Assembly (NCBI GenBank): GCA_016211245.1
Contig: JACQSQ010000013.1
Span: 796 to 64,795, forward strand
Source of the DNA: Candidatus Woesearchaeota archaeon
GTDB lineage: Archaea > Nanobdellota > Nanobdellia > Woesearchaeales > GW2011-AR4
Direction: 5' to 3'
Length of the DNA stretch: 64,000 nt
This document shows positions 1 to 64,000 of the stretch, piece after piece. The notes below the pieces were generated by a model, which saw only the letters and a list, made by a program, of their open reading frames with translations, was not told the DNA's origin and ran no database searches. The translations under genes and the position numbers were made by a program. Positions within the stretch are counted from its first letter, which is position 1. Each line of letters starts with the position of its first letter.

Positions 1-84
1 AGAGTTGATGATTCAGATGACGAAGATGAAGGTAACTAAGGTGATAGGAATAAATTTAAATAGAACCTTGTTTGATGATATGGT

Positions 85-354
85 ATGAACTTAAAAATAA
101 TTTTAGATGTGGCTTTCTCTCTATTTACATTGTTATTCACAGTTATATTCCCTTTGATTAATCTTATAAAGCTTGATGCTATTTTAAAAAAGCTTTATGA
201 AAAAGGAAAAAATGATTGGATGTTTAAACTTTATTCTAGGGGCGAATCAACTCAAGAGAAATATAGGTCTTACGCTAAATTATTTTATTCAATTTCTATT
301 ATTGGTGGAATTATACTTCTTATAGCTTGGTTTACTTATCCATGGAATTATTAA
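85..354 (+). CDS. small hydrophobic membrane protein (2 TM), possible immunity/cassette protein
   Basis: ORF track; two hydrophobic helices; followed 3 nt after its stop by a repeat element (357-414) shared with other cassettes. Confidence 0.35.
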   Translation: MNLKIILDVAFSLFTLLFTVIFPLINLIKLDAILKKLYEKGKNDWMFKLYSRGESTQEKYRSYAKLFYSISIIGGIILLIAWFTYPWNY

Positions 355-356
355 GA

Positions 357-414
357 GGCACGTAAAGTTCTTTTTTCCAAATAGCATACCCTCCGTCAGA
401 AAAGACTTATAAAC
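357..414. repeat. cassette-3' repeat copy A (core GGCACGTAAAGTTCTTTT + box CTCCGTCAGAAAAGACTTATAAAC)
   Basis: Direct sequence similarity to copies at 2303-2370 and 3691-3777; begins 3 nt after stop of ORF 85-354. Confidence 0.55.
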
Positions 415-497
415 TTTACAAATTCTGGAATTTATCCTTTAAGTTTCTTGGTTAATTCATCTTCTTATAATGATAATGTGACAGGGGTGGCTGTTTC

Positions 498-1823
498 ATG
501 AAGCCACTAAATTACATAAGGAACATTGCAATAATTTTAGCATTTTTGATAATTAGTTTGCCATTTATATATGCAGATGAATTAAATTTAGTTACAGATG
601 AGAATGGTAACTTAATAACTGGAGACTCTTTTTATAGAGAATATAATGAGTTAAATCAGTTAATCAGAATTAGAAGTGGAAATTTAAGTAACGGCCAAAT
701 ATTAGAGGAATTTATCTGGCATCCTACGGAAGAAAGGATTTTAGTAAAAGATGTATTTTCAAATGGAGTATTAAATTATAGTGTATATTACGTCAACAAA
801 AATTACGTACATATTGAAAATTCATCGGGAAATTACAGCGAAAAATATGTTTATCAAGACAACGCTTTAGTTGCACAAGTTACGACAGATGGTCAAAAGC
901 AGTTTATACATTCAGACCATCTTGGAAGTAATTCATTAATCACGAATGCATCTGGAAATATAATAGAAAATTCATTTTATTCCCCGTTTGGGGAGATATT
1001 AAATGGCGGCGGCTCTAGATATGATTATAACGGAAAAGAGCAAGATACACAAACCAAGGAATACGATTATGGGGCAAGAATGTATAAATCAGAATGGGGA
1101 AAATTTATTGCGCCAGATACATTAACTCAGTATATTTATGAACCTCAATTTTTTAATCATTATGCTTATACTAAGAACAATCCATACAAGTTTATAGACC
1201 CGAATGGTCATGTTGTAGTCTACTTTTACGGGTATAGCACAACTTCCAGTGGCGGTTCTAGTGATTTAGAAAAATTGCAAGCAAGAGAAACTTCATCTCA
1301 GACATCAATATTGGCATCATATAACAGATTAGATTCCGTTAAAGAATTAGTTAAATCCGAATTACAAAGAGATAAGAACCAGCCCGTTATAATTGTTGGT
1401 CATAGCTTAGGAGGCACTTCAGCTATAACCTTAAGTAATAGTCTAAAAGAAGACCATATAGAAGTGGATTTAGTAGTTACAATAGATAAAGTTGGTTTTA
1501 ATAATGTCAAACCAGATAACGTAAAGGAACTAATTAATATCAGACAAAAAGATGGTCTTGAGTTACATGGTGAGGAAATTGAGGGGACAGATGAAGAACA
1601 TATTTTATCTAAAATTAAGCACACCGATATTGATAATATTGACAAAAATCCATTATTAGGAATGATACCAAAAAAAGCTGACGAACTTTATGGTAAATCT
1701 GGAGGTAATGGCGGAGGTGGGGGCGGTTCTAACGTTGAATGTTATGATAGTTGTACTAAAAGCTGTGACTCACAAGGTCATTGCTCTGCCCAAACATGCA
1801 AAACTATATGCAAATTAAAGTAA
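498..1823 (+). CDS. secreted RHS repeat-associated core domain protein with C-terminal alpha/beta-hydrolase (lipase/esterase-like, GHSLGG) toxin tip and Cys-rich tail
   Basis: N-terminal signal peptide (MKPLNYIRNIAIILAFLIISLPFIYA); YD repeats; RHS core signature HSDHLGS...YSPFGE...RYDYNGKEQD...YDYGARMYKSEWGKFIAPD...NPYKFIDPNGH; downstream GxSxG nucleophile elbow VIIVGHSLGG; Gly-run then CxxxC-rich tail. Confidence 0.75.
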   Translation: MKPLNYIRNIAIILAFLIISLPFIYADELNLVTDENGNLITGDSFYREYNELNQLIRIRSGNLSNGQILEEFIWHPTEERILVKDVFSNGVLNYSVYYVNKNYVHIENSSGNYSEKYVYQDNALVAQVTTDGQKQFIHSDHLGSNSLITNASGNIIENSFYSPFGEILNGGGSRYDYNGKEQDTQTKEYDYGARMYKSEWGKFIAPDTLTQYIYEPQFFNHYAYTKNNPYKFIDPNGHVVVYFYGYSTTSSGGSSDLEKLQARETSSQTSILASYNRLDSVKELVKSELQRDKNQPVIIVGHSLGGTSAITLSNSLKEDHIEVDLVVTIDKVGFNNVKPDNVKELINIRQKDGLELHGEEIEGTDEEHILSKIKHTDIDNIDKNPLLGMIPKKADELYGKSGGNGGGGGGSNVECYDSCTKSCDSQGHCSAQTCKTICKLK

Positions 1824-1898
1824 TAGCCCATGAAACTAAAAAGCTAATTCCTTCCAATAATGATTAAATTTAAATAAAGATTAGCTTTTAACCATACA

Positions 1899-2294
1899 AT
1901 GAAAAACATATTAAAGTGGATATTATCAGCGTATTTTTTCATATTTATATTTCCAGTTATATTTTTTACTACTCTTGGTTACTCTGACTCTAATGAAAAT
2001 CCCATTATCATACTAATCGGGATAATTTTCTTAATAGTATTCTTAACAGGAACTTATAGTTCAATTCGAATTAAAAAGAAAGAGGATTTTACTAAATTTA
2101 AACTAATGTTGCCTTTATTTATTTCATTTGTATGCTTATTTTATGGTTGGGATTTATTATCTTTTCTTTTTGGTAGAAAATGCATATTTCGAGATTGTAA
2201 CACTTATTTACTTATTTTATTAGGTTCTGGAGTTAGTGTTATTTTTTTATATCTCTATGCAAAGATAATTAAAAGATATACAAAAGAAATTTAA
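1899..2294 (+). CDS. polytopic small membrane protein, candidate immunity protein for upstream RHS toxin
   Basis: Immediately downstream of the toxin gene, four predicted TM helices; position typical of immunity genes in polymorphic toxin loci. Confidence 0.4.
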   Translation: MKNILKWILSAYFFIFIFPVIFFTTLGYSDSNENPIIILIGIIFLIVFLTGTYSSIRIKKKEDFTKFKLMLPLFISFVCLFYGWDLLSFLFGRKCIFRDCNTYLLILLGSGVSVIFLYLYAKIIKRYTKEI

Positions 2295-2302
2295 CAATTT
2301 TT

Positions 2303-2370
2303 GGTACGTAAATCTTCTCCAACGTCAATAGATTTAAATACTACTTTCTGAGTAAAAACTTACTACGATA
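2303..2370. repeat. cassette-3' repeat copy B (core GGTACGTAAATCTTCTCC + box CTTTCTGAGTAAAAACTTACTACGATA)
   Basis: Shares the 18-nt core and downstream box with copies A and C; begins 9 nt after stop of ORF 1899-2294. Confidence 0.55.
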
Positions 2371-2427
2371 GTTTCCCATAAAAAATTAGCTAAACAGGGG
2401 GAATCCATCTTCTGGGGCAAACATGAG

Positions 2428-2830
2428 GTGAAAGGCACTATTTGCAGGATAACACTCCTGCCATCTCCGCCCTTTTCACATAGATTCAATATCGTTAATG
2501 AAACTTTATCGGATAAATCAATAATTTCACATTATTTCCATCAAGGCAAGCAATTAAAAGGCAAAGAGTTCAAGACAGAAATTTACGATAGCAATTCCAA
2601 TATCTATTCGAGAACTGAAAATAATTTTAACTTTACGCAAAGAAATGCAAGCTCTTTCATTATTAATTTGCTATCTACATCATCATACACATTTGACGGA
2701 AATTTCAAATGACGCAATCCCAGCAAATAAGACAAAATATAATTACGACGCATTATCGAGAATTACTTCAATAATTAATCCTGACGGAACTACAAAAAAT
2801 ACAATTTATCGTCGACAAAAATAGAAAAAT
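2428..2830 (+). pseudogene. degraded YD-repeat (RHS-family) gene fragments in two frames
   Basis: Frame 1 (2428-2712) has EIYDSNSNIYSRTE and YTFDGN. A second frame (about 2703-2823) has YNYDALSRITSIINPDGTTKNTIY. Both are YD-repeat signatures interrupted by stops and frameshifts. Confidence 0.5.
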
Positions 2831-2978
2831 ATAAATAACGGTGTTCACATAAGAAATTTGCTGACGAAATACAATAATTCGAGATTATAGTAGCTCGGCA
2901 GGGCTGTAGCGCAATCTCGGATTGGCAGGCTTTTTTTAAAGAAAATGTTTTTATATAGTATAGCTAAGCGAATTCGTA

Positions 2979-3320
2979 ATGAACACAACCAAAATAATAA
3001 AAGAAATTAGCTTAGGGGAATTCAAAGAAATAACCTCAAAATACAAAGATAACATCATTCTTAACCCCCATGCCCTTGACCATCTGAGCGATGCCCAAAG
3101 AAAGTTATTTAAAGAGCAGAGCTTAATTGATCTTTTGCTGAAGGAAAACCCCAGAGGCATTGGCCTTCAGCGAAACGGGAGATATGCGGCGTTTTACAGG
3201 AGAAATTGGGGCTTCCTTAGGGTAATACTGGAAATTAAAGATCCAAAATTGGAGATAATAACGTTTATAAACACAGAGACTATGCCTAATCTAAAGAGAC
3301 TAGAAAATGAGACATCTTAA
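2979..3320 (+). CDS. DUF4258-like small protein (putative toxin of a two-gene TA-like module)
   Basis: Size (~113 aa), His/Arg-containing N-terminal region (NPHALDHLSDAQRK), overlaps the downstream DUF2283-like gene by 14 nt (coupled). Confidence 0.35.
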   Translation: MNTTKIIKEISLGEFKEITSKYKDNIILNPHALDHLSDAQRKLFKEQSLIDLLLKENPRGIGLQRNGRYAAFYRRNWGFLRVILEIKDPKLEIITFINTETMPNLKRLENETS

Positions 3321-3684
3321 AGCACCGGGAAGAGGAGAATACCTCTATGATTACAGGAATGATATTTTGCTATTCAAAATTAGAGATAGGAACTATGCCA
3401 TATCTGTAGAATTTGATAATTTCATAGTTGACATTGATGAAGAGGGATTCATAACTGGATTGAGAATTTTTGATGCTTCTCAGATTTTTAAGCTGTCAAA
3501 AGTTGCCTTGAATAATTTAAAGAGTTTTGAATTTCATGCAAAGGCAGAAAATGGCGTAATATCCGTTCAACTAAGGTTTGACTGCATGGTTAGAAATGCC
3601 ATAATTAAACAAGGCCATGATTTTGTCAGGGAAGCAGCAGATTCGCACATAAAAAATTCTGAGGTAATCTGCACAGTTGCATAA
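3307..3684 (+). CDS. DUF2283-like small protein (partner of DUF4258 family)
   Basis: Pattern YLYDYRNDILLFKI...DIDEEGFITGLRIFDAS resembles the DUF2283 consensus (Y..D.L.I......D.D..G.i.GiEil.AS). Confidence 0.45.
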   Translation: MRHLKAPGRGEYLYDYRNDILLFKIRDRNYAISVEFDNFIVDIDEEGFITGLRIFDASQIFKLSKVALNNLKSFEFHAKAENGVISVQLRFDCMVRNAIIKQGHDFVREAADSHIKNSEVICTVA

Positions 3685-3690
3685 GAGTAT

Positions 3691-3777
3691 TACTACTACG
3701 ACGGCTTTGCTAACTTTGGTACGTAAAGTTCTTCTAACCAAAAATCTGCTTTCTCCTCAGAAAAGCTTTTATAATCT
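3691..3777. repeat. cassette-3' repeat copy C (TACTACTACGACGG + core GGTACGTAAAGTTCTTCT + hairpin GCTTTCTCCTCAGAAAAGC)
   Basis: Best-conserved copy; follows stop of ORF 3307-3684; contains a 7-bp stem hairpin. Confidence 0.55.
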
Positions 3778-3798
3778 CTAAAATTTGAGGTGATTTTT

Positions 3799-4568
3799 AT
3801 GTATTCCGTAAGACAGATACTGGAAGAGAATTGGGGAGATTATCTTAAAAAAGATAATCCAACAATCCACCAAAAACGAGAAATCCAAAAAATGATAGAT
3901 TGCTCAAAGAATAGCTGCAATTCAAGGATATGCAACTCACGTGGAAAGAGATATGCGGACAACTGGTCAGAAAATTTGAAAAGCAATCCGCGTCCAACTC
4001 CTAGAAAGCATATCGTCTTAACAGTCCCTTATTTGCTTAGGCCAATTTTGAGAAATTGGAACAATCTCAACACTTTACTGAGATCTTCAAAATATTTTTT
4101 CAAATGCTTCACTTAGATTCACATCGAAAAACAGGGCTTGTCGTCATTCTTCACACTTTTGGCAAAGATATGAAATTTCATCCGCATTTGCATATAATAA
4201 CAAACTCAAATATTGATTTCAATTTTAAGTTCAGTAAGTTATGGAGAAAAACAGTCCTCGATAGTCTGAAACTATCATCAAACGAATACTATTACGGGTA
4301 TTATGTATGGTCAAACAATATTGAATCAAAAAATATTGCTAAGTACATAGGAAGATATGTAAGGCACCCTGCAATTGCCAATGGCAGGATAATAAGATAC
4401 AACAAAAGAGATATAATATTCTTCTATAAAGATTCAAAAGGAAAAAGGATATTGGTAAGAAAATCAGTTTTGGATTTTATCACTTGCCTTATCCAGCACA
4501 TACCACCAAGACAATTCAAAATGATAAGATATTACGGAGCCTACAATAAAAATAGTAAGGGGATTTAA
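3799..4568 (+). mobile_element. IS91-family (HUH-Y2 rolling-circle) transposase, frameshifted and truncated remnant
   Basis: SD-like GAGGTGA at 3787-3793 then ATG 3799. N-terminal Cys-rich Zn-binding segment (CSKNSCNSRICNSRGKRYADNWSENLK). HUH motif HPHLHIIT. Tyrosine pair in YIGRYVRHPAIANGRI typical of Y2 transposases. Reading frame switches near 4056-4116. Total length is much shorter than intact IS91 transposases. Confidence 0.6.
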
Positions 4569-5054
4569 TCAGCACTCCTCCCCTTTCTCTCTCAGCTTCC
4601 TGCACAGCTCATTATTCCTTGCAATCAGCTTGCTAATGTCCTCATTGGCTTTTATGAGAGAATCCTGCACTTGCTTAAATTGAATCTGCAATTTATCAAA
4701 CATTGTTTTCTGGCTTTCAGACTCAGCCTTTAACAAGCCAACCTCATCATTCAACCTCTCATTTTCTGCTTTTAATGCGTCATTCCCGATTTTCAAATCA
4801 AAATAGCCCTTTTCCAAGTATTCCTTGTCTTTTTGGAAAGTATTTTTTAAACTGAGAGTATGATTTAAATCCTCAAGAACTGCATTCCCAGTATATTTCT
4901 CGCTCTTTTGAAGCTCATTATCATAACTCAAAGAGATATTGCTTAGCTTACTCTCATAATAAGCAGTTGACCATGAAAAAATTACCAGTAAAGCTATTAT
5001 GAAAACCAGCAATATTTTATTGACATCTTTTTTGATGTAAGTAATATACAACAC
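4569..5054 (-). CDS. N-terminally membrane-anchored coiled-coil protein
   Basis: Single N-terminal TM (ILLVFIIALLVIFSW) followed by heptad-rich Glu/Lys/Leu sequence; no catalytic motif recognised. Confidence 0.35.
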   Translation of the reverse strand: MLYITYIKKDVNKILLVFIIALLVIFSWSTAYYESKLSNISLSYDNELQKSEKYTGNAVLEDLNHTLSLKNTFQKDKEYLEKGYFDLKIGNDALKAENERLNDEVGLLKAESESQKTMFDKLQIQFKQVQDSLIKANEDISKLIARNNELCRKLREKGEEC

Positions 5055-5099
5055 CCCCGAAGTAAAGTATGCACAGTTATTGGATATAAATCTTTTTGT

Positions 5100-6518
5100 T
5101 CAGAAAAACGATTTTATCAAGCTTATTTCCTCTTTTCCAAGGCCCTTTATCATGAACAGCACAGAAAAATAGCAGGCTATGGCCAAAGGCACTACGAGCA
5201 AAAGATGGTATTTTCCAGCAGCCAATATCAATGCACCCATTATCAAAGACGCGATTAGGGGCTTAAAAAGCAGCTTTAGGGGGTTCAAAAAAAACCCGCT
5301 CTTTGAGCTGAAGTAAAACAGCATGAAGAAGTTGAACAGCTCTGCTGATACTGTTGCTATGGCAGCTCCCTTATAGCTGTACACCGGTATAATTATCAGG
5401 TTTAAAATTACATTAAATGCCGCTGTCAGCCCTGTGACCAAAGTAAAAGCCTTCTGCTTGTCGATTGAATTCAGCAGGAACCCCATCAAATAGTTCACGA
5501 ACATCAGAACCAAAGCCCATATCAGGATTTGCAGCGCAATTGCTGAATTTATAAAGCTTTTATCATAAATCAAAAGTATGATTCTTTCAGCCAATACAGT
5601 AACGCCAATGCCGAGCGGCAATGCAAGCAATGAAAGATAGTAAAATGATTTTTTATATACTGCTGACAGCATTACAGCATCTTTTTTATGGAACTTTGAC
5701 ATGACTGGGAAGGCAACAGTCACGACAACAAACGGGATAAAGGCCAAAGTATCTATTATCTTGTATGCCGCATTATACAATCCTGTAACAGCGTAATCCT
5801 GCATGAAGGAAAGCATGACTGTATCAATCTTGAAGTAAATTGTCATGAATATTGTGGTAAACCAGAAAGGGGAGGATTTCTTAAGGACTGATTTTATGAA
5901 GGCCCAATCAAGCTGCGGCTTGAAACCGACAAGATTTTTTGATACAAGCCTGCAGATGATAAGCCAGCTTGACGCGTTTGAGAAAACAAGCACTATAAGA
6001 AGCGCTGTCAGCCCATACCCTTTGAAGAGGACAAAAGTGCCAAGGGCAAATGCAATGAGCCTTTCTGCCAAAACGTACAAAGACTGGTAGCTCTGCACCT
6101 CGTATGCATTTACAACTGCCCTGAACGGGAATGCAATATAATACATAAACATTGCAGCTGCCGCAAGCATAACTCCTGCCTTTATCTCTGCAGCCTGGCC
6201 TGTGAGGAATATTATCAGAATCGGCACTAATGAAGATATTGCAGCGAGAATAAGCTTTGCAACAAAGACTTTGCCAAGGTACTCTTTTGCCAATGAATTG
6301 TTCCTTGCTATCTCTTTTGTTATGTACAGGGTTGAGCCCAAGTCTGAGAATATCGAGAATATGCCTACAAAGGCAAAGACAAATGAGTATTTGCCCAATC
6401 CTGATTCATTTAATGTTCTTGCGATAACTACTATAAGCACAAGAGAGAGCGCTCGGCTCAGCAACTCTCCCGCTACAAGTATGCCTGTATTTCTTACCAA
6501 AGATTTCGCTGTGGACAT
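5100..6518 (-). CDS. Wzx-like oligo/polysaccharide flippase (MOP superfamily polysaccharide biosynthesis protein)
   Basis: About 12 predicted TM helices, N-terminal MSTAKSLVRNTGILVAGELLSRALSLVLIVVIARTL typical of Wzx/PST family. Confidence 0.8.
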   Translation of the reverse strand: MSTAKSLVRNTGILVAGELLSRALSLVLIVVIARTLNESGLGKYSFVFAFVGIFSIFSDLGSTLYITKEIARNNSLAKEYLGKVFVAKLILAAISSLVPILIIFLTGQAAEIKAGVMLAAAAMFMYYIAFPFRAVVNAYEVQSYQSLYVLAERLIAFALGTFVLFKGYGLTALLIVLVFSNASSWLIICRLVSKNLVGFKPQLDWAFIKSVLKKSSPFWFTTIFMTIYFKIDTVMLSFMQDYAVTGLYNAAYKIIDTLAFIPFVVVTVAFPVMSKFHKKDAVMLSAVYKKSFYYLSLLALPLGIGVTVLAERIILLIYDKSFINSAIALQILIWALVLMFVNYLMGFLLNSIDKQKAFTLVTGLTAAFNVILNLIIIPVYSYKGAAIATVSAELFNFFMLFYFSSKSGFFLNPLKLLFKPLIASLIMGALILAAGKYHLLLVVPLAIACYFSVLFMIKGLGKEEISLIKSFF

Positions 6519-6607
6519 AATATCATAAAACTATATTTTGTATTTAAATATATACCCCAAAACAGCCAAACAGCAAGATTTTTAAGTTGTCGACTTATTC
6601 ATGAGTT

Positions 6608-7654
6608 ATGGCTGGTGAAACAAAAAACCGGATTAATCTGGGAAAAAAAGCAAGAATACTTCTCATATCACTAACCGGTATAGGCAACCTGATCATGCTC
6701 ACTCCAGCTTTTGCCAACATCAAAAAAAACCTGCCTGAATCCGAATTGTATGTAATGGTCTCTGAAAGGTCTGTGCATGCAGCAAGAAATAACCCGCATA
6801 TTGACAAGCTGATTTTGTACCCTTCCAAAAAGAATTTCATCCAAAAGATGATATTCTTGCTGAAGCTTAGGAAAAACAATTATGATCTGGCTTATTATTC
6901 ATTTCCAAATAGGAATATCCTGAGCGATATATTCCTGTTCCTGACAGGCGCAAAGGAAAAAATAAATTACTATTACCCATTATTCGGCATTGAAAATTTC
7001 TGCTTCAGCGATGCATGCATGGAGCCAGACTTAAAGCGGCATGATCTGGAAAAGGGCATGGACTTGCTGAGATTGTGCAATCTAAAGATTTATTCAAAAA
7101 AGCCCGTTATTAACCCTTCAATGGACGATTATAAGTTTATAGAGGGCTTATTAAAAAATAAGGCTTCAAAAAGCGACATACTGATAGGAATGCATGTGGG
7201 TACTATAGACAATGAGAAAATATGGCCGACTGAAAATTTTGCACATGTTGCAAAAGAGCTTGCTAAAAATAAAAATACCAAAATAATTTTGATAGGCAGC
7301 GAGATAGAAAAAAATTTAGTCAGGAATTTTGGCGAATTCAGGCACAGGAATGTAATAAACCTTATAGGCAAAACCTCGGTGCTTCAGACTGCCGCATTGC
7401 TCAAGAAATGCAGGCTTTTGGTAACAAATGACTCCGGGCCAATGCATATTGCGGTGGCTGTCGATACCAAGGTAGTTGCCATATTTCTTGCTTCTGACAT
7501 CAGAAGGACAGGGCCTTATGACAAAAAGCACATTGTCTTGTCAAAGAGGGGATATTATGATAAAAGCGATGGAAACAAAAACCACATCTACACAGACAAT
7601 ATAACTCCCGAGCTGGTGCTGTCGCAAATAAGGAAAATTTTGAAAGCAAAATGA
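6608..7654 (+). CDS. glycosyltransferase family 9 (heptosyltransferase-like)
   Basis: N-terminal ILLISLTGIGNLIMLTPAF and C-terminal LLVTNDSGPMHIAVAV (GT9 signature TNDSGPMH); stop overlaps next gene start (ATGA). Confidence 0.75.
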   Translation: MAGETKNRINLGKKARILLISLTGIGNLIMLTPAFANIKKNLPESELYVMVSERSVHAARNNPHIDKLILYPSKKNFIQKMIFLLKLRKNNYDLAYYSFPNRNILSDIFLFLTGAKEKINYYYPLFGIENFCFSDACMEPDLKRHDLEKGMDLLRLCNLKIYSKKPVINPSMDDYKFIEGLLKNKASKSDILIGMHVGTIDNEKIWPTENFAHVAKELAKNKNTKIILIGSEIEKNLVRNFGEFRHRNVINLIGKTSVLQTAALLKKCRLLVTNDSGPMHIAVAVDTKVVAIFLASDIRRTGPYDKKHIVLSKRGYYDKSDGNKNHIYTDNITPELVLSQIRKILKAK

Positions 7655-8700
7655 AGAAAAAGGAAATTCTTATTAAATTGATTATGCTGGCAGCAAGCAT
7701 ACTTGTTTTTCTTATTATGCTTGAGATTGCATTAAGGCTAGCCGGGATAGGACCTCAAAAATACCCGAAAATATTCATGAAATCGCAAAACCAGAAACTG
7801 ATTTACGAGCTGATGCCAAACGGATCAATAATAATGGACGGGATTAATATAACTATAAATTCCAAAGGCATGAGGGATTACGAGTACGGCTATAAGAAAA
7901 ATAAGGATACTGTTAGGATAGCTGTGATAGGGGATTCTGTGACAGCAGCATTCCAGGTTGAATTGGACGACTCGTACCCCAAGGCATTGGAAAGAAAGCT
8001 GAACAGTAAAAACAAAAATGGAAATTATGAAGTGTTGAATTTCGGGATTAATGGCTATGGCATAGAACAGGAAACAGAGCTGCTAAAAGCCAAAGCAATC
8101 CAGTTTGACCCTGATATTTTAGTGATAGGATATATCCTTAACGATCCCGAGCCATCGCCAGGATTGATAGGACAATTTAAAACGCTTGAGGATAGAAAGG
8201 GCAACAGATGCATGGTATATTCGCTTGAGCTTGCAATTCCATGCGGGTTAAAGGATTTTATCGATGGCCTGAGCATTACAGAGTTTGTTTATTCTAAAAT
8301 CATCAACATACGCTCAAGATTCAATGATGATGTGTATACTGCGTTTCACAAGGCTAACAGCTCTTGGGGAAATGTGGCAAGCAGCTTCAAAGAGATAAGG
8401 CTTATCGCAGGCAAGAATGATATCGATGTCATAATTGTAATATTCCCCCTATTTTATGAAGAATTTGAAAATTACAAGTGGGAATGGATACACGAAAAGG
8501 TAAAAGAGGAAGCAGAGATAAACGGGTTTTACGCAATAGACCTTTTAGAGCCGTATAAGGAGCAGGGGCTGCAAAAGCTTAAAATCAAGAGAAATGATGT
8601 TGTTCATCCGAACGTCCTTGGACATGAGATTGCTGCACAATATATTTATGACGCCACTAAAAATATTACTAACAGCCAAAATGAGAAACCCAAGCAATAG
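7651..8700 (+). CDS. membrane-anchored SGNH/GDSL hydrolase-type esterase or acyltransferase (paralog 1 of 4)
   Basis: N-terminal TM; block I IAVIGDSVTAA (catalytic Ser), block III GYILNDPE, C-terminal DVVHPNVLGHEIAA (DxxH). Confidence 0.7.
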   Translation: MKKKEILIKLIMLAASILVFLIMLEIALRLAGIGPQKYPKIFMKSQNQKLIYELMPNGSIIMDGINITINSKGMRDYEYGYKKNKDTVRIAVIGDSVTAAFQVELDDSYPKALERKLNSKNKNGNYEVLNFGINGYGIEQETELLKAKAIQFDPDILVIGYILNDPEPSPGLIGQFKTLEDRKGNRCMVYSLELAIPCGLKDFIDGLSITEFVYSKIINIRSRFNDDVYTAFHKANSSWGNVASSFKEIRLIAGKNDIDVIIVIFPLFYEEFENYKWEWIHEKVKEEAEINGFYAIDLLEPYKEQGLQKLKIKRNDVVHPNVLGHEIAAQYIYDATKNITNSQNEKPKQ

Positions 8701-9895
8701 AGGAAAGAAATTTTCAAACAATATGTTTCTTTTTATTATTATTGTTTTAACTCTTATTGCGTTATCATTCCTTATTGCTTCAGTTAAGTTGAACCACAAA
8801 TTTTTTGCCAAATTCACCATAGACAATCAATTGACAAATGAGGCTTTGCAGAAGATTAAAACATTTAGGATCTCTCTTGCAGTTCTTGGCATACTGTTCA
8901 TAGCCACTGTATTACTCGCGAAACATAGAAAATCAGGTATTATAGGGTTTTTAGAGGCTCATAAGACAGGAATTCAGAATCTGATGCTGCTGCTGGCTGT
9001 CATCTTAGCCTTGATATTGCTGACAGAATTGTCGCTTAGATTTATGCTTCCTGAGGAGTTCAAGCGGACATTGCCGGCAGGAGCGCTAAAGGCCAGCCAG
9101 AAAATAGAGCTTAATGATGAAGGCTACAGGGATTTAAATCACCAGTTAATGAAGAGAAATGTATATAGAATAGCAGTTTTAGGGGATTCTTTTACATTCG
9201 GCACAGGAATAGAAAATATGGAAAGCACTTATCCAAAGATACTGCAGACAAAACTAAACGCCAAGGCAAGAACAATAAAATATGGAGTCTTTAATTTCGG
9301 CAAAGAGGGAGTGGACACGGAATATGAGATAAAAATACTCCAACAGTACGCGCTTAAATACAATCCGGACATTATAATTGTCGGATATGTGCTGAATGAC
9401 TTCAGGGACGCAGCAAGCCAAAATAAGAGGAATTTCTACCTGTTCTGGGCTGACAAATATATAGAGAGAAAATCTTACCTCTACAGCCTAATCAAAAAAA
9501 GCGGTGTTAATCTGCTGGAATCTATAGGGGTAATAAAATCTTACCAGAAAGCTATTGCAGAAAGCTTTTACTCTGATAAGAACAAGGAAATAAACCGAGC
9601 ATATATATTGGAGATGGACAAAATAGCAAAAAACAACAATGCCACTTTAGTAGTTGTTGCCATTCCATTCATTTATAACCTTGATGATTATCCTTTCTCT
9701 CATGCGCATGAGTTTTTGAAGGATACTGCCGCTCAAAACAGAATATTATACTTAGACACGCTTCCCCAGCTGTCTAAATTCAATGAAAGCGATATTGTTG
9801 TCAGCAGGTATGACTGGCATCCAAATGAAATGGGGCATAAAATAATCGCGGAAAGCATATACAATTATATGCTGGAATCCGGATTGGTGAAGTAA
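8681..9895 (+). CDS. membrane-anchored SGNH/GDSL hydrolase-type protein (paralog 2 of 4)
   Basis: Likely start at ATG 8681 (MRNPSNRGKK) then TM; IAVLGDSFTFGTG, VGYVLNDF, DWHPNEMGHKII. Confidence 0.7.
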   Translation: MRNPSNRGKKFSNNMFLFIIIVLTLIALSFLIASVKLNHKFFAKFTIDNQLTNEALQKIKTFRISLAVLGILFIATVLLAKHRKSGIIGFLEAHKTGIQNLMLLLAVILALILLTELSLRFMLPEEFKRTLPAGALKASQKIELNDEGYRDLNHQLMKRNVYRIAVLGDSFTFGTGIENMESTYPKILQTKLNAKARTIKYGVFNFGKEGVDTEYEIKILQQYALKYNPDIIIVGYVLNDFRDAASQNKRNFYLFWADKYIERKSYLYSLIKKSGVNLLESIGVIKSYQKAIAESFYSDKNKEINRAYILEMDKIAKNNNATLVVVAIPFIYNLDDYPFSHAHEFLKDTAAQNRILYLDTLPQLSKFNESDIVVSRYDWHPNEMGHKIIAESIYNYMLESGLVK

Positions 9896-10612
9896 TTATT
9901 TTTCCACGAAAAAGTACCTCCTGGCCGTGCCTTTTGGAATTTTCAGCAGAGGCAGGAAAAACTTCAGCAAAGTCCTGCTAAGAAGCCTTGTAGCGGCATT
10001 CTGCTCAAGATAACTTAAATAATAAGCCAATAAAGGATGAATGCCATCCATTTTAATGAGCTTATATTTTTTTCCTTTCAAGGACTTTTCCACTTCATTG
10101 CCTTTTGCAGTTCCGCCGCGCAGGTGCTCCTTCAAAGATTCTGTCAAATGGCTTTTTTTCCATTTTTTTATTATCCTTTCCTGATATTTGTTGAATCCCA
10201 CAGGGTAAGTCAAAAGAATGTGTTTTTTTGCCACGCGATAGGCTTCCTGCACCATTTTCAGCTGGTCTTTTCTGCTTAAATGCTCTAAAGTGTCAACTGA
10301 AATGACAACATCAAAACTCCTGTCTTTAAATGGCAAATTTGTGGCAGAGGCTTTCATAAATTTCAATCTTGGATGCATGTAGCTTTCTGTTGCTATATCT
10401 ATGCCAACTACCTTTCCTTTATAGAACCTTGTTATGCCTATTGTGCCGGAGCCTATTTCAAGCACCTTGAGCTGTTTTTTTCCTGATCCTGCTATTTTGC
10501 CCAGCATTCTGGCAATAGGATCATACCTTAGTATGAGGTTTAGATTTCTTTCAAGAGGGGAGTTATAGGCAATCTTTAGCAATGCACCCCTAATATTTGA
10601 TTTTTTGCGCAT
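9896..10612 (-). CDS. class I SAM-dependent methyltransferase
   Basis: Motif I VLEIGSGTIGI, post-I acidic residue, DVVISVDTLEHL; probable start at internal Met (MRKKSN) avoiding overlap with upstream gene. Confidence 0.65.
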   Translation of the reverse strand: MRKKSNIRGALLKIAYNSPLERNLNLILRYDPIARMLGKIAGSGKKQLKVLEIGSGTIGITRFYKGKVVGIDIATESYMHPRLKFMKASATNLPFKDRSFDVVISVDTLEHLSRKDQLKMVQEAYRVAKKHILLTYPVGFNKYQERIIKKWKKSHLTESLKEHLRGGTAKGNEVEKSLKGKKYKLIKMDGIHPLLAYYLSYLEQNAATRLLSRTLLKFFLPLLKIPKGTARRYFFVEK

Positions 10613-10623
10613 TTTTATTAAGA

Positions 10624-12087
10624 TCAGGAAGCATAATAAACTATCATTTTTTTGTCCCCTTCCCCAAATGACCTTATCTCCTGCCAATTTTTCGGCATGT
10701 TGGAAATTTCATTCGGGAATTCTATGCCCTTATAGACTTCCCTCAACCCTTTAATCATGCCATGATTAACAGCTATGTACACATTGTGCTTATCCTTCAA
10801 ATCAATCAAAGCATTTTTTTCATTGCCTTTCGCATAATAATTAAATTCATTAAAGGCTAGAAAATTGTTTCGCTCAAATCCTGACAAATAATCCAATACA
10901 CTCTTCGTTCTTTCATCGGTGTATACTGGGCTATTAAGGGATTTTAAAAACCCATGAGACTGCTTAATTTCTGAAATTATTTGCCTGTCCTCGCTGATGT
11001 AAATAAATCCCAAGGAGCTTAAGAGCAAAAGCAATATAGCTGAAGGAAGCAGCACTTTTTGCAGTAGCTTGTCATTTTGGCAAAGGAAATTTGCAAGCAA
11101 CAGCAGGCTTGGGAAAGTTATGGTGCTCAAAAACTTCACTGTGATCGGTATGGGCACATACGGGACAAGGCTAAGAGGGCCAAAATTAAGATACAGCATC
11201 AATGCAACAAGCCATATCAATAGAACACTTGTTTCGTATTTCCTGTAAATTAAAGAATAAAACAAGGCTAGAAAGACAAAAGCAAAAAACAGCCCATAAT
11301 GGACATCATGCAGCATCAGAAAAGGCCAATGGAAAAATAATCTTGAGAGCATCCCTGAAACAGAGAAATAATTTGAATAAGTATCCTTTACAAAATCTAT
11401 TTCCTCATTCTGTATCTGGCTGTGCCTAAAAAACGGGTCTGATGTAAGGGCATAAGCATGCAAAAATTCTATAGCCGGAAATATAACAAATACAGCAAGA
11501 ATCAGCAGATGGTTCTTGCTTAATCTTCTTTTATACAATGCATAGCCGGCAAAAAACAATGCAAGCACTATCGCCATTTCCTTTATCAGATAGGCGATGC
11601 CCCAGCTTAATCCCGAGTACAAATAATGCCTTTTGCTGGAAAATTTCTCGGCCTTGAGGAAAAATAATACAGAAAGCGCCATGAAAAACGCTGATGGAAA
11701 GTCCGGCAACAGACGCGTGGAAAATATCACATCCAGAGGATAAAATGAAAGAAGCAATGCCGCAACTAATCCAGTTTTCTCATTGAACATAAACCTGCCT
11801 AGATAGAATATTAGGATAATTCCTGCCAAAGACACAATCAAAGACAGGATATTTGATGTAATCTCATTGATTCCAAAGAGCTTATAGACTATTGCCTGTG
11901 GATATATTAATCCTATTCTTGAGGAGAAATGGTTAGAGTCCAAATTAAAATTGCCCTTGGATGCTTGATATGCATATTCATAATATGCAAGCGTGTCAGA
12001 ATTGTCAGCGCCTGTGAAAAAAACCAGCCTGAGAGCAAGAGCAAACAGCAAAACAAAAAAAAGGTATTTTCTGTATTTATCTGCCAT
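10624..12087 (-). CDS. GT-C fold membrane glycosyltransferase (PMT/ArnT-like, family 39/83-like)
   Basis: Polytopic; N-terminal region with YEYAYQASKGNFNL...SRIGLIYPQAIVYKLFGINEITSNILSLIVSLAGIILIFYLGRFMF...LLLSFYPLDVIFSTRLLPD resembles ArnT/PMT_2 family loop-helix pattern. Confidence 0.6.
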   Translation of the reverse strand: MADKYRKYLFFVLLFALALRLVFFTGADNSDTLAYYEYAYQASKGNFNLDSNHFSSRIGLIYPQAIVYKLFGINEITSNILSLIVSLAGIILIFYLGRFMFNEKTGLVAALLLSFYPLDVIFSTRLLPDFPSAFFMALSVLFFLKAEKFSSKRHYLYSGLSWGIAYLIKEMAIVLALFFAGYALYKRRLSKNHLLILAVFVIFPAIEFLHAYALTSDPFFRHSQIQNEEIDFVKDTYSNYFSVSGMLSRLFFHWPFLMLHDVHYGLFFAFVFLALFYSLIYRKYETSVLLIWLVALMLYLNFGPLSLVPYVPIPITVKFLSTITFPSLLLLANFLCQNDKLLQKVLLPSAILLLLLSSLGFIYISEDRQIISEIKQSHGFLKSLNSPVYTDERTKSVLDYLSGFERNNFLAFNEFNYYAKGNEKNALIDLKDKHNVYIAVNHGMIKGLREVYKGIEFPNEISNMPKNWQEIRSFGEGDKKMIVYYAS

Positions 12088-12144
12088 ACACCAAGCTAAA
12101 TTATATATATTTATATACGTTTGCATAATCTCGTTTTAGAACTC

Positions 12145-13761
12145 ATGAAGAAAACAAGCCATAAAGCAATGCCGTTTTTGATATTCTTGATATTCCTATC
12201 CATCAGGATTTTTGTTGATTTTCCTGCTTACTTTATAGGAGGCGATGATGCAAAATACCTGACGCTTGCAAAGCATTTCCCGTACCATACGTTGGACAAT
12301 AAAGGGCTGTTCCTGCTTCATGGGCCTATGTACCCCTATCTGCTCCACTTCTTCGATTTATTTTTTGAGGATTACATGGGCGGCATAATCCTGTCGCTTT
12401 TCTCATCAATTGTCGCTTTTTTTGTCCTGTACAAGCTGATTTTATTGCTTACAAAAAGACCGAACATGGCTCTTGGAGTGGTTGCCTTTTACGCATTGTC
12501 TGTAGAGCACATAAGGTTTGCAACGGCAATACACAAGGAGTCATTCATGACCATGCTTTTTCTGCTTTCAATCTATTTTTATCTCAAGGGACTGATGGCT
12601 AATAAAAAGTATTTTCATTTTGCGTCTTTTTTTGGGGCAGTGACGGCATTGGCAACAGACCATGTGGTTTTTGTTATTGCAAGCTTTATTGTTGCTTATC
12701 TGATATTCAGAAAAAAAGAAACAAAGACGCTGCGTGCAGCAATCCCAATTATCATAGCAATCTTATTTTATTCAACGATTCTGCTGACAAGAGTCTATGT
12801 TTATACGCACAATGAATATTACTCGACTGGAGTTGACGGGGTTATAGAGAAAGTGAGCGATTTTGGCATAAGGCAGGTTTTTGCCCCTGCATTTTTCCCT
12901 GAGACAATGCAGATAGTATTTTCAAAGACAAGCTTGCTGATAAATATACTTTTCATTTTTGCTTATTTACTTAATATTGCCCCTTTTGCTGTTCCAGCAG
13001 CCTTGAATAGGCATACTATAGGAACTCTTTTTGCAAATCCCGCAACCTCATTTTTCAGCATCATTAAATTTATAGTTTATATTGTATTGTTTATCCTGTT
13101 TTTGCTTGGAATTTATGCCTTGATCAAAGAATTATTATCCAAAAAAACCAGAAACAACCACAACCTGTTCCTGTTTGCCGTATTCCTGCTCTTTTTCTTT
13201 CCCGTCACGCAAAGGATTACTACAATAAGGATGGTATTAACGGCTTCTATTCCATTGTTTTATTTCATTGTTTTGGGCTATAGTAAATTGAGAATAAATA
13301 ATTCACTAAGAAAATACTTGCCAGTTTTGACAGTGATTATATTGATATTAATGCCAATCTATTGGATTTCGGCACATAACCATTTTGTTTTTTCCATAGG
13401 AAAGTTTGTTGAAGCCGGGAACACCTCTATTTTCCTTAACTCGCTGCCAAAAGACGGCATTATGGCGCAGGTTGGATATTCCCCTGAGCTTAATTACCAG
13501 ACTAGTAAGAGGATAATCTCGATGCCTTCTGGGCCTGAAAATCTAAATTTTATATTGAAAAATTTTGGTGTTAATTATGTCTTGCATGGGGAAAGGTATT
13601 GGGAGAAATTTTCTGAAAACAACAGGAACAGGGTTTATAACTACGATATCATAAAGCACGTCAAAGAAAACCCGCAGAAATTCAAGTTGATAAAGGCTAT
13701 TGAGGAGAGAAATGAAGAGCTGGGCTATTCTGATACAATATATGTTTATGAGGTGATTTGA
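12145..13761 (+). CDS. polytopic membrane protein, GT-C-like glycosyltransferase candidate
   Basis: More than 10 TM helices, divergently adjacent to another GT-C gene; no specific catalytic motif verified. Confidence 0.4.
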   Translation: MKKTSHKAMPFLIFLIFLSIRIFVDFPAYFIGGDDAKYLTLAKHFPYHTLDNKGLFLLHGPMYPYLLHFFDLFFEDYMGGIILSLFSSIVAFFVLYKLILLLTKRPNMALGVVAFYALSVEHIRFATAIHKESFMTMLFLLSIYFYLKGLMANKKYFHFASFFGAVTALATDHVVFVIASFIVAYLIFRKKETKTLRAAIPIIIAILFYSTILLTRVYVYTHNEYYSTGVDGVIEKVSDFGIRQVFAPAFFPETMQIVFSKTSLLINILFIFAYLLNIAPFAVPAALNRHTIGTLFANPATSFFSIIKFIVYIVLFILFLLGIYALIKELLSKKTRNNHNLFLFAVFLLFFFPVTQRITTIRMVLTASIPLFYFIVLGYSKLRINNSLRKYLPVLTVIILILMPIYWISAHNHFVFSIGKFVEAGNTSIFLNSLPKDGIMAQVGYSPELNYQTSKRIISMPSGPENLNFILKNFGVNYVLHGERYWEKFSENNRNRVYNYDIIKHVKENPQKFKLIKAIEERNEELGYSDTIYVYEVI

Positions 13762-13816
13762 TTCTATTGAGTTTATTATAGAAAACTTTTTAACTGCTTA
13801 TATAGTTACTTAAAGC

Positions 13817-15043
13817 ATGAACATATCCATTTTCGGGGTTGGGAGGGTAGGCTTGCCTCTGGCTTTGTTCTTTGCAGAGCATGGCCAGAGAGTCATTGGA
13901 GTGGATGTTGATGAGAGCAGAGTTGAGACTTTAAGCAAAGGCATCATGCCGTTTTATGAGGAAGGCGCGAACAAGCTGCTAAAAAAGCACATAAACAAGC
14001 TTTTTACAGTCACAACCGATGCAAAGAATGCTGTAAAGCAAAGCGATGCTATCATATTGACTTTGGGAACGCCAGTTGATGAGCATGTCAATCCTGTTTT
14101 CAGCCAGATAGAGAAAGCCCTTGCTGATATTGCAGCTTACTTGAAAAAAGAGCAGATTCTGATACTGAGAAGCACTGTAACTCCAGGCACGACAGAATAC
14201 TTAAAAAGATTTATCGAAAAAAACACGAAATTCAAGGTTGGGAAGGATTTCTTTTTGGCATTTTGCCCTGAAAGGATAGCACAAGGATTTTCGCTTGAGG
14301 AACTGAAGGAGATTCCAACAATAATAGGCACTTTGGACAAGGAAAGCGCAAAAAGGGCCGAAAAAGTGTTCAGGACTTTCACGGAAAAAATAATCCATTC
14401 TGACGCAAGAAGCACCGAATTAGCAAAATTATTCACAAATATGTACCGTTATATCAATTTCGCTATAGCAAATGAGTTTATGATGCTCGCTGATGCGCAC
14501 GATAGGAACATTTACGAGATAATAGAACTTGTCAACAAAGACTATAAAAGAGGAGGATTAAGAGTTCCCGGGCTTACAGCAGGGCCATGCTTGTTTAAAG
14601 ACGGCTTTTTTTTGATCAACAAAATCCCATTTACTGAATTAATCATGAACAGCTGGAAACTTAATGAGTCAGTGCCGGCTTATCTGATAGAGAAAATAAA
14701 AGAAGCAAAAAATCTTGAAAATGCAAAAGTCGCAATTTTGGGATTGACGTTCAAGAAGAACTCTGACGACACAAGAAACTCATTGTCTTTCAAGGCAAGA
14801 AAGATTTTTGCCGCTGAAGGCGCCCAAGTCATGCTCCACGACCCTTATGTGAAGACTGAACCTTTGGAAAAAGTTTTGAAGAATGCTGACGTTGTATTCA
14901 TTGCCATGAACCACGACTATTACAGGGACATGGATAAGAATGTGCTGAAATCAAACATAAAGAGAGACGCATTGGTGTGCGATATATGGAATATGTCAGG
15001 CTTGAATAAGATATTATATTCAGCAGCTGAAATCAAAAAATGA
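13817..15043 (+). CDS. UDP-sugar 6-dehydrogenase family (UDP-glucose/UDP-ManNAc dehydrogenase-like)
   Basis: N-terminal Rossmann MNISIFGVGRVGLPLALFFAEHG, central and C-terminal UDPG/MGDP dehydrogenase domains, conserved Cys region LTAGPCLFKD. Confidence 0.85.
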   Translation: MNISIFGVGRVGLPLALFFAEHGQRVIGVDVDESRVETLSKGIMPFYEEGANKLLKKHINKLFTVTTDAKNAVKQSDAIILTLGTPVDEHVNPVFSQIEKALADIAAYLKKEQILILRSTVTPGTTEYLKRFIEKNTKFKVGKDFFLAFCPERIAQGFSLEELKEIPTIIGTLDKESAKRAEKVFRTFTEKIIHSDARSTELAKLFTNMYRYINFAIANEFMMLADAHDRNIYEIIELVNKDYKRGGLRVPGLTAGPCLFKDGFFLINKIPFTELIMNSWKLNESVPAYLIEKIKEAKNLENAKVAILGLTFKKNSDDTRNSLSFKARKIFAAEGAQVMLHDPYVKTEPLEKVLKNADVVFIAMNHDYYRDMDKNVLKSNIKRDALVCDIWNMSGLNKILYSAAEIKK

Positions 15044-16005
15044 AAGCTTTAATCACAGGTGGAGCCGGATTTGTCGGTTTTCATCTTGCAAAGCACTTGA
15101 TTTCTAAAGGCTATGAGATTCACATAGCTGACAATTTCCAAAGGGGAAGGAAAGACAAGGATTTTGGTAATCTGTTGAAGCAAAAGGGCGTAAAGCTTAT
15201 ACAATTGGATGTCACCCAGGAAAATCAATTCTCAAGACTTGACAAAAATTACGAGCATGTTTATCATTTTGCGGCCATAAACGGCACAGGGAATTTCTAC
15301 AGGATACCTGACCAAGTGCTTAAAGTTGGCGCTGTAGGAACTATAAACGTGCTTGAATGGTTTTCTTCTAAGAACAGAAATGGCAAGATAATGTTCAGCT
15401 CAAGCTCTGAAGCTTACAGCGGCTTATTGGGCATTCTGGGAAATAAATTCAAGATCCCCACTCCCGAGGAAGTGCCTCTTGTTGTTGAAAATCCAAAAAA
15501 TGCAAGATGGTCTTATGGCGCAAGCAAGATTTTGGGGGAAGTCGCTTTTTTCAGCTATGCCAAGGCCAGAAATTTCAAGAGATTTTGTGTCATCCGCTAT
15601 CATAACATCTACGGCCCAAGAATGGGATACGAGCACGTAATCCCCCAATTTTGCGAGAGAATACTTAGGAAAGAAAAAACATTCAGGATTTTTGGCGGAG
15701 AGCAGACAAGAAGCTTCTGCTATGTTGACGATGCAGTCGATGCCACTAAGCTTGTCATGGAAAGCGAGAAGACAAACGGCGAAATAGTCCATATAGGAAG
15801 GGATGATGCAGAAATCAAGATAATTAAACTTGCAGAAGAGCTTTTTGATGTTGCTAATTTTCATCCTAAAATAAAGCTAGAGAAAGAAGCCGAGGGGACA
15901 GCGCAAAGGAGATGCCCGGACATCACAAAGCTCAGGAAGCTCGGCTTTAAGCCAAAAATTAGTCTGAGGGAAGGCTTGAAAAAGACTTTTGAGTGGTATA
16001 AATAA
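15040..16005 (+). CDS. NAD-dependent epimerase/dehydratase (UDP-glucuronate decarboxylase/UXS-like SDR)
   Basis: ITGGAGFVGFHL, YGASKILGE (YxxxK), C-terminal RRCPDITKLRKLGFKPK shared with paralog at 18900; ATGA overlap with upstream dehydrogenase. Confidence 0.75.
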   Translation: MKALITGGAGFVGFHLAKHLISKGYEIHIADNFQRGRKDKDFGNLLKQKGVKLIQLDVTQENQFSRLDKNYEHVYHFAAINGTGNFYRIPDQVLKVGAVGTINVLEWFSSKNRNGKIMFSSSSEAYSGLLGILGNKFKIPTPEEVPLVVENPKNARWSYGASKILGEVAFFSYAKARNFKRFCVIRYHNIYGPRMGYEHVIPQFCERILRKEKTFRIFGGEQTRSFCYVDDAVDATKLVMESEKTNGEIVHIGRDDAEIKIIKLAEELFDVANFHPKIKLEKEAEGTAQRRCPDITKLRKLGFKPKISLREGLKKTFEWYK

Positions 16006-16019
16006 GATTTAGTGAAAAA

Positions 16020-17234
16020 ATGAAATGCCAGATTTGCTCTTCGGAAAAGCTTCATAAATTCCTTTCACTAGGCCATCAGCCGGTTCCGGACGTTTTTCTC
16101 ACAAAAGAGCAGCTTGATGAACCAGAAGCAACTTATCCGCTGGACGTCTATTTCTGCGAGGATTGCTGCCTGGTGCAACTTGGATATGCTGTTAATCCGG
16201 AACTGTTGTTCAAAGAGTATCATTACAATACCGGCACTAATGAAAGCCTGAAAAGAAATTTCAAGGCACTTGTTGATTTTGCTGTTAAGAGATTTAAGCT
16301 AGACAATAATACTTTAGCCATCGATATCGGATCAAATGACGGCACTTTATTGAGTTACTATAAAGAGCATGGCGTGAAGATTTTGGGCGTTGACCCCTCA
16401 AGCGTAGCAGACATAGCGATAAAAAATAACATTCCCACAATAAAGAATTTTTTTAATGAAAAGATTTCAGAGGAGATTGCAAATAAGCATGGAAAAGCAA
16501 AGATAATCACAGCAACAAATGTTTTTGCGCATGTTAACAGACTTGACTCTTTCATGAATGGCGTTTCAGGTTTATTATCAGATGACGGAGTTTTCATAAC
16601 AGAATCGCACTATCTTCTTGACATGATAACAAAAATGCAGTACGACTCAATATACCACGAGCATCTGAGATATTACTCATTAAAGCCTTTAATGAAGCTG
16701 TTTGAGCGGCATGGGATGGAAGTGTTTGATGCTGAAAGGATAGCAACACATGGCGGCTCGATTAGGGTTTATGCATGCAAAAAGAGCACTTACAAGATTT
16801 CAAAAAATGTGGAAAGAATAACGAAACTGGAAGGAAAAAATGGATTATATAATAGAAAAACTTATGAAACTTACAAATCAAAAGTCTTCAGCAATAAACT
16901 GAAGCTTCAGTCAATGTTGCTGAAATTAAAAAAACAAAACAAAAGGATTGCTGGAATTGGAGCGCCTGCAAAAGGGAACACCTTGCTCAACTATTGCAAC
17001 ATAACCCCGGACATAATGGAATACATTGTTGAAACTAGCAATCTTAAAATCAATAAATTCACTCCTGGGATGCACATCCCTGTTGTCGGTGAATCAAAAT
17101 TGCTCAAGGACAATCCCGACTATGCCATGATACTTTCATGGAACATAAAAGACATGTTAATTCCAAAACTAAAGCAAGCAGGGTACAAGGGAAAGTTTAT
17201 AGTTCCCAATCCGAATCCAAAAATAGTCGAGTAA
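16020..17234 (+). CDS. NDP-hexose C-methyltransferase-like (TylCIII/Methyltransf_13-14 architecture), paralog 1
   Basis: N-terminal Zn-ribbon CQICSS...CEDCCLVQL, central class I MTase (DIGSNDGTLL), C-terminal C-methyltransferase domain; 406-aa paralog at 20142-21362. Confidence 0.65.
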   Translation: MKCQICSSEKLHKFLSLGHQPVPDVFLTKEQLDEPEATYPLDVYFCEDCCLVQLGYAVNPELLFKEYHYNTGTNESLKRNFKALVDFAVKRFKLDNNTLAIDIGSNDGTLLSYYKEHGVKILGVDPSSVADIAIKNNIPTIKNFFNEKISEEIANKHGKAKIITATNVFAHVNRLDSFMNGVSGLLSDDGVFITESHYLLDMITKMQYDSIYHEHLRYYSLKPLMKLFERHGMEVFDAERIATHGGSIRVYACKKSTYKISKNVERITKLEGKNGLYNRKTYETYKSKVFSNKLKLQSMLLKLKKQNKRIAGIGAPAKGNTLLNYCNITPDIMEYIVETSNLKINKFTPGMHIPVVGESKLLKDNPDYAMILSWNIKDMLIPKLKQAGYKGKFIVPNPNPKIVE

Positions 17235-17235
17235 A

Positions 17236-18093
17236 ATGGAATACAAGAATATAGGAAGCATCAAACTGCCTGCCCTTGGGCTGGGAACATGGGAGATTGG
17301 AGGGAGATTTGAAGCAAATTATTCAAGGAAACAGCAGGAAATCAACCTGATAAAAACTGCAATCGAGCTTGGCTTTACCCATATTGACACTTCTGAAGTT
17401 TATGGAAATGGATTAACAGAGGAAATAGTCGGAGAGGCTATAAGTTCGTTTGACAGGAAAAAATTGTTTATAACAAGCAAGCTGTGGCACACCCATTTGA
17501 ATTATGAAGATGCAATTCATTCTTTGACTAAAAGCCTGAAAAGACTGAAGACAGATTATCTTGACCTTTATTTTGTTCACAAGCCGGGAACAAGCATGAA
17601 CTTAAAGCAAACAATGAATGCATTTGAGCATTTAATGGAAAAGAAACTTATAAGGAATATAGGCTTGAGCAATTTCACCAAAAAACAGATTGAGGAGGCG
17701 CAAAGGTATCTTTCAAAATCAAAGATAACAGCATTGCAGAACGAATATAACTTATTGAGCAGGGACGAGAATGCATTGGATATCTGCAACAAGCAAAACA
17801 TGGTGTTCATAGCCTACAGGCCGCTTATGAAAGGCAGGCTTGCAAAGCCAGGAATAAGGATTCTCGACGAGCTGGCAGAAAAATACAGCAAGACACAGGC
17901 CCAAATAGCATTGAACTGGGTTGTATCAAAGCCAAACATCATTGCAATCCCCAAAGCGTCTACAAAAGAGCATTTGGCTGAGAATCTTGGAGCAGTAGGA
18001 TGGGAGATGGAAAGGCAAGATTACGAAGCATTGGATAGAATAAGGCAGCCCTTTGCCAGCTCCATGAAAAGATTTTTAAAAAGATATGTTTGA
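17236..18093 (+). CDS. aldo/keto reductase family oxidoreductase
   Basis: GLGTWEIGG, IDTSEVYGNG, catalytic tetrad context (Y, K in LWHTH region), IGLSNF. Confidence 0.8.
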   Translation: MEYKNIGSIKLPALGLGTWEIGGRFEANYSRKQQEINLIKTAIELGFTHIDTSEVYGNGLTEEIVGEAISSFDRKKLFITSKLWHTHLNYEDAIHSLTKSLKRLKTDYLDLYFVHKPGTSMNLKQTMNAFEHLMEKKLIRNIGLSNFTKKQIEEAQRYLSKSKITALQNEYNLLSRDENALDICNKQNMVFIAYRPLMKGRLAKPGIRILDELAEKYSKTQAQIALNWVVSKPNIIAIPKASTKEHLAENLGAVGWEMERQDYEALDRIRQPFASSMKRFLKRYV

Positions 18094-18104
18094 CTTTTCT
18101 ATAA

Positions 18105-18866
18105 ATGAAAAAAAATTTAAAAATCACTATAGCAATTCCTGCCAGAAATTCCGAGAAAACTATAAAGCAAGTCTATAGCGATTTGGCTCCGAGTTTTAGG
18201 AATAATGCCATTCTGTCTGATGACAAAAGCACAGACAAGACAAGGGAGACGGCTAAAAAGCTCGGCATCAAGGTTTTTCAGAATCCCCGCGAGCCGGGAT
18301 ACGGCAGCAATGTAAAGAACTGCTTTAACATGGCCATCAAGGAAAAGGCTGATGTTGTTGTTATACTGCATTCCGACAACCAATATGATCCAAAAAAAGT
18401 TCCTGAGCTTGTAAAGCCAATTCTGGATGGAGAAGCAGATTTCACAATAGGCTCAAGGATTTTAGGGGACAAAGCAAGCGGAATGTCTACATTCAGGTTT
18501 ACAGGAAATAGATTGCTTGGATTTTTTGAGAACCTTGCAATGGGAACAAATTTGACTGACCTGCATTCAGGAATGGTCGCAATCAAGGCGGATTTGCTCA
18601 GGAAAATACCGTTTAACTCAAATTCAGATGATTACGGGTTTCATACGGACATTGTTTTGCAGTCGCATTATATTGGAGCAAGGTTCAAGGAAATAGGAAT
18701 ACCAACAAGATACGAGGACATAAGCACTTCAATAAGCGTTTATAGGTCAATAATCTACGGGTTTAGGACAATGCAGATGGTGATGAAGTATTTATTGCAT
18801 AAATACGGGTTGATGAAGTTTAAGGAATTCAGAATAAAAATGAATGAGCCTAACAGAAACCTTTAA
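18105..18866 (+). CDS. glycosyltransferase family 2 (Dpm1/GtrB-like)
   Basis: ITIAIPARNSEKTI, SDDKSTDKT (DxD-like), GSR segment. Confidence 0.7.
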   Translation: MKKNLKITIAIPARNSEKTIKQVYSDLAPSFRNNAILSDDKSTDKTRETAKKLGIKVFQNPREPGYGSNVKNCFNMAIKEKADVVVILHSDNQYDPKKVPELVKPILDGEADFTIGSRILGDKASGMSTFRFTGNRLLGFFENLAMGTNLTDLHSGMVAIKADLLRKIPFNSNSDDYGFHTDIVLQSHYIGARFKEIGIPTRYEDISTSISVYRSIIYGFRTMQMVMKYLLHKYGLMKFKEFRIKMNEPNRNL

Positions 18867-18899
18867 TAATCTATATTAAATCCGATTTCTTGTCATAAA

Positions 18900-19991
18900 A
18901 TGTACAATCAAGTTGTTGAAGAAGACATAAGGAGCATAGGCGAAGACCTAAAGCCAATAGCCAATAAGTTAAGCGGCAAGACATTGCTGATTACTGGAGG
19001 CGCAGGCTTCCTAGGCAATTATTTTCTTCTTACAATCGAGCATCTCAACAAGAATGTTTTAACAGAGCCGTGCAAAGTCATTTCTGTCGATAATTTCATA
19101 ACAGGCATGAAATACCAGATTGGGGAAAGCGGCAATTTCAAGGCGATAAAGCATGACATTGTAAAGCCATTGAAAATTGATGAAAAGATTGATTACATAA
19201 TCCATGCAGCAGGCATCGGAAGCCCAAAATTCTACAGGATTTACAAGATAGAGACAATTGACGTAGGCGTTTTGGGAACAAGGAACGTGCTGGAGATGGC
19301 AAAGGAAAAAAAGGTGAAAAGCTTCATGTTTTTTTCATCAAGCGAGGTTTACGGAGACCCTGACCCAAGGTTTGTGCCGACTCCGGAAACCTATTATGGA
19401 AATGTCTCATGCACGGGCCCAAGGTCGAACTATGACGAATCAAAAAGATTGGGGGAGACTTTGTGCGTAGCATACAATGAGATGCATAATATTCCTGTGA
19501 AGATGGTGAGGCCGTTCAATGTATATGGCCCGGGCATGAGGGAAGACGACTACAGAGTCATACCGAACTTTGTCGCAAATGCATTCAAAGGAAATCCATT
19601 GCCTATTTACGGGGAAGGCCATCAGACAAGGACTTTCTGCTATATAACGGATGCAATGATCGGTTTTTTCAAGATGCTGCTTTCCGAGCATAACAAGGAA
19701 AGCTTCAATGTTGGAACTCAAGAAGGAGAGACAAGCATGGAAGAGCTTGCGGGCATGATTGCAGAAATTTTCGGCAACAAAGTTCAGGTCAGGAAGGCTC
19801 CAGGCTTGAATGACGCATATGGAAAATCAGAACCAAAAAGAAGATGCCCCGACATTACAAAGATAAGGACTTTGCTCGATTATCATCCAAAAGTTGATTT
19901 AAGGACAGGGTTAAAGAGATTCATAAAATGGGCGGCAGAAGAGTACTCAATAAAGTCAGAGATTGTGACTGAGGTAAAGAATTCTTTTTGA
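18900..19991 (+). CDS. UDP-glucuronate decarboxylase-like SDR (UXS/ArnA-decarboxylase family)
   Basis: LLITGGAGFLGNYF, YDESKRLGE (UXS-type YDEGKR), RRCPDITKIR C-terminal motif. Confidence 0.7.
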   Translation: MYNQVVEEDIRSIGEDLKPIANKLSGKTLLITGGAGFLGNYFLLTIEHLNKNVLTEPCKVISVDNFITGMKYQIGESGNFKAIKHDIVKPLKIDEKIDYIIHAAGIGSPKFYRIYKIETIDVGVLGTRNVLEMAKEKKVKSFMFFSSSEVYGDPDPRFVPTPETYYGNVSCTGPRSNYDESKRLGETLCVAYNEMHNIPVKMVRPFNVYGPGMREDDYRVIPNFVANAFKGNPLPIYGEGHQTRTFCYITDAMIGFFKMLLSEHNKESFNVGTQEGETSMEELAGMIAEIFGNKVQVRKAPGLNDAYGKSEPKRRCPDITKIRTLLDYHPKVDLRTGLKRFIKWAAEEYSIKSEIVTEVKNSF

Positions 19992-20141
19992 TTTTGTTAA
20001 TTTAAATACATAACCTAAAATTCAAAAAGCCATTAAGACTAAAAATTAAAAATCCCTAGAGCGACTTTTATAAGCAACCGTGATTAAAGTAATCCGCTTG
20101 TGCTAGTTTGCTTGCTTACCTGTCGATAAATGCTTCGTAAA

Positions 20142-21362
20142 CTAAACAATCCTCGGCTCAGGCAGCGGAATAATAAACTTCACACCTTTTTCCGCATATC
20201 TCTTTGTCTTGGAAAGAATCTCATCTGCAAAGTTCCATGCCAAAATTAATATGTAATCCGGAGTTTTTTCATCCAGCATGCTTGAGCTGACAACAGGAAT
20301 ATGCGTGCCTGGGGCGAATAAACCCTGCTTTAGTGGATTGTCTTCAACAATGTACTCAATATAATCCTTTCCTATATTGCAGAAATTAAGAAGAGTGTTG
20401 CCCTTTGCTGGGGCTCCATAACCGGCTATTGTCTTGTTCTGCCTCTTGATATTCTTAATATAATCAACTAATTTGTCCCTTACGCCATAAACTTTCTCGC
20501 CAAATTTCTTGTAGGTTTCAAAGTCGTCAATGCATATGTTTTTTTCATAATCCAATAACTCTTTTACAGAGGACTGGGCTTTATGCCTGCTGCCTTCTTT
20601 TGCTGTAAAAACCCTTAGAGAGCCGCCGTGTGTCGGAACCCTTTCCACCCTGAAAATTTTCATATTATGCTTCCTAAAGAAATAATCAAGTGATGCAAGC
20701 GTGTAATAAGACATATGCTCATGATAGACATTGTCAAAAGTCATCGTCTTAAGGGTATCGACAAAATATTGTATTTCTATGACATAAATCCCATCATCTT
20801 TCAGCAAGCCCTTAACATTCCCAATGACAGAATCAATGTCATCTATATGGGCAAAAACATTTGTTGCTGTAACGACATCCGCTTTGCCTTTTCTTTTGAT
20901 TATCTCCTTTACAACCTTTTCATTGAAGAAGTCATTTATAGTCTCAACGCCATTTTCTTCCGCTATTTTAGCAACATTTGCTGCCGGCTCAACTCCAATC
21001 ACATGGACATTGAATTTTCGGAAGCCTTTTAATAAAATGCCGTCATTGGAGCCAATGTCCACAGCAAGGGATTTATTGCTTAAATTGAAGTTCTTGGTTA
21101 TATGCTCAGCCATCTCAGCAAAGTGCTTCTGGAATGTTTTTGTGGTAGAGCTTAGGTAGACATAATTGCTGAACATATCTTCTGATGGAACTATATATGT
21201 AAGCTGCACAAGCTTGCAATCATCGCAGAAGCACAATTCAAGAGGAAATTTTTTTTCTGGTTTTTTCAAATCTTCTTTTGAAAGAAAACTGTTGGCTAAT
21301 GGTGTTGTTCCTAATGATAAGAAAGTCTTTAATTTTTCATTTTTGCACATTCTGCATTTCAT
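20142..21362 (-). CDS. NDP-hexose C-methyltransferase-like, paralog 2
   Basis: Same architecture as 16020-17234: CRMCKN...CDDCKLVQL Zn-ribbon, DIGSNDGILL, C-terminal domain; convergent with the other paralog. Confidence 0.65.
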   Translation of the reverse strand: MKCRMCKNEKLKTFLSLGTTPLANSFLSKEDLKKPEKKFPLELCFCDDCKLVQLTYIVPSEDMFSNYVYLSSTTKTFQKHFAEMAEHITKNFNLSNKSLAVDIGSNDGILLKGFRKFNVHVIGVEPAANVAKIAEENGVETINDFFNEKVVKEIIKRKGKADVVTATNVFAHIDDIDSVIGNVKGLLKDDGIYVIEIQYFVDTLKTMTFDNVYHEHMSYYTLASLDYFFRKHNMKIFRVERVPTHGGSLRVFTAKEGSRHKAQSSVKELLDYEKNICIDDFETYKKFGEKVYGVRDKLVDYIKNIKRQNKTIAGYGAPAKGNTLLNFCNIGKDYIEYIVEDNPLKQGLFAPGTHIPVVSSSMLDEKTPDYILILAWNFADEILSKTKRYAEKGVKFIIPLPEPRIV

Positions 21363-21366
21363 TATA

Positions 21367-22080
21367 TCACCAGTAAGTAAAAAATATTTTTACAATCCTC
21401 TTTGCATATGCAGGAGCCTGCTTTGACAATCTAAGCTTGCTCTTTCCTGCCTCCCTTTCTTTCCAGTTGACAGGCACTTCCGCTATTTTATAGTTTTTTC
21501 GTATTGCCTTCAATGCAATTTCGAGCCCAATGTCAAATTCATTAGCTTCAAGCCCCAGCTCTTTGATTTTATCTATTCTGAAGCCCTTGAACAGGCTGGT
21601 GAAGTCCTTTAAGTCCAATCTCAAAAACGCGAACCTGACAGAGTAGTTTGCCAGCCTGTTTGCCAAAGTTTTTATGAAAGGGTAACCTTCAATCTTCGAG
21701 CCTTTCATGAACCTTGATGTGTGCACAAAGTCGCAGCCATCTCTTATTTTTTCAAGAATTGAGGGGACATATCTTATGTCATCAGGCGCATCGGACATGA
21801 AGATTATACCGTATTTGCCTGAAGCCCGGCTTATCCCTTCTCTTATGGCAGAGCCCACCCCTCTTGATTTTTGCCGGTGGATAAATCTCAGATTTTTATA
21901 TGATTTTGACAATTTCTTTAGAATTTTTTCGGTTCCGTCCCTGCTATCGTCTACTATAACAACTTCAACATCCTTGATTTTATACCTATCAAAATTTCTG
22001 AAAATCCTTGTTATGGAATCCGCAATTATCTCTTTTTCATTATAGGTTGGTATTATTATTGACAATTCACGCTTTGGCAT
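21367..22080 (-). CDS. glycosyltransferase family 2, dolichyl/polyprenyl-phosphate sugar synthase-like (Dpm1-like)
   Basis: LSIIIPTYNEKEII, VIVDDSRDGT, DAPDD-like motif (SDAPDD). Confidence 0.75.
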   Translation of the reverse strand: MPKRELSIIIPTYNEKEIIADSITRIFRNFDRYKIKDVEVVIVDDSRDGTEKILKKLSKSYKNLRFIHRQKSRGVGSAIREGISRASGKYGIIFMSDAPDDIRYVPSILEKIRDGCDFVHTSRFMKGSKIEGYPFIKTLANRLANYSVRFAFLRLDLKDFTSLFKGFRIDKIKELGLEANEFDIGLEIALKAIRKNYKIAEVPVNWKEREAGKSKLRLSKQAPAYAKRIVKIFFTYW

Positions 22081-22271
22081 GGGGCATTGTTTAAACAGCC
22101 CCTTAATAATTGTTGTGTTTTGACATGTCGGAAATATACCTCAGTCTAATTAACTGATGGATGAAGCCCAATAAACAAAAGTAATTGTGGTATATTTCCG
22201 AGCATGCTCAAAAACCGCTATGAATAATTGTAAAATTGCGGTTTTTGACATAGAAAAGTATAAATAACGCG

Positions 22272-23750
22272 ATGCAAGCATGCAAATCAAGAATGATAGC
22301 CAAAATATCCGGATTTATTGAGAAAAATTCCGACATAATCAGAAAATCCATAACCAATAATAAATTTAAGTTAGCTATATTTTCTGTCATACTCGTAACT
22401 TTAGCCACTTTTATTTTATCTTACTTCAGCAAAGATGGATTGGAAATGACGCATGTAATTGCGATACCTTTGCTATATTCCTTAGTTATTTGCAGCCTGC
22501 TTACTGCCAGGAAAAACTACAAAAGGGCAATTCTGTCAGTTTTCATAATCTCGGCATTATTCCAAATGTACTTGGCTGCGCAATTCATCGGGGTTGAGCA
22601 TGACATCAATGTCCAGTATAATGCCGCTGTAGCCTTTGAAGAAGGAAAGGACACCTACAAAGTCGTCAATCCGTACTATGCAAAGCCCATCCATAGGGAG
22701 ATAACAAGATTTTACAGGCCGAATTATGAGGAAGTCGCCAATATCATAGACTTTTATGGCCACCCTTCCAGGATATATTTATCGTATGCAGTCTACAAGA
22801 TTTCCCAATGGATGTCTGTTTATTTTAGCACCCTGATAAAATACCCTATGATAATTGCGTCACTGGTAATTGCATTTTTGATGCGCAAAATTCTGAGAAT
22901 TCATAAAAGAAATGACAAGAAAATATACAACTCAATTGCATTGTATTTGTTTAACCCCTTGACAATAATGGTTTCTGGCTACCATGGCCAGGTTGATAAC
23001 CTTGGCATAATCTTCCTCATGCTGTTTTTGTACCTTATGCTGAAGCGGCAAAAAGTCAGCATACTAAATGACCTGATTTTTGGATTTTCGCTCGTCATAA
23101 AGCCAGTCACTGCAGCAATTGTGCCTTATTTAATGCTGAGAAGGAGAAAAATATTCAAAATGGGGCTGTTCCTGTTTACAATATCCATACCTTTTGCAGC
23201 ATTGCTATTTACTTATAAATTTTTAACTGCACAAATAGCGCTAAAATATGTGCTTCTGTACGGTGGAGTGAGGTATTTGTGGAGCTACAGCAGGATTGAG
23301 CAGTACCTTACAACAACATTTAATCTTCCAGAGGTGCACGAGGCTTTTGTTTACATATATATAGCCATAACAGTGCTGATGTTCCTGTTTATGCTCTATT
23401 ACTTCTACAAGAATAAGAATATAGGATACATTGATGGAATTATCATATCCTACTTTATATTTTATGCAATCCATTCCGGCTTTGGAATCCAGTACCTTTT
23501 ATGGTCATTGCCGTTCATGGCTTTGAAATCCATTGAAAATGTCCAATTCAGAAATCTAGTGTACATATTCTCTATCATTGGGCTGTTTTTCGGATTAACT
23601 TTCTATTATGGAAACGCAAACGCTTATTACATAATCAGGGATTTGATAGGCTATTCTTTGATAGGATTTGCATACTGGATATTTATAGTTTTTATGCTGT
23701 TGTGGTATATTAAAATAGGAATTAAGAATCAGCCTGTAAAAGCCTTGTAG
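22272..23750 (+). CDS. polytopic membrane protein, DUF2029/GT87-like mannosyltransferase candidate
   Basis: About 12 TM; loop motif GYHGQVDNLGIIFLML reminiscent of DUF2029/PimE-like GT-C; possible later start at Met9 given TATA-like GTATAAATAA at 22258-22267. Confidence 0.4.
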   Translation: MQACKSRMIAKISGFIEKNSDIIRKSITNNKFKLAIFSVILVTLATFILSYFSKDGLEMTHVIAIPLLYSLVICSLLTARKNYKRAILSVFIISALFQMYLAAQFIGVEHDINVQYNAAVAFEEGKDTYKVVNPYYAKPIHREITRFYRPNYEEVANIIDFYGHPSRIYLSYAVYKISQWMSVYFSTLIKYPMIIASLVIAFLMRKILRIHKRNDKKIYNSIALYLFNPLTIMVSGYHGQVDNLGIIFLMLFLYLMLKRQKVSILNDLIFGFSLVIKPVTAAIVPYLMLRRRKIFKMGLFLFTISIPFAALLFTYKFLTAQIALKYVLLYGGVRYLWSYSRIEQYLTTTFNLPEVHEAFVYIYIAITVLMFLFMLYYFYKNKNIGYIDGIIISYFIFYAIHSGFGIQYLLWSLPFMALKSIENVQFRNLVYIFSIIGLFFGLTFYYGNANAYYIIRDLIGYSLIGFAYWIFIVFMLLWYIKIGIKNQPVKAL

Positions 23751-24859
23751 AATTTTTCAGCAACTTTTTCTATAGAAAATTTGTCAAGGGTCCTTTTTCT
23801 TCCGTTCTTGGCAATTTTTTCTGCTAATCCTTTATTTTTAATTAGGCTGATTATTTTTTCAGCCATATCATCAGAATCAAATTTTTTTGATACCAACCCG
23901 CAGCTTTCATTTGGAATTACAAATTCCCTCCCGCCGCATTCCATCACGACAACAGGAATGCTGCAGGCCAAAGCCTCATTCACTGCAGGGGTAATCTCCT
24001 GGTAGTTTGCCAGCACAAAAATATCAGCTTTGTTGTAGATATTTGCCAGCTCATCATGCTCTTTAGAGCCAAGAAATTTTACATTATTCTCCAAGCCTAG
24101 ATTTTTTGCCAGCCTGACAAGCTCATTCTTGTAATATCCGTCCCCAACAATCCACAGCTCCGTATTATTTCTCTTGTCTATCACTTTTCTCAATGCCCTT
24201 ATTATCAGATGATGGCCTTTTATTTCATATAACCCGCCTACAGAAAGCAATATTGCCTTATTTTTTTGTTTTTTAAGATTTAATGGCCTGAAAGTATTTG
24301 TGTCAGTTGCATGGCCAATTACGACAATTTTTTTAGAATTTTTTTCAGCCAATCCCAATCTTATGCACCTATCCGCAGCTTCCGGATTTGTGAATAAAAG
24401 ATATCTTGCATGTTTATAGGCTTTTTTCACGATATTTATTGGAATGAATTTTGTAAATCTGAATAAATAAAATCCTTCAACAGTCTGCGAAGTTCTTAGG
24501 ATTAGTCTGGAATTATACTTCTTTGCTGCAAGATAAGACTGGTATGCGAACCAATAAAATTCAGGGTTGCTTGTCTCTATTATGTCATAGCCTTTTAGCT
24601 TGCCTATTAAATCTAAATAATAATCCCTTTGCAGGCCCAGAACTAAAAATAATTTCTCCAGCATATTGCCATGGTCCAGGCTACTTATCTTCTGGATTTT
24701 GAAATTCTTGTAGGAAAAATCATGCTTTTTGTCGATGAAAATCGTGACTTCAAAGCCAAATTTTTTTATCAAATATTCATATACCTTCAGGAGATTATGC
24801 AGTGACGATTTCAAATTTGCATGAGTTGGGATTACGACAGCGACTTTTAGTTTTGGCAT
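23729..24859 (-). CDS. glycosyltransferase family 4 (GT-B, retaining)
   Basis: C-terminal GT1/GT4 domain: VGGLYEIKGHHLIIRAL...LANYQEITPAVNEALACSIPVVV (E-x7-E region). Confidence 0.8.
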   Translation of the reverse strand: MPKLKVAVVIPTHANLKSSLHNLLKVYEYLIKKFGFEVTIFIDKKHDFSYKNFKIQKISSLDHGNMLEKLFLVLGLQRDYYLDLIGKLKGYDIIETSNPEFYWFAYQSYLAAKKYNSRLILRTSQTVEGFYLFRFTKFIPINIVKKAYKHARYLLFTNPEAADRCIRLGLAEKNSKKIVVIGHATDTNTFRPLNLKKQKNKAILLSVGGLYEIKGHHLIIRALRKVIDKRNNTELWIVGDGYYKNELVRLAKNLGLENNVKFLGSKEHDELANIYNKADIFVLANYQEITPAVNEALACSIPVVVMECGGREFVIPNESCGLVSKKFDSDDMAEKIISLIKNKGLAEKIAKNGRKRTLDKFSIEKVAEKFYKAFTG

Positions 24860-24863
24860 TTTA

Positions 24864-25559
24864 CTAGAATGCGTACCTCAGCATTATTTTAGCGGCAATT
24901 ACCCCATCCTTCCAGTTTATTTTTTTTCCTTCCTCAAAAGACCTTGGCGAGAACCTTATAGGCAGCTGGACTATCTTATGGCCATTTTTAACCAGCTTGC
25001 ACATAAGCTCTATATCATATTCGAACCTGTTGGACTTGACATCAACGCTTTTCAGCACATCGCTTGTGAAAAGCTTGTAGCACGGCTCCACGTCAGTAAG
25101 ATTTGTATGGTACAAGACGTTGAAGATAAAAGTAAGCCCCTTGTTGCCTATCCAGTGCAAAGGGTGCATTGTGTGCTTTTTTGGCAGGAATTTTGAATTT
25201 TTTGAAAACCTGGAGCCAAAGACTATGCTGGACTCCTTCTTCAAAATCGGCTTCAGCAATCTTTTGTAGTCATTTGGGTCATATTCAAGGTCAGCGTCCT
25301 GGAATATTATGAAATCGCCTGTTGCAGCCTTTATGCCAGTCTTCAGCGCTGCCCCTTTGCCAGCATTTTTCTTATGGAAAAGCCTTACATAACTGCCTTT
25401 CAGGCCTTTCAGCACTTCTCTTGAGCCGTCCTTGGAGCAATCGTCGACAAGAATTATCTCTTTCTTTATATTCCCAAGATTGACAGATTCTACCCTTTTG
25501 ACTACCTCTTTTAAGGTGCCCTTTTCGTTATATACCGGAATTATAATTGAGAGCTTCAT
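24864..25559 (-). CDS. glycosyltransferase family 2, Dpm1-like polyprenyl-phosphate glycosyltransferase
   Basis: [34 protein letters not shown]. Confidence 0.8.
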
Positions 25560-25568
25560 TTTTATGAG

Positions 25569-26561
25569 TCATAGCTTATTGATTTTTATTGCTGCTCCAG
25601 TTTTCAATGAGTTCTGCGCCAATTCCAGAATTTTTGTTACTCTCAACCCAGATTTCAAGTTATTTTGCGGATCATTTTTAGTCTTGATTAAATTTAAAAA
25701 ATATTTTACCTGCTCCGTCAACGGCTTTGAATCCCCGATTGGAATGCCCTTATAGCCTTTGTCATCTATCATTATTTTTCCATTAACAATCCTAGGCCTG
25801 CTGTCGAAATACCTCAGCTTATCAATTGCATAATCGTCAAAGACTGCATAAAGATTTTCCCCAGCAATAATAATATCCATTTTTTTCAATGGATAAAGCC
25901 ATGTGCCTATTGAGACTGCAGAGACATTATTTGGAAATTTCATATCCATTGTTACTATGTCCTCATTTCCTTTCTTTATGAAAGACGCTCCATTAACGCT
26001 TAATTCGACTGGATTCGCTTCCAGAAGATAAAGCAAAATTGAAACGCTATGCGGGAAAAAATCCCATAATGCGCTAATATCGGTCCTTATTGGCCCATTT
26101 CCCGAATGGAATATGCTTATATAATTAATTCTGCCAAAAAGCCCTCTTTTTATGTCCTCTCTAAGTTTTTGGATTCCTGGATTAAAAAGATGCAGATGGC
26201 CAGCCATCACAACTTTATTATTTTTCTTCGCAGTTTTAGACAAATCTTCCGCTTCCCTAGAGCTCAAGCACATGGGCTTTTCAACAAGAGCATGCTTTCC
26301 CGCGTTAAGGGAGTCTTTAGCGATTTTATAATGGGTGCTTCCAGGGCTTGAGACTATCACAGCATCAACGCTTCTATCATTTAGCATAATCTTATAATCG
26401 GTTGTTTTCTTTATCTCCTGCCCGGGATTGCATTTTTGAAGCGCCGAATCAATTGATTTCATGCTTCTTGAGCAAACCCATTTTACAGATGCATTAAGCT
26501 CGCACAAAGTCCTCAGGTAGTTTGTGCCGAATCTCCCAACACCAATTATTCCAAAATTCAT
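25569..26561 (-). CDS. Gfo/Idh/MocA family NAD(P)-dependent sugar oxidoreductase
   Basis: MNFGIIGVGRFGTNYL Rossmann, AVIVSSPGSTHY, EKP motif (ALVEKPM). Confidence 0.8.
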   Translation of the reverse strand: MNFGIIGVGRFGTNYLRTLCELNASVKWVCSRSMKSIDSALQKCNPGQEIKKTTDYKIMLNDRSVDAVIVSSPGSTHYKIAKDSLNAGKHALVEKPMCLSSREAEDLSKTAKKNNKVVMAGHLHLFNPGIQKLREDIKRGLFGRINYISIFHSGNGPIRTDISALWDFFPHSVSILLYLLEANPVELSVNGASFIKKGNEDIVTMDMKFPNNVSAVSIGTWLYPLKKMDIIIAGENLYAVFDDYAIDKLRYFDSRPRIVNGKIMIDDKGYKGIPIGDSKPLTEQVKYFLNLIKTKNDPQNNLKSGLRVTKILELAQNSLKTGAAIKINKL

Positions 26562-26642
26562 TATATAGGAATTTTCAATCCCACATATAAAAATCTATCT
26601 CAATCCGAAAGCTTAATAAAACAAGCTTTAATCCAAGACCAT

Positions 26643-27026
26643 ATGCCGAATGAGACAGCAATAAGAATCGAGCCCGCTTTTGCGGATGAGCGAGGCGCCA
26701 TATCCAACATACTTGAGAAGGACATCTGCCATGTCGCTATAATCACGTCAAAGAAAGGCGCAGTCAGGGCCAACCACTACCATCCAGAGCAGATGCAGTA
26801 TGTGTATCTGATAAGCGGAAAGTACAGGACAGTTTCAAAGGATTTGAAAAAGAAAGACGCAAAAATTGAGGAATTTATCGTTGAGCCTGGCACGCTTGTA
26901 ATAACTCCTCCAATGATTGCGCATGCAATGGAATTTCTAGAAGATTCTGTTTTCATCAACATGACTGACGGCAGCAGGGACAGCGACAAGTTTGCAGAGC
27001 ATACCATAAAATACAAGCTGATTTGA
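26643..27026 (+). CDS. cupin-fold protein, WxcM/FdtA-like sugar 3,4-ketoisomerase candidate
   Basis: Size about 127 aa; HYHPEQMQYVYLISGKY two-His cupin motif; located between oxidoreductase and WecB. Confidence 0.45.
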   Translation: MPNETAIRIEPAFADERGAISNILEKDICHVAIITSKKGAVRANHYHPEQMQYVYLISGKYRTVSKDLKKKDAKIEEFIVEPGTLVITPPMIAHAMEFLEDSVFINMTDGSRDSDKFAEHTIKYKLI

Positions 27027-27078
27027 GCTTTGATTTTTGATAGTAACTTATTTAAATTGAGTTTTAAACTTCTTTTCT

Positions 27079-28176
27079 ATGAAAATTGTAAGTATTGTAG
27101 GCACAAGGCCAAATTTTATGAAGATTGCTCCTTTGATTGAGGAAATCAAGAAGCACAAAAATATACGGCATGTTCTGATTCATACAGGGCAGCACTATGA
27201 TCTCAGAATGAGTAAACTTTTTTTTGATGACTTAGGGCTGCCTAAACCTGACGAGCATTTAGTCTGTCAAACTGATGTTGGAGTAGATGAACAAAGGGAA
27301 TTTCTTAGGAATACAATCAGAGCTGCGCTTGAAAGACAAAAACCAGATTTGGTGATAGTTGTGGGAGATGTAAACTCTACAGTTGCCGGAGCGCAAGCAG
27401 CTCATGAGCTGGGCATCAAAGTTGCTCACGTAGAAGGAGGATTAAGAAGCTTTGACATGACAATGCCTGAAGAGGTAAATAGGATAGAGACAGACAAAAT
27501 AAGCGATTTTCTGTTTACCACAGAGGAAAGCGGAAACAGGAATTTAAAAAGCGAGGGAATCGACAAAAGCAAGATTTTTTTTGTCGGAAACGTGATGATA
27601 GACTCCTTGCTGAAACACAAGGAAAAAGCGAAAAAATCAGAAATACTTGGCAAATTGAATCTAACAAAAAATAATTATGCATTATTAACGCTGCACAGGC
27701 CAAGCAATGTCGACAGCAAAGGATCTTTGGGATATGTCATTGGCATATTAAGCGAAATACAGAAGAAGATAAAAATTGCTTTTCCGGTGCATCCTAGAAC
27801 AGTGAAAAATCTAAAGAATTTTGGGTTATATGGAAAAGTAAAAAATCAAAAAAACATAATATTGACAGAGCCGCTGGGCTACCTTGATTTCATCAACCTA
27901 ATGATTAATTCAAAGTTTGTAATTACAGACTCCGGCGGCATACAGGAGGAAACTACGGTTCTTGGGATTCCTTGCATTACGATGAGAAACAATACAGAAA
28001 GGCCGGTCACAGCAAGCCAAGGCACTAATATATTAGTAAGCACGGATAAAGCCAATATTATAGAAGCGGCTGACAAGCTAGTCAAAGGAGCCTCTTTTAA
28101 GCCTAAAATGCCCCAATTCTGGGATGGCAAAGCAGCCAAAAGGATTGTTGAAGTTATTCTCAAGAATTTTAGTTAA
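27079..28176 (+). CDS. wecB: UDP-N-acetylglucosamine 2-epimerase (non-hydrolysing), WecB family
   Basis: MKIVSIVGTRPNFMKIAPLIEE...HTGQHYD N-terminal signature, full-length Epimerase_2 architecture. Confidence 0.85.
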   Translation: MKIVSIVGTRPNFMKIAPLIEEIKKHKNIRHVLIHTGQHYDLRMSKLFFDDLGLPKPDEHLVCQTDVGVDEQREFLRNTIRAALERQKPDLVIVVGDVNSTVAGAQAAHELGIKVAHVEGGLRSFDMTMPEEVNRIETDKISDFLFTTEESGNRNLKSEGIDKSKIFFVGNVMIDSLLKHKEKAKKSEILGKLNLTKNNYALLTLHRPSNVDSKGSLGYVIGILSEIQKKIKIAFPVHPRTVKNLKNFGLYGKVKNQKNIILTEPLGYLDFINLMINSKFVITDSGGIQEETTVLGIPCITMRNNTERPVTASQGTNILVSTDKANIIEAADKLVKGASFKPKMPQFWDGKAAKRIVEVILKNFS

Positions 28177-28256
28177 TTTCAGTATGGAAAAAAAATCACT
28201 TCTTTATATTATCTTTGGTCATAATTTGATATATGGAAGATAAATTGTATATCAAA

Positions 28257-28991
28257 CTATTTTTTTCTTGCCACCGCAAAATACAACAGCTCAATTGGTC
28301 TTAATTCTATTAATTTGGCGCCAGACTTTCTAACCAACTCCTTAATTTCCTCTGCTGTATAACTTCGGGAAACTAGTCCTTTAATCCAATCATCCTGAAA
28401 ACAATACTGAGTTCCATCAAAGGAAAAATTGGTATGCCCTCTAGCTTCGTACATTGTCCTTCTTTGTTCATCAAATTGTCTGTTGTACAAACTGAATACA
28501 AAATAATCTGCATGATTAACAATTTTTCTGAATACCTCTGGATCATTAATATTGCCAAATGTATTCATCAAACAGACAGCCATATCATAATTTCCGCCAT
28601 TCGACAAATAATCTGAAATATCTGTTTGTACTACCCTTAACCTTCCATCTCCAGAAAATCTGTTTTTAACAAACTGGAAAGTACGTTCATTTTTTTCTGT
28701 CCCGACAATATTTACGTCTGGTAAAACATCTAAGACAGTCCTAATAACTCGTCCGCTCCCAGAGCCGACTTCAATAATCCTTTTAGGAGTATATGCTCTA
28801 AGAACTCTTTCTAACTCCTCTATCTCTGCCTTGTAAGTTTTATACCAAATCTTATCTCCAGTACCAACACTATCAAAATCGTCTGCACGGATTCTTTCTT
28901 CTGTTTCAAGCAAACAGTTTATACATGGATGGTTTGTTGTCCTTTCAGGGCCTAATCTTCTAAGATATTCTGGTTTAATCATTTTTACCAC
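28257..28991 (-). CDS. class I SAM-dependent methyltransferase
   Basis: IIEVGSGSGRV motif I; DMAVCLMNTFGNI. Confidence 0.6.
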   Translation of the reverse strand: MVKMIKPEYLRRLGPERTTNHPCINCLLETEERIRADDFDSVGTGDKIWYKTYKAEIEELERVLRAYTPKRIIEVGSGSGRVIRTVLDVLPDVNIVGTEKNERTFQFVKNRFSGDGRLRVVQTDISDYLSNGGNYDMAVCLMNTFGNINDPEVFRKIVNHADYFVFSLYNRQFDEQRRTMYEARGHTNFSFDGTQYCFQDDWIKGLVSRSYTAEEIKELVRKSGAKLIELRPIELLYFAVARKK

Positions 28992-29052
28992 TAACCAGTA
29001 AATTTATTATAATATATCAAATTATTGCTAATAATTTTTGACAAAAAGGGAA

Positions 29053-29070
29053 TATTTAAATATAAAAAGT
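29053..29070 (+). promoter_or_regulatory. archaeal-type TATA box/BRE candidate (ATATTTAAATATAAAAAG) about 21 nt upstream of ATG 29086
   Basis: A/T-rich TATA-like octamer at the spacing expected for a leaderless archaeal transcript. Confidence 0.35.
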
Positions 29071-29085
29071 AAAAAAGTATGCAAA

Positions 29086-30057
29086 ATGAGCAATTTTGAA
29101 ACTACTAAGAAAGATTTGGATATACTGTTTGAACTAAGCCTGAATGCAAGAGCCACTATCACACAGATTGCCAAAAAAGTAAAATTGTCAAAACAAGTGG
29201 TAAGTTACAGGCTTAGTTTGCTGGAGAAGAATAAAGTTATCTTGGGATACTATGCGATAACCAATATCTATATGCTTGGAAAAACACATTATCGTGTATT
29301 TGTCAAATACCAAAATATGAGTTCTGAAACTGAAGAGGAGTTTATGAATTATTTAATCAAAAATCCTAAAATCGTGTGGATTGCTTATTTTGACGGTGAT
29401 TGGGATGCGGCATTTTTAGTGTGGGCCGATAATGTCAGAGAATTTGAAGGAATATTTGATGAGATCAATGAAAAATTTGGTATTTATTTTCAACAAAAAT
29501 ATTTTTCCATTGCTACTAAGATAGAATATCTAAAGTTTAAATTTCTTAACAATAACATAAATACTTCTTCCATAATTTTTGGAAATTGTTATTCTAATCA
29601 CAAACTGGATAAACTTGACAGTAATCTAGTCAATGAATTAAATTTAAACGGGAGAGCCACTCTTGTCAGTTTGGCCAATAAATACAATTCTTCAGCCAAA
29701 GTTATCAAAGAAAGAATAGATAAGCTTCAGAGAAACAGAATTATTGTCGGATACAACATTAAACTAAATCATAATCTTTTGGGGTATACGCACAGAAAAG
29801 TACTATTAAAATTGAGTAACACGTCAAAAGAAAAAATTGACCAATTGTCAACTTACCTAAAAAATCACAAAAACTTTATTTACTTGGTAAAGCCAATAGG
29901 AGATTATGATTATGAGTTTGAATTAATGACAAAATCTAATGAAGAATTTCACGAGATAATCAAAGACATAAGGTCTAAATTTGCAGAAGAAATTAAGAGC
30001 TACAACACAGTTATCCATTATAAAGAACCGAAGTCTGGACAATCTTACAATTTTTGA
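29086..30057 (+). CDS. tandem (duplicated) Lrp/AsnC-family transcriptional regulator
   Basis: Two successive units each with HTH_AsnC-type N-terminus (LDILFELSLNARATITQIAKKVKLSKQVV; LDSNLVNELNLNGRATLVSLANKYNSS) followed by RAM-like domain; ORF track start 29038 is TTG, ATG 29086 more likely. Confidence 0.55.
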   Translation: MSNFETTKKDLDILFELSLNARATITQIAKKVKLSKQVVSYRLSLLEKNKVILGYYAITNIYMLGKTHYRVFVKYQNMSSETEEEFMNYLIKNPKIVWIAYFDGDWDAAFLVWADNVREFEGIFDEINEKFGIYFQQKYFSIATKIEYLKFKFLNNNINTSSIIFGNCYSNHKLDKLDSNLVNELNLNGRATLVSLANKYNSSAKVIKERIDKLQRNRIIVGYNIKLNHNLLGYTHRKVLLKLSNTSKEKIDQLSTYLKNHKNFIYLVKPIGDYDYEFELMTKSNEEFHEIIKDIRSKFAEEIKSYNTVIHYKEPKSGQSYNF

Positions 30058-30062
30058 GTTTT

Positions 30063-31124
30063 TTATTCCTTTCTCTCAACAGCCTTCATCAGGAAATTTA
30101 CCTTAATCCAAGGCGGATACTCGGGCATATCATTTTTGCCCAGTCCAAACTCATAGAAAGTGCTTTTGCCCTCACTTGATGCTTTCCTGAATCCCCGGTT
30201 TTCATACAAAGGCTTTATTCTCCAGTTGCTTTCTGTCTCAACAAGCTTGCCAACAACTTTATTGACAGAATTCTCTTTTGCGTAATGCAAAATCGCGACA
30301 ACCAAGGCAGAGCCAATGCCCCTCCCCATAGTTCTGCATGAAACAGTCAAGTCCCTTATGAACCATCCATAATCCTTTTGCTCAATTATGGTTTCTGCGA
30401 TCAGCCCATATTCGCCAAATTTGTCATTTAATTCAACAACCATCACAATGTCATGATTTTTTTCGAATGATTCTTTTAGCTGCTCCAGGCTATACCTATT
30501 TGTCGTTGCATTGAGCTCATTGGTCCTGTTAAGCAATTGAGTGACTCTTGGCCAATCTTCTTCCTCAACAGGCCTTACAGTCATCACCATATCGCATTGC
30601 ATCAGGAATTCCTTGAAATCGCCTTTGTGGCTTTTCTCTGCTTCTTCGCGATTTCTCTGCTCTTTCAACAACCGAACTCTTTTTTTGTCCTCTTCTGTGG
30701 CATTCAATGGCATCACACTTTCAAGCCCCAGGACATCCAATGGATCCAACGCGTCAAAAATATTTATTTCGGGAATCTGGGATTTCACCTCAGCCCTTTG
30801 GAAAGGATCATCATCCACAAAAAGCATTTCATCATAAGAAACATTAAATAAGCCTGCAAGCTTTTTGATCGCATCTGACTTCAAGCCCCATCCGATCTCG
30901 GGCTTTTCAAAATATTTTTCTATTTCAAATTTTTTAAGGATATTCTCAACATCCTCATAATAGTTCTTGCTGCAGATTGTGTTTTTTATGCCCCTTTTGC
31001 CCAGTTCTTTAAGAGCTTCTTTTGTGCCGGGCTTTATCTTGACATTTTCCTTGTCTTTATAGAAAACTGTGCCATCCCAGAGAGTGTTGTCGCCGTCCCA
31101 AATCACCAGCCTGATCCTTTTCAT
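30063..31124 (-). CDS. FkbH-like HAD-IIIC phosphatase domain fused to GNAT acetyltransferase
   Basis: RLVIWDGDNTLWDGT (HAD-IIIC DxDxT), central linker, C-terminal GNAT fold (TVSCRTMGRGIGSALVVAILHYAKE). Confidence 0.6.
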   Translation of the reverse strand: MKRIRLVIWDGDNTLWDGTVFYKDKENVKIKPGTKEALKELGKRGIKNTICSKNYYEDVENILKKFEIEKYFEKPEIGWGLKSDAIKKLAGLFNVSYDEMLFVDDDPFQRAEVKSQIPEINIFDALDPLDVLGLESVMPLNATEEDKKRVRLLKEQRNREEAEKSHKGDFKEFLMQCDMVMTVRPVEEEDWPRVTQLLNRTNELNATTNRYSLEQLKESFEKNHDIVMVVELNDKFGEYGLIAETIIEQKDYGWFIRDLTVSCRTMGRGIGSALVVAILHYAKENSVNKVVGKLVETESNWRIKPLYENRGFRKASSEGKSTFYEFGLGKNDMPEYPPWIKVNFLMKAVERKE

Positions 31125-31151
31125 ATTGAGAAATAAAGATTTGGAATATAT

Positions 31152-34100
31152 TTAAACCTTTGGTTCACTCATCTTGCGCAGTATCTGATAAACGACCAAC
31201 AAAACAACAACCACAATAATCGCAGTCCAGATTATCGCAGCAAGGTTATTTTTCTTTTTCCCCGTATCCTCCATTTTATTTTCTTGTTCTGCTGGCTGTT
31301 CAGTTATGGCATCTGCTTGAATCTGGGTTTCTTCTATTGGAGCTATTGGCTCTGGTACAGGCTCAGGAGCTTTTTCTTTTGCGCCTATTGCAAATACGCT
31401 AAAACCAGGAGTTGAAGACTGGTAAAACGCATTGTTGGCATCGCTTGAAACTTTTGCCGTAGCCAATTCATTCCATTTGTCTTGGGCATATCTAAATAAT
31501 ATGACATCATCTTCATTAACCGAGTTGCTCAAAAGCCAAGCTTTTGGGACTTTAAAGCTGATGGTTATCGTTAATGCGTCGGAATCAGCAATATTTGCTT
31601 TCGTGATTTTCAAATACTGGTAAATACTCGATGCAGCATTCATGGCCAAAGGGTTTGACTCTAGGGCTTCAACAGAAAGATCAACGTTTGTCAGTGTGTT
31701 CTGGACATCGGCTTTTATCTCTGTTATTGCTATATTGTCGTTTTTTACAGCCAAAATCGCAGTTGTTCCGGCTTTAATTATATCCCACCTGCTTGATGCG
31801 GATTTGGTCACATCAACCTTAACATCTCCTCCTCCACCGCCTCCTCCCCCCCCTCCGCCTCCGCCAGAGCTGCTGCTTGAGCTGCTGCTACTGCTGCTAG
31901 ACGATGTTCCGGGAACTCCGCCGGCATAAGTTGAGAAGAGGCATGGCATTTTCCATATGCAGTAATCCGAGCCTGTTTCATTCAAACTCACGCCAGCTTG
32001 GGTGTCTCTTCTTACGCAATTTGCAAGGTTGTCATCGCAATGGTATAGCCTATCGCATGAGCCAGTTCCTTTATCTATTTGTATCATGCAGGACTTCGGA
32101 TGGAATTTGTCAACCAGTTTATTCGAAACTTCTTTGCTTAGGCCTGTATATCCGACAGTAGTGCCTGATGTGGTTGAGGTGGTGCCATTTTTGACGCCGC
32201 CAGCTGTATTCACGTTTCTGATTTCTTCGTTATGCGCAAAGCTTCTTGTTAGCCTGACATCAAGGAAGAATAAGGTTGTATTAGAAGAATTATCTCTAAG
32301 CCGTAAATTTACATTTCTAGCGGTTGTGTAGTTTATTAGTATTCCGGCGTTTGCTCCGCACTGCCTATGCAATTGTGTTTCATAAGTTCCATTGTTGTCC
32401 AAATCAAGATCCAAAATCCAGCCTGATGGCAGGCTCATATCAAATATAAAGCTGCACTTCTTGCATTTTGCCGCAGAGATTGCTGTGGTGAAATTTGAGC
32501 ATGCACTTTGCGCGCAATTACCTGCATGGTCACATATCTTTAATTTATAGTAATAAGTCTTGTTTCCGCTTAGAGTGTAATTCAATGAATTTGTGCCTGT
32601 GTCATTATACAATTCAACCTCATGCCAATTCTTGTATTTTTGGGTATTATTGTTAAAAATGCCAACATCATATAAAGTTTTGTTTAAAGTTACACAATTA
32701 GTTGAGTTATAATAGAAATCCACGCTGCCATTTGTAGGCTCATCTGTGTCGAAGCCTAATAGCGCAGCATCTGGGTATTTTTCAACATTCAAATAAACAA
32801 TTTTTGGAGCAAATGTATCTACAAATCCAGAAGCTTCAACTCCAAGACTGTTTTCCACGCAATATTGATTGCCTTTGCAGTCATAATCGTTGCAATCAGT
32901 TAGGGTGTCAAAATCCTCATCTACACCATTTCCGAAGCAGTCCTCAAATGGAATATACCCTTTATTTATCATAAAGAAGCATTCAGGATCATTTTGAGGA
33001 GACAAGCCATCACCATCACAATCAAGACTTTGATCACCGGTGCCCCAGCAGCATTCTGGTGTAAAGTCTATTGTGCCTGGTGTAAAGAATGAAGGCCCTA
33101 CAGTATCTAAAGGCGAGCTTTCATTTGTTGATTCGTTTGCTGTGGCTGAATAAAGCCTCAAATTAGCTGATAAATTCAGCAAGCCGCTGATTTTTGTGAT
33201 GTCATCCTTGTTAACACTAACCATGCCGCCTTGGATTTCGTTGCACATTTTTTGTTTCCAAGCGCTGAGTTGTATGTCTGTTGCTTTCCACTCGCTGCTA
33301 ATGCACCTATGCGCTTTTTTGAGTTCAGTTACAGAGCCATTGACGTAACTAGCCTCGTATCTGAAATATAGATCCCAGCCAACGCTGCTGCTATTTGAGT
33401 TCAAAGCGCATCCTCCTGTTGTTTTTCCATCAGAGTCCATATACCAATAGAATTTAGCAGTGTTATTTCCTGAGCCAACTCCTTGCCATGTGGTAACGCC
33501 ATTGCACATAGCGGCATCTTTAATGTTGATTACTCCAGTTCCCAAACCAAAATTGTCTTTGCTGTCTTTCATTCCGAAGTAGCATACATCACTGAATGCA
33601 GAAATACCAGTTTCCGGGCAGGGATCATTGCCTAAGGGTATTGGAGGGCTTTCCATATCCATTCCAGTGAACATCTGCATAGTGGCTGCCGAATCACACC
33701 AGCCGCTGCGCCAAGTGCCATTCAAGCTTGTGCATTGGGATTCTGTAGTTGAGTTGAACACTTTCGGCTCACACGAAGAGTAATTTGATGAGACTGTACC
33801 TGTGCTCGCTATACTCCAATTTTTCCAGAAGCATAGAGGATCAGCGTTGCATTGTGTTTGGTCAGATGCAAGTGTATAATTCCACCAGCACCTATTCCCT
33901 TTTTGGTCGCACCAACCATTATTCGCGTCAAAGCCTGTCCAGGAGCAATTTATATTTGTATTACAAGAAGATTGAAGCTTATAGTTGAAACAGTCAGTGT
34001 TATAGCTTATATCGCACATCGGATTTGGGTCTGGCAGCCACTTGCAGTTTGTCTGGTTGCTGCAAACAGTTTGTGTTTCGTACTGGAAACAGCTGAACAC

Positions 34101-37100
34101 TTGCGTTCCGTTGCCTCCAAATCCCGTAGGGTCGCACCAGCCGTTATTGCTTTTGCACATGCCATTTGTGCTGCAATCGCTGCCTAAATTAAAACATCCA
34201 GATTCACAATAGCCTCCTGTTGGAGACCAAGGGTCAAAGCGCCATGAGCAGCTTAAATTACCCCCAATTGTGGAATTTGCATTATTACAAGCAGTTTGAT
34301 TTGACATTAAAGTTTGGTTGAAATGGCATATCTCATGCCTATGGCCGCACCATCCTGTAGTGCCGCCAATGCTTCCCATATGGGCGTCAACAAACCAATA
34401 ACACCTGCTATTGCCATTACAATCGCTTTGGCTTAAAGGTGCGCATTCGTCCCATACTGAAGAATTTAAGTTGCACGTATTTGAGCCAGATGCATGCCAC
34501 TCGCAAGAAGCATTTTCCCTGGCGCAACTAGTTTGATCGCCATCATTTTGCCAGCAAACTGCAGATTTTTGGTCGCACCAGCTGCCATATGTGTCATTGA
34601 ACCATCTGCAATCATTGTCAACACAGCTTGCATTATTTGAGTACTGCCAGCAATCTTTAATGGAAGTTCCTCCGCAAAATGGATCTGTAAAGCAGCCACC
34701 GTCAGCACAATCTACTTTTGCGTCTCCATCATTATCACTACCATCAAAGCAAATTTCAGTAGCGCCTGTATCCTCTGCTGTGGATGATTTTTTGCATAGC
34801 CCAAGAGTAGCATCCCATGTGCATGAGCCATTAACTCCTCTTCCCCTTTCTACACAGGATTTCTGGTCATTACAATTTCCACATCTGTCAAGGCATGTTG
34901 TTGTGCCGGCAGAAGCGCAAGAGCCCTTTGTAGAGTCCAAAGGATCTATTTTCCAATCGCATTTGGCGTCCAAGCATTTTGTTTTTGCATTTACTTCATT
35001 ATAAACGTTGCAAGCATCACAATTATTTGAGTCACATTTGCTTACACTTCCATCTTTAAACTCCTTGCTTGCCTCGCAATAGCCAAAACCATTAGGCGCT
35101 ATGCCATCAGTGCGCCACACGCAAAACCCTAATGCTGAAGACTCGCAGGCTGTTCTTGCAGCTTCTACGTTTGTGTAATTTGTGCCATCCGTCTTGAATT
35201 CGCATCTAAAGCATCCTATATCACAGTTGCCTCCTTGAGAGCCTAACTTTGGCGCGCATCTTCCAGATGTTATAGAGGCATTTGTCAGATTGCCAGTGCC
35301 GCAATAGCTTTCTGTAACCCATAAACCACCCACACCCTTTTCACACATGTCCCTATTATCCACTAAATCGATGTCGCCTTCTTCGCCTTGGGCAAAGAAT
35401 GAATCACCCTTAAACTCGCAATGCTTTGTTGCGTTATTCCACTTGCAAGGCATATACCATGGGTTATTAGCTATTTCCTTGCATTTGCTTTCTGAGTCAT
35501 AAGCATTGTAGTCATCACAATAAGTGGCTCCTTCAGGAGGCTTTTTTAGGTTGTCCCAGCATTTTGTTGAAAATTTATTTTCAGAGCAACTACCGGCCTG
35601 CCATTCACAGCAATGAGGCAAAAATGTAGCACTATTGCATAGATTAGAATTATTAAGTAATGTACAATTTAATCCATTTGCATATATACCATTTGCTATA
35701 TCAACTGCGACAAGGGTGCTTACATTGCATTGGTTTAATGTGGTATCATACCTGCAGCCAGTTGTATTTGAGCATGAGCTTTGGTTTTGGTCGAAAATCC
35801 AGCAGCCTGGAGCAACAAAAGTGCCTCCAATTGCGCCTCCTTCAGTGCCTGCTGTAGGATCGTTGCATTTGGATCCTAGGGAATCCCACCAGCACCATGC
35901 AGAGTCAAAGCATTTTTTCTCATCTGTTATATTAGTGCAGCTAAAGACAGAAGTAAAGTTTTGATAACATGAGCCACCCCAAGTAAGGTTTTCATATACA
36001 CAACTTAATCCGTACCCATTATTTTCACAAGTGCTTTTATTGCCTTGGTGCCATTCGTCAAAACTCCAGCAGCCAACGCTTTCACACCATCCAGTTGTTG
36101 CGTAAGTAGATATTTGCCAGGTGCAGTTTTTGTTAGCATATCCTAGGGATCCTTTGCAGCTAGTTTCATCTACATTTTGCCAGCATGACCTTGTCTCGCA
36201 CCAAGGATTGTTCCAAGCGCATGTAAGGCCTGCAATTCCGGTACTCTGGCAGCCGGATTGGTTATTGTTGAATGTATAACAGTTAAATTCCTGGCAATAA
36301 TTGTACTTTGAATCCCATTTGCAATTTAATGTGTCGGTTGTGTTCGTGCATGAGGCTTGTGATTGATGCTTTGTGTCCCAGCATCCAATATCAGAACAAT
36401 AACCATAATTAGTCCAGTAACAATCAACATCTGAATTGCATGCAGCTTGTGATGTATAGTCCCAGCAGCCTCTTTGCCAGCAAGCGCCCCACTTGCAGCC
36501 TGTTGTGTTTCTGCACTTTGCCTCATTTGTTGAGATATTGACTCCACTACATTGCCAGTTTCCAAAGCAATGAGATGCACTGCCGTTAGTTGTCGTGTTC
36601 ACAGGAACTAAAGCCGGACCATATATGCAATCTAGTCCATAAGCATCAGTATCATCTTCGCAAGCCGTTTCGTTTGTGCCGTCATAATTCCAGCATTGTA
36701 TTTCTGTGCACCATGTATAGGTTTGAACTTTAGAGCCTTGCCATAAGCATGTGCCATTCAAATGACCAGAAGCATTTGCATTTTTACACCCGCTTTCTGT
36801 GTAAAAACTCCAGCAGCCAAGCTCTTCGCACCATCCTGTGCCCCAAGCATCATTTCGCCAAGTGCATTGTGAGTTATTTTGGCAGTTTGTCTTGTCAGAA
36901 TATGTCCAGCAGGTTGTTACTCCAAATGCAAAGTTGGCAAATACAAAAAATAAGAGGATAACCGCTACTAGAAAAAATAAGAATATAGATAATTGAAGCC
37001 CTCTTTTTCCTAACATTAATGCACCATTAGTTAATGTTATTTTATCATGAAAGCGCTTATATTTAAACATTCCGAAATTCAGGTTTGAGGCCCTAAAGTT

Positions 37101-37130
37101 AAGAAAACCATTAAACAATTCGAGACCCAT
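31152..37130 (-). CDS. giant (1992 aa) secreted Cys/Trp-repeat surface (glyco)protein with C-terminal TM anchor; S-layer/cell-surface protein candidate
   Basis: Signal peptide likely from Met39 (MLGKRGLQLSIFLFFLVAVILLFFVFANFAFG, start about 37016). About 1000 aa of CxW-type Cys-rich repeats. Dozens of N-X-S/T sequons. Beta-rich central region. Ser14-Gly13 linker (31827-31907). PGF-containing domain (PGF at 31401-31409). PEPVPEPIAP linker. Terminal TM helix (31179-31244) followed by RKMSEPKV. Confidence 0.8.
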   Translation of the reverse strand: MGLELFNGFLNFRASNLNFGMFKYKRFHDKITLTNGALMLGKRGLQLSIFLFFLVAVILLFFVFANFAFGVTTCWTYSDKTNCQNNSQCTWRNDAWGTGWCEELGCWSFYTESGCKNANASGHLNGTCLWQGSKVQTYTWCTEIQCWNYDGTNETACEDDTDAYGLDCIYGPALVPVNTTTNGSASHCFGNWQCSGVNISTNEAKCRNTTGCKWGACWQRGCWDYTSQAACNSDVDCYWTNYGYCSDIGCWDTKHQSQASCTNTTDTLNCKWDSKYNYCQEFNCYTFNNNQSGCQSTGIAGLTCAWNNPWCETRSCWQNVDETSCKGSLGYANKNCTWQISTYATTGWCESVGCWSFDEWHQGNKSTCENNGYGLSCVYENLTWGGSCYQNFTSVFSCTNITDEKKCFDSAWCWWDSLGSKCNDPTAGTEGGAIGGTFVAPGCWIFDQNQSSCSNTTGCRYDTTLNQCNVSTLVAVDIANGIYANGLNCTLLNNSNLCNSATFLPHCCEWQAGSCSENKFSTKCWDNLKKPPEGATYCDDYNAYDSESKCKEIANNPWYMPCKWNNATKHCEFKGDSFFAQGEEGDIDLVDNRDMCEKGVGGLWVTESYCGTGNLTNASITSGRCAPKLGSQGGNCDIGCFRCEFKTDGTNYTNVEAARTACESSALGFCVWRTDGIAPNGFGYCEASKEFKDGSVSKCDSNNCDACNVYNEVNAKTKCLDAKCDWKIDPLDSTKGSCASAGTTTCLDRCGNCNDQKSCVERGRGVNGSCTWDATLGLCKKSSTAEDTGATEICFDGSDNDGDAKVDCADGGCFTDPFCGGTSIKDCWQYSNNASCVDNDCRWFNDTYGSWCDQKSAVCWQNDGDQTSCARENASCEWHASGSNTCNLNSSVWDECAPLSQSDCNGNSRCYWFVDAHMGSIGGTTGWCGHRHEICHFNQTLMSNQTACNNANSTIGGNLSCSWRFDPWSPTGGYCESGCFNLGSDCSTNGMCKSNNGWCDPTGFGGNGTQVFSCFQYETQTVCSNQTNCKWLPDPNPMCDISYNTDCFNYKLQSSCNTNINCSWTGFDANNGWCDQKGNRCWWNYTLASDQTQCNADPLCFWKNWSIASTGTVSSNYSSCEPKVFNSTTESQCTSLNGTWRSGWCDSAATMQMFTGMDMESPPIPLGNDPCPETGISAFSDVCYFGMKDSKDNFGLGTGVINIKDAAMCNGVTTWQGVGSGNNTAKFYWYMDSDGKTTGGCALNSNSSSVGWDLYFRYEASYVNGSVTELKKAHRCISSEWKATDIQLSAWKQKMCNEIQGGMVSVNKDDITKISGLLNLSANLRLYSATANESTNESSPLDTVGPSFFTPGTIDFTPECCWGTGDQSLDCDGDGLSPQNDPECFFMINKGYIPFEDCFGNGVDEDFDTLTDCNDYDCKGNQYCVENSLGVEASGFVDTFAPKIVYLNVEKYPDAALLGFDTDEPTNGSVDFYYNSTNCVTLNKTLYDVGIFNNNTQKYKNWHEVELYNDTGTNSLNYTLSGNKTYYYKLKICDHAGNCAQSACSNFTTAISAAKCKKCSFIFDMSLPSGWILDLDLDNNGTYETQLHRQCGANAGILINYTTARNVNLRLRDNSSNTTLFFLDVRLTRSFAHNEEIRNVNTAGGVKNGTTSTTSGTTVGYTGLSKEVSNKLVDKFHPKSCMIQIDKGTGSCDRLYHCDDNLANCVRRDTQAGVSLNETGSDYCIWKMPCLFSTYAGGVPGTSSSSSSSSSSSSSGGGGGGGGGGGGGDVKVDVTKSASSRWDIIKAGTTAILAVKNDNIAITEIKADVQNTLTNVDLSVEALESNPLAMNAASSIYQYLKITKANIADSDALTITISFKVPKAWLLSNSVNEDDVILFRYAQDKWNELATAKVSSDANNAFYQSSTPGFSVFAIGAKEKAPEPVPEPIAPIEETQIQADAITEQPAEQENKMEDTGKKKNNLAAIIWTAIIVVVVLLVVYQILRKMSEPKV

Positions 37131-37231
37131 GCGTTCTCCTGACTATAATGGGTGCCCATCTTCATATTTATATCCTAAAAGCACAGTTTAATGGGACAGA
37201 ATAGACGAAGGTGCTTAAGTTAAGAGTCTCT

Positions 37232-37666
37232 TCAATTTTTACTGCTTTTTGAATTGCAAGACGCATAAAGCAAATACCCGGCAACACCCCCTGCAATTCC
37301 CAAAAGCAAGTCCTGCATTGTGTTAAAAAGGCTAGGCTGCCGCATTGCATTGTCAATCAAGTCAAGGATGAATTCCAAAAATTCCCAGACCATGGCAGTA
37401 AAAGCCACCAAAGTAACAACAAAAGCAAAAAACACCAGCTTATGGGCTTTGAAGTGCCCCTTTTTCTCCAGCTTTTTAAGAAGCAAAGAATAACTGGCGC
37501 CTATGGCAACCCCTCCGATAAAATGCATCGGTATGTCAACCCATTCAATTTTCCTGTACAGGTCAGGATAAGCCAAGAAAGCATGCACTATTAAAACAGC
37601 GATTGGAAATGCGAATATCCTGAGCAACTCAACAAGACTGATGCCAAAGAATTCGGGCCTTTTCAT
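37232..37666 (-). CDS. small 4-TM membrane protein of unknown function
   Basis: Hydrophobicity pattern only. Confidence 0.3.
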   Translation of the reverse strand: MKRPEFFGISLVELLRIFAFPIAVLIVHAFLAYPDLYRKIEWVDIPMHFIGGVAIGASYSLLLKKLEKKGHFKAHKLVFFAFVVTLVAFTAMVWEFLEFILDLIDNAMRQPSLFNTMQDLLLGIAGGVAGYLLYASCNSKSSKN

Positions 37667-37673
37667 TTAACTG

Positions 37674-38624
37674 ATGAAAAACACTACTTTTATAAATTTA
37701 TTCCAAACCAATAATATTATGGGAAGTAAGGTGAGGGAAAGCAGGCTAAAGGCGGCAGTCAAAAAAATGATGCCATTCGGAATGCAGAAGTTTATCTATA
37801 AAAACATTGTAAGAAAGGCAAGAAATTTGAAATTGAAATCACAGAAGAAAATCATAAAGGAAAGCATAAAAAAAGAATTGATTAAAATAGGATTAAAAAA
37901 AGGAGATGCAGTTATTGTGCACTCTTCCTTGAGCAGGATAGGGTTTATAGAGGACGGAGCTGACTCATTAATTGACGCTTTTCTTGAAGTGGTTGGAGAA
38001 GACGGCTTATTGGTGATGCCTGCGTTCTCTGCATTAAATTACGATGAATCAAAGAAAATATATATTTTTGACGTCAAAAACACCCCTGCTTACGCAGGGG
38101 CTGTGCCGGAAACTTTCAGAAAAAGAAAATGGGTTTTTAGAAGCATTTCACCGACACACTCTCTAATAGCCTATGGGAAAAAAGCAAAGTGGTTCACAGA
38201 AGGGCAGGAGAAATGCGACAATCCTTACGGAAAAGAAGGGCCTTTCTACAAATTGCTTGAGCTTGATGCAAAAATATTCTTAATTGGAGTAGACCAACTG
38301 GCAAATTCTTCAATACATATTGTCGAGGACAAATACAAAGATTTTCCAATTAAAGTCTGGACTGAAAAAAGCAAAGTGCTTGTCATTTACCCGGACGGGA
38401 GCCGAAAGATAATTTATGCAAGGTGGCATATTCCAAACTTGTACAAGAAGAGGGACAACAATATGCTGGAGAAGCCATTCCTTGAAGAAAAGCTGATGAG
38501 GATTTATCCTTTTTTCAATACAGAGGTAAGGGTTATAAGGGTAAAAGATGTTGCTGACTGCATGGAAAGGCTGGCTAAAAAGAAGATTACAATCTACAAT
38601 CCCGAAGCTTACAAATCAACCTAG
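37674..38624 (+). CDS. AAC(3)-family (Antibiotic_NAT) aminoglycoside/aminosugar N-acetyltransferase-like
   Basis: DAVIVHSSLSRIGFIEDGADSLIDAFLEVVGEDGLLVMPAFS matches AAC(3) N-terminal signature; true start may be a downstream Met. Confidence 0.6.
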   Translation: MKNTTFINLFQTNNIMGSKVRESRLKAAVKKMMPFGMQKFIYKNIVRKARNLKLKSQKKIIKESIKKELIKIGLKKGDAVIVHSSLSRIGFIEDGADSLIDAFLEVVGEDGLLVMPAFSALNYDESKKIYIFDVKNTPAYAGAVPETFRKRKWVFRSISPTHSLIAYGKKAKWFTEGQEKCDNPYGKEGPFYKLLELDAKIFLIGVDQLANSSIHIVEDKYKDFPIKVWTEKSKVLVIYPDGSRKIIYARWHIPNLYKKRDNNMLEKPFLEEKLMRIYPFFNTEVRVIRVKDVADCMERLAKKKITIYNPEAYKST

Positions 38625-39782
38625 TTTGTTGGCAAATTCCTTATTCTCTTCAATCATCAAGGCATCAATAAAAAATTTTGCCGCCCAATTAGGATAAGCG
38701 AAAGGAGCATACCATCCATAAACAGGATAAGCTCCCGGAATTCCGCCTCTTATGCCGGGATTTGATGAAGAAAGGTTTTGCATTGATTTCATGAAATTGT
38801 TGCTTTTTGCCTCAGCATTCTTGAATTTTCTATCTTTTGTTATCATATAAAGCTTTTGCCATATAATTGACATTTGCGCATTTCCTGTCAGGCAGCTCCA
38901 ATTGATGCTGCTTTTCCATTCCTTATTGAAAGAGCCTGCTAATGAGCCATCTTCCCTTTGAGCTTCAGCCAAAGGAGTTGCTGCCTTTATAGCAGCTTCA
39001 AGATATTTTTTCTTTCTCATATAAATTGCCGCTTCCAAAATGCCCCTTATTGAATATGCTATTGTATGCACCAAAGGCTCCTGCTCTGGATAGAATCCAT
39101 TATTTTCAAACCATCCATTAGCCAATTGCTGGGTCAAAGCCCAATCAATATTTTTTGCTACAGCAGTCCTGTATTTTTCATCTCCTGTTATCTTGTGCAC
39201 ATGAAGCAAAGACCATGCAGTCCTTGTGTTGTAAGTATGGATATGATTTAAATAATCATACTTTCTCAAGCAGCCGTCCTCATCCATCACGGACAAAAGC
39301 CAGTCTGCTGCCTTTATTGATGCGGCTTTGTATTTTGCATCTTTCGTTTCCTCATATGTCCTGCATAATCCGAAAATGACCTGGCCAGTGTTAAAGACTA
39401 TAGGCAAATCTTTCTTTCCTCCACCATGAAATGCTCCTGATCCAAGCTGATTATTTAATTCAAAATCCGCCATCTCTATCGCTCTTTTCCTGTAGAAATC
39501 TTTTTTTGAGTATTCTGCATAGTTGAAGATTGTTGGAATAATATATCCTGTTGTTTCTACATACGATTCGTGCCAGCCGTCAAAGAGAGAAAACATAGCT
39601 GGTACACCGCCGTCATTGTTTGCTCTCTGGGCACCCATAATCCATTCGATTGCTGCTGCAATGTGAATCTGGTTGGATAAGATAGGATGTTTTTTGTTTA
39701 AGGAATCTTTAAGAGAAATTGAGGTGATGTAGTAGAATTTTCTTGGATTCAATGCCTTTAGCGCATAATTAAGATATCCCAT
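38616..39782 (-). CDS. alpha/alpha-toroid repeat protein (prenyltransferase/terpene-cyclase-like DGG repeats), function unknown
   Basis: Recurrent NDGG/EDGS/DEDGC/NGWF motifs spaced about 45-50 aa, Trp-rich; no signal peptide seen. Confidence 0.3.
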   Translation of the reverse strand: MGYLNYALKALNPRKFYYITSISLKDSLNKKHPILSNQIHIAAAIEWIMGAQRANNDGGVPAMFSLFDGWHESYVETTGYIIPTIFNYAEYSKKDFYRKRAIEMADFELNNQLGSGAFHGGGKKDLPIVFNTGQVIFGLCRTYEETKDAKYKAASIKAADWLLSVMDEDGCLRKYDYLNHIHTYNTRTAWSLLHVHKITGDEKYRTAVAKNIDWALTQQLANGWFENNGFYPEQEPLVHTIAYSIRGILEAAIYMRKKKYLEAAIKAATPLAEAQREDGSLAGSFNKEWKSSINWSCLTGNAQMSIIWQKLYMITKDRKFKNAEAKSNNFMKSMQNLSSSNPGIRGGIPGAYPVYGWYAPFAYPNWAAKFFIDALMIEENKEFANKLG

Positions 39783-39891
39783 TTATGGCGATGAATTCTG
39801 TTGATTTTATAAATTTAATTGAGAATTTGGTATACAAATTTAGGTTTATGGATAAATTTAAATATACTGATAGGACATAATTATCATTAAA

Positions 39892-40347
39892 ATGGATTTG
39901 ATTAAAATACCAGTTATCAGAGAAACTAAAAACATCCTTATTTACGGAGCGATATTATTTTTCATAATTTCTTTTATCTTATCATTAGTTATTATTGATT
40001 TGGATTTTAGCGGTAAGATAATTCTTGCTTTGTTCATCGCCATAACAGTTACAATCATGTCCATAATTTTTTTGTATCTTGTAGGCATTTACTCATTATT
40101 AAGAATGTCTTTGTGGGCTGCAAAATACGGCAAAAATAAAATGAACGCGTATATAGTCATTTTTGTTCCAGTTATTTTATTCGCTACAAATTTATTTAGA
40201 ATAAACTATCTGTATTCTTTAATCCAAGAGAATAAAAATTTTGGTTTTTTGATAATTTTTGGATTTCTATTTGAAGTTGTTTGCCCAATAATTAACTATT
40301 TTCTATTTGAAAAAATATCACAAAAATATAAACTAAATTTTGGATAA
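39892..40347 (+). CDS. small polytopic membrane protein
   Basis: Four hydrophobic segments; preceded by A/T-rich promoter-like region. Confidence 0.3.
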   Translation: MDLIKIPVIRETKNILIYGAILFFIISFILSLVIIDLDFSGKIILALFIAITVTIMSIIFLYLVGIYSLLRMSLWAAKYGKNKMNAYIVIFVPVILFATNLFRINYLYSLIQENKNFGFLIIFGFLFEVVCPIINYFLFEKISQKYKLNFG

Positions 40348-40402
40348 TCGAACCTATTTAAAGCTCGATTTGTTATTTAATAAGTTTGAATTATAATTAA
40401 GT

Positions 40403-40412
40403 TTAAAAATAG
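40403..40412 (+). promoter_or_regulatory. archaeal-type TATA box candidate (TTTAAAAATA) 22 nt upstream of ATG 40434
   Basis: Sequence and spacing. Confidence 0.35.
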
Positions 40413-40433
40413 ACATTAAACACATAATCTAAA

Positions 40434-41336
40434 ATGAAAATACTAGTAACTGGCGGAGCGGGATTCATAGGAAGTTATATCGTAAAACACCTCCTGGATA
40501 ATAATCATAATGTGAAGATACTTGACATAAAAGAGCCGAAAATAAGGCACAAAAACCTTGAATTCGTCAAGAAATCAATTCTGGATGACATAAAAAAAGA
40601 TATCATGGGCTCTGATGCTGTTTTCCATTTTGCCGCATTATTGGGCGTTGACAACTCCGACAAAAAGCCATTGGAAACAATGAAAATCAATCTCGAGGGC
40701 TCTGTGAACGTCTTCAAGTCAGCGATTGATGCAGGCGTTAAAAATATGATATATTCTTCTTCATCTGAGGTTTACGGGGAGCCAAGGGAATTGCCTATAA
40801 AAGAGGATAGCGTGAAAGGTCCAGTCTCAACTTATGGTGTTTCCAAATTGGCTGCTGAGATTTATGCGAAAGCCTATAACCAAGAATTTGGAACTGATAT
40901 CAGAATTGTAAGATTTTTTAATGTCTATGGCCCGGGGCAGGAAAGCAATTGGGTTGTTCCTATATTTTTGAACAAGGCTTTGAGAAATGAGCCGATAACT
41001 GTATTTGGAAATGGCAACCAGACAAGATGCTTTACATATGTCGAGGATGTTGCAGAAGGCGTCTTGACTGTTTTTGAGAAAGGAAAATCTGGAGAGGCTT
41101 ATAATATCGGCAATAATCAGCCAACCACAATACTTGAGCTTGCGCAGATTGCAAAGGAAATGACAAAAAGCAAATCTGAAATTATCAAATTGGGTTTTGG
41201 CAAGGAGACAAGATTGAAAGAAAGAGAAATCGAATACAGGATTCCGGACATTTCCAAGATGAAAGCATTGGGATGGCAGCCAAAGGTAATGATTAAGGAT
41301 GGTGTTAAGAGGATATTGGAGAGTATGAAAAACTAA
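40434..41336 (+). CDS. NAD-dependent epimerase/dehydratase (UDP-glucose 4-epimerase/UXS-like SDR)
   Basis: MKILVTGGAGFIGSYIVKHL, YGVSKLAAE, C-terminal RIPDISKMKALGWQPK. Confidence 0.8.
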   Translation: MKILVTGGAGFIGSYIVKHLLDNNHNVKILDIKEPKIRHKNLEFVKKSILDDIKKDIMGSDAVFHFAALLGVDNSDKKPLETMKINLEGSVNVFKSAIDAGVKNMIYSSSSEVYGEPRELPIKEDSVKGPVSTYGVSKLAAEIYAKAYNQEFGTDIRIVRFFNVYGPGQESNWVVPIFLNKALRNEPITVFGNGNQTRCFTYVEDVAEGVLTVFEKGKSGEAYNIGNNQPTTILELAQIAKEMTKSKSEIIKLGFGKETRLKEREIEYRIPDISKMKALGWQPKVMIKDGVKRILESMKN

Positions 41337-41408
41337 AATCATTGGAAAAATATGGCAGATATGGCTATGATATAATAAAAGACGCTAAAAACAGGATAGG
41401 TGCATAAA

Positions 41409-41702
41409 ATGGCAAAGGTTGTGACTTTAAGGCTAAAGGAAAAAGAGCTTGGTTTTATAGAAGAGTTATCTAGGAAAGAAAATGGCGACAGGTCTCATGC
41501 AGCCAGGAAACTAATAGATTACGGCTGGATTTACTTCATTTTAAAAAACTATAAAGAAGGGAAGATGAGCATAGGCAAGGCTGCAAAAGAGCTAAATTTG
41601 ACAATAACTGAAACAATAGAGCTTTTAGCTGATTTAGGAATAAACTCCCCTATAACTTATGAAGAATACTTGGAAGGTTATAGGAATTTAAAAGATATTT
41701 GA
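41409..41702 (+). CDS. UPF0175-like small protein (antitoxin-like, HTH/RHH)
   Basis: About 98 aa, KAAKELNLTITETIELLADLGI resembles UPF0175 C-terminal helix; SD-like AGGTG upstream. Confidence 0.35.
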   Translation: MAKVVTLRLKEKELGFIEELSRKENGDRSHAARKLIDYGWIYFILKNYKEGKMSIGKAAKELNLTITETIELLADLGINSPITYEEYLEGYRNLKDI

Positions 41703-41716
41703 TAATTATTTTTCAT

Positions 41717-43000
41717 TCAGCTCCTCCCAATCCCGTGATAAGCTATTCCCATTGACTTTATCTTTTCCTTGTCCAAACAATTCCTGCCGTCAATTACAAC
41801 CAAAATCTTATGCTTCTTTAATTTCTCCAAATCCATTGACTTAAACTCTTTGTGGTCAGTAACCAAAACCAAATAATCAGATTTGTTCAATAACTCATCC
41901 AAATCCCTGACATTGCTTTCTTTCTGAACATGGGGGTCAAAGACAAAAACATCTGCTCCTCTTGTTTTCAGGATGTTAATCACTTCATAAGCTGGACTTT
42001 CGCGGACATCATCGACATTTGCTTTGTACGCTATTCCCAAAACACCGACTTTTGCGCCTTTGATCGCTTTTTTTAATTTTTTCAATTCATTTTCCAATAA
42101 TTCGACTGTATAATGGGGCATGTTATTGTTGATTTCACGAGCCAATTTTAAGAACTCATGATTAAATCCAAATTGTCTGCCTTTTTCTATCATATAATAA
42201 GGGTCTTGACTAATGCAGTGTCCCCCCACCCCGCTGCCAGGATAATGCGGCATGAACGCAAACGGTTTTGTTGAGGCGCCTTTAATAACTTCAAGAATAT
42301 CAATCCCTGCCTTGTCAAAGCTTTGCGCCATCTCATTCACAAATGCAATGTTAATATCCCTAAAAGTGTTTTCCATTATTTTCGTGGCTTCTGCTGCTTT
42401 AACACTACTAAGTTCTAAAACATTCGCATTTAGAATTCCTCGATAGAAATCTGCAGCCGCCTGAGTAGCCTCTTTTGTAATCCCTCCGACAACCCTTGGC
42501 AGCATTTCAATAGTCCATTTTTTGTTGCCTGGGTCAATCCTTTCAGGGCAATGCGCCACAAGCAAATCATTTTTTTGAATGTTAAATTTCTCTTTTTGCA
42601 ATATGGGCAAAACAACTTCCTCAATCGTTCCAGGATAAATTGTTGATTCTATTACAAGCAAAGCGCCTTGCCTTATGAATTTTGAAACGGTCGATACAGA
42701 ATTCATTACTGCAGTCAAATCAGGGGAATTATTCCTGTCAACAGGAGTTGGAACGCAGACAATAACAACATCAGAAACAGGAATGCATTCTTTCGGGTCT
42801 GTTGTTGCCCTGATTTTATTCTTCAATGATCTTAATTTGCCTGCAACATACTCATCTTCAATCGGGCTTTCATTTTTATTTACGCTGTCAATCTTGCTTT
42901 TGTCAACATCAAAACCATACACTTTATGGCCTTTTTCAGCGCATAAACAGGCGAGAGGCAGGCCGACATAGCCTAATCCAACAATGGTAATTGTTTTCAT
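41717..43000 (-). CDS. UDP-N-acetyl-D-hexosamine/UDP-glucose 6-dehydrogenase family
   Basis: MKTITIVGLGYVGLPLACLCAEKGH, catalytic Cys in GVGGHCISQDPYY, C-terminal UDP-binding domain. Confidence 0.85.
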   Translation of the reverse strand: MKTITIVGLGYVGLPLACLCAEKGHKVYGFDVDKSKIDSVNKNESPIEDEYVAGKLRSLKNKIRATTDPKECIPVSDVVIVCVPTPVDRNNSPDLTAVMNSVSTVSKFIRQGALLVIESTIYPGTIEEVVLPILQKEKFNIQKNDLLVAHCPERIDPGNKKWTIEMLPRVVGGITKEATQAAADFYRGILNANVLELSSVKAAEATKIMENTFRDINIAFVNEMAQSFDKAGIDILEVIKGASTKPFAFMPHYPGSGVGGHCISQDPYYMIEKGRQFGFNHEFLKLAREINNNMPHYTVELLENELKKLKKAIKGAKVGVLGIAYKANVDDVRESPAYEVINILKTRGADVFVFDPHVQKESNVRDLDELLNKSDYLVLVTDHKEFKSMDLEKLKKHKILVVIDGRNCLDKEKIKSMGIAYHGIGRS

Positions 43001-43081
43001 ACTTTAGACGCAACTGATGTTGATTTATAAAGTTTTCTTAGTCATAAAAATCAAATAATAACCTTTATAAACAAAATTATT

Positions 43082-43309
43082 TTGCTTTCGCCTATGTCTA
43101 ATTATAATCATGATTTCAAGAGCGACAAACTGTACACTATAGGAATAAATACGGGTTTTTTTGTTGCCTTTCTGCTTTTCGCTTCACTATTTTATCTTAT
43201 ACTTAGCTTTCTTAATAAGGTTCCCCAGGCAATCAGATATTACCATATCTTATTGTTTGTGGCGCTAACTTATTTTATAAGGCTTTTGGCATTGAAATTT
43301 AAAAAATGA
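43082..43309 (+). CDS. small membrane protein
   Basis: Two TM; ATGA-coupled to next ORF. Confidence 0.3.
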   Translation: MLSPMSNYNHDFKSDKLYTIGINTGFFVAFLLFASLFYLILSFLNKVPQAIRYYHILLFVALTYFIRLLALKFKK

Positions 43310-43554
43310 GCAATATACAAATATTTTTTAAAGGAGTAAAACGGGGTTTTGGGGATTTTTCCCATCTCATAAACAACATCATTAATTTTTTCCTTCTTTT
43401 GATAGTTTACATCGTTGGAATTGGCCCGGTTTCAGCTATAAGCAAATTATTCGGAAAGCATTTTCTTGACATTAAAAGACAAAACAAAGCATCCAACTGG
43501 CATGAGCATAAGGTCACAAAACAACCGATAGAAAAATATTACAGGACTTTTTGA
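43306..43554 (+). CDS. SxtJ-like small membrane protein (carbamoyltransferase-associated)
   Basis: About 82 aa, single TM, position directly upstream and coupled (ATGA) to NodU/CmcH carbamoyltransferase as in many sugar-carbamoylation loci. Confidence 0.35.
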   Translation: MSNIQIFFKGVKRGFGDFSHLINNIINFFLLLIVYIVGIGPVSAISKLFGKHFLDIKRQNKASNWHEHKVTKQPIEKYYRTF

Positions 43555-43559
43555 TTAAA

Positions 43560-45296
43560 ATGACAGCAATTCTCGGAATTTCATGTTTTTATCATGATGC
43601 GGCAGCGTGCCTTATCAAAGACGGCATTGTTGTAGCGGCAGCAGAAGAGGAAAGGTTCACAAGAAAGAAGCACGACATTAGTTTTCCCATCAACGCTATA
43701 AGTTACTGCCTTAAAGAGGGGGAAATAACCGGACAGCAGCTAAATTATGTAGCTTTCTACGAGAAGCCGCTGCTGAAATTCGAGAGGCTATTGAGCATGC
43801 ATTTGGAAATGTTCCCGAGGTCGTTTTGGTCTTTCTACAAGGCATTGCCTGCATGGATAAATGAGAAATTGAGGGTGCCGGGAATTATACGAAAAAAACT
43901 GCATTACAAGGGAGATATCATGTTCATTGAACATCATCTTGCGCATGCAGCATCATCATTTTTGGTAAGCCCGTTTGAAGAAGCCGCTATTCTAACAGTT
44001 GACGGCGTTGGGGAATGGGCGACTGCATCATACGGCTATGGCAAAGGAAATGATATAACCCTCTTGAAAGAATTGAGGTTTCCACATTCCATTGGGCTTT
44101 TATACAGCACAGTTACCGCGCACCTCGGATTTTCTGTAAATAACTCGGAGTACAAGGTCATGGGTCTTTCACCCTATGGAAAGCCGGTGTATTATGACGA
44201 CTTCAAGAGGGTTGTTGATATAAAGGAAGATGGGAGCATAGAGTTTGACATGTCCTATTTTGATTTCCATTACAAGCTTACGATGCCCAGCAAAAAGTTT
44301 GAAGAAGAGTTTGGAAAAATAAGAAAGCCTCATGAAGAGGTCACGCAAAAACACAAGGATATTGCAGCCTCGCTGCAGAAAATAACAGAAGAAATGATAT
44401 TTAAGATGCTGAATCACCTGCACAAGGAAACAAAGATGGATAACCTTTGCATGGCAGGGGGAGTTGCATTGAACTCGGTTGCTAACGGAAAAATAACAAG
44501 AAACACGCCATTCAAGAAAGTCTGGATACAGCCTGCTGCAAGCGACGCTGGCACTTCCTTGGGGGCGGCTGCTTATGCTTATAACACAATTCTGGGCAAT
44601 AAAAGAAAATATACAATGAAATCCGCTTATCTTGGGCCTTCTTACTCAGCTGAATACCTGCAGAAATTTCTGGATGATGATGGGGTTATATATAAAAAAT
44701 TCAAAGATGACACAGCTTTGGTAAAATTAGCTGCCAAACTGCTTTTCGAAAGCAATGTCATCGGATGGTATCAGGGCAGGATGGAGTGGGGGCCAAGGGC
44801 ATTAGGGGCAAGAAGCATTTTGTCAAATGCAACAAACCCCAAGATGAAGGACATCCTGAACCTAAAGGTCAAGCACAGGGAGCATTTCAGACCTTTTGCG
44901 CCGGTTATAAGCAAAGAGGACGTTCATGATTATTTTGAGATTGACAAGGATGAAGAGCCATTCATGCTTTTTGTCTATCCTTTCAAGGAAAAAGTGAGGC
45001 ATCTTGTGCCAAGCGTTGTCCATGTTGACGGAAGCGGCAGGCTGCAAACCACTTCAAAAGAAGAAAACCCTCTGTATTATGGAGTTATAAAAGAGTTTGA
45101 AAAGCTCAGCAAGATACCAATACTTGTCAATACCTCATTCAACATAAGGGGCGAGCCGATCGTATGCACTCCTGAGGATGCCTACAGGTGCATGATGGGC
45201 ACAGGGATTGATTATCTTGTCATGGATAAATTCCTGATAAAAAGAGCCGATAATCCGAAAGATATGTGGGACAGTGAGAAAATTGCCACGGACTAG
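43560..45296 (+). CDS. carbamoyltransferase, NodU/CmcH family (sugar O-carbamoyltransferase)
   Basis: N-terminal ILGISCFYHDAAACLIKDGIVVAAAEEERFTRKKHD (Carbam_trans_N), HLAHAASSF, C-terminal Carbam_trans_C. Confidence 0.85.
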   Translation: MTAILGISCFYHDAAACLIKDGIVVAAAEEERFTRKKHDISFPINAISYCLKEGEITGQQLNYVAFYEKPLLKFERLLSMHLEMFPRSFWSFYKALPAWINEKLRVPGIIRKKLHYKGDIMFIEHHLAHAASSFLVSPFEEAAILTVDGVGEWATASYGYGKGNDITLLKELRFPHSIGLLYSTVTAHLGFSVNNSEYKVMGLSPYGKPVYYDDFKRVVDIKEDGSIEFDMSYFDFHYKLTMPSKKFEEEFGKIRKPHEEVTQKHKDIAASLQKITEEMIFKMLNHLHKETKMDNLCMAGGVALNSVANGKITRNTPFKKVWIQPAASDAGTSLGAAAYAYNTILGNKRKYTMKSAYLGPSYSAEYLQKFLDDDGVIYKKFKDDTALVKLAAKLLFESNVIGWYQGRMEWGPRALGARSILSNATNPKMKDILNLKVKHREHFRPFAPVISKEDVHDYFEIDKDEEPFMLFVYPFKEKVRHLVPSVVHVDGSGRLQTTSKEENPLYYGVIKEFEKLSKIPILVNTSFNIRGEPIVCTPEDAYRCMMGTGIDYLVMDKFLIKRADNPKDMWDSEKIATD

Positions 45297-46413
45297 CAAG
45301 CTAAAGAATATTGCCGTGAACCTGATTTTGCTTCTTTTCTCATTGGCTGCAGCTTTTCTTGCGGCAGAGCTTATAGTTTCCATATTCTTTCCGCAGGATT
45401 TGCAGAAATATAACCTAGACCAGGATATTGTCCACAGCCCAAGGCCCAATACCGTAACAAGGCTCAGCGGGCCGGAATTTACAGTTGTCAGGGCCACAAA
45501 CTCAAAAGGGCTTGTGGACTATGAATATAATTATGAATTTGACGGCTTTACCATTGTGGCGCTGGGAGATTCCTTTACAGAAGCATCCCAAGTCAGTCTG
45601 GAGGAGGGATTCCCAAAAATTTTGGAGAAGAAACTTAAGGCGGGATATGAACAAATAAGGGTTGTCAATTGCGGAATTGGCAATACGGGAACAGACCAGC
45701 AGATGATATTCCTGCAAAAGGAGTGCATCAAGTATCATCCAAATATTGTCATGCTGAATTTTTATATAGGCAATGACTTTGCCAATAATTATGCATCTCT
45801 TGTGACCGGCTATGAAAAAGGAAAGCTCACTGACAAAAGGCCGGTGAAGTTCTCAAGATTCCAGAGATTTTTTCATTTCCTTAATACAAGGTCCCATTTT
45901 GTAAAGCTTGCCGAGAACATATTCCTCAACAGCGATTTTACAAGGAAATTCCTGTTCAAAATAGGCCTGTATAAAACTACAGGCGAGCCTTACGACAATC
46001 CAATAAGCCTGCAGCATGTATTCTTCATGAAAAATGAGATAAGTGATATTGGATACAACAAGACGCTGCTCATCATGGACAAGCTGATTAATTACACAAA
46101 ATCTCAGAATGCGCAGCTGATAGTTACAATCATCCCCACAAGAGAGCAGGTTGATAATAGCAAATTCAAAGAGCATTTTGAGATTTATAAAAAAATAAAC
46201 ATCTCTGTCAATATGACTTACCCAAATGCAATCTTGGCTGATTACCTAAAGAGGAATAAGATTATAGCTATAGACTTGCTGCCTGATTTCAAAGCTGAGA
46301 ACATAAACAACACATTTTACTTCAACGAAGATGAGCATTTTAATAAAATAGGGCACCAGATGGCTGCTGATGTCATCTTCGAAAGATTAATAAAGTCCAA
46401 TTTAATTTCTTAA
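45274..46413 (+). CDS. membrane-anchored SGNH/GDSL hydrolase-type protein (paralog 3 of 4)
   Basis: N-terminal TM; IVALGDSFTEAS, MLNFYIGNDF, DEHFNKIGHQMAA. Confidence 0.7.
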   Translation: MRKLPRTSKLKNIAVNLILLLFSLAAAFLAAELIVSIFFPQDLQKYNLDQDIVHSPRPNTVTRLSGPEFTVVRATNSKGLVDYEYNYEFDGFTIVALGDSFTEASQVSLEEGFPKILEKKLKAGYEQIRVVNCGIGNTGTDQQMIFLQKECIKYHPNIVMLNFYIGNDFANNYASLVTGYEKGKLTDKRPVKFSRFQRFFHFLNTRSHFVKLAENIFLNSDFTRKFLFKIGLYKTTGEPYDNPISLQHVFFMKNEISDIGYNKTLLIMDKLINYTKSQNAQLIVTIIPTREQVDNSKFKEHFEIYKKINISVNMTYPNAILADYLKRNKIIAIDLLPDFKAENINNTFYFNEDEHFNKIGHQMAADVIFERLIKSNLIS

Positions 46414-46427
46414 ATTCATGGCGAGCA

Positions 46428-46571
46428 GGTTTTATTTGCTAAGCGACATCTGGAGCTTCATGAAGGAAAGAAAGAAATGGTGGCTTTTGCCGATAGTCAT
46501 AATGCTGCTTTTGGTTGGAATTTTGATTGTGGTGGGGCAAAGCTCCGCATTAAGCCCGTTTATTTATGCTT
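46428..46571 (+). CDS. unlisted 47-aa small membrane protein, DUF5989-like (commonly partnered with carbamoyltransferase/SGNH genes)
   Basis: ATG 46428; MASRFYLLSDIWSFMKERKKWWLLPIVIMLLLVGILIVVGQSSALSPFIYALF; pattern KERKKWWLLP...G.L......S.L.PFIY.LF matches what I recall of that family. Confidence 0.45.
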
Positions 46572-46617
46572 TGTTCTAGGCTAAAATTTAAATAGTGTTA
46601 TCTTTTTTTAAATAGCT

Positions 46618-47340
46618 ATGAGAATTTTAATAACAGGAGGAGCGGGAGCATTGGGCAGTTCTTTAAAAAAAGTTTTCAAGAATGCATACTGCCCAACTCG
46701 CAAGGAGATGGATGTGACAAGTGCCCGCTCTGTAAACAAAGCTGTTCTGAAGTATAATCCTGATGTATTAATTCATGCAGCCGCCTTAGTCGGCATAAGG
46801 GAGTGCGAAGAAAATAAAGAGAAAGCATGGCTTACAAATGTAGAAGGAACGCAAAATATTGTCAATGCCTTGAGGAAATTAAACAATAACTGCTATTTGA
46901 TTTATATGTCAACTGCATGCGTTTTTGCAGGCGAACAGGAAAAATATTATGCAGAAGACGACATTCCTGGCCCAAAGAATTATTATTCCTTAACAAAGCT
47001 CTGCGGCGAGCTTGTTGCAAGGCAATACACAAACACATGCATTATAAGGACAAATTTCGCGCCAAAATCACAATGGAAATATCCAAAGGCATTTGTTGAC
47101 AGATATGGCACGTATCTTTTCAGCGATAATGTTGCCGAAGGCATTCTTGATGTTGTGAAGAAAAAGCCAAGAGGGATAATACACATTGTTGGCAGCAAAC
47201 GAATGAGCATGTATGAATTGGCGCTGTTGGTAGGCTCTAAAAATACAGGCAAGATGACTTTGCAGGAATATCAAGGTCCGCCTTTGACAGTAGACATGAG
47301 CTTATCAACAAAGGAATGGAAGAAATATCAAATAAAGTAA
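46618..47340 (+). CDS. short NAD(P)-dependent sugar-nucleotide reductase/epimerase (RmlD-like)
   Basis: MRILITGGAGALGSSL, YSLTKLCGE (YxxxK); 240 aa. Confidence 0.55.
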   Translation: MRILITGGAGALGSSLKKVFKNAYCPTRKEMDVTSARSVNKAVLKYNPDVLIHAAALVGIRECEENKEKAWLTNVEGTQNIVNALRKLNNNCYLIYMSTACVFAGEQEKYYAEDDIPGPKNYYSLTKLCGELVARQYTNTCIIRTNFAPKSQWKYPKAFVDRYGTYLFSDNVAEGILDVVKKKPRGIIHIVGSKRMSMYELALLVGSKNTGKMTLQEYQGPPLTVDMSLSTKEWKKYQIK

Positions 47341-47357
47341 TAGTATGAATAACTAAT

Positions 47358-47933
47358 ATGAAGAACCCAAGAAAATTGCATTTAGGATGCGGTACAGACA
47401 TAAAGAAGGGCTATTTGAATCTCGACAAAGCAAAAATAAAGGGAGCTGATGTAGTGCATGATCTGGACAAGTATCCATGGCCCTTCAAAGACAATTATTT
47501 TGACGAGGTTTACGGGCAGGATGTTATAGAGCATGTCAAGGACTTGTTCAAGTCAATGCAGGAAATCCACAGGATATGCAGCAACGGGGCAACTGTGAGA
47601 TTGGTTGTGCCATACTGGCATTCATCCGCGGCATTTTACCCAAACCACCATTATTTCTTCAATGTAGACAGCATGAAATTCTTTACAGAGCCAAACAGGA
47701 CTTATGACTCCTATCCGGGATTCAAGATGGAAAAAATAAGGTTAATCCCCTCAAGAATAGGGTGGATTATCCCCCCAATCCCGATGCCAAAATCATTATT
47801 CCCCAATGTGATAGACTTAAGGCATTTGGCCAGCTACCTTCTGGGAGAAATAATCTTGAAAATAGATTTTACCATGAAAGTCGTCAAGAACAAGAAAAAT
47901 GAGAAAAAGCTTCGTTTCAATTATAATTGTTAA
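47358..47933 (+). CDS. class I SAM-dependent methyltransferase
   Basis: LHLGCGTDIKKGYLNLD glycine-rich motif I, VIEHV acidic post-II. Confidence 0.55.
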   Translation: MKNPRKLHLGCGTDIKKGYLNLDKAKIKGADVVHDLDKYPWPFKDNYFDEVYGQDVIEHVKDLFKSMQEIHRICSNGATVRLVVPYWHSSAAFYPNHHYFFNVDSMKFFTEPNRTYDSYPGFKMEKIRLIPSRIGWIIPPIPMPKSLFPNVIDLRHLASYLLGEIILKIDFTMKVVKNKKNEKKLRFNYNC

Positions 47934-48858
47934 CTACAACGGCAAGAATTTGCTTGAAAACATGTTAAGATCGATTTCTAAATTAAGATATAGGGATTGC
48001 GAGATTATTGTTCTTGACAACAAATCAACAGATGGGAGCCAGGAATTTGTTAGAAAGCTTAGGAATGTAAAACTGGTGGAGAATCCATCCAACATGGGCT
48101 ATTCCGGCATAAATTCTGCAATCAAATATTGCAAGGGAGAGCTTATATTATTCTTGAACAATGACATGGAATTGGATTCCAATTGCCTGAAAGAGCTTGT
48201 AAAAACAATAAACTCAGACAAGAATGCTTCTATGGCTGTCCCAAGATTAGTGAATTTTTATGATAAAAACCTGAAATCAGGAGGAACATGGCTGTCTAGG
48301 GCATTTTATAATGGACATTTAAAAGCGACTGGAAACGAAAAAATAAGTGAAGTGCCTTATCTTGGAGTTGGGCTGATAAGAAAGGATTTTGTAGATTTAT
48401 TCGGTTATCTATTTGACCCTGATTACTTTATCTATGGCGAGGATGTGGATTTGGGGCTTAGGATACGATTAACAGGAAAGAAAGTGCTGTTTGACCCGAA
48501 AGCTATAATGTACCATCTGCATTCTGTAACAATGCAGAAGCAAAGCAGATCGTTTTCTACGTATTTAATGGAAAGAAATCTTCTTATAACTGCTTTCAAG
48601 AATCTTGAAATCAAGAATCTTGCTTTATTCCTCCCTTATATTAAACTGATGAGGTTTGTTGCCTTTGTCAAAGATATTCTTACCTTAAGATTTGATTTGG
48701 CATTTTCAAGATTAAGGGCAATGTTTTGGATATTATTAAATTTCAACAAGGTTTTGAGAAAAAGGAATGAGACGCAGAAATTCAGGAAATCTGACGATTC
48801 TTATATTCTGAAAGTGTTTAGCGAGAAATACATATTTAAGGAAAAGTTCAATGTTTGA
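47899..48858 (+). CDS. glycosyltransferase family 2
   Basis: VSIIIVNYNGKNLLENMLRSI, VLDNKSTDGS, NNDME, YGEDVDL. Confidence 0.75.
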   Translation: MRKSFVSIIIVNYNGKNLLENMLRSISKLRYRDCEIIVLDNKSTDGSQEFVRKLRNVKLVENPSNMGYSGINSAIKYCKGELILFLNNDMELDSNCLKELVKTINSDKNASMAVPRLVNFYDKNLKSGGTWLSRAFYNGHLKATGNEKISEVPYLGVGLIRKDFVDLFGYLFDPDYFIYGEDVDLGLRIRLTGKKVLFDPKAIMYHLHSVTMQKQSRSFSTYLMERNLLITAFKNLEIKNLALFLPYIKLMRFVAFVKDILTLRFDLAFSRLRAMFWILLNFNKVLRKRNETQKFRKSDDSYILKVFSEKYIFKEKFNV

Positions 48859-50344
48859 TTTCGTACACTATGGTGCCGGTTTCTTTGTTGGAGTAAGCAA
48901 TATTATACCCTTTTGTTTGTATGGCTTTTAATGAGTTATCGTCTAAAATGGCCCTTCTATCAAGCCAGAAATCCTGGTTTGTGAACATATACTTCGCTTT
49001 TCCCAAGTTTTCTTCGTCAAAATACAAGGAAATCCTTTCGATGTTGTAGGGAATGCACTGCCCGTTTGCTATAAACACATCATCATGATTTGTGTTTTCC
49101 TTTACCCATTTAAAGTCTTCTTTATAGAAATTCCAGTAATTTGAGGCCAGATAAGTTTTTGCGAAAGAGGTGAAGACAAAGCCCGCAGAAACCAATACTA
49201 TCAAGACTATGAAAATTTTTTTCAGAGAAACATTACTTAAAACCTTATCATACCCAAAAGCCCAGAAAACAGCCAAGGCCGGAAACCCAGGCAGAATTAT
49301 TCTTGAAACTCCGAAGCCGACATTCGGGACATAGAGCAGGAATAAGATGAAGTAAGAAAAAATCCACACGCCAAGCTTGCCTTTTTCATCAAATTTCCTG
49401 AAAAACCCAACGAACAAGGGAATGAGGAATACAAAAGTGCCGAACAGCCATATTGGGAGCAGCATTTTCATGTATTTTATGTCCAACAATGACAATAAGG
49501 TGTAGTTTCCGTCAGGCACGCCAAAAATCCCGAAATAAGTCGATATTATGAGATTCGGGCTTGCCAGCCTCTCAAACTCGAAAATACTGTATGACTTTAA
49601 TTCATAGCCCTTAAATGCAAAATTAAGGAAAGGCCAGATTGGGTTGCCCAGCAACAGCCAGTTTCTTATGAACCATGGAGAAGGTATAAGCAAAGATATT
49701 ACAATTAATATTATCGATTTTTTAAAAAATAATTTGTTGTTGGAAGTCTTTTTGTATAGGATAAACAGCAGCACAGGAATGACAAATAATCCATTGTATT
49801 TGGTTAAAATGGACAATCCAGCAGCGATTCCAGAGAGATATATCTTATCATTCATCAAGAAATATATACTCAAAACCACAAAAAACACAAGCATGCTCTC
49901 TACATAACTTAATACGCTGTAGTCGATAAAAATCGGGATGAATGCGAGGAAAATTGCCGAATAAAATGCAATTTTTGAATTTATTAATTTCTTAATAATT
50001 AAAAATGAAAATGCTAAAGACAAAATGCCGAATATCGGCGATATGAATTTGACCGCAAAGTTTGCGGCATTATGGCTAAACGAATTAAAAATGAAATAAA
50101 CGATTGCAGCAAAAATATGGTATAAAGGGGGACTCCAGAACGGCTCGTCCCTGCCTAAAGGCTCGAATAAAGGAATTTTTTTGTTCTCCGCCATGAACCT
50201 TGAGATTGACATGTACCAGCAGCCATCTCCAGAGATATGGTAGGGTGAGGTTAAAGACAGAACAATTAACGAGAAAAGAATAATTAAGTATATTGAATAT
50301 TTGGTGTATTTGTCATAGCTTTGGAATTCCTTAATCCTGCTCAT
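48848..50344 (-). CDS. GT-C fold membrane glycosyltransferase (PMT/ArnT-like)
   Basis: N-terminal DGCWYMSISRFMAENKKIPLFEPLGRDEPFWSPPLYHIFAA loop typical of family 39/83 GT-C; about 12 TM. Confidence 0.55.
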   Translation of the reverse strand: MSRIKEFQSYDKYTKYSIYLIILFSLIVLSLTSPYHISGDGCWYMSISRFMAENKKIPLFEPLGRDEPFWSPPLYHIFAAIVYFIFNSFSHNAANFAVKFISPIFGILSLAFSFLIIKKLINSKIAFYSAIFLAFIPIFIDYSVLSYVESMLVFFVVLSIYFLMNDKIYLSGIAAGLSILTKYNGLFVIPVLLFILYKKTSNNKLFFKKSIILIVISLLIPSPWFIRNWLLLGNPIWPFLNFAFKGYELKSYSIFEFERLASPNLIISTYFGIFGVPDGNYTLLSLLDIKYMKMLLPIWLFGTFVFLIPLFVGFFRKFDEKGKLGVWIFSYFILFLLYVPNVGFGVSRIILPGFPALAVFWAFGYDKVLSNVSLKKIFIVLIVLVSAGFVFTSFAKTYLASNYWNFYKEDFKWVKENTNHDDVFIANGQCIPYNIERISLYFDEENLGKAKYMFTNQDFWLDRRAILDDNSLKAIQTKGYNIAYSNKETGTIVYEIKH

Positions 50345-51348
50345 TTCAACAACCTTATTATCGCATCTGCAAATCCGTCAATATCATCTTTTTTTACCAA
50401 AATCCCATTCTTTACAATCTCAGGGTGAGAGCCTATGCCGAATGCAACAACTTTTTTGCCGCAGGCTTGTGCCTCTGCTACCGGCAGGTCAAACCCTTCC
50501 CATAATGAAGCTGTAACATACAAATTACACGCAGCATAATAGTTTGGAAGCTCTTTGTCATTTATTGATTCCTTAAATATAACGTTCTTATTTGCCGCTT
50601 CCTTCAATTCTTTATAATATCTTTTGAATGTTGGCTTTCCAGCTATTAACAGCTTTGTATTCTGCATTTCCTCATTAACGATGTCAAAGATTTTCAACAG
50701 GGTATGGATGTTTTTATGTGGCGATAATCTGCCTATGAAGAATAGCAATTTCTCTTTATCCTCAACTCTAAGCTTTTTCCTGACTGCCTTTCCGCTTAAT
50801 CCCTTTCTGTATCTTGGATCAATTTTGTTGTAGACGACCTCACTATCAATTCCCGTCTCTTTTTTTAACTCGTCTTTCAGGAATTTGCTGACTGAAACAG
50901 CTTCATCAACACTGTTTAATGACAATTTAGTGAAATAACCAAATAATTTCATGTAAATTTTTTCTAATGGATTGCTAAAAAGCTCACTATAACCAACCCC
51001 ATGATTATAATAGATATATTTTATCCCGTAATGCCTTTTCGCTTCGGAAGCAATACTATTCATTGGGTACTGATGCGAAATAATCAAATTATAATCTTTT
51101 AATTTATTGACTGCCTTGCTCATTTTTAAAAAATCTAAAAAGAAAAATAACCTGTATACTCTCTGCAGAAACAATGATTTTGGCATTCCCAGTATCTCTA
51201 ACTTGTAGCCATCGGGCTTGATATTTCCTTCAAGTGCGAAAACAGTAACTTCATTACCCTTACTACTGTACTCCTTAGCCTGCTGCTCTGCAACCCTGTC
51301 AGGGCCGCTATAGTGGGAAAATGTGGATGTAAGGATAGCCGTTTTCAT
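50341..51348 (-). CDS. glycosyltransferase family 4
   Basis: FIGRLSPHKNIHTLLKIF, EGFDLPVAEAQACGKKVVAF (EX7E). Confidence 0.8.
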   Translation of the reverse strand: MKTAILTSTFSHYSGPDRVAEQQAKEYSSKGNEVTVFALEGNIKPDGYKLEILGMPKSLFLQRVYRLFFFLDFLKMSKAVNKLKDYNLIISHQYPMNSIASEAKRHYGIKYIYYNHGVGYSELFSNPLEKIYMKLFGYFTKLSLNSVDEAVSVSKFLKDELKKETGIDSEVVYNKIDPRYRKGLSGKAVRKKLRVEDKEKLLFFIGRLSPHKNIHTLLKIFDIVNEEMQNTKLLIAGKPTFKRYYKELKEAANKNVIFKESINDKELPNYYAACNLYVTASLWEGFDLPVAEAQACGKKVVAFGIGSHPEIVKNGILVKKDDIDGFADAIIRLLK

Positions 51349-51495
51349 TATTATAGAATTTAATTGACTGGTTTAAAAATGTTGTTAAGAACAGAATGCT
51401 GCCAGTTTATCGTTAGATTTGTTTGTGACAATTTTTAATCAAAAGCTTTAAAAACATACTTCCGATTTTGCATACCAATGATTCAGCCAGATACC

Positions 51496-52701
51496 ATGAG
51501 GAAAGTCGATTACTGGTTAGGGATACCTATCTGTTTTGCGCTCACAATATGGTACAAGCTGCAAAGATTACTGGGATTGAAAAATCCAAAATATAATGAA
51601 AAGCCAAAGAATGTACTGTTTATAGAATTAGCGGAAATGGGAAGCACCGTTTTAGCTTATCCTACGATTAAAAAGCTGAAGTCAACATATCCAAATGCCA
51701 ATGCGCATTTTTTGCTGTTCAAGCACATTGATGCGAGCATGGAAATCTTGAACGTAATACCAAAAGAAAATGTTTTGACAATTGAGGTTAAGAATATTTT
51801 TACCTTGACAAGGGATACTTTAAAGCTCATGTATACCTGCAGGAAAAAGAAGGTTGATACTGTCATAAATCTTGAGATGTTTGCGAGGTACAGCACGATA
51901 TTAGGGTATATAAGCGGTGCAAGAAAAAGAGTTGGGTTTTACGGGTATGAGATGGAAGGCTTGTATATTGGAAACTTTTTAACTCATAAAGTAATTTACA
52001 ATCCGCACATCCATACGGCGCATTCCTTCATCGCATTAGTAAGGGCATTGCAGTCTCCATTAAATGAAGCCCCAATGGCCAAATACTCAATCTTGGAAGA
52101 CAAACTGGGAGTGCCAAAGATAAAATCGGATAATAAGGCAAAGGAAAACATATGGAAGAAACTAAAAGAAATAAATCCCGATGTCAATGAGAAGAAGAAA
52201 TTGATTTTGGTTAATCCAAATGCAAGCAAGCTGATAGCCATAAGGAAATGGCCGTTGGAGAATTATGCCAAATTAGTAAAAAAACTGATTGAAGATAAGG
52301 ATATTTATGTTGTTATTATCGGAGTTGTCAATGAAAAACCTGATGCAGAATTTATTGTTGATTATGTTAAAAATAAAAGAGTTCTGGATTTAACCGGAAA
52401 GACTACTTTGAAAGAACTGATTGATTTATTTAATATTGGAAAAGTTTTGGTGACAAACGATTCAGGACCTGCTCATTTTGCTTCATTGACAAACATCCAC
52501 ATAATTGTCTTTTTTGGGCCTGAAACGCCTGAATTGTACAAGCCGATGAGCGCCAATGTGACTGTCATGTACTCCCATTTTGCATGCAGCCCCTGCGTTT
52601 CTGCATACAACCAGAGATTGAGCCCGTGCAATAATAATTTGTGCCTTAAGAGCATTGATGTGGAGAGGGCTTATGGGACCGTGAGGAAGGTTGTTAAATA
52701 A
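51496..52701 (+). CDS. glycosyltransferase family 9 (heptosyltransferase-like), paralog 2
   Basis: NVLFIELAEMGSTVLAYPTIKKLK, VLVTNDSGPAHFASL. Confidence 0.75.
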   Translation: MRKVDYWLGIPICFALTIWYKLQRLLGLKNPKYNEKPKNVLFIELAEMGSTVLAYPTIKKLKSTYPNANAHFLLFKHIDASMEILNVIPKENVLTIEVKNIFTLTRDTLKLMYTCRKKKVDTVINLEMFARYSTILGYISGARKRVGFYGYEMEGLYIGNFLTHKVIYNPHIHTAHSFIALVRALQSPLNEAPMAKYSILEDKLGVPKIKSDNKAKENIWKKLKEINPDVNEKKKLILVNPNASKLIAIRKWPLENYAKLVKKLIEDKDIYVVIIGVVNEKPDAEFIVDYVKNKRVLDLTGKTTLKELIDLFNIGKVLVTNDSGPAHFASLTNIHIIVFFGPETPELYKPMSANVTVMYSHFACSPCVSAYNQRLSPCNNNLCLKSIDVERAYGTVRKVVK

Positions 52702-52773
52702 TTCTTTTGACGTCTTTAAATATAGGAAGGTTTTTAAACAGCATTCTATATTGAAAGTAATCTGGGGGTAAAA

Positions 52774-53793
52774 GTGAAGTTTAGTGCTATCGCAACTAAA
52801 GCGTCTATTGTAATTGCTGTCCTATTCCTAGCCATATCAATTTTTCTTATATTATCCAATGCGCAGCTTAAGAAGGAAATTTTCGAAGCCAAGGAAGGCT
52901 CGCAGAAGATTGAGCAGAACTTCAAGGCTCTCAAGACCAGCTACGAGCGGGTCAAGAAAGAGAGCGAAGCCCTCAAAGAGCTTAATGACATGCTTAAGAA
53001 AGAGTCCTCATCATTAAGTGCCGAGATGAAGGAAACGGAGATAGAGCTACAGAAGACGCTCGACAGGCTAAGTGATTTTCAGAGCACTGTCCAAAAATCC
53101 ATACAATGGTTTAAGGCTAATGTAAATATAGAAAACCTTTCCAAGTACGAGAAAGTCAGGAACGACCTTGCCAAATGCATCAAGACAAAAAATGAATGCG
53201 AGATTGACTTGTTATGCATAAACGAGGTAAACAAGGAAAACCATTTCAGATACAGGTATGATGGGGACACCACAGGCAAAGCGGACTTCCTGAAGGACCT
53301 GGAGCTTGTTTACAAGCAGAATGGCGGAGACTGCGAGGACTTTTCCCTGCTATTCAGGGCAGAGTATAATTACCTGCTGAACAAGTGCATGATTAATTAT
53401 ACGAGAGACAGGATATATTCTGTCACTGAAGACACGAGGATTGATGAAGACTATATGTACATAATCTGCGGCACATTTGACCCATGGCTTGGCCACTGCC
53501 TTGTTGGGCTGACAAAAAACCCTGTCGAAAGCTCGGCAGATATCTATCAAAATATCAAAGAAAGCGTGATGGTTGAGCCCCAGAACGGGCAGTTTGTCGG
53601 CTACATGAACGACACCAAGCTGGTTAAAATATTCGATGACGGAATGCCTCCGGATACGCTGCATTACCTGGACTTTGTCATAACAGATGATGATCTGAAT
53701 ATATTTTACCCATACGGGGAAACAGTCGCATGGGTCGGCTACCACGATTTTCTTGAAATATCAGAATCGCTCAAGGAAGGTGTGGAAAAATGA
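52774..53793 (+). CDS. membrane-anchored coiled-coil protein with C-terminal transglutaminase-like cysteine-protease core
   Basis: GTG start, TM, about 100 aa coiled coil, then GGDCEDFSLLFRAEY (Cys), DPWLGHC (His), downstream Asp; ATGA-coupled to next gene. Confidence 0.45.
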   Translation: MKFSAIATKASIVIAVLFLAISIFLILSNAQLKKEIFEAKEGSQKIEQNFKALKTSYERVKKESEALKELNDMLKKESSSLSAEMKETEIELQKTLDRLSDFQSTVQKSIQWFKANVNIENLSKYEKVRNDLAKCIKTKNECEIDLLCINEVNKENHFRYRYDGDTTGKADFLKDLELVYKQNGGDCEDFSLLFRAEYNYLLNKCMINYTRDRIYSVTEDTRIDEDYMYIICGTFDPWLGHCLVGLTKNPVESSADIYQNIKESVMVEPQNGQFVGYMNDTKLVKIFDDGMPPDTLHYLDFVITDDDLNIFYPYGETVAWVGYHDFLEISESLKEGVEK

Positions 53794-54926
53794 AACTGAA
53801 ACTATCCATTTTTGTAATATTTCTTTTTATTATATCATGCACCCAATCCGCAAATCAGGATGCATGCGTCCAAGGCAAGATAAAGATTGCAGGAGAATGC
53901 TGCTTTGATTCCAACAGCAATTCAATATGCGATGATCTGGAGCCAAAAAGCAATGAAGCAAAGCCAAAATCCGAGATGACAAAAGTAACAGGCGAGGTTT
54001 CCAAGCCACTCAGGCAACAATACATCAGCCTGAAAGAACTGGAAGACGGAATCAACAAGAGCTATTTTCCGATAAAAAGATACAAGTTTAAAGACGAGGA
54101 AAACAGAAATGCAACCGGAATAGAAAACACTTTTGACCTCAGAATATCAACATTGACTTACGAAATTGTCAGGTTTGGAATCCTTAAAATCAAAAAAGAT
54201 TATAACTTTCTCACAAGAGAAGAAAATTTCACAAATTTTGTCCAAAGAAGATACGATTTGAAGGTTAAAAACAACGATATTGACGCCAAATCTTATATAG
54301 ATTACAAGCAGATTGACAATGATGATTGGAATGAGGCTGATTATCTTTATGACCATAAACTAGGAGGCATAAATGTTGCCGGTAAAAAGGTGTTTCTTGA
54401 GAAGCATTTTATTCTTTGGTACGTAGATAATGGATTAAAAGACATCTCTATAGAATACAAGATTAATTTATGGTGCACTCCTGAGCTTGTTGTCGAAGTC
54501 CATGAAACTGAGACATTTGATTTCCTGCTGACATATGGAGATGCCTTCAAGGAAAACCATGTTTACATAAATGGCTTGCTTGAACAGCAAAAAAAGCCTA
54601 TGATGAAGGATGCCGAAAAAATCCTGAATGTGTGTTCAGGAAATGCACAAGCGTTGAAGTTAAAACCAGAAGAAGTCGTATTTTACGGAAAAGACGGGTT
54701 CTATCCGTCAGAAGTGAAAATGAAGGCAGGAAACAAGCTGATAATCCATAATGAAAATGACTACACCAAAGCAGAGTTCTTTACTTTTATTGGAGATAAA
54801 ACCGGCGCTTTCCTTAGCCCTCTTGTAAATTACACAACATCCGAGGAAGTGCAGATAAAACAGCCAGACACTTACACATTGCTTGTTCCCGAGTATGCAG
54901 GAAGGGTAAAAATAATTGCAGAGTAA
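53790..54926 (+). CDS. secreted lipoprotein of unknown function
   Basis: Signal peptide with lipobox-like IISC; SD-like GAAGGTG upstream. Confidence 0.45.
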   Translation: MKLKLSIFVIFLFIISCTQSANQDACVQGKIKIAGECCFDSNSNSICDDLEPKSNEAKPKSEMTKVTGEVSKPLRQQYISLKELEDGINKSYFPIKRYKFKDEENRNATGIENTFDLRISTLTYEIVRFGILKIKKDYNFLTREENFTNFVQRRYDLKVKNNDIDAKSYIDYKQIDNDDWNEADYLYDHKLGGINVAGKKVFLEKHFILWYVDNGLKDISIEYKINLWCTPELVVEVHETETFDFLLTYGDAFKENHVYINGLLEQQKKPMMKDAEKILNVCSGNAQALKLKPEEVVFYGKDGFYPSEVKMKAGNKLIIHNENDYTKAEFFTFIGDKTGAFLSPLVNYTTSEEVQIKQPDTYTLLVPEYAGRVKIIAE

Positions 54927-54990
54927 ATGGCTCGTTTTTATCTATTTCATTCAGCAAATCTTTATAAACAGATTTATTTGACTATGCTAT

Positions 54991-56598
54991 ATGAAATTAA
55001 ATAAGAAATATCTGCAGACTTTCATCTTTATACTTGTATATCTCTATGCCATTTACTTCTGGTCGCAGCCCCTGCAGGAAAGAAAACTGCCTTATGGGGA
55101 ATATGACGCGATGTCTCATTTTGAAGTGGCAGACTATATTGCCTATCATGACAAGTCATTCATGAAGCTGCCGCCCTACATTGACTTGAGGTACGGGAAT
55201 GACAACCAATTCAGGCCGCATACCTTGTGGTATCCGCCGGCATTCCACAGCTCCTTGGCAGCTGCGGAAGCGATTGGAGGGGAAAGGGTAGTGCCTGTGT
55301 TTTTGATGAATGCAATACTCTCAACTTTTATTATTATAACCGTTTATTTTGTCATAAGCTCTTTATTCGGCTTTCTGCCTGCGATTCTCTCAGCAATCTT
55401 ATTAATTTTCTCGCCAAGAGACTTCATGCCCCACTTATGGGGGCAATGGCCCGAGAGGTTTGCCTATGCCCTTATACCAATAATATTGTACTGCTTTTAC
55501 AAATATCTGGCAAGCTTTCAGCAGGAAAAGAAAGACCAAAAATACATATATTTTGCAGCGCTATTTCTTGGAATAGACATTTTAGTGCATCCATTGGCAT
55601 TCTTTCATTCTGCAGCCGGATTGCTTGTGCTTTATATATTCATGGCAATAAAGCATAGAAAAGCATTCTTTAATCTAAAACATTTGGCGATTGCAGCACT
55701 AATCTTTATTGTGTTATTCATGATGTTTCCCTACCAAACACTTGATATTTTCTCGACATTCAAGTCTAAACCAAACAGCCAAGCCCCAGCCATGGACTTC
55801 TCAAGGATGTTCAAATGGAGCCTAAACCCTGCTGATTACTCGGGAAGCGTTCCTTCAAATTATTTTTCATTTGGAGAAATGCATGGGTTATGGACAATGC
55901 CTTTTTTGTTGCTGGGCATATTATTCCTGGCTTTGAGGAGGGAAGACAAGGACATGCTGCTTTTGGCATGGCTTGTGAGCCTTTACCTTGTCTTGCACAG
56001 GGACTTTGTTGGCAAAGCAACTTTTTTGCACAGGTCCCTGTCGGCGACAGCCCATATATTCGCCCCTCTGACAGCAATCGGGGCCGTTTCCATTGCCTCT
56101 TTTGTGAGGCTTCCGGCAAACTATAAAATATATTTAAAATACGGAATAGCGGCTTTATTTGCGGCACTAGCCATTTATTTTAATTTTGCATACGCTTCCA
56201 GGGTGCTGAATAAAGACACCTATAATGATTTTTTAGGAACCTTAAACCAGCAGGAATTTGACGCAGGAAATTGGATTTTGAAGAATGCTCCTGAGCAATA
56301 CACAGTTTCTGTTTTGGGGATTCCGCACCAGGATAATTTAATAGGCGGAACAGCAAAGAAAATACGATGGTTGGCTGCTGTTTCGCAGCATGTAAGCAGG
56401 TTTTATTACCTTTATCCGGCAAATGAAACACAAAATCACCTGAAAAATGACTATTTCCTTGTTGACTACACTATGGCTTTAGCCATGAGTGATGCTGAAA
56501 CTTCCAGCAAGCTGCAGGCTTTTGAAAAAAACGAGCTTTCAGGGCATACTTTGCTTTATGATAAGGGAAACATAAAGGTGTATAAGCTTGAACCTTAA
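54991..56598 (+). CDS. polytopic membrane protein (GT-C-like candidate)
   Basis: More than 10 TM with a large extracytoplasmic C-terminal region; no motif verified. Confidence 0.35.
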   Translation: MKLNKKYLQTFIFILVYLYAIYFWSQPLQERKLPYGEYDAMSHFEVADYIAYHDKSFMKLPPYIDLRYGNDNQFRPHTLWYPPAFHSSLAAAEAIGGERVVPVFLMNAILSTFIIITVYFVISSLFGFLPAILSAILLIFSPRDFMPHLWGQWPERFAYALIPIILYCFYKYLASFQQEKKDQKYIYFAALFLGIDILVHPLAFFHSAAGLLVLYIFMAIKHRKAFFNLKHLAIAALIFIVLFMMFPYQTLDIFSTFKSKPNSQAPAMDFSRMFKWSLNPADYSGSVPSNYFSFGEMHGLWTMPFLLLGILFLALRREDKDMLLLAWLVSLYLVLHRDFVGKATFLHRSLSATAHIFAPLTAIGAVSIASFVRLPANYKIYLKYGIAALFAALAIYFNFAYASRVLNKDTYNDFLGTLNQQEFDAGNWILKNAPEQYTVSVLGIPHQDNLIGGTAKKIRWLAAVSQHVSRFYYLYPANETQNHLKNDYFLVDYTMALAMSDAETSSKLQAFEKNELSGHTLLYDKGNIKVYKLEP

Positions 56599-56917
56599 AA
56601 ACGAATCAAAGGAAATATTGATTTTTGCATCAATTGCGCTATTAACAGCTTTAGCCTTCTCATTTTGGCTTTTCAGCTTGACAGGACTTAAAGTTGCATT
56701 GGCGATTATTATAGGATTTTTGCCATTTTACATATTCCTCAATGCATTAAGCCTGGAAGAAGGCGAGAAGATAGTCTTTTCATTATTGCTTGGGATTACA
56801 TTGTTCCCGTCTATTGCATTTCTTTTAGGATTTTTAATGCCTTTCAGGCTTTCAATGGCAGTTGCTTTTGCAGCCTTGGCAGCAGCGGCATTTGCGGCTG
56901 CAAAATTCAGGAAATAG
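56588..56917 (+). CDS. small 3-TM membrane protein
   Basis: Hydrophobicity only. Confidence 0.25.
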   Translation: MNLKNESKEILIFASIALLTALAFSFWLFSLTGLKVALAIIIGFLPFYIFLNALSLEEGEKIVFSLLLGITLFPSIAFLLGFLMPFRLSMAVAFAALAAAAFAAAKFRK

Positions 56918-56921
56918 GAAG

Positions 56922-58061
56922 ATGACATACCATCAAAAATCAGGGATTTTAAGCAATATGCTCCTGTTATTTGCCTCAATGGCGGTTTTTCTTGTATTAC
57001 TGGAAATATTTGTCAGGGTTTTTGGAATAGCCCCCCAATACGGTCCCTTAAAGATGTTCGAGAAAGACGAGCAGCTTGATTTCAGGATGATCCCGAATTT
57101 CAAGGGAAAATTTGTGAAGCAGGAGTTCGAGATAGAGATACACACAAATTCCTATGGATTGAGGGATGAGGAATATTCCGGCAAAAAGCCGAATGACTAC
57201 AACATACTTGCTTTGGGGGACTCATTTACATGGGGGGCATATGGCACGGAATTAAACCAGACATTTGCCAAGATTCTTGAGAAAAAGCTGAACGACAACT
57301 CAAAAAGCATTGATTACCGCGTCATAAATGCAGGCGTGCCAAGCTACGGCACGGACCAGCAACTGGCATACCTTAAAACTCACGGCAAAAAATTTGAGCC
57401 GGACATGGTTTTGCTGAATTTTTTTGTGGGGAATGATTTTTTCGACAATGCCCAAAAAAACGAGCTGACAGTGAAGAGCAATCTATTGGTTACAAACAAG
57501 CTTGAGCTCGGAAAGACGGAGAAATTAAGAAACTTCCTGCTGCTGAATTTTCATTCTTACAGGATAATCGAGAAAGGGACGACAAGCCTTTTTGCCAATT
57601 TCATCCAGAAAAACATAAAGGGAAAAATACAATACTGGGAAAAAGAAGCGGAATTGTTTATCAAGCCTTTAAATGAGGATGCAAAAAAACAATTTGAAAT
57701 GACAAGAGAAATTCTGGACGAGATGAACTCTTACCTCAAACCAAGGAATATAAAATTTGTCATTGCTGTAATACCCCTGAATTACCAGGTTAACGACGAT
57801 TTAAAGCAGTCATTTATAAAAAATAACCTTGGTGATAAGGAATTTGACATTGAGCAGCCGCAGAAAGTCATAACAGAATGGGCAAAGGAAAACAATATTT
57901 TTGTTATTGACTTGCTGCCTTATTTGGCAGAACTGGAAAAAGACCACGACTTATACTGGAAATTAAATGCTCACTTTAACGTTGAAGGGAATGAAGCTGT
58001 TGCAAACATAATATTTGAGAATTTATCCAATAACAAAGCGTTAGTAACGAGAGCAAAATAG
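56922..58061 (+). CDS. membrane-anchored SGNH/GDSL hydrolase-type protein (paralog 4 of 4)
   Basis: Start at ATG 56922 (MTYHQKSG); ILALGDSFTWGAYG, MVLLNFFVGNDFF, NAHFNVEGNEAVA. Confidence 0.7.
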   Translation: MTYHQKSGILSNMLLLFASMAVFLVLLEIFVRVFGIAPQYGPLKMFEKDEQLDFRMIPNFKGKFVKQEFEIEIHTNSYGLRDEEYSGKKPNDYNILALGDSFTWGAYGTELNQTFAKILEKKLNDNSKSIDYRVINAGVPSYGTDQQLAYLKTHGKKFEPDMVLLNFFVGNDFFDNAQKNELTVKSNLLVTNKLELGKTEKLRNFLLLNFHSYRIIEKGTTSLFANFIQKNIKGKIQYWEKEAELFIKPLNEDAKKQFEMTREILDEMNSYLKPRNIKFVIAVIPLNYQVNDDLKQSFIKNNLGDKEFDIEQPQKVITEWAKENNIFVIDLLPYLAELEKDHDLYWKLNAHFNVEGNEAVANIIFENLSNNKALVTRAK

Positions 58062-58436
58062 CTATTTTCTTAAATTAAATGCAATTCCTGCCAAAACCAG
58101 TGCTGCCGGCAACAAAATTCCATGGTATTTGATATTTAGCCCAATCAAGCCAAGATAATAGCTCAAAATTCCTATGACTGCAGCTGACAAAGCAATTCCA
58201 ATCACGAATCTTTCAAGGAAATCCAGCTTTTCTTCCCAATAAATCATTATACAATAGCCCGGAAGAACAAAAAGCCAGAATAACGATAAGGCAAATCTTA
58301 ACGAGACAATGAAGCTATCTTTATAATATATGATTTTTAGTATAATCAAACCTATCAAAAACAATATTCCAATGTACACTGATTCTTTCTTGACTACTTC
58401 AAAAATTTCTTTGCTCAATGCAATCAGCTCCAACAT
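58062..58436 (-). CDS. small 4-TM membrane protein
   Basis: Hydrophobicity only; overlaps start region of upstream gene. Confidence 0.3.
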   Translation of the reverse strand: MLELIALSKEIFEVVKKESVYIGILFLIGLIILKIIYYKDSFIVSLRFALSLFWLFVLPGYCIMIYWEEKLDFLERFVIGIALSAAVIGILSYYLGLIGLNIKYHGILLPAALVLAGIAFNLRK

Positions 58437-60078
58437 TGCTGTTTTTCAATACAATTATATTATTATTCTCAAAAACTATTTTGATATAGTCTTTCTTCAA
58501 CAACTCATTTGCAATTAATAGGTTATATTGTGCAAAGACAGGCTGTGCAGTTCTTCTGTCAAATACAAGGTAATTGAAATTGCAAATGTCCTTTGTTCCA
58601 AATCTGATTTCTTCCGGCAGTTCGTCAATGCCGAACTTAAATGAAAATAATGATTCTCTTATTGGAGCGCCGCCGCCTGCATCTCCTGGCAATTCTGAGT
58701 CATAATTTCTTCTAACTTCCCTTTTGTTTATAGCGTCTATGAAACCTTCAGGAGTAACCTGGTAATGGGCTCTTTTTGCGTTTCTCAATAATGCATCTTG
58801 ACTATATATGTCGCCGTAAAAGAAATATACTTTTACATCGTCTTCAGCGTTTTTCGCAATCCAGTTGAACATGTCCCAATGCTCTTTGCCCATCAAACCA
58901 TTACTTTGTATCTTTTGATAATGCGGAATTAAAGGGATATTTGGAATTATCACCAAAATAATCAGAATTATAGATAATGATATTGAATGCCATACCTTCC
59001 ATTCTTTGATTATCAATTTCAAAATCCAGTAAATTCCAAATCCAACAAGAAATGACAAAAATATCGGCCAGAAAAATCTTAATTGGAAAGCCTTTTCCCT
59101 AAATCCAATATAGTTTGAAAGCCCGACGAGAAGCATGCTTAGCGAAGCAATTGTTGGAACAAGGCTTTTTTTAATGAAAAGTAATGATGCAATAAATCCA
59201 ATTACCATAAAAACAAGAAGCAGCTTGAAATCCATCAAATAGATTGTTGGATTGTCCCATCTTAATGACGCAGCAAACTCAAATGGTTGTCGAGGAATCC
59301 AGACTCCTTTAAAAATAATAAAGTAATAAAGCGTCAATGCCAGCGTAATGATAGCTCCAAAAGCGAAATTCTTTATTATACCAAAATCAATTTTTTTATT
59401 GGTTAATAAATATCCAATTAAAAATATAATCAAGTATATCGCAGCAAACAATGTCTCAGAAGTATGGGTCATAAATGTTGCAGCCATAACAATTCCAAGA
59501 AAGATGTAAGACTTGTGCAGATTATTCCTAGAAGTGTACCAAAAAATGCAAATGAGGAAAAATTGAGACAATAAAGTCGGCCAATGTCCGAATAGGAATC
59601 CTGTGTACAACCCAGAGGAGAAAACAAGCAACGATATTGGAAGAGAGATTAATGCAACATTTTTGTTGAACTGCCTAATTACGAGATACATAACTAAAGA
59701 TGCCAAGGCAGCAAAAAAGAATACACTAAAGTAAATTGTGTCATAAACCTCCAAACCGCTTAGATGAGATAAGATTACGCTTAAATGGTATAGTACTGGC
59801 GGATAGTAGCCTGTCGCGCCTTCAACGCCCATCACAATGTAGCTTGCCTCATCCCTGTAATTGCCTGCGTCCTTAATGCTTTGCGCTCTTGTCTGGTGCT
59901 GAAATGCATCAGAAGCCATGTATGCGTAAGGGTAATCGTGCTGCAATTGATGGTCGAACAAAAATCCTGTGCCTAGATAAAGAAAGACACCAAAAAAAAT
60001 TACAAGCACAATCTTTTCTAAGTCAAGCCTGATTTTGAACACCTTTCCCAAATTTTTTTGCATAGATAAAATAACCAA
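58399..60078 (-). CDS. polytopic membrane protein with C-terminal soluble domain (GT-C-like candidate)
   Basis: About 11 TM then 170-aa hydrophilic tail; no WWDYG or DxD OST motif found. Confidence 0.4.
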   Translation of the reverse strand: MVILSMQKNLGKVFKIRLDLEKIVLVIFFGVFLYLGTGFLFDHQLQHDYPYAYMASDAFQHQTRAQSIKDAGNYRDEASYIVMGVEGATGYYPPVLYHLSVILSHLSGLEVYDTIYFSVFFFAALASLVMYLVIRQFNKNVALISLPISLLVFSSGLYTGFLFGHWPTLLSQFFLICIFWYTSRNNLHKSYIFLGIVMAATFMTHTSETLFAAIYLIIFLIGYLLTNKKIDFGIIKNFAFGAIITLALTLYYFIIFKGVWIPRQPFEFAASLRWDNPTIYLMDFKLLLVFMVIGFIASLLFIKKSLVPTIASLSMLLVGLSNYIGFREKAFQLRFFWPIFLSFLVGFGIYWILKLIIKEWKVWHSISLSIILIILVIIPNIPLIPHYQKIQSNGLMGKEHWDMFNWIAKNAEDDVKVYFFYGDIYSQDALLRNAKRAHYQVTPEGFIDAINKREVRRNYDSELPGDAGGGAPIRESLFSFKFGIDELPEEIRFGTKDICNFNYLVFDRRTAQPVFAQYNLLIANELLKKDYIKIVFENNNIIVLKNSNVGADCIEQRNF

Positions 60079-62287
60079 AGTATAATAAGATTAATACAAA
60101 TGATATAACACTTATCATTTTTCCCCTAGCATACGATTTTGGCTTGTATTCAAATTTAACCTCGCTTTTTTCACCATTTAGATAAACAGCTGTTACTATC
60201 CCATTTGCTTTATGCATTTTAACTTCATTTCCATTTATGCTTGCCTTCCATCCGGGAAAATCAACAAATCTTTCTGAAGCAACAAGCCATCTTTTTTGGC
60301 CGCTCAATTCCAAAATGACTTTGTTGTTTTTGTATTCTTTGACCGGAGCCTCAACATAACTTCCTTTTGAAATATTGAATATTTTATTCACATCCTCTTC
60401 TGTGACTGTATTTTGGCCTGAGAAAAGATCTGGCACTATCACTCCTCCATAATCCACATACTGCCTTAGCAATCCTATGCTGTTGTCATCGACAGAATCC
60501 CGAACTAAGAAGATAACATCAAACGTTTTCAGGAAATCCAAGCTGTAATCATTTATTTTTGCGCCCTCAATCAGGACGCTTTCATTGGGCTTCCAGCTCT
60601 GGGACATTATGGTGTATGTAAGCTGCCTTACAAGCTCTTGATTTCCAGCAATCAAAATGCTTTTGGGCGCCATGTAGTATCTTGGAAGCTGATAGGTATT
60701 ATTGTAAAGATAAGGCCCCCATGCTTCCCAGATTGAGCATTCCCTGCAATTATTGTACCTGCCTATGAGCTTGAATCCTTCAATATCTTCCTTTTCGCTT
60801 AATATAGCATATTTGCTGTTAAGCACAGCATAGAATTTGGCTGGTGAACTTTGCGCTACACTCAGGTAAATTATATAATCATTAAACCAGATTCCAGAGC
60901 CGCCTTTTAACTCTGAAATCCCTTTTTGGGCATAATAATTGTAGCCTGCAGCTCCAATCAAGTCCTTTAATGCAAGGTTTATGACCCTGAATTGCGAATT
61001 GTCTTGCGACATTTTCTCTACTATCGGGATTTCGCCAGGATTTACCACTTTTATTGATTGAGGTGCTGCTTGAATTAGAAATAATTCAAAAAAAATAATA
61101 CTAAAAATAACCCTGAAAATCCATTTCTTGTCAAGCTTTTGATACCTCTCAAGCAAAGAGTTCAATGCCAATAACCCAAATCCTGCAAGAATTGATGCTG
61201 CAAATGCAAACAAAACCAAGGCTCTTTCTATATGCCTTGTTTGGCTGAATACCGGAACATTGAACAATAATTTTGACAAAAAGGATTCTGTCGACAGCAA
61301 TAATGACAATAACACAATAATTGCGGCAAAAATGACTGCTTTGTTCTTATAATTTTTTAACCCCAATATTAAAAGGATTATCCCTGCAAGCCCTACTGCT
61401 GCCGACAAGCCCTGGCCATTAAAGAAGATATTTGACACAAATGCAAAAAGGAAATTGCTTAGCTTGACCGGCTCGCCAAGATATTGCTCATATGAGATGC
61501 CTGCTCCCCTGTTGGACAGCTTCATGAACTCCAAACCGGGAAGCAATTTTATTGCGGAAAGGCCAAAGAAGACGGCAATAATAATTATGCCTGCAACTGA
61601 GAGTTTTATCAACCTGTTTAATATGTTTTTATCAATCAAGTAAGTTGTTGAATAAGCCAAGATTAAGATGAACAGGTATGGAAGATAAATGACGCCGCCG
61701 ACAGAAACAAGCAATGCGGCAAAGATTCCTGCAAGCATTGAATATAATATATATTCTTTTGTTTTTAATGATCTTATTGTAAAAAATAATATAAAAGGCA
61801 ATAAGGAATATCCTTCTATTATCATTATGTTGCCCGGGATAATAAAAGAATGCATGAAACCGTTGAACATGTAAAGCAAAGCTGCAATGAATCCTGCTCT
61901 CTTGTCTTCGCTTAAGTAATAAACTAATAAGTACATTCCCAATCCGGCAAGAAAAAGGTGGACTATAACAGTGAAGTTCATTGCCAGATAAATATTTCCG
62001 GTCAGCAAAATAAAAAATAAATTCAGGTCAATGAAATAGTACTCAGGCTGCGCAAACAAAGGCCTTCCGGAATAGTAATAAGGGGTCCATAAAGGCAAAG
62101 AGCCTTCTGACAATGACTTTTTCATGTTGTAAGAGTAGAAAGTAACATCATTGATGTAATGCACATTGTTGAGGATTTTTGAAGCGCTTATTATGCCGTG
62201 GAAGAAAAATAAGGATAGAAATAACAGTATAATTGCAAGATAGTGCTCTTTAATGAAGCTCTTGATTTTATTTAGATACTCTTTCAA
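60023..62287 (-). CDS. YfhO-like GT-C membrane glycosyltransferase (754 aa)
   Basis: TTG start; about 13 N-terminal TM, large extracytoplasmic domain, final C-terminal TM helix (MISVISFVLILLYFGYFIY) as in YfhO family. Confidence 0.45.
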   Translation of the reverse strand: MKEYLNKIKSFIKEHYLAIILLFLSLFFFHGIISASKILNNVHYINDVTFYSYNMKKSLSEGSLPLWTPYYYSGRPLFAQPEYYFIDLNLFFILLTGNIYLAMNFTVIVHLFLAGLGMYLLVYYLSEDKRAGFIAALLYMFNGFMHSFIIPGNIMIIEGYSLLPFILFFTIRSLKTKEYILYSMLAGIFAALLVSVGGVIYLPYLFILILAYSTTYLIDKNILNRLIKLSVAGIIIIAVFFGLSAIKLLPGLEFMKLSNRGAGISYEQYLGEPVKLSNFLFAFVSNIFFNGQGLSAAVGLAGIILLILGLKNYKNKAVIFAAIIVLLSLLLSTESFLSKLLFNVPVFSQTRHIERALVLFAFAASILAGFGLLALNSLLERYQKLDKKWIFRVIFSIIFFELFLIQAAPQSIKVVNPGEIPIVEKMSQDNSQFRVINLALKDLIGAAGYNYYAQKGISELKGGSGIWFNDYIIYLSVAQSSPAKFYAVLNSKYAILSEKEDIEGFKLIGRYNNCRECSIWEAWGPYLYNNTYQLPRYYMAPKSILIAGNQELVRQLTYTIMSQSWKPNESVLIEGAKINDYSLDFLKTFDVIFLVRDSVDDNSIGLLRQYVDYGGVIVPDLFSGQNTVTEEDVNKIFNISKGSYVEAPVKEYKNNKVILELSGQKRWLVASERFVDFPGWKASINGNEVKMHKANGIVTAVYLNGEKSEVKFEYKPKSYARGKMISVISFVLILLYFGYFIYAKKFGKGVQNQA

Positions 62288-62561
62288 GCCAAATCCCCTG
62301 TAGAAGATATTAAGAAGCTATTTAAAAGGTTTATTATTGGGATTTTGAGAATTTAACTGGACATTACAATTTTAACTAGATTAATAATGTATTAGGCGAC
62401 CTATTTCAAAGCACGCATGATAATAGGTGACCCGCACACTAATGTTTTGCTATTTATCTTATCAATAAAGCACTATTGTTGTACGAGGGGCACCCATTCT
62501 GTTCAGGAGAGCGCATGGGTCTCGTAATTATAAAATATAAATTGAATTTTATAGTGAAGGA

Positions 62562-63260
62562 CTAATCAACAAACCTGTACTTAACCAGATAATAAACTGC
62601 TTTTATTCCATCAACCCATGTTATCTTCTTGCCTTCTGCAAACTTCCTTCCGTAGAAATTGATTGGAACTTCATGAATTTTATAGCCTTTCTTCAGTATT
62701 TTGGCTGTTATCTCAGGCTCAAAGTCAAACCTTGCGGCCTTTAAATTGATTCCATTAAGAACTTCTTTCCTGAATGCCTTGTAGCAGGTTTCCATGTCAG
62801 TTATCTTTACGCCGTAAAGCATATTCGTAAGCAAAGTTAAAAATAAATTTCCGGCATAATGCAGCTTGTACATCTTGCTCAGGTTTTTAGTTATCATCTC
62901 AAACCTTGAGCCGTAAACGACTTTTGTTTTGTTCTCAACTATGGGCTTTAATAATTTTTCATAGTCATTCGGGTCATACTCTAAATCAGCATCTTGGATT
63001 AGGATTATATCGCCTGTTGCCTGCTTTAGCCCAGTTCTTATCGCAGAGCCCTTTCCCTTGTTCTTTTCATGATAGACTATTTTTATGCTCTTGTCTTTTA
63101 GTTTTTTTAGGATGTCTCTTGTGCCGTCTTTTGAGAAATCATCTACCACAATTATTTCTTTGGCAAAATTTAATGTTTTTGCTTTCTTTACTTTGCCTAT
63201 AATCTTCAGTATAGTGGCTTTTTCATTGTAAACTGGCATTATGATTGAAAGTTTTGGCAT
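62562..63260 (-). CDS. glycosyltransferase family 2, Dpm1-like polyprenyl-phosphate glycosyltransferase
   Basis: [34 protein letters not shown]; nearly collinear paralog of 24864-25559. Confidence 0.8.
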   Translation of the reverse strand: MPKLSIIMPVYNEKATILKIIGKVKKAKTLNFAKEIIVVDDFSKDGTRDILKKLKDKSIKIVYHEKNKGKGSAIRTGLKQATGDIILIQDADLEYDPNDYEKLLKPIVENKTKVVYGSRFEMITKNLSKMYKLHYAGNLFLTLLTNMLYGVKITDMETCYKAFRKEVLNGINLKAARFDFEPEITAKILKKGYKIHEVPINFYGRKFAEGKKITWVDGIKAVYYLVKYRFVD

Positions 63261-63291
63261 AGAAAATAAGACTTATTGGACGTTTAAAAAA

Positions 63292-63780
63292 TTATTGTTT
63301 TTTATAAGTTGATAGAATTTTATTGATTATCCTGCTTGTTGAATGCTTCTTTTCTGCTTTAGCAATTACTATCCTTCCGCCATTTTTTTCAACAATCTCT
63401 TTTTCTATTATTTGGCTTAATTTATAATCGCCGGCTTTGACATGAACATTTGGTTTTATTTTATTCAACCAATCTCTCGGGTCTTTTTCATCAAACAGAA
63501 AAACATAATCTACAGATTCAAATGCAGCTATTACAGACGTTCTTGATTTCTCATCATTAATCGGCCTTTTGTCGCCTTTGTTTAGTTTTACTGATTTGTC
63601 CGTGTTTACGCCGACTACCAAGACATCCCCTAACTTCTTTGCCTCTTCCAGATACTGCACATGCCCTGCATGAATGATGTCAAAGACGCCGTTTGTTGTT
63701 ACTATTTTTTTATTTTTGTTTTTGGGTTTTTCAACTATTTTGATGATTTCGTTTAATGTTTTGATTTTGGAGTTGATCAT
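63292..63780 (-). CDS. D-glycero-D-manno-heptose 1-phosphate adenylyltransferase-like (HldE domain II/RfaE-II, cytidylyltransferase fold)
   Basis: TNGVFDIIHAGHVQYLEEAKKLGDVLVVGVNTD...KGDKRPINDEKSRTSVIAAFESVDYVFLFDEKDP...VKAGDYK...NGGRIVI...HSTSRII matches RfaE domain II. The archaeal FMN adenylyltransferase RibL is an alternative. Confidence 0.65.
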   Translation of the reverse strand: MINSKIKTLNEIIKIVEKPKNKNKKIVTTNGVFDIIHAGHVQYLEEAKKLGDVLVVGVNTDKSVKLNKGDKRPINDEKSRTSVIAAFESVDYVFLFDEKDPRDWLNKIKPNVHVKAGDYKLSQIIEKEIVEKNGGRIVIAKAEKKHSTSRIINKILSTYKKQ

Positions 63781-64000
63781 TTTAATTATACTTGATATAT
63801 AGGTAAAATGAAACTATTATTATGCTAATTATACAACCTAATAATACCATACACATATCTTCTTAAAGATTTCTTACGTTTACTAATAATCATATTTTCT
63901 GCCTTATTATCTTTAAATACCCAAATCCAATATGTTAAATTGTCATAAAGTTTAAAGCCGAAAATAGGATCAGAAACAATACCATGAATTTTTTCATATT

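Follow-up and report, generated by a model that had tools for sequence, protein, structure and literature searches.

The predicted toxin locus

The window analysed here (the whole stretch of 64,000 nucleotides, from a Candidatus Woesearchaeota archaeon) carries close to its start a gene for a compact protein with the layout of an RHS-type toxin, followed by a gene for a small membrane protein; on either side of these two lie remains of c1, a gene family that is found complete in related loci and encodes a much larger, TcB-like protein. The relevant features, all on the + strand, are:

85..354, +, open reading frame of 89 aa with two TM segments by hydropathy, no Pfam match and no homologue among the fetched loci
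385..501, +, 3' stub of a c1 gene, with homology over 409-498; its TGA (499-501) overlaps the toxin ATG (498-500) as ATGA
498-1823, +, compact toxin open reading frame, 441 aa, ATG start, intact, stop included
498..575, +, signal peptide, aa 1-26, with cleavage predicted after IYA
576..977, +, YD-repeat beta-hairpin segment, aa 27-160, equalling the last part of an RHS/TcC shell
978..1211, +, RHS repeat-associated core, a putative aspartyl autoprotease plug, aa 161-238, with Asp207, Asp234 and the end DPNGH
1212..1697, +, variable toxin tip, aa 239-400, a predicted minimal alpha/beta serine hydrolase of ~160 aa with Ser303-Asp330-His375
1698..1823, +, Gly-run and six-Cys tail, aa 401-441, and stop codon, the 6 Cys lying within the last 30 residues
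1899..2294, +, 131-aa protein with four predicted TM segments, candidate cognate immunity protein
2485..2854, +, c1 debris, two pieces that do not share a frame, homologous to c1 residues ~736-808 and ~1073-1149
3790..4568, +, IS91-type transposase pseudogene split over two frames (Zn_Tnp_IS91 36 bits, Y2_Tnp 87 bits, overlapping open reading frames)

The features at 498-2854 are no chance matches, and the order given for the compact toxin in the original prediction (signal peptide, YD repeats, RHS core, hydrolase, Cys-rich tail) is found in full, each part at the position where it had been placed. The locus lies at the end of its contig, and in a second assembly there is a break at either end of the gene. 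The remaining genes of the window encode glycosylation enzymes and are uninformative as to lineage. A scan for promoters and terminators returned counts equal to the shuffled expectation, the consensus used being a bacterial one that does not apply to an archaeon.

The N-terminal module and the RHS core

The N-terminus of the compact toxin (MKPLNYIRNIAIILAFLIISLPFIYA, with DE following the probable cleavage site) is hydrophobic and signal-peptide-like; AF2 models it as a helix over residues 3-24, and its hydrophobic character is kept in the family consensus. Beyond it, residues 30-200 form a beta-hairpin sheet in the AF2 model (pLDDT >90), about 130 aa of YD hairpins lying ahead of the core. 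Foldseek aligns this N-terminal module with the C-terminal ~190 residues of shells from RHS, TcC and teneurin proteins (E 1e-7 to 1e-10), with RhsA, TcdB2-TccC3, YenC and teneurins among the matches to the YD segment, and phmmer aligns it to the C-terminal ends of the TccC2/TccC3 shells. The module does not amount to a closed single-chain Rhs cocoon, for which a YD shell of several hundred residues would be needed: hairpins are found only over residues ~30-200, and the target TM-score to solved shells is at most 0.23 (Foldseek).

The RHS core is aligned by TIGR03696 along the whole model, as had been foreseen, residues 161-238 scoring 61.4 bits (E 9e-17, profile positions 1-76 of 76) against a curated cutoff of 32.5 bits. 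It terminates in D234-P-N-G237-H238, so that the DPxG(H/L) motif for which an alignment had been suggested is indeed present as DPNGH at 234-238; D207, D234 and G237 are each kept in at least 90% of 120 homologues. In an alignment to teneurin-like and SGS proteins D207 pairs with the first and D234 with the second aspartate of the protease, although the first aspartate motif here is PDTL rather than DPxGL. Judged from these alignments, the core is probably an aspartyl autoprotease plug, which would cleave its own chain after His238.

The variable tip

The tip carries a GHSLGG nucleophile elbow at residues 301-306. Across an alignment of 63 tip relatives G301, G305 and H375 are invariant, while S303 and D330 are conserved in at least 90%. 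The AF2 model of the tip (pLDDT 85.7) resembles thioesterases and LipA (Foldseek E 7e-6 to 1e-4), with Bacillus LipA and Lip_vut1 among the matches. Relatives of the tip number 267, some of them on other RHS scaffolds, including the 1,447-aa protein P0133. The elbow GHSxG, the order Ser-Asp-His and the small lid-less alpha/beta fold are shared with Bacillus LipA and with the Tox-ABhydrolase tips of Zhang et al. (2012, PMC3482391), which likewise sit at the C-terminus of RHS proteins; what sets the present tip apart is that its Pfam matches are marginal (Thioesterase exceeding Lipase_3 among relatives) and that it is followed by the Gly/Cys tail.

The label of lipase or phospholipase that the tip had been given turns out to be too specific. 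Lipase_3 (PF01764) is borderline, the whole protein scoring 21.5 bits and the tip by itself 22.4 bits against a gathering cutoff of 22, and among the 63 tip relatives Thioesterase is matched by 35 and Lipase_3 by 8. Sequence and model together suggest an esterase or thioesterase-like enzyme and support no finer label, any substrate named for it being presumptive. Positive charge, as reported for Tc cargo, was considered as a property of the tips and finds no support, as pI exceeds 8 in only 19 of 57 family tips and the present tip is acidic (pI 5.4). Of 120 family members, about 20 have a tail of this Gly/Cys type behind tips that are unrelated.

A polymorphic family in archaeal genomes

More than 150 homologues share only residues 1-238 with the compact toxin, and in the alignment of 120 of them column conservation drops from ~0.5-0.8 to ~0.1 just past residue 238. 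Such a collapse right after DPxGH is the signature of a polymorphic toxin, and the anticipated finding of the same core with different tips in relatives is thereby made. Elsewhere in the family the tip may be a barnase-type ribonuclease or a colicin D domain, the majority of tips match nothing in Pfam, and 44 of the 57 tips from genome loci are singletons. Stand-alone tip cassettes also occur (L022 3589-4215, L023 12204-, L052 1805-2440); these orphans start at profile position 182, that is, at the last 30 core residues, and have no N-terminal module. They were seen in family loci and not in this window.

In a scan of species-representative genomes, 59 of 68 loci are labelled as archaeal, for the most part as DPANN, among them the 1.16-Mb chromosome-scale record Archaeon GW2011_AR15, and one related operon lies on a 232-kb contig 7 kb from archaeal/eukaryotic-type genes for S27e, S24e, Spt4 and Rpb7. 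The archaeal, DPANN-like context originally proposed is therefore upheld at the level of the family. That the context is instead an artefact, the contig being bacterial contamination or a chimera, seems scarcely credible: no tRNA, rRNA or other RNA marker and no ribosomal protein gene was found in the window itself, and a few homologues are labelled as Ignavibacteria, Buchananbacteria or Nitrospinota MAGs, but the labels and the neighbouring archaeal markers just described speak against it, as does the low identity, 24-28%, of the compact toxin to its nearest bacterial RHS proteins.

The family is thus large and mostly DPANN, and apparently undescribed; the literature searched yielded no such system for DPANN archaea, whether under RHS or YD repeats, under polymorphic or Tc toxins, or under SpvB. 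A study by Makarova et al. in mBio in 2019 is said to have predicted archaeal polymorphic toxin systems. Among archaea, polymorphic toxins of the RHS/Tc type are considered rare (Zhang et al. 2012, PMC3482391); the same authors describe RHS proteins of Methanosarcina acetivorans, classical long “stalked” proteins in a methanogen. These resemble the compact family in being archaeal RHS-type polymorphic toxins with cassettes, and differ from it in being long and stalked. Polymorphic toxins in the sense of Zhang et al. join a conserved trafficking region at the N-terminus to toxin domains at the C-terminus that are diverse, and both are present in the compact family. Such systems further have a cognate immunity gene just 3' of the toxin that changes with the tip, and stand-alone tip cassettes bearing a short piece of core for recombination.

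The downstream membrane protein

A small TM protein lies directly 3' of 44 of 53 family toxins, and tip cluster T2 is paired with downstream cluster c7 in all three of its cases (3/3). The four-TM protein that follows the window toxin, which had already been singled out as immunity-like, fits this family-wide rule by its position. A search of 5.8 billion proteins gave a single homologue for it (P0124, at 68% identity and retrieved without genomic context), and it is weakly similar (pairwise E 3e-5) to the TM gene that follows P0121, a toxin with the same tip; the 3' neighbour of P0002, also with the same tip, is a gene of 50 aa that is unrelated, and the contig stops at that point. Because just one homologue is detectable, it is from position alone that the 131-aa protein is put forward as a candidate immunity protein. 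On the same positional grounds, and no others, the 89-aa frame at 85..354 may be the immunity-type gene of an earlier toxin unit lying off the contig.

A probable TcB-like partner gene in related loci

Complete c1 proteins are about 1,800-2,000 aa long and comprise SpvB, an FG-GAP propeller (FG-GAP_3), TcdB_toxin_midN and an RHS_repeat/YD shell. In 28 of 54 related loci a c1-family gene lies immediately 5' of the compact gene, in 24 of those 28 with a 4-nt ATGA overlap between the two. The two can also occur as one chain: a fused form of 1,645 aa (L040) consists of c1(4-1252), compact(37-242) and a tip. Some loci are arrays with several compact genes for each full c1, the 3' end of c1 being copied along with each extra toxin. 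Also among the conserved neighbours is an upstream partner, c2, a single-TM protein of 573-660 aa; no TcA-like gene was seen among the conserved neighbours in the related loci. Adjacency to c1, the ATGA overlap and the fused forms together argue that the compact protein is a miniature TcC-like subunit. The view of the original prediction, that it is a self-sufficient minimal RHS protein, accordingly needs revision, because in related loci it is often made in translational coupling with a TcB-like protein of ~1,900 aa, of which it is the small partner.

That view can nevertheless be put in a stronger form, in which the 238-residue module suffices for export, for surface display or target binding and for self-cleavage, c1 being a frequent neighbour that is not required. 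The compact protein does have its own conserved signal peptide; for 25 of the 54 compact genes the position directly 5' is not taken by a c1-family gene; arrays contain several compact genes per full c1; and the window copy is intact even though its c1 is gone. Of these points, the one on adjacency counts for less than it might, as orphan tccC genes away from tcB are common in Tc systems (PMC7861908), so that non-adjacency is no proof of independence. It is harder on this view to accommodate the 24 loci with the ATGA overlap and the duplication of the c1 3' end with each extra toxin, while the fused form implies that the module forms the end of a larger shell, and hairpins of ~170 residues are too few to close around a tip of 200 residues. 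A toxin that acts alone is in our judgement a somewhat unlikely reading, to be kept in mind.

The partnership with c1 meets difficulties of its own. Past the point at which the shell would be split, c1 runs on into further YD repeats and Asn-rich domains of ~600 residues, C-terminal residues that are extra in comparison with TcB, so that c1 may be complete on its own, which counts against a shared shell. Likewise, possession of a signal peptide by the compact protein means that assembly with c1 would have to take place outside the cell, for which no precedent is known in any Tc/RHS system.

Remnants of c1 in the window

The c1 gene upstream of the window toxin is reduced to its last ~29 codons, the stub matching the last 28-30 residues of c1 from L003, L007, L027, L002 and L006 at 68-76% identity (tblastn). 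Downstream, the two pieces of debris match the c1 of L027 at 74% identity over 73 aa (E 3e-26) and at 63% over 51 aa (E 1e-14) (tblastn), and profile matches in 2485-2854 comprise RHS_repeat (22.8 bits) and TIGR01643 (21.1 bits). Degraded YD-repeat fragments had been reported at 2428-2830 and taken for remnants of orphan toxin cassettes. The YD homology is real, extending over 2485-2854, whereas the interpretation as toxin cassettes is rejected: the two fragments, which are not contiguous, correspond to stretches inside c1 (residues ~736-808 and ~1073-1123) and not to tips or cores. The IS91-type pseudogene at 3790..4568 bounds the degraded region.

No full c1 gene is found by tblastn in the 64-kb window, so that the partner, if one is needed, must be encoded elsewhere, a point against the dependence on c1. 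As for toxin paralogues in the window, the only match besides the toxin itself is a fragment at 2696-2836, part of the c1 debris. A 1,992-aa open reading frame at 31152-37130 on the - strand was considered as a possible c1 and discarded, being not c1-like and having no Pfam match. The unit in the window is a secondary or orphan copy, with the 5' c1 deleted to a stub and a second c1, on the 3' side, reduced to two fragments.

One may then ask whether the toxin gene itself is a silent reserve cassette or a decaying remnant, unexpressed and either serving only as donor in recombination with a main locus elsewhere or on the way to becoming a pseudogene. The surroundings would suit this: only a c1 stub lies upstream, c1 debris and a dead IS91 element lie downstream, the GC content is 0.31-0.33 at the toxin locus against ~0.38 elsewhere, the contig end and the breaks in the second assembly fall here, and true orphan cassettes exist in the family. 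The gene does not look the part, however. Nothing is missing from its reading frame, in which start codon and signal peptide are present together with the two aspartates of the protease and the full triad; the downstream four-TM gene is intact too; and the orphan cassettes of the family, lacking the N-terminal module and starting only at the last 30 core residues, are unlike 498-1823. We therefore consider a silent or decaying gene improbable.

Relationship to Tc and Rhs toxins

The closest parallel to c1 and the compact toxin is offered by TcB/TcC pairs such as TcdB2-TccC3 and YenB-YenC2, which are also encoded by two adjacent genes, the first with SpvB, an FG-GAP propeller, TcdB_midN and a YD shell, and the second, like the compact toxin, with a shell end, an RHS-core aspartyl protease and a hypervariable C-terminal toxin. 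Tc systems further resemble the DPANN family in having extra or orphan copies of the second gene and natural fusions (PMC7861908). The compact toxin lies well outside the TcC size range: 97% of TcCs have 851-1,050 aa, with ~680 aa of shell (PMC7861908), whereas the C-like subunit of the family has ~430 aa and the window toxin 441 aa, with ~210 aa of shell and plug. Unlike TcC it also bears its own Sec signal peptide. Other departures from Tc complexes are the ~600-aa single-TM c2 encoded upstream where a gene for the TcA of Tc complexes, a pentameric injector, might be sought, the DPANN archaeal hosts, and the small membrane protein after most toxins.

With Rhs/WapA-type toxins the compact family shares the two-Asp RHS core, the sharp boundary after DPxG, a downstream immunity gene (here a candidate one), arrays and orphan C-terminal cassettes, and Sec-dependent export would resemble that of WapA. 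It differs from the classical members in that its chain has only ~130-170 YD residues, far too few for a closed cocoon, and in having no PAAR, VgrG or T6SS/T7SS targeting domain.

A proposed two-part toxin of DPANN archaea

Taking all this together, we think it reasonably probable that 498-1823 is an intact polymorphic toxin of a mostly DPANN family, a mini-TcC partner of c1 whose tip is exchangeable after DPNGH. On this reading the compact protein would be exported by Sec and would join the ~1,900-aa TcB-like c1, which would supply most of the cocoon, the compact protein adding the last strands and the plug to the c1 shell as TcC does for TcB. Asp207 and Asp234 would then cut after His238, freeing the 203-residue tip, and this putative minimal Ser-Asp-His esterase would be delivered to a neighbouring cell and hydrolyse an ester substrate there, while the downstream four-TM protein would shield sibling cells.

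A wider proposal, speculative and as a whole fairly unlikely, is that DPANN archaea possess a two-part, Sec-exported BC-type toxin, in which a TcB-like shell and interchangeable mini-TcCs of ~430 aa are assembled outside the cell and deliver enzymes into the cells to which the episymbionts attach. Within this proposal, ester-cleaving tips would be harmless to ether-lipid archaeal membranes and hence aimed at bacteria, so that the system might be a cross-domain contact-dependent weapon or a device for exploiting hosts.

The means by which DPANN episymbionts attack, exploit or compete for their hosts are largely unknown, and the present family is found across many DPANN genomes, highly diversified and in arrays. 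It appears to split the RHS/Tc cocoon at an unusual point, which leaves a C-type subunit that does not reach half the usual size and bears an export signal of its own. Should c1 and the compact protein indeed assemble, they would constitute a compact natural BC-type system, seemingly without a TcA partner, and the family would be a rich source of toxin and immunity domains from archaea that are as yet uncharacterised. The window copy, orphaned but intact, matters mainly as an entry point to that family.

The compact toxin and its family

The toxin gene and the ORF that follows it are:

498-1823, + strand: toxin gene, 441-aa product
1899-2294, + strand: next ORF after the toxin, 131-aa product with four hydrophobic segments (4-TM)

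The toxin ORF exists as originally predicted, and NCBI lists its product, as a hypothetical protein, under a Candidatus Woesearchaeota MAG, on a contig of 64,863 bp. The RHS core proposed for it is likewise confirmed, in that residues 161-238 align with the whole of the NCBIfam RHS repeat-associated core profile TIGR03696 at 61.4 bits (cutoff 32.5 bits). In an AlphaFold2 model based on the family alignment, residues 30-200 form a beta-hairpin sheet after an N-terminal helix (pLDDT >90); the conserved half resembles the terminal ~190 residues of the RhsA, RhsP, TcdB2-TccC3, YenC and teneurin shells (Foldseek, E 1e-7 to 1e-10), and in TccC2 and TccC3 phmmer aligns residues 131-238 to the extreme end of the shell. 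Given these shell-end matches, the compact protein is predicted to hold just the last turn of the YD shell plus the plug, and such a YD portion is too small to enclose its own tip.

Most of the 152 homologues (mostly 390-470 aa) share with the query only its first ~54%, at 40-70% identity, which bears out the expectation that relatives would carry the same core with different tips. In an alignment of 120 homologues, column conservation is 0.5-0.8 over residues 30-238 and falls to ~0.1 right after D234-P-N-G237-H238; D207, D234 and G237 are kept in at least 90% of sequences, and D207 and D234 correspond in alignment to the aspartate pair of the RHS/teneurin core, identified as an aspartyl autoprotease (PMC8636562). 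The variable tips (150-230 aa) mostly have no Pfam match, the others including barnase-type ribonuclease, colicin D and Lipase_3. Tandem arrays occur (L006, L009, L013, L029), in which a short 3' piece of the TcB-like gene c1 precedes every extra toxin, as do orphan cassettes comprising the last ~30 RHS core residues and a tip (L022 3589-4215, L023 12204-12740, L052 1805-2440). Behind each of these cassettes comes a small gene, which in L022 and L052 encodes a 4-TM protein. Arrays, orphan cassettes, downstream membrane proteins and the pairing of tips with downstream genes are the behaviour expected of a polymorphic toxin system, and on the sequence evidence the 441-aa protein appears to belong to such a family.

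Two further modules may be mentioned. Roughly 20 of the 120 aligned members end in a Gly run and a short tail in which the Cys count is even (2, 4 or 6), among them the window protein (aa 401-441, 1698-1820) and homologues P0002, P0003, P0005, P0015, P0024, P0044 and P0054; this tail follows unrelated toxin domains and looks like a separate C-terminal module. In three compact homologues outside the window (P0065, P0070, P0100), Laminin_G_3, a concanavalin-like lectin domain, interrupts the RHS core, its insertion point falling between YEGKEH and TDFHFR.

The hydrolase tip

Around GHSLGG, Pfam gives only marginal alpha/beta-hydrolase matches, the best being Lipase_3 at 21.5 bits (cutoff 22). 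Residues 239-441, used as query in an exhaustive HMMER search, returned 267 relatives at E<=1e-3, in three groups: some lie behind other RHS cores (e.g. P0121, P0122, P0126, P0129 and the 1,447-aa P0133), others begin directly at the hydrolase domain, and many are ~300-aa proteins. A 63-sequence tip alignment (full-protein numbering) shows no variation at G301, G305 or H375 and at least 90% conservation of H302, S303, D330 and D379, so that Ser303-Asp330-His375 can be assigned as the putative catalytic triad, in canonical order. The AlphaFold2 model built from this alignment (pLDDT 85.7) has type II/PKS thioesterases and the minimal lipases LipA and Lip_vut1 as its top structural matches. The proposal of a lipase or phospholipase stands as regards an alpha/beta hydrolase but not as regards lipase specificity, since Pfam Thioesterase is matched by 35 of the 63 tip relatives and Lipase_3 by 8; the safe reading is a predicted small lid-less serine esterase, a lipase or phospholipase being possible. 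Bacterial RHS toxins similarly carry alpha/beta-hydrolase tips (Tox-ABhydrolase-1 to -3; PMC3482391).

The downstream membrane protein

The 131-aa protein has a single detectable homologue among 5.8 billion proteins (P0124, 68% identity, without genomic context). The toxins P0121 and P0002 have the same tip; the gene after P0121 also encodes a multi-TM protein, weakly similar to the 131-aa one (pairwise E 3e-5), and that after P0002, on a truncated contig, is an unrelated 50-aa ORF. Across the family, a small membrane protein follows the toxin in 44 of 53 cases, and one tip cluster pairs with one downstream cluster in three cases out of three. It is this positional rule, and not specific conservation, that supports a candidate immunity role for the immunity-like gene originally proposed.

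A TcB-like gene, the proposed partner

When neighbouring genes were clustered across the loci of a one-genome-per-species scan, one family, c1, was found in 34 loci. Of the 54 compact genes whose N-terminus is intact, 28 follow directly on a c1-family gene, and in 24 of those 28 pairs the c1 stop and toxin start overlap as ATGA. Complete c1 proteins (1,777-2,000 aa) comprise a signal peptide, SpvB, FG-GAP propeller repeats, TcdB_toxin_midN, RHS repeats and, at the C-terminus, an Asn-rich stretch of ~600 residues, an architecture that can be called TcB-like by its domains. Often 5' of c1 is c2 (573-660 aa, one TM segment, preceding the TcB-like gene in 15 loci including L008, L040, L042, L050 and L072), which may be a third component; one c2 member matches Laminin_G_3. 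No TcA-like gene was seen among the neighbours in these loci. In L040 the two proteins are fused (1,645 aa): c1 residues 4-1252 are followed, from residue 1246 of the fusion, by residues 37-242 of the window protein and then a tip. Adjacency with ATGA overlap, together with fused forms, argues that the compact protein corresponds to the C-terminal end of a BC-type toxin, split off as a protein of its own and so effectively a small TcC, although at 441 aa it is far from the 851-1,050 aa of 97% of bacterial TcCs (PMC7861908).

In the window, tblastn with c1 queries matched upstream only the c1 3' end, at 409-498 (68-76% identical to the final 28-30 residues). This stub ends ...GVAVS, and its TGA (499-501) overlaps the toxin ATG (498-500); the unit has thus lost c1 apart from the stub, like the secondary units of arrays. 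Beyond the 4-TM gene lie:

2485-2703: c1 residues ~736-808, 74% identity, E 3e-26 (tblastn)
2645-2824: small ORF with RHS/YD-repeat signal
2669-2854: c1 residues ~1073-1149, 63% identity (tblastn), in a different frame from the first piece
2979-3320, + strand: 113-aa gene, overlapping the next
3307-3684, + strand: 125-aa gene, DUF2283, overlapping the preceding one
3790-4116 and 4056-4568, + strand: IS91-family transposase (Zn_Tnp_IS91 and Y2_Tnp)

Orphan toxin cassette remnants, as formerly proposed at 2428-2830, are ruled out by these matches to internal c1 residues: the debris is the wreck of another c1 gene beside a dead IS91 element. The window has no orphan cassette of the L022/L023/L052 type. 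Split over two overlapping frames, the transposase is probably a frameshifted pseudogene; the gene pair between it and the c1 debris suggests a toxin-antitoxin-like unit. GC is 0.31-0.33 in the toxin region (window 1-4000), at the contig end, against ~0.38 in the rest, and a 1,489-bp Logan contig (L001), assembled independently from the same sample, breaks off just beyond the toxin gene on either side, suggesting repeat-driven assembly breaks. Such features are typical of repeated, mobile arrays. That the window unit is an unexpressed, silent reserve seems improbable; the toxin gene, triad, protease residues and 4-TM gene are each intact.

Host lineage

The window lacks genes for tRNA, rRNA and ribosomal proteins, and nearly all ORFs scanned from ~5 kb to 64 kb (~5100-64000) encode glycosylation or polysaccharide enzymes (heptosyltransferase-like GT9s, nucleotide-sugar dehydrogenases and epimerases, a carbamoyltransferase, PMT_2-type glycosyltransferases, SGNH esterases, a flippase), so that it cannot prove its own origin. 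Within this cluster lies:

31152-37130, - strand: 1,992-aa ORF, no Pfam match at E<=1e-5

It is of c1-like size with no similarity to c1, possibly encoding a giant surface protein. The predicted archaeal context is borne out instead by the family: 59 of the 68 loci returned by the scan (one genome per prokaryotic species) have archaeal labels (Woesearchaeota, Nanoarchaeota/Nanoarchaeia, Pacearchaeota, Aenigmatarchaeota, and 16 loci of "uncultured Methanosarcinales archaeon"), one being the 1.16-Mb chromosome record of Archaeon GW2011_AR15, and a Woesearchaeota contig of 232 kb carries the same operon 7 kb from S27e, S24e, Spt4 and Rpb7-type genes. Clearly bacterial matches, from Rheinheimera and Oscillospiraceae, are long RHS proteins of the ordinary kind, 24-28% identical. 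The host lineage is thus taken to be archaeal, and bacterial contamination is very unlikely. Close homologues with bacterial labels are P0113 (Buchananbacteria, CPR), P0028 (Ignavibacteria MAG) and L005 (Nitrospinota MAG, a complete c2-c1-toxin locus); mis-binning could account for these labels, as could transfer between DPANN archaea and bacteria living alongside them.

A proposed split toxin in DPANN archaea

There is precedent for RHS cores, for Tc-like BC proteins, for alpha/beta-hydrolase tips and, rarely, for RHS toxins in archaea, and Makarova et al. 2019 reportedly predicted many archaeal polymorphic toxin systems. Among the papers searched we found none combining DPANN with RHS repeats and toxins, none on such a system in related searches, and no description of the split architecture in DPANN archaea, the 2019 predictions being outside this comparison.

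As the main alternative, the compact protein might act alone, having a signal peptide of its own, and about half of the family members lack a c1-family gene immediately before them; set against the c1 pairing and the fusion, we consider this rather unlikely. With moderate confidence we favour the two-part reading, by which the protein would be exported as a mini-TcC, would complete and plug the c1 shell, would cut itself after His238, and the esterase tip would then be delivered.

Follow-up and report, generated by a model that had tools for sequence, protein, structure and literature searches.

The window analysed here, a stretch of 64,000 nucleotides from a Candidatus Woesearchaeota archaeon (contig JACQSQ010000013.1), encodes a giant protein that is likely to be a vertically inherited, DPANN-wide component of the cell envelope, with a glycosylated two-piece ectodomain tethered at a Phe-Ser (F-S) junction and with no dedicated partner in the island of sugar genes that surrounds it. 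The product, from a DPANN (Woesearchaeota-like) archaeon with a small genome, is very probably a surface protein that is secreted, membrane-anchored and heavily N-glycosylated. Its family extends across DPANN, comprising 231 clusters at 50% identity with relatives in at least 142 species genomes. Conservation across DPANN phyla, a length of about 2,000 aa, a predicted richness in disulfides, sequons under selection and a fixed architecture together recommend it strongly as a candidate core component of the envelope. DPANN form a large, mostly uncultured share of the archaea, living attached to other cells, and no S-layer or host-contact protein of theirs has been experimentally determined; the family gives proteomics, cryo-ET and antibody work a definite target.

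Gene and overall architecture

The open reading frame occupies positions 31152-37130 of the minus strand (1992 aa, stop included in the coordinates), exactly as given in the first-pass annotation, and the signal peptide, Cys-rich repeats, Ser/Gly linker, PGF domain and C-terminal transmembrane (TM) helix claimed there were all found; every protein feature below lies on the same strand. Since residues 1-38 are not matched in homologs (occupancy of 0.17 in the alignment of 84 family members), the true start is probably M39 (window position 37016), which gives a probable CDS of 1954 aa at 31152-37016; the 76%-identical ortholog has 1956 aa. Starting at M39, the protein opens with a classic signal peptide, MLGKRGLQLSIFLFFLVAVILLFFVFANFAFG, followed by VTTC (aa 39-70, 36921-37016), with a KR n-region, a hydrophobic core marked by a hydropathy peak at aa 42-57, and AFG/V at the cut, and export would proceed through Sec. 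The composition is unusual in Cys (7.0%), Trp (3.4%), Asn (9.1%) and Ser (9.3%).

The mature protein would have two parts. Its ectodomain, of about 1,660 aa, combines some 20 small 4-Cys modules and a central Cys-rich block with three beta-sandwich domains and two acidic double-disulfide repeats of Ca-binding-like type. A separate module, which comprises the Ser/Gly stalk, the PGF-pre-PGF beta-sandwich, the Pro/Glu spacer and the TM helix, would anchor it to the cell. No model covers the family-defining stretch, aa 74-1740.

Cysteine-rich modules

The Cys-rich region spans aa 74-1145 (about 1,070 aa) and contains 18 copies, in register, of a 4-Cys module with the pattern C-W-x-[YF]-x4-8-C-x5-12-C-x-W-x4-20-C, together with the differently patterned central block. 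The first array, of eleven modules (aa 74-472, 35715-36911), has its Cys kept in 75-99% of the family, and each module is modelled by AF2 as a short helix plus a beta-hairpin. The central block (aa 489-790, 34761-35666) has no Pfam match; with an identity of about 0.4 it ranks with the best-conserved parts of the N-terminal half, and its Cys are kept in 76-99% of members, nearly all of them in 99%. It is followed by a predicted acidic double-disulfide (Ca-binding-like) repeat (aa 791-820, 34671-34760), which has invariant E/C/D columns and matches NF033662 at E 1e-7, under the curated cutoff, and by a second array of 4-Cys modules (aa 827-1145, 33696-34652), recognised from sequence and conservation. 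The N-terminal half as a whole is modelled at moderate confidence (pLDDT 71, pTM 0.31).

Nearly all of the roughly 140 Cys are fixed across the family, and most likely they form intradomain disulfides. It could instead be supposed that they are metal-binding or redox-active, given that the MAG names point largely to anoxic habitats (groundwater or sediment), in which disulfides outside the cell would be less expected, and given one weak Fer4_19 match in the FN3-like segment (E 0.007, under cutoff). This is highly improbable: the Cys occur as fixed sets of four per module of about 35 aa, with no CxxC or CxxCH patterns, in modules predicted to be compact (helix plus hairpin), the protein is extracellular with N-glycan sequons within the Cys loops, and no metal-binding family was matched in Pfam or NCBIfam. 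Modules of similar kind, of about 30-45 aa and combining four Cys and a C-x-W signature with a helix and hairpin, are found in the PSI domains of plexins and semaphorins and in the C-terminal 4-Cys domain of trypanosome VSG. Plexin/semaphorins and the VSG domain were also the top-ranked, non-significant matches in module searches (Foldseek E >= 0.77; HMM E 0.54), and the likeness is one of resemblance, homology being supported by no significant match.

C-terminal half and membrane anchor

Downstream of the second array lie a beta-sandwich with a conserved YWYLDTDG motif (aa 1146-1357, 33060-33695; AF2 pLDDT 84, conservation), a second acidic, Cys-containing repeat region with invariant C/D columns (aa 1360-1425, 32856-33053) and an FN3-like beta-sandwich (aa 1437-1560, 32451-32822) bearing four highly conserved sequons (N1467, N1475, N1483 and N1523). 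After the junction domain, considered below, a Ser/Gly linker (aa 1741-1768, 31827-31910), disordered in the model, leads to the PGF-pre-PGF domain (TIGR04213; aa 1782-1915, 31386-31787), which is matched with an E of 3.1e-25 and 89 bits against a curated cutoff of 28 bits, is modelled at pLDDT 90-97, and ends in TPGF-SVFAI, its G-F-S being invariant in 12 of 12 sequences. A Pro/Glu-rich spacer (aa 1918-1958, 31257-31379) separates it from the C-terminal TM helix (aa 1963-1984, 31179-31244; hydropathy), directly followed by the short basic tail RKMSEPKV; the same ending is found in 65 of 76 complete homolog loci.

Several homologs carry the database name PGF-pre-PGF, and the giant protein has this domain in common with other secreted archaeal surface proteins matching TIGR04213, in which PGF-CTERM usually follows and is processed by archaeosortase A. 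Two differences stand out. Only about 45% of the members of the giant-protein family have the PGF-pre-PGF domain, and the PGF of the window protein (aa 1908-1910) is separated by a Pro/Glu spacer of about 50 aa from an ordinary TM helix, unlike in archaeosortase A substrates; PGF-CTERM (TIGR04126) gave no match at E<=1.

The Phe-Ser junction and natural gene fissions

Between the FN3-like sandwich and the linker, the model places a further beta-sandwich of 13 strands (aa 1562-1740, 31911-32447), a candidate GAIN/MAIN-like domain by predicted structure and fold search. The dipeptide F1732-S1733 (31932-31937), a candidate cleavage site, falls between its last two predicted strands, in the turn before the last; the Phe is kept in 72 of 84 members and the Ser in 63 of 76, and the pair is invariant in A2 and A5. 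In nine loci from three lineages the ectodomain and the linker-TM anchor are adjacent, separate genes, the ectodomain ORF stopping at the junction and the anchor having a signal peptide of its own. These are three independent fissions, all within two residues of the same peptide bond, and signal peptide cleavage of the split anchors would recreate the post-junction N-terminus.

MAIN, the microbial GAIN-like autoproteolysis-inducing domain, was described by Brogan & Rudner 2026 (bioRxiv 10.64898/2026.05.12.724683), in portions of whose supplement no DPANN names occur. The giant protein has the same order of parts as MAIN proteins and adhesion-GPCR GAIN domains, namely a signal peptide, a large adhesion-type ectodomain, a beta-sandwich and a cell-surface anchor. 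It also shares with them very large size, halves that can be separate chains and the position of the Phe-Ser, in the turn that precedes the last strand; the GAIN_B/ZU5-like fold detected in its C-terminal half may be a further common trait. In contrast, MAIN proteins are anchored by sortase or SLH and the giant protein by its TM helix; moreover, the latter lacks the P2 His, carries an ectodomain of unique 4-Cys modules and has what is, from its sequence, a candidate for cleavage. The canonical P2 His of the HX(S/T) motif is absent from all 84 members, which have E, G, D or V at this position (L in the window protein); a His 35 residues upstream of the junction, H1697, is kept in 58 of 84. A fold search with the C-terminal half matched GAIN, ZU5 and FIIND folds at a probability of 1.00, without specifying which of the three beta-sandwiches was matched, and these matches could come from the PGF-pre-PGF domain, which likewise ends in G-F-S-x-F. 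At the sequence level, profile searches and hhalign revealed no homology to GAIN, ZU5 or MAIN: the junction-domain profile matched nothing in PDB or Pfam, hhalign of this domain against two bacterial MAIN sequences gave no match, and the PGF-pre-PGF domain aligned with the same two over a 13-column terminal motif only (E 0.019, prob 2.4). Given the missing catalytic His and the lack of demonstrable sequence homology, a GAIN/MAIN-type self-cleavage site at F1732-S1733 is possible and is proposed as a hypothesis.

The absence of the P2 His and of sequence homology to GAIN or MAIN also speaks for a less probable alternative, a single uncleaved chain of S-layer or envelope type, in which F-S is merely a conserved terminal beta-strand and the fissions are incidental splits at a domain boundary. 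The PGF-pre-PGF domain ends in GFSxF with no cleavage known, and many sequons together with a C-terminal anchor are typical of archaeal S-layer proteins (general knowledge; Nanobdella preprint). Three fissions converging on one peptide bond, with the anchor gaining a new signal peptide, argue against it, as do the confident GAIN/ZU5/FIIND fold matches. FIIND-type ZU5 domains, furthermore, cut F/S without a P2 His. In the preferred two-piece reading, the pieces would arise by an F/S cut as in GAIN/MAIN domains or, in some lineages, from two adjacent genes, and would be joined non-covalently via the strand after the junction. The junction, with its naturally split variants, offers an evolutionary test case for the newly proposed MAIN mechanism, whose definition would be widened, and extended to DPANN, should the cut occur without the canonical His. 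A bolder combination of claims is doubtful as a whole: that in most DPANN this family supplies the main glycoprotein of the envelope or of host contact, two-chain through His-less F/S self-cleavage, with PGF-pre-PGF as a MAIN homolog, fission recapitulating the cleavage via signal peptidase, and the 4-Cys array of about 1,070 aa as a new disulfide-knot fold class without PDB or Pfam counterpart.

Selection for N-glycosylation sequons

A high density of N-X-S/T sequons had been claimed in the first-pass annotation, and this is borne out: the protein has 61, against 32.0 +/- 4.8 expected from 2000 composition-preserving shuffles (shuffle maximum 48; z ~6). The 42 other proteins of the window contain 92 in total versus 96 expected, the densities being 3.06 per 100 aa in the giant protein and 0.57 in the others. 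The excess is family-wide, with a median z of 6.1 and z>3 in 90% of 84 members, and 15 of the 61 sequons are conserved in position in at least 50% of homologs at no more than 40% identity. The sequons are under selection. The organism is assumed to be competent for N-glycosylation, as archaea generally are, and many of the 61 sites would be glycosylated by an AglB encoded elsewhere in the genome.

Gene neighbourhood and the sugar-gene island

The gene lies within an island of sugar genes of about 58 kb (5100-63260), whose content, annotated with Pfam, is as first described: a Wzx flippase, two GT9, about six GT2, two GT4 and four to five PMT_2-type (ArnT-like) GT-C proteins, two NDP-hexose C-methyltransferases, a UDP-GlcNAc 2-epimerase, two UDP-sugar dehydrogenases, several NAD epimerases/dehydratases, a carbamoyltransferase and four SGNH/AlgX-like proteins. 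The heptose that had been proposed as a constituent of the glycan fared less well, as no heptose-synthesis gene was seen and GT9 membership is its sole support. The island resembles archaeal agl-type N-glycosylation clusters and variable glyco-islands, which likewise combine a Wzx-like flippase with many GT2/GT4 transferases, epimerases and dehydrogenases acting on nucleotide sugars, and tailoring enzymes for methyl, acetyl and carbamoyl groups, and whose content varies strongly between close relatives. Unlike agl-type clusters, it has no aglB, and it has the PMT_2/ArnT-like proteins and two GT9. No AglB/STT3 oligosaccharyltransferase was found in the window (no STT3 Pfam match among 50 ORFs and no WWDYG-like motif), and two unannotated membrane proteins of 754 and 559 aa had no AglB match in PDB or NCBIfam. 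The glycan built by the island may be an N-glycan, an O-glycan, or one destined for a lipid or polymer.

The first-pass annotation had read the giant protein and the island as one dedicated, co-inherited unit in which the island builds the glycan of its centrepiece. The position of the gene within the island is in keeping with this, no other product of the window comes near the protein in sequon richness, and the 76%-identical ortholog is likewise flanked by GT9, GT4, PMT, GT2 and RmlD-like genes. Comparison of neighbourhoods, which had been suggested as a check, tells against it. Family members usually adjoin housekeeping genes (histone/GlxRS/FtsZ, Cdc6/PolD, enolase/SMC or RadA/eIF2alpha), and orthologs at 61-67% identity lie beside histone/GlxRS/FtsZ, Cdc6/PolD or esterase/GTPase genes. 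When the 31 sugar enzymes of the window were searched with phmmer against 88 homolog loci, within about 5-10 kb, five to six sugar genes were found only at the three loci of the 76% ortholog; two or more occurred at none of the 85 others, and exactly one at 7 of the 85. Even in this closest relative the linkage is rearranged: the gene has another location, between the counterparts of the GT4 at 50341-51348 and the GT9 at 51478-52701, and the relative lacks about 41 kb of the island (5.1-46.6 kb). The giant protein and the sugar genes thus do not co-vary, and the island, which the family normally lacks, is not dedicated to it; together with the absence of AglB from the island, this largely refutes the reading, which is improbable. 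The accompanying claim that no described system combines these elements has given way to membership of a conserved DPANN-wide family, whereas the description as a secreted, membrane-anchored and very probably N-glycosylated surface protein in a large sugar-gene island is supported. The gene is, by its comparative context, a core gene that appears to have happened to fall within a hypervariable glyco-island in this lineage; the island plausibly supplies glycan for the protein in this genome, yet as context and not as a co-inherited partner. A target protein inside a sugar island should not be taken for a functional unit without comparative checks.

Possible role as an S-layer-like canopy or host-contact adhesin

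In the preferred reading, a stalk in the membrane would carry a canopy or adhesin that is glycosylated, stabilised by disulfides, and able to be assembled and possibly shed. The traits of an S-layer glycoprotein are present, the protein being secreted, sequon-rich, C-terminally anchored and beta-rich; no S-layer model was matched in Pfam or NCBIfam, and homologs are named only hypothetical or PGF-pre-PGF. According to the Nanobdella preprint, no DPANN S-layer protein has so far been determined, and a Woesearchaeota metatranscriptome paper reports 'S-layer protein genes' among the top expressed, without identifiers linkable to the giant protein. The DPANN candidates published so far have an Ig fold and a length of about 1,000 aa, whereas the giant protein is about twice as large and extraordinarily Cys-rich; it has no sequence relation to NEQ300, Micr_00292 or MJ1_0160/MJ1_0707, nor to SlaA/SlaB.

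A role mainly in host contact, as an adhesin on an episymbiotic DPANN cell instead of a lattice former, is possible and rather less likely; following the MAIN model, shear or contact would then detach the ectodomain from its stalk. Against it, the architecture and every Cys are kept across phyla whose hosts presumably differ, an unusual conservation for an adhesin specific to its host, and there is no recognisable lectin or enzyme domain; in favour of such a role are the domain layout, identical to that of MAIN proteins, beta-sandwich matches that include the adhesins SiiE and SraP as well as CBM56, and the mostly episymbiotic life of DPANN. For an S-layer-like role, the closest parallel in design is the two-component S-layer of Sulfolobales, in which a sequon-rich, secreted, beta-rich canopy (SlaA) is likewise carried on a membrane-anchored stalk (SlaB), and in the nine split loci of the giant-protein family canopy and stalk are also separate adjacent genes.

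Architecture of the giant protein

The giant protein is most likely a conserved two-part envelope glycoprotein of DPANN archaea. Its first part would be a large, N-glycan-covered ectodomain with many disulfides and acidic, Ca-binding-like repeats, tethered by a second part that would comprise a Ser/Gly stalk, a PGF-pre-PGF domain and a TM helix. The ORF (31152..37130, minus strand) encodes 1992 aa, with 7.0% C, 3.4% W, 9.1% N, 9.3% S and 9.0% G. The true start is probably M39 (window position 37016), because homologs have nothing that matches aa 1-38 (alignment occupancy 0.17) and the 76% ortholog has a length of 1956 aa; starting there, the protein would carry a typical signal peptide, MLGKRGLQLSIFLFFLVAVILLFFVFANFAFG, cleaved before VTTC. 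A second hydrophobic segment, the C-terminal TM helix (aa 1963-1984), is followed by RKMSEPKV and the protein end. NCBIfam models place the PGF-pre-PGF domain (TIGR04213) at aa 1782-1915, with 89 bits against a cutoff of 28, and, below cutoff, an acidic double-disulfide repeat at aa 791-819. Pfam gave no match, whether queried with the full-length protein or with eight segments taken singly at E<=10, and a PDB sequence search with the whole protein returned only scFv, matching the low-complexity Gly/Ser linker. A PGF-CTERM/archaeosortase substrate was ruled out, such a C-terminus being absent, as was an enzyme or toxin, since there is no catalytic fold.

Two stretches of the ectodomain, aa 74-472 and 827-1145, are built from the module C-W-x-[YF]-x4-8-C-x5-12-C-x-W-x4-20-C, present in 18 copies in register with four invariant Cys each and often holding a sequon in the C2-C3 loop. 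Between the two arrays lie a Cys-rich block of another Cys pattern (aa 489-790) and the acidic, D/N-rich double-disulfide unit. Across 84 aligned family members with ~30-40% identity, almost all of the ~140 Cys are kept in 75-99% of the sequences; each 4-Cys module is therefore orthologous across the family, one to one, which rules out a variable repeat array. An AlphaFold2 model of the Cys-rich half, made with a 37-sequence alignment, is of moderate confidence (pLDDT 71, pTM 0.31) and describes a string of short-helix-plus-hairpin units. Foldseek with this N-terminal model found nothing significant in the PDB, plexin and semaphorins ranking first at E >= 0.77, so that a PSI-domain identity of the modules is unsupported; the sole PDB match of a module profile was the trypanosome VSG C-terminal domain (E 0.54). 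These resemblances are leads and not evidence.

A widespread DPANN family

A homolog search with the giant protein returned 83 proteins of 1,100-2,970 aa, the closest five being 76, 67, 66, 67 and 61% identical and the others 27-39%. Those with names are called 'PGF-pre-PGF domain-containing protein' or 'hypothetical', and they come from MAGs of Candidatus Woesearchaeota, Nanoarchaeota, Aenigmatarchaeota and Nanohalarchaeota. When one genome was scanned for each species, at least 142 proved to encode relatives; they include the complete genome of Archaeon GW2011_AR15, members of Pacearchaeota and Iainarchaeum, and one MAG of Altiarchaeales. An exhaustive HMMER search with aa 1146-1740 (search space 1.84 billion; representatives clustered at 50% identity) retrieved 231 cluster representatives at E<=1e-3 and 141 at E<=1e-30. 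A literature search found no prior description of this Cys-rich family. Judged by these homologs, the giant protein is a member of an undescribed but widespread DPANN family and is not unique to this locus.

Members vary at the C-terminus. The homolog from IMC4, a MAG with an Altiarchaeales label (L074, 7142-12283), ends in ...NWTMTA and has neither a TM helix nor a detectable adjoining anchor ORF. In five homologs of 2,200-2,565 aa (loci L059, L067, L073, L075 and L088) the TM helix is followed by an additional, conserved cytoplasmic tail with the ending ...GW(D/K)E(D/E)(K/R)V(D/E)..., which suggests an intracellular interaction module.

Sequon enrichment

The first-pass annotation had noted dozens of sequons along the protein, and their number exceeds what composition predicts: 61 N-X(not P)-S/T sequons were counted against 32.0 +/- 4.8 (maximum 48) in 2000 shuffles, whereas the 42 other window proteins hold 92 against 96 expected, the densities being 3.06 and 0.57 per 100 aa, respectively. 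The excess is family-wide, with a median z of 6.1 and z>3 in 90% of the 84 members. With position conservation defined as within 3 alignment columns and measured among homologs at <=40% identity, 15 of the 61 sequons are conserved in at least half of these homologs and 33 in >=30%; the best conserved are N1467 (91%), N1600 (82%), N493 (79%), N1523 (78%) and N566 (77%). The sequon richness therefore stands against the composition test, and selection for N-glycosylation is its simplest reading.

The ectodomain-anchor junction

The ectodomain meets the linker-anchor at the F1732-S1733 dipeptide, here called the junction, near the end of a beta-sandwich, the junction domain (aa 1562-1740). Six database homologs terminate exactly at the junction Phe or Leu, and in two of them the next ORF begins 1-2 nt past the stop. 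That ORF encodes its own signal peptide and then an aromatic-containing N-terminus (GYNIVVP... or FASGEPGT...), the remainder being a Ser/Gly linker, a ~100-aa domain, an acidic spacer, a TM helix and a basic tail. Among the fetched loci, 65 encode a single chain with a TM helix, nine are split at the junction, two are unresolved and six run off the contig end. The nine split loci belong to three lineages, whose ectodomains end in ...PFCDF, ...VSLGL or ...VPAEWGC at the stop codon. One subfamily holds both split and single-chain forms, and the C-terminal part of its single-chain form shows visible homology to the separately encoded anchor. It follows that ectodomain and anchor are modules that can be separated and that adjoin at a constant peptide bond; this two-module organisation is well supported. 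In split versions, signal peptidase would yield nearly the same anchor N-terminus as cleavage of the F-S bond.

A May 2026 preprint by Brogan and Rudner (bioRxiv 10.64898/2026.05.12.724683) describes microbial GAIN-like autoproteolysis-inducing (MAIN) domains in bacterial and archaeal surface proteins. Their conserved H-F-S motif sits in the turn that joins the final two strands; the chain is cut at its F-S bond, and both pieces stay together afterwards. The architecture is always signal peptide, adhesion or enzymatic domains, MAIN and surface anchor, and the authors' structural annotation labels the domain as ECOD 'ZU5' (bioRxiv 10.64898/2026.05.12.724683). The giant-protein family matches MAIN in architecture and F-S position and may share its fold class, but the residue two before the candidate cleavage bond (P2) is never His: among 84 members it is E in 37, G in 17, D in 10 and V in 7, and the window protein has Leu there. 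Sequence and profile comparisons of the family with GAIN, ZU5 and MAIN gave no demonstrable similarity. The junction-domain profile had no match in the PDB, the junction domains of individual members had none in Pfam, and with the profile as query a word-indexed search for homologs retrieved nothing but fragments of giant-protein family members.

Two bacterial MAIN sequences, obtained from partial gBlocks (Table S8 of the preprint) and a homolog search, end in ...VVFKTSHF/SLFAIKT and ...VIFTAPHF/THYAFVY (slash, cleaved bond). The PGF-pre-PGF domain of the window protein ends in ...AFYQSSTPGF-SVFAIGA; its G-F-S is shared by 12 of 12 members, and the match is striking at the level of the motif. 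Only this terminal strand-turn-strand motif aligns between MAIN and the window domains (BLASTP E 0.13; hhalign E 0.019, probability 2.4%), and homology to MAIN is therefore not demonstrable. The GAIN/ZU5 fold match stems from the junction domain, the PGF-pre-PGF domain or both, and cannot be assigned to one of them because the fold-search output does not give the matched residues. The family junction thus resembles the MAIN/GAIN mechanism in a His-less form, and cleavage at F1732-S1733 is put forward as a hypothesis to which we give somewhat less than an even chance.

The protein may form an S-layer-like coat, with canopy and stalk in the manner of SlaA/SlaB, or, following the MAIN model, it may be a host-contact adhesin shed under force. 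That every Cys is conserved across phyla speaks for a structural core function rather than one tied to a particular host. According to a Nanobdella preprint, no S-layer protein of a DPANN archaeon has so far been determined, the candidates NEQ300, Micr_00292 and MJ1_0160 being Ig-fold proteins of ~1,000 aa.

The sugar island and its relation to the giant gene

The first-pass annotation had described the giant protein as the centrepiece of a dedicated glycosylation island. Its account of the ORF, the architecture, the sequons and the surrounding genes stands and its interpretation holds in part, the 'centrepiece' and 'dedicated island' readings being unsupported. Window annotation matches the inventory of sugar genes, which spans 5100-63260 and comprises a Wzx-type flippase, two GT9, about six GT2 and two GT4 glycosyltransferases, four or five PMT_2/ArnT-like GT-C proteins, a UDP-GlcNAc 2-epimerase, two UDP-sugar dehydrogenases, several SDR epimerases/dehydratases, a carbamoyltransferase, four SGNH/AlgX-like proteins and other methyl- and acetyltransferases. 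Two TylC3-type NDP-hexose C-methyltransferases (16020-17234, plus strand; 20142-21362, minus strand) match Methyltransf_13/14 at E 1e-49 and 4e-60; branched-chain sugar synthesis is unusual for archaea. Heptose, also predicted for the glycan, is not confirmed; no heptose-synthesis gene was seen in the window. AglB/STT3 is absent from the window, both in the annotation and among unannotated membrane proteins; none of the five PMT_2/ArnT/DUF6541/PTPS_related-type GT-C membrane proteins (10624-13761, 48848-50344, 54991-56598 and 60023-62287) qualifies as AglB, and one of them has a sub-threshold Agl23-like match (TIGR03663, E 2e-8). The giant gene is followed directly, on its own strand, by a HAD phosphatase-GNAT acetyltransferase fusion (30063-31124, minus strand), with a double Lrp/AsnC regulator nearby (29038-30057). 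Two adjacent SGNH ORFs (7651-8700 and 8594-9895, plus strand) overlap by 107 nt as listed; the real start of the second is probably further downstream.

Six-frame ORFs of 88 loci were compared with 31 window sugar enzymes (phmmer, E<1e-5). Only the three loci of the 76% ortholog, which double as a positive control, hold many sugar genes (5-6 each); among the other 85, none has two or more and seven have one. The 67% ortholog is flanked by a further giant protein (fn3-like), a histone, GlxRS and FtsZ; the 66% ortholog adjoins Cdc6 and PolD, the 61% ortholog an esterase and a GTPase, and distant members adjoin enolase/SMC/SAM synthetase, RNase P Rpr2 or RadA/eIF2alpha. Even the 76% relative (loci L004/L005), whose shared proteins are 76-85% identical to those of the window, is rearranged: its giant gene sits between counterparts of the GT4 (50341-51348) and GT9 (51478-52701) genes, which are adjacent in the window, and the present site of the giant gene is missing. 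In that relative the RmlD-like gene (window 46611-47342) directly adjoins what corresponds to window 4566-5069, so that ~41 kb of the island (5100-46600, Wzx to SGNH3) is absent; by this alignment of gene order the difference is a large indel between close relatives, and it points to an island that is hypervariable even at this distance. Giant protein and sugar genes thus do not co-vary across relatives. Judged by these neighbourhoods, the giant gene belongs to the core genes and is found inside a sugar island in this small clade only, and no comparative evidence ties its product functionally to the island; that the island's putative glycan decorates the giant protein, among others, is plausible.

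The left edge of the island carries a Y2_Tnp transposase fragment (4056-4568, plus strand, E 3e-24), and L004 has an IS (HTH_Tnp_1 and rve, 21646-22805) near the corresponding boundary; both are consistent with IS-mediated rearrangement. Two further giant ORFs adjoin orthologs and lack a counterpart in the window, one of 2180 aa and Pfam-negative (L004, 2083-8625) and one of 2253 aa with faint fn3 matches (L001, 2326-9087). In L089 the giant homolog lies next to a RadA/Rad51 gene (1918-4395) that contains an intein with a LAGLIDADG endonuclease. The arrangement of RadA upstream and eIF2alpha downstream of the giant homolog recurs in L090, from a distant subfamily, which hints at an ancestral synteny with core genes. 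Near the start of the window, a 441-aa ORF (498-1823, plus strand) matches TIGR03696, the RHS repeat-associated core domain, at E 9e-17, and its C-terminus is weakly alpha/beta-hydrolase-like. This ORF shares 85% protein identity with L005 22400-22831 of the 76% relative and looks like the C-terminal end or a cassette of a polymorphic toxin.

What the first reader, a model, noticed from the sequence alone, without database searches (positions are those of the whole stretch)
33800..36920. Apparently novel CxW-type cysteine/tryptophan repeat module
Over about 1000 aa the protein repeats units of roughly 25-35 aa. Each unit has an invariant Cys-x-Trp/Tyr dipeptide context: GCWSF, QCWNY, GCWDY, GCWDT, NCYTF, SCWQN, GCWIF, KCWDN, DCWQY and VCWQN. 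Each unit has 2-4 further Cys and frequent N-glycosylation sequons. I do not recognise this as EGF, a cadherin-like domain or a known archaeal S-layer domain. It may be a new disulfide-stabilised extracellular repeat. Its variable inter-Cys loops could serve as glycan display or ligand-binding sites.
Basis: seen in the sequence. Interest (0 to 1): 0.6.

Follow-up and report, generated by a model that had tools for sequence, protein, structure and literature searches.

The report
Four-cysteine tryptophan repeat of archaeal surface glycoprotein
The region encodes about twenty tandem copies of a small, probably two-disulfide, tryptophan-rich module that forms the outer half of a giant sugar-coated surface protein of a tiny DPANN archaeon; no domain database describes this module, and its nearest, only borderline, relative is a domain of the trypanosome coat protein.

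Summary
The finding lies on the minus strand inside one 1,992-aa ORF (31152..37130) and corresponds to aa 71-1111. The repeat unit has a 29-residue core, C-W-x-[YF]-x6-C-x6-C-x-W-x8-[WY]-C, usually followed by a 4-residue linker. There are 11 copies at aa 74-468 and 9 at aa 827-1145, with variant Cys-rich units between them.

A profile built only from distant homologues finds 13 units in the real sequence and at most 1 in 200 shuffles. All 44 Cys of block 1 are conserved in 36 orthologues. C1 and C3 are always lost together (15 both lost, 34 both kept, 0 discordant), which implies C1-C3 and C2-C4 disulfides. AlphaFold gives each unit a short helix plus a beta-hairpin. Sequons are twice the shuffled expectation.

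Pfam, NCBIfam, PDB sequence profiles and Foldseek give no confident match. The protein is a membrane-anchored surface glycoprotein of a Woesearchaeota archaeon: signal peptide, repeats, beta-sandwich core, PGF-pre-PGF domain, TM anchor. It sits in a glycosylation island.

Related units occur in only 232 of 1.84 billion cluster representatives, including diplonemid giant VWA proteins. Similarity to trypanosome VSG C-terminal domains and PSI domains is borderline. Verdict: an unannotated disulfide-rich extracellular repeat family, and a new variant of a known kind.

The parts
31152..37130 (-). Whole ORF of 1,992 aa encoding a giant surface glycoprotein. The probable true start is Met39 (nt 37016).
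   Evidence: ORF listed. There are 83 homologues of 1,200-3,000 aa in DPANN archaea, the best at 76% identity. In homologues the first unit begins at residue ~28-37, against 74 here, which fits a start at M39.
36921..36998 (-). N-terminal hydrophobic segment (aa 45-70, LQLSIFLFFLVAVILLFFVFANFAFG), read as a signal peptide.
   Evidence: It is one of only two hydrophobic segments in a Kyte-Doolittle scan. The first repeat follows it directly.
35727..36911 (-). Repeat block 1: 11 four-Cys units (aa 74-468, 44 Cys). Units start at aa 74, 106, 146, 194, 222, 250, 284, 316, 354, 398 and 443.
   Evidence: Self- and family HMMs. All 44 Cys columns are conserved in 36 orthologues. AlphaFold model with pLDDT 80 gives helix plus hairpin per unit.
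34653..35726 (-). Middle Cys-rich region (aa 469-826) with degenerate or variant units. It includes three 6-Cys units carrying an extra CxxC (aa 636-779) and an acidic double-disulfide-like motif (aa 791-819).
   Evidence: Only weak or partial hits of the unit HMM. NCBIfam acid_disulf_rpt scores 31.4 bits, below its 41-bit cut-off. Cys pattern and conservation shown.
33696..34652 (-). Repeat block 2: 9 units (aa 827-1145). Units start at aa 827, 859, 896, 935, 979, 1014, 1047, 1081 and 1124. The last unit lacks C1 and C3.
   Evidence: HMM hits, unit table, and co-loss analysis of the last unit across homologues.
31896..33695 (-). Conserved ~600-aa, mostly beta core (aa 1146-1745) made of several beta-sandwich-like domains.
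   Evidence: Its length is conserved at 556-614 aa in nearly all homologues. AlphaFold gives pLDDT 89 and pTM 0.84. Foldseek finds only generic multi-beta-sandwich arrays, with E about 1e-4 and TM below 0.25.
31827..31907 (-). Poly-Ser / poly-Gly flexible linker (aa 1742-1768).
   Evidence: Read directly in the translation.
31386..31787 (-). PGF-pre-PGF domain (aa 1782-1915).
   Evidence: NCBIfam TIGR04213, E=3.1e-25, 89 bits against a 28-bit cut-off.
31179..31385 (-). Pro/Glu-rich stalk (aa 1916-1961) and C-terminal transmembrane anchor (aa 1962-1984), followed by a short basic tail.
   Evidence: Sequence and hydropathy scan.

Best explanation
The finding is the membrane-distal half of a type-I-anchored giant surface glycoprotein of a Woesearchaeota (DPANN) archaeon. 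That half is an array of about 20 small autonomous modules. Each module has a 29-residue core with four invariant cysteines and folds as a short helix followed by a beta-hairpin. Two disulfides, C1-C3 and C2-C4, staple the module, and it packs around conserved Trp/Tyr residues. Four-residue linkers (consensus C-E-E-x-G-C-W) join the modules head to tail. The resulting chain is long, stiff and hard to unfold. It carries roughly one N-glycan per module at a preferred position just before C2. Because the protein is anchored by its C-terminus, this glycosylated rod is the outermost layer of the cell, acting as a spacer and glycan-displaying canopy and as the first surface to meet the environment or a host cell. 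Shown here: the repeat, its conservation, the Cys pairing pattern, the predicted secondary structure, the sequon enrichment, the topology signals, and the absence of any database family. Inferred: actual disulfide formation, actual glycosylation, the rod-like shape, and the coat or contact function.
For: The repeat is real and far beyond chance. There are 1,000 units in 84 family members with four invariant Cys, and 44 of 44 Cys columns are conserved across 36 orthologues of 35-59% identity. C1 and C3 are lost only together: in the orthologous last unit 34 sequences keep both, 15 lack both (with V, G, A, P or L replacing C1 in different lineages), and none is discordant. Two further independent co-loss cases exist. 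The AlphaFold model has pLDDT 80, with many units above 90, and repeats a helix-helix-hairpin pattern. The modal linker is 4 aa. Sequons are 61 against 29.5 +/- 4.6 in shuffles; 69% of units carry at least one, and 39% carry one at model positions 7-8. Topology: only two hydrophobic segments, an N-terminal signal and a C-terminal TM helix, plus a PGF-pre-PGF domain. The gene sits in a window full of glycan-synthesis genes: a flippase, five PMT_2-type glycosyltransferases, GT1/GT4/GT9 enzymes, UDP-sugar dehydrogenases, epimerases, sugar C-methyltransferases and a carbamoyltransferase. Putative DPANN surface and S-layer-like proteins have been proposed on sequence features such as glycosylation sites, Ig-like folds and, in some, a C-terminal TM helix; none is experimentally determined (bioRxiv 10.1101/2023.10.27.564410).
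Against: There is no experimental evidence for expression, disulfides or glycans. Many Woesearchaeota live in anoxic groundwater, where extracellular disulfide formation is not obvious, and I did not look for an oxidase. pTM is only 0.52, so the relative orientation of units, and hence rod stiffness, is not predicted. The glycosylation-island context is not conserved in the one homologue checked (P0015). The abundance of exposed aromatics could instead point to a binding function.
Confidence: 0.7

Rival explanations
1. The modules are primarily ligand-binding adhesin or lectin units. On this reading the exposed Trp/Tyr residues stack on sugars of a host cell's S-layer glycans, as in small disulfide-rich carbohydrate-binding modules, and the array gives multivalent attachment of the episymbiont to its host.
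For: Each 29-residue core has three to four conserved aromatics, more than a mini-core needs. The array is the most distal part of the protein. Cultivated and studied DPANN archaea are ectosymbionts whose surface proteins are suspected to mediate attachment. Related units occur in diplonemid giant proteins next to VWA adhesion domains.
Against: No similarity to any carbohydrate-binding module was found in Pfam or the PDB. The loops are themselves heavily sequon-decorated, which would tend to mask binding faces. The loops are highly variable, whereas the aromatics sit next to the Cys, as expected for core residues. No binding data exist. This rival is compatible with the main explanation rather than exclusive of it.
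Confidence: 0.25
2. The unit is a diverged member of an already known small domain family, either the PSI (plexin-semaphorin-integrin) domain or the 4-Cys structured region of the trypanosome VSG C-terminal domain, and so is not a new family.
For: The diplonemid version of the unit aligns to the archaeal unit with hhalign probability 92%, E=7e-7. It aligns to a PSI alignment with probability 74%, E=2.8e-5. Its PDB profile search returns 8 hits at E<=10, of which 5 are VSG C-terminal domains (best E=0.02, all four Cys aligned) and 2 are semaphorin-2 PSI domains. A combined archaeal plus diplonemid profile scores three VSG structured regions at E=0.003-0.006 when the database size is set to that of the PDB. 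The VSG structured regions have four conserved Cys, a conserved aromatic and helix/strand elements (PMC12226131).
Confidence: 0.3
3. The four cysteines of each unit bind a metal (a Zn or Fe Cys4 site) rather than forming disulfides.
For: Four invariant Cys in about 29 residues is also the signature of small metal-binding knuckles. Many Woesearchaeota live under anoxic conditions.
Against: Units that lack exactly C1 and C3 but keep C2 and C4 persist in many lineages, which fits two independent disulfides and not a tetrahedral site. The protein is extracellular. There are no His or Asp co-ligand patterns and no match to zinc-finger families.
Confidence: 0.04
4. The apparent repeat is a by-product of a Cys/Trp/Asn-rich composition and has no defined unit.
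For: The protein has 7% Cys, 3.4% Trp and 9% Asn, and the loops between Cys are highly variable.
Against: Shuffles of the same composition never give more than one unit hit, against 13 in the real sequence. Cys spacing and register are conserved over 1,000 units.
Confidence: 0.01

Closest known systems
Structured 4-Cys region of the Trypanosoma brucei VSG C-terminal domain (PDB 1XU6, 2JWG/2JWH, 5M4T, 8Q0P)
   Same: Both are extracellular modules of about 30 residues with four conserved Cys. Both have an aromatic two residues after the third Cys, helix plus beta-strand elements, and often an N-glycan site. The spacing C-x9-C-x5-7-C-x-[WF]-x6-8-C aligns over all four Cys (description in PMC12226131).
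   Different: VSG has one or two copies, which are membrane-proximal and GPI-linked. Here there are about 20 tandem copies, which are membrane-distal. The archaeal unit adds W after C1 and W before C4. Statistical support from the archaeal profile alone is not significant (E=0.18-1.8). Fold and disulfide connectivity were not compared.
PSI domain (Pfam PF01437; plexins, semaphorins, integrins, MET)
   Same: Both are small extracellular Cys-rich modules with the motif C-x2-[HYF]-...-C-...-C-x-W-...-C. From memory, the PSI disulfides C1-C4 and C3-C6 would map onto the C1-C3 and C2-C4 pairs inferred here. The diplonemid relative of the unit reaches hhalign probability 74%.
   Different: PSI has 6-8 Cys, including a CxxC and a W-C pair, is about 50 residues long and occurs singly. 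The Pfam PSI model does not hit. The archaeal unit against PSI gives hhalign probability 0.4%. The CxxC-containing middle units give at most 1.6%.
EGF-like and other tandem disulfide-rich extracellular repeats (EGF, TNFR, furin-like)
   Same: The architectural principle is the same: many small disulfide-stapled beads joined by short linkers to make a stiff, glycosylated extracellular rod.
   Different: The unit has 4 Cys rather than 6, a helix plus hairpin rather than an all-beta fold, and is Trp-rich. There is no Pfam match to any of these families at E<=10.
Proposed archaeal or DPANN S-layer and surface proteins (PGF-pre-PGF / C-terminal TM anchored glycoproteins)
   Same: Shared features are a signal peptide, beta-sandwich domains, many N-glycosylation sequons, a C-terminal anchor and the PGF-pre-PGF domain.
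   Different: The DPANN S-layer candidates described in the preprint read are about 1,000 aa and built from Ig-like folds. A 1,000-aa Cys/Trp-rich array on top of such a core was not found described in the papers searched.

Membership tests
Any Pfam-A / NCBIfam repeat family (EGF, PSI, TSP1, GCC2_GCC3, etc.) | An HMM match at or near the curated threshold over the repeat region. | tested here: not met
   Pfam on the whole protein returned only DUF6548 at E=0.48, in the C-terminal tail. Six segments plus a tandem consensus at E<=10 gave nothing over the repeats. NCBIfam returned only PGF_pre_PGF and a sub-threshold acid_disulf_rpt, both outside the repeat units.
PSI domain (PF01437) | Profile similarity to PSI sequences across the Cys framework. 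| tested here: inconclusive
   hhalign of archaeal units (A2) against 8 Pfam-verified PSI sequences (A4) gave probability 0.4%. Diplonemid units (A6) against A4 gave probability 74%, E=2.8e-5 over 20 columns.
PSI domain (PF01437) | A 6-8 Cys pattern that includes C-x2-C and C-x-W-C. | tested here: not met
   The canonical unit has exactly four Cys and no CxxC. The three middle units that do have CxxC show hhalign probability of at most 1.6% to PSI.
VSG C-terminal domain structured region | Four conserved Cys with a conserved aromatic, detectable by sequence profile. | tested here: inconclusive
   A2 profile against the PDB: 5m4t at E=1.8. A6 profile: five VSG CTDs at E=0.02-7. Combined profile on isolated fragments: E=0.003-0.006; archaeal profile alone: E=0.18.
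VSG C-terminal domain structured region | The same three-dimensional fold and disulfide connectivity. | not testable with these tools
PGF-pre-PGF domain protein (TIGR04213) | An HMM match above the curated cut-off. | tested here: met
   89 bits against a 28-bit cut-off, E=3.1e-25, aa 1782-1915. This applies to the protein's C-terminus, not to the repeat.
Archaeal S-layer / major envelope glycoprotein | Secretion signal, membrane anchor and dense N-glycosylation sequons. | tested here: met
   An N-terminal hydrophobic signal and one C-terminal TM helix. 61 sequons, twice the shuffled expectation.
Archaeal S-layer / major envelope glycoprotein | Very high expression and formation of a 2-D lattice. 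| not testable with these tools
   No expression or imaging data exist for this organism. S-layer proteins of DPANN archaea have not been determined experimentally.
Disulfide-stabilised module (generic) | Cys residues conserved, and lost, in pairs. | tested here: met
   C1 and C3 both present in 34 sequences, both absent in 15, discordant in 0 in the orthologous last unit. Two further independent C1+C3 co-losses were seen.

The most novel reading that the evidence does not exclude
The unit would be the archaeal branch of an ancient, cross-domain two-disulfide helix-hairpin module. That module would also have given rise to the dozens of repeats in diplonemid giant VWA proteins, to the structured region of the trypanosome VSG C-terminal domain, and perhaps to the core of the PSI domain. 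Its patchy distribution (DPANN archaea, a few bacteria, Euglenozoa, possibly giant viruses) would reflect horizontal transfer between episymbiotic archaea and protists. In DPANN the array would serve as the host-contact organelle.
Probability: 0.2. Interest if true: 0.8.

Novelty: new variant of a known kind. Interest (0 to 1): 0.55.

Why it matters
DPANN archaea are a large part of archaeal diversity, and the cultivated ones live attached to other cells, yet none of their envelope proteins has been characterised experimentally. This family appears to provide the outermost layer of many Woesearchaeota and Nanoarchaeota cells. Its building block is absent from the domain databases searched, so these giant proteins are currently annotated only by a small C-terminal domain. 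A defined unit, with a consensus, boundaries and a predicted disulfide map, allows three things: annotation of the family, expression of fragments for structure and binding tests, and a search for the host ligand. The link to diplonemid repeats and, more weakly, to the trypanosome VSG C-terminal domain would, if confirmed, give that eukaryotic coat-protein domain its first relatives outside kinetoplastids.

Tried and rejected
(1) Pfam and NCBIfam on the whole protein, on six segments and on a tandem consensus gave nothing over the repeats.

(2) PDB sequence search with the 11-unit profile A1 gave 0 hits at E<=10. The single-unit profile A2 gave one hit, at E=1.8.

(3) Foldseek of the repeat model against the PDB (best E=2.7) and against BFVD (best E=0.17) found no significant match.

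(5) The idea that the unit is a PSI domain was not supported for the archaeal unit (hhalign 0.4%) or for the CxxC middle units (at most 1.6%).

With the two-unit alignment it found only one extra protein, because of the word index. The exhaustive representative search replaced it.

(7) The search for related loci with alignment A5 failed because no stretch was conserved enough. The single-protein scan found only five loci in three MAGs: two groundwater Woesearchaeota, one Nanoarchaeota, and two short contigs of a bin labelled 'uncultured Methanosarcinales'.

(8) Conservation of the glycosylation-island context was checked in one homologue and is not conserved.

(9) A local L-INS-i alignment of all full-length homologues timed out and was replaced by FFT-NS-2.

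(10) Literature searches for PGF-pre-PGF, DPANN cysteine-rich proteins and the Woesearchaeota S-layer found no description of this repeat.

(11) The original VSG C-terminal-domain structure paper is not in the library, so VSG disulfide connectivity was not verified.


Full report
**Location and observation**

The coordinates 33800-36920 lie inside a single minus-strand ORF, 31152..37130, of 1,992 aa. They correspond to residues 71-1111. The protein contains 7.0% Cys, 3.4% Trp and 9.1% Asn. Cys and Trp are concentrated in residues 70-1150.

**The repeat unit**

Regex seeds were followed by iterative HMM searches, first on the protein itself and then on 84 family members. They converge on a 29-position core, CWNYDGNQTACENSGLGCTWKNDTWGGWC. 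It has four invariant Cys, with W at position 2 (76%), Y/F at position 4, W at position 20 (87%) and W/Y/F at position 28. About 1,000 units were collected from the 84 proteins.

- The C1-to-C4 length is 22-43 residues, with a mode of 27-28.
- The commonest linker to the next C1 is 4 residues, so the period is about 32.
- In the window protein the units form two blocks: 11 units at aa 74-468 (44 Cys) and 9 units at aa 827-1145.
- The 358 residues between the blocks hold degenerate units, three 6-Cys variants with an additional CxxC (aa 636-779), and an acidic double-disulfide-like motif.

**Control for chance**

I built an HMM only from homologues other than the query and its five closest relatives. 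It finds 13 units of at least 10 bits in the real sequence. In 200 shuffles of the same residues the maximum is one unit. The full-sequence score is +80.7, against a shuffle maximum of -57.7. The repeat is therefore not compositional.

**Conservation and disulfide topology**

The first block aligns with 36 orthologues at 35-59% identity. All 44 Cys columns are conserved.

Natural variation gives the pairing. The last unit of block 2 lacks C1 and C3 in the window protein. Among parsed homologues, 34 keep all four Cys and 15 lack exactly C1 and C3, with different replacement residues in different lineages. None lacks only one of the two.

Two further independent C1+C3 co-losses occur in other units and lineages. 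This implies C1-C3 and C2-C4 disulfides. It also argues against a four-ligand metal site.

**Predicted structure**

AlphaFold2 on residues 70-480, with the 37-sequence alignment, gives mean pLDDT 80, with long stretches above 90. Each unit shows the same pattern: a short helical turn at C1-W-x-Y, a helix ending at C2, then a beta-hairpin carrying C3-x-W and [WY]-C4. pTM is 0.52, as expected if the units are beads whose mutual orientation is not fixed by the prediction.

**Comparison with known families**

- Pfam-A gives nothing over the repeats, even at E<=10 on six segments and a tandem consensus.
- NCBIfam recognises only the C-terminal PGF-pre-PGF domain, plus a sub-threshold acidic repeat.
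- The 11-unit profile finds no PDB sequence at E<=10.
- Foldseek against the PDB has a best E of 2.7. Against viral models the best E is 0.17.

**The whole protein**

There are only two hydrophobic segments: an N-terminal signal sequence and a C-terminal TM helix. Reading from the membrane outward, the order is:

1. TM helix
2. Pro/Glu-rich stalk
3. PGF-pre-PGF domain (E=3e-25)
4. poly-Gly/poly-Ser linker
5. a 600-aa conserved beta-rich core (pLDDT 89, pTM 0.84; only generic multi-beta-sandwich matches)
6. the 1,070-aa Cys-rich region, which ends at the N-terminus

The repeat array is therefore the most distal part of the molecule.

The family has 83 members in the large protein collection. 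All are 1,200-3,000 aa. Those that carry a name come from Woesearchaeota, Nanoarchaeota, Aenigmatarchaeota and Nanohalarchaeota, and they are annotated only as 'PGF-pre-PGF domain-containing' or 'hypothetical'. The closest genomic relatives are in groundwater Woesearchaeota MAGs.

**Glycosylation**

The ectodomain has 61 N-x-S/T sequons, against 29.5 +/- 4.6 in shuffles. Across the family, 69% of units carry at least one sequon. There is a hot spot at core positions 7-8 (39% of units), immediately before C2.

In this genome the gene lies in the middle of a window filled with glycan-biosynthesis genes: a flippase, PMT_2-type and GT1/4/9 glycosyltransferases, UDP-sugar dehydrogenases and epimerases, sugar C-methyltransferases, acetyl- and carbamoyl-transferases. 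In one homologue this context is different.

**Distribution beyond the family**

An exhaustive HMM search with a two-unit profile covered 1.84 billion cluster representatives. It finds only 232 proteins at E<=1e-3 and 92 at E<=1e-10. The hits include other architectures:

- DUF2157 membrane proteins with 4-5 C-terminal units;
- a 5,641-aa Nanoarchaeota protein and a bacterial Cys-rich cluster;
- giant diplonemid proteins from Rhynchopus, Namystynia and Diplonema, 4,000-6,500 aa, which combine VWA domains with 47-67 tandem 4-Cys units of the form C-x2-[YH]-x5-C-x2-D-x2-C-x-W-x5-9-C-x4.

Profile-profile comparison of archaeal and diplonemid units gives 92% probability, E=7e-7.

**Borderline links to solved domains**

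The diplonemid unit profile searched against the PDB returns eight hits at E<=10. [quoted passage not shown] Two are semaphorin-2 PSI domains.

- hhalign of diplonemid units against Pfam-verified PSI sequences gives 74% probability. The archaeal unit alone gives 0.4%.
- A combined archaeal plus diplonemid HMM scores three VSG structured regions at E=0.003-0.006, with Z set to the PDB size. The archaeal HMM alone gives E=0.18. Those targets were pre-selected fragments, so the numbers are indicative only.

The VSG structured regions are described as having four conserved cysteines, a conserved aromatic and a conserved fold (PMC12226131). I regard a relationship to the VSG C-terminal domain, and more remotely to PSI, as plausible but unproven.

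**Mechanism**

The best-supported reading is that these modules are structural beads. Each is a two-disulfide helix-hairpin packed around Trp. Short conserved linkers join them into a long, unfolding-resistant and protease-resistant stalk. The stalk carries about one N-glycan per unit and forms the outer canopy of the cell.

A role in contact with a host cell is an attractive addition, because the studied DPANN are ectosymbionts and the units are aromatic-rich and distal. It is untested.

**Novelty and scoring**

Tandem disulfide-rich extracellular repeats are a familiar kind of thing, so this is not categorically new. This particular module is not found in the domain databases searched, is rare, has a cross-domain distribution, and builds what is probably the outer surface of a major, poorly understood archaeal group. 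I rate it a new variant of a known kind, with interest 0.55.

Noticed in passing
window 1-64000 (e.g. 5100-6518, 6608-7654, 10624-13761, 13817-15043, 16020-17234, 20142-21362, 27079-28176, 40434-43000, 43551-46413, 48848-52701, 54991-56598): Most of the annotated genes in the 64-kb window belong to a glycan-biosynthesis island. It holds a Polysacc_synt flippase, five PMT_2-type GT-C glycosyltransferases, GT1/GT4 and two GT9 enzymes, two UDP-sugar dehydrogenases, a UDP-GlcNAc 2-epimerase and an NAD-epimerase. It also holds two sugar C-methyltransferases, a carbamoyltransferase, GDSL/SGNH acyl-hydrolases and an AAC(3)-like N-acetyltransferase. The giant glycoprotein gene sits in the middle.
   Followed up: partly
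P0089, P0095, P0100, P0096 (not in the window): Giant diplonemid (eukaryotic) proteins of 4,000-6,500 aa combine VWA domains with 47-67 tandem 4-Cys units related to the archaeal unit (hhalign 92%). These units are also not covered by Pfam.
   Followed up: partly
P0141, P0149, P0151, P0158, P0175, P0178, P0184 (not in the window): There is a second prokaryotic architecture. An N-terminal DUF2157 predicted membrane domain is followed by 4-5 of the same units at the C-terminus, which shows that the unit is a mobile module.
   Followed up: partly
window 34794-35225 (-), aa 636-779: Three conserved 6-Cys variant units, C-x3-4-C-x2-C-...-C-...-C-x-W-...-C, carry an extra CxxC. They look PSI-like by eye but give hhalign probability of at most 1.6% to PSI.
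   Followed up: yes
window 34674-34760 (-) aa 791-819, and 32856-33053 (-) aa 1360-1425: Acidic Cys motifs rich in D-x-D-x-D-G (EICFDGSDNDGDAKVDCADGGC; CDGDGLSPQNDPEC...DCNDYDC) resemble Ca-binding 'acidic double-disulfide' or MopE-type motifs. NCBIfam acid_disulf_rpt scores 31.4 bits, below its 41-bit cut-off.
   Followed up: no
window 33696-33761 (-), aa 1124-1145: The last unit of the array has only C2 and C4. The orthologous unit is 4-Cys in about two thirds of homologues and 2-Cys in the rest, and never 3-Cys. This is a natural experiment that gives the disulfide map.
   Followed up: yes
window 37014-37130 (-): The first 38 codons of the ORF are probably not translated. Homologues place the first unit at residue ~28-37, and Met39 is followed by a canonical signal sequence (MLGKRGLQ + hydrophobic core + AFG).
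   Followed up: partly
window 31827-31907 (-): A run of 15 Ser followed by 13 Gly forms a linker. Its reverse strand produces a spurious 95-aa ORF with a poly-Pro run (31642-31929 +) in the ORF list.
   Followed up: no
BFVD entries W5S4M1, W5S4L6, W5S5S1 (Pithovirus sibericum): Small giant-virus transmembrane proteins superpose on a single unit of the model at 1.5-2.8 Angstrom over 32-38 residues (Foldseek probability 0.8-0.96, E=0.3-1.2, not significant). They may be single-copy relatives of the module.
   Followed up: no
window 29038-30057 (+) and 30063-31124 (-): Directly downstream of the giant gene lies a HAD-phosphatase/GNAT fusion. Next to it is a duplicated Lrp/AsnC-type regulator with two HTH_AsnC domains, a possible local regulator of the surface-protein and glycan genes.
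   Followed up: no
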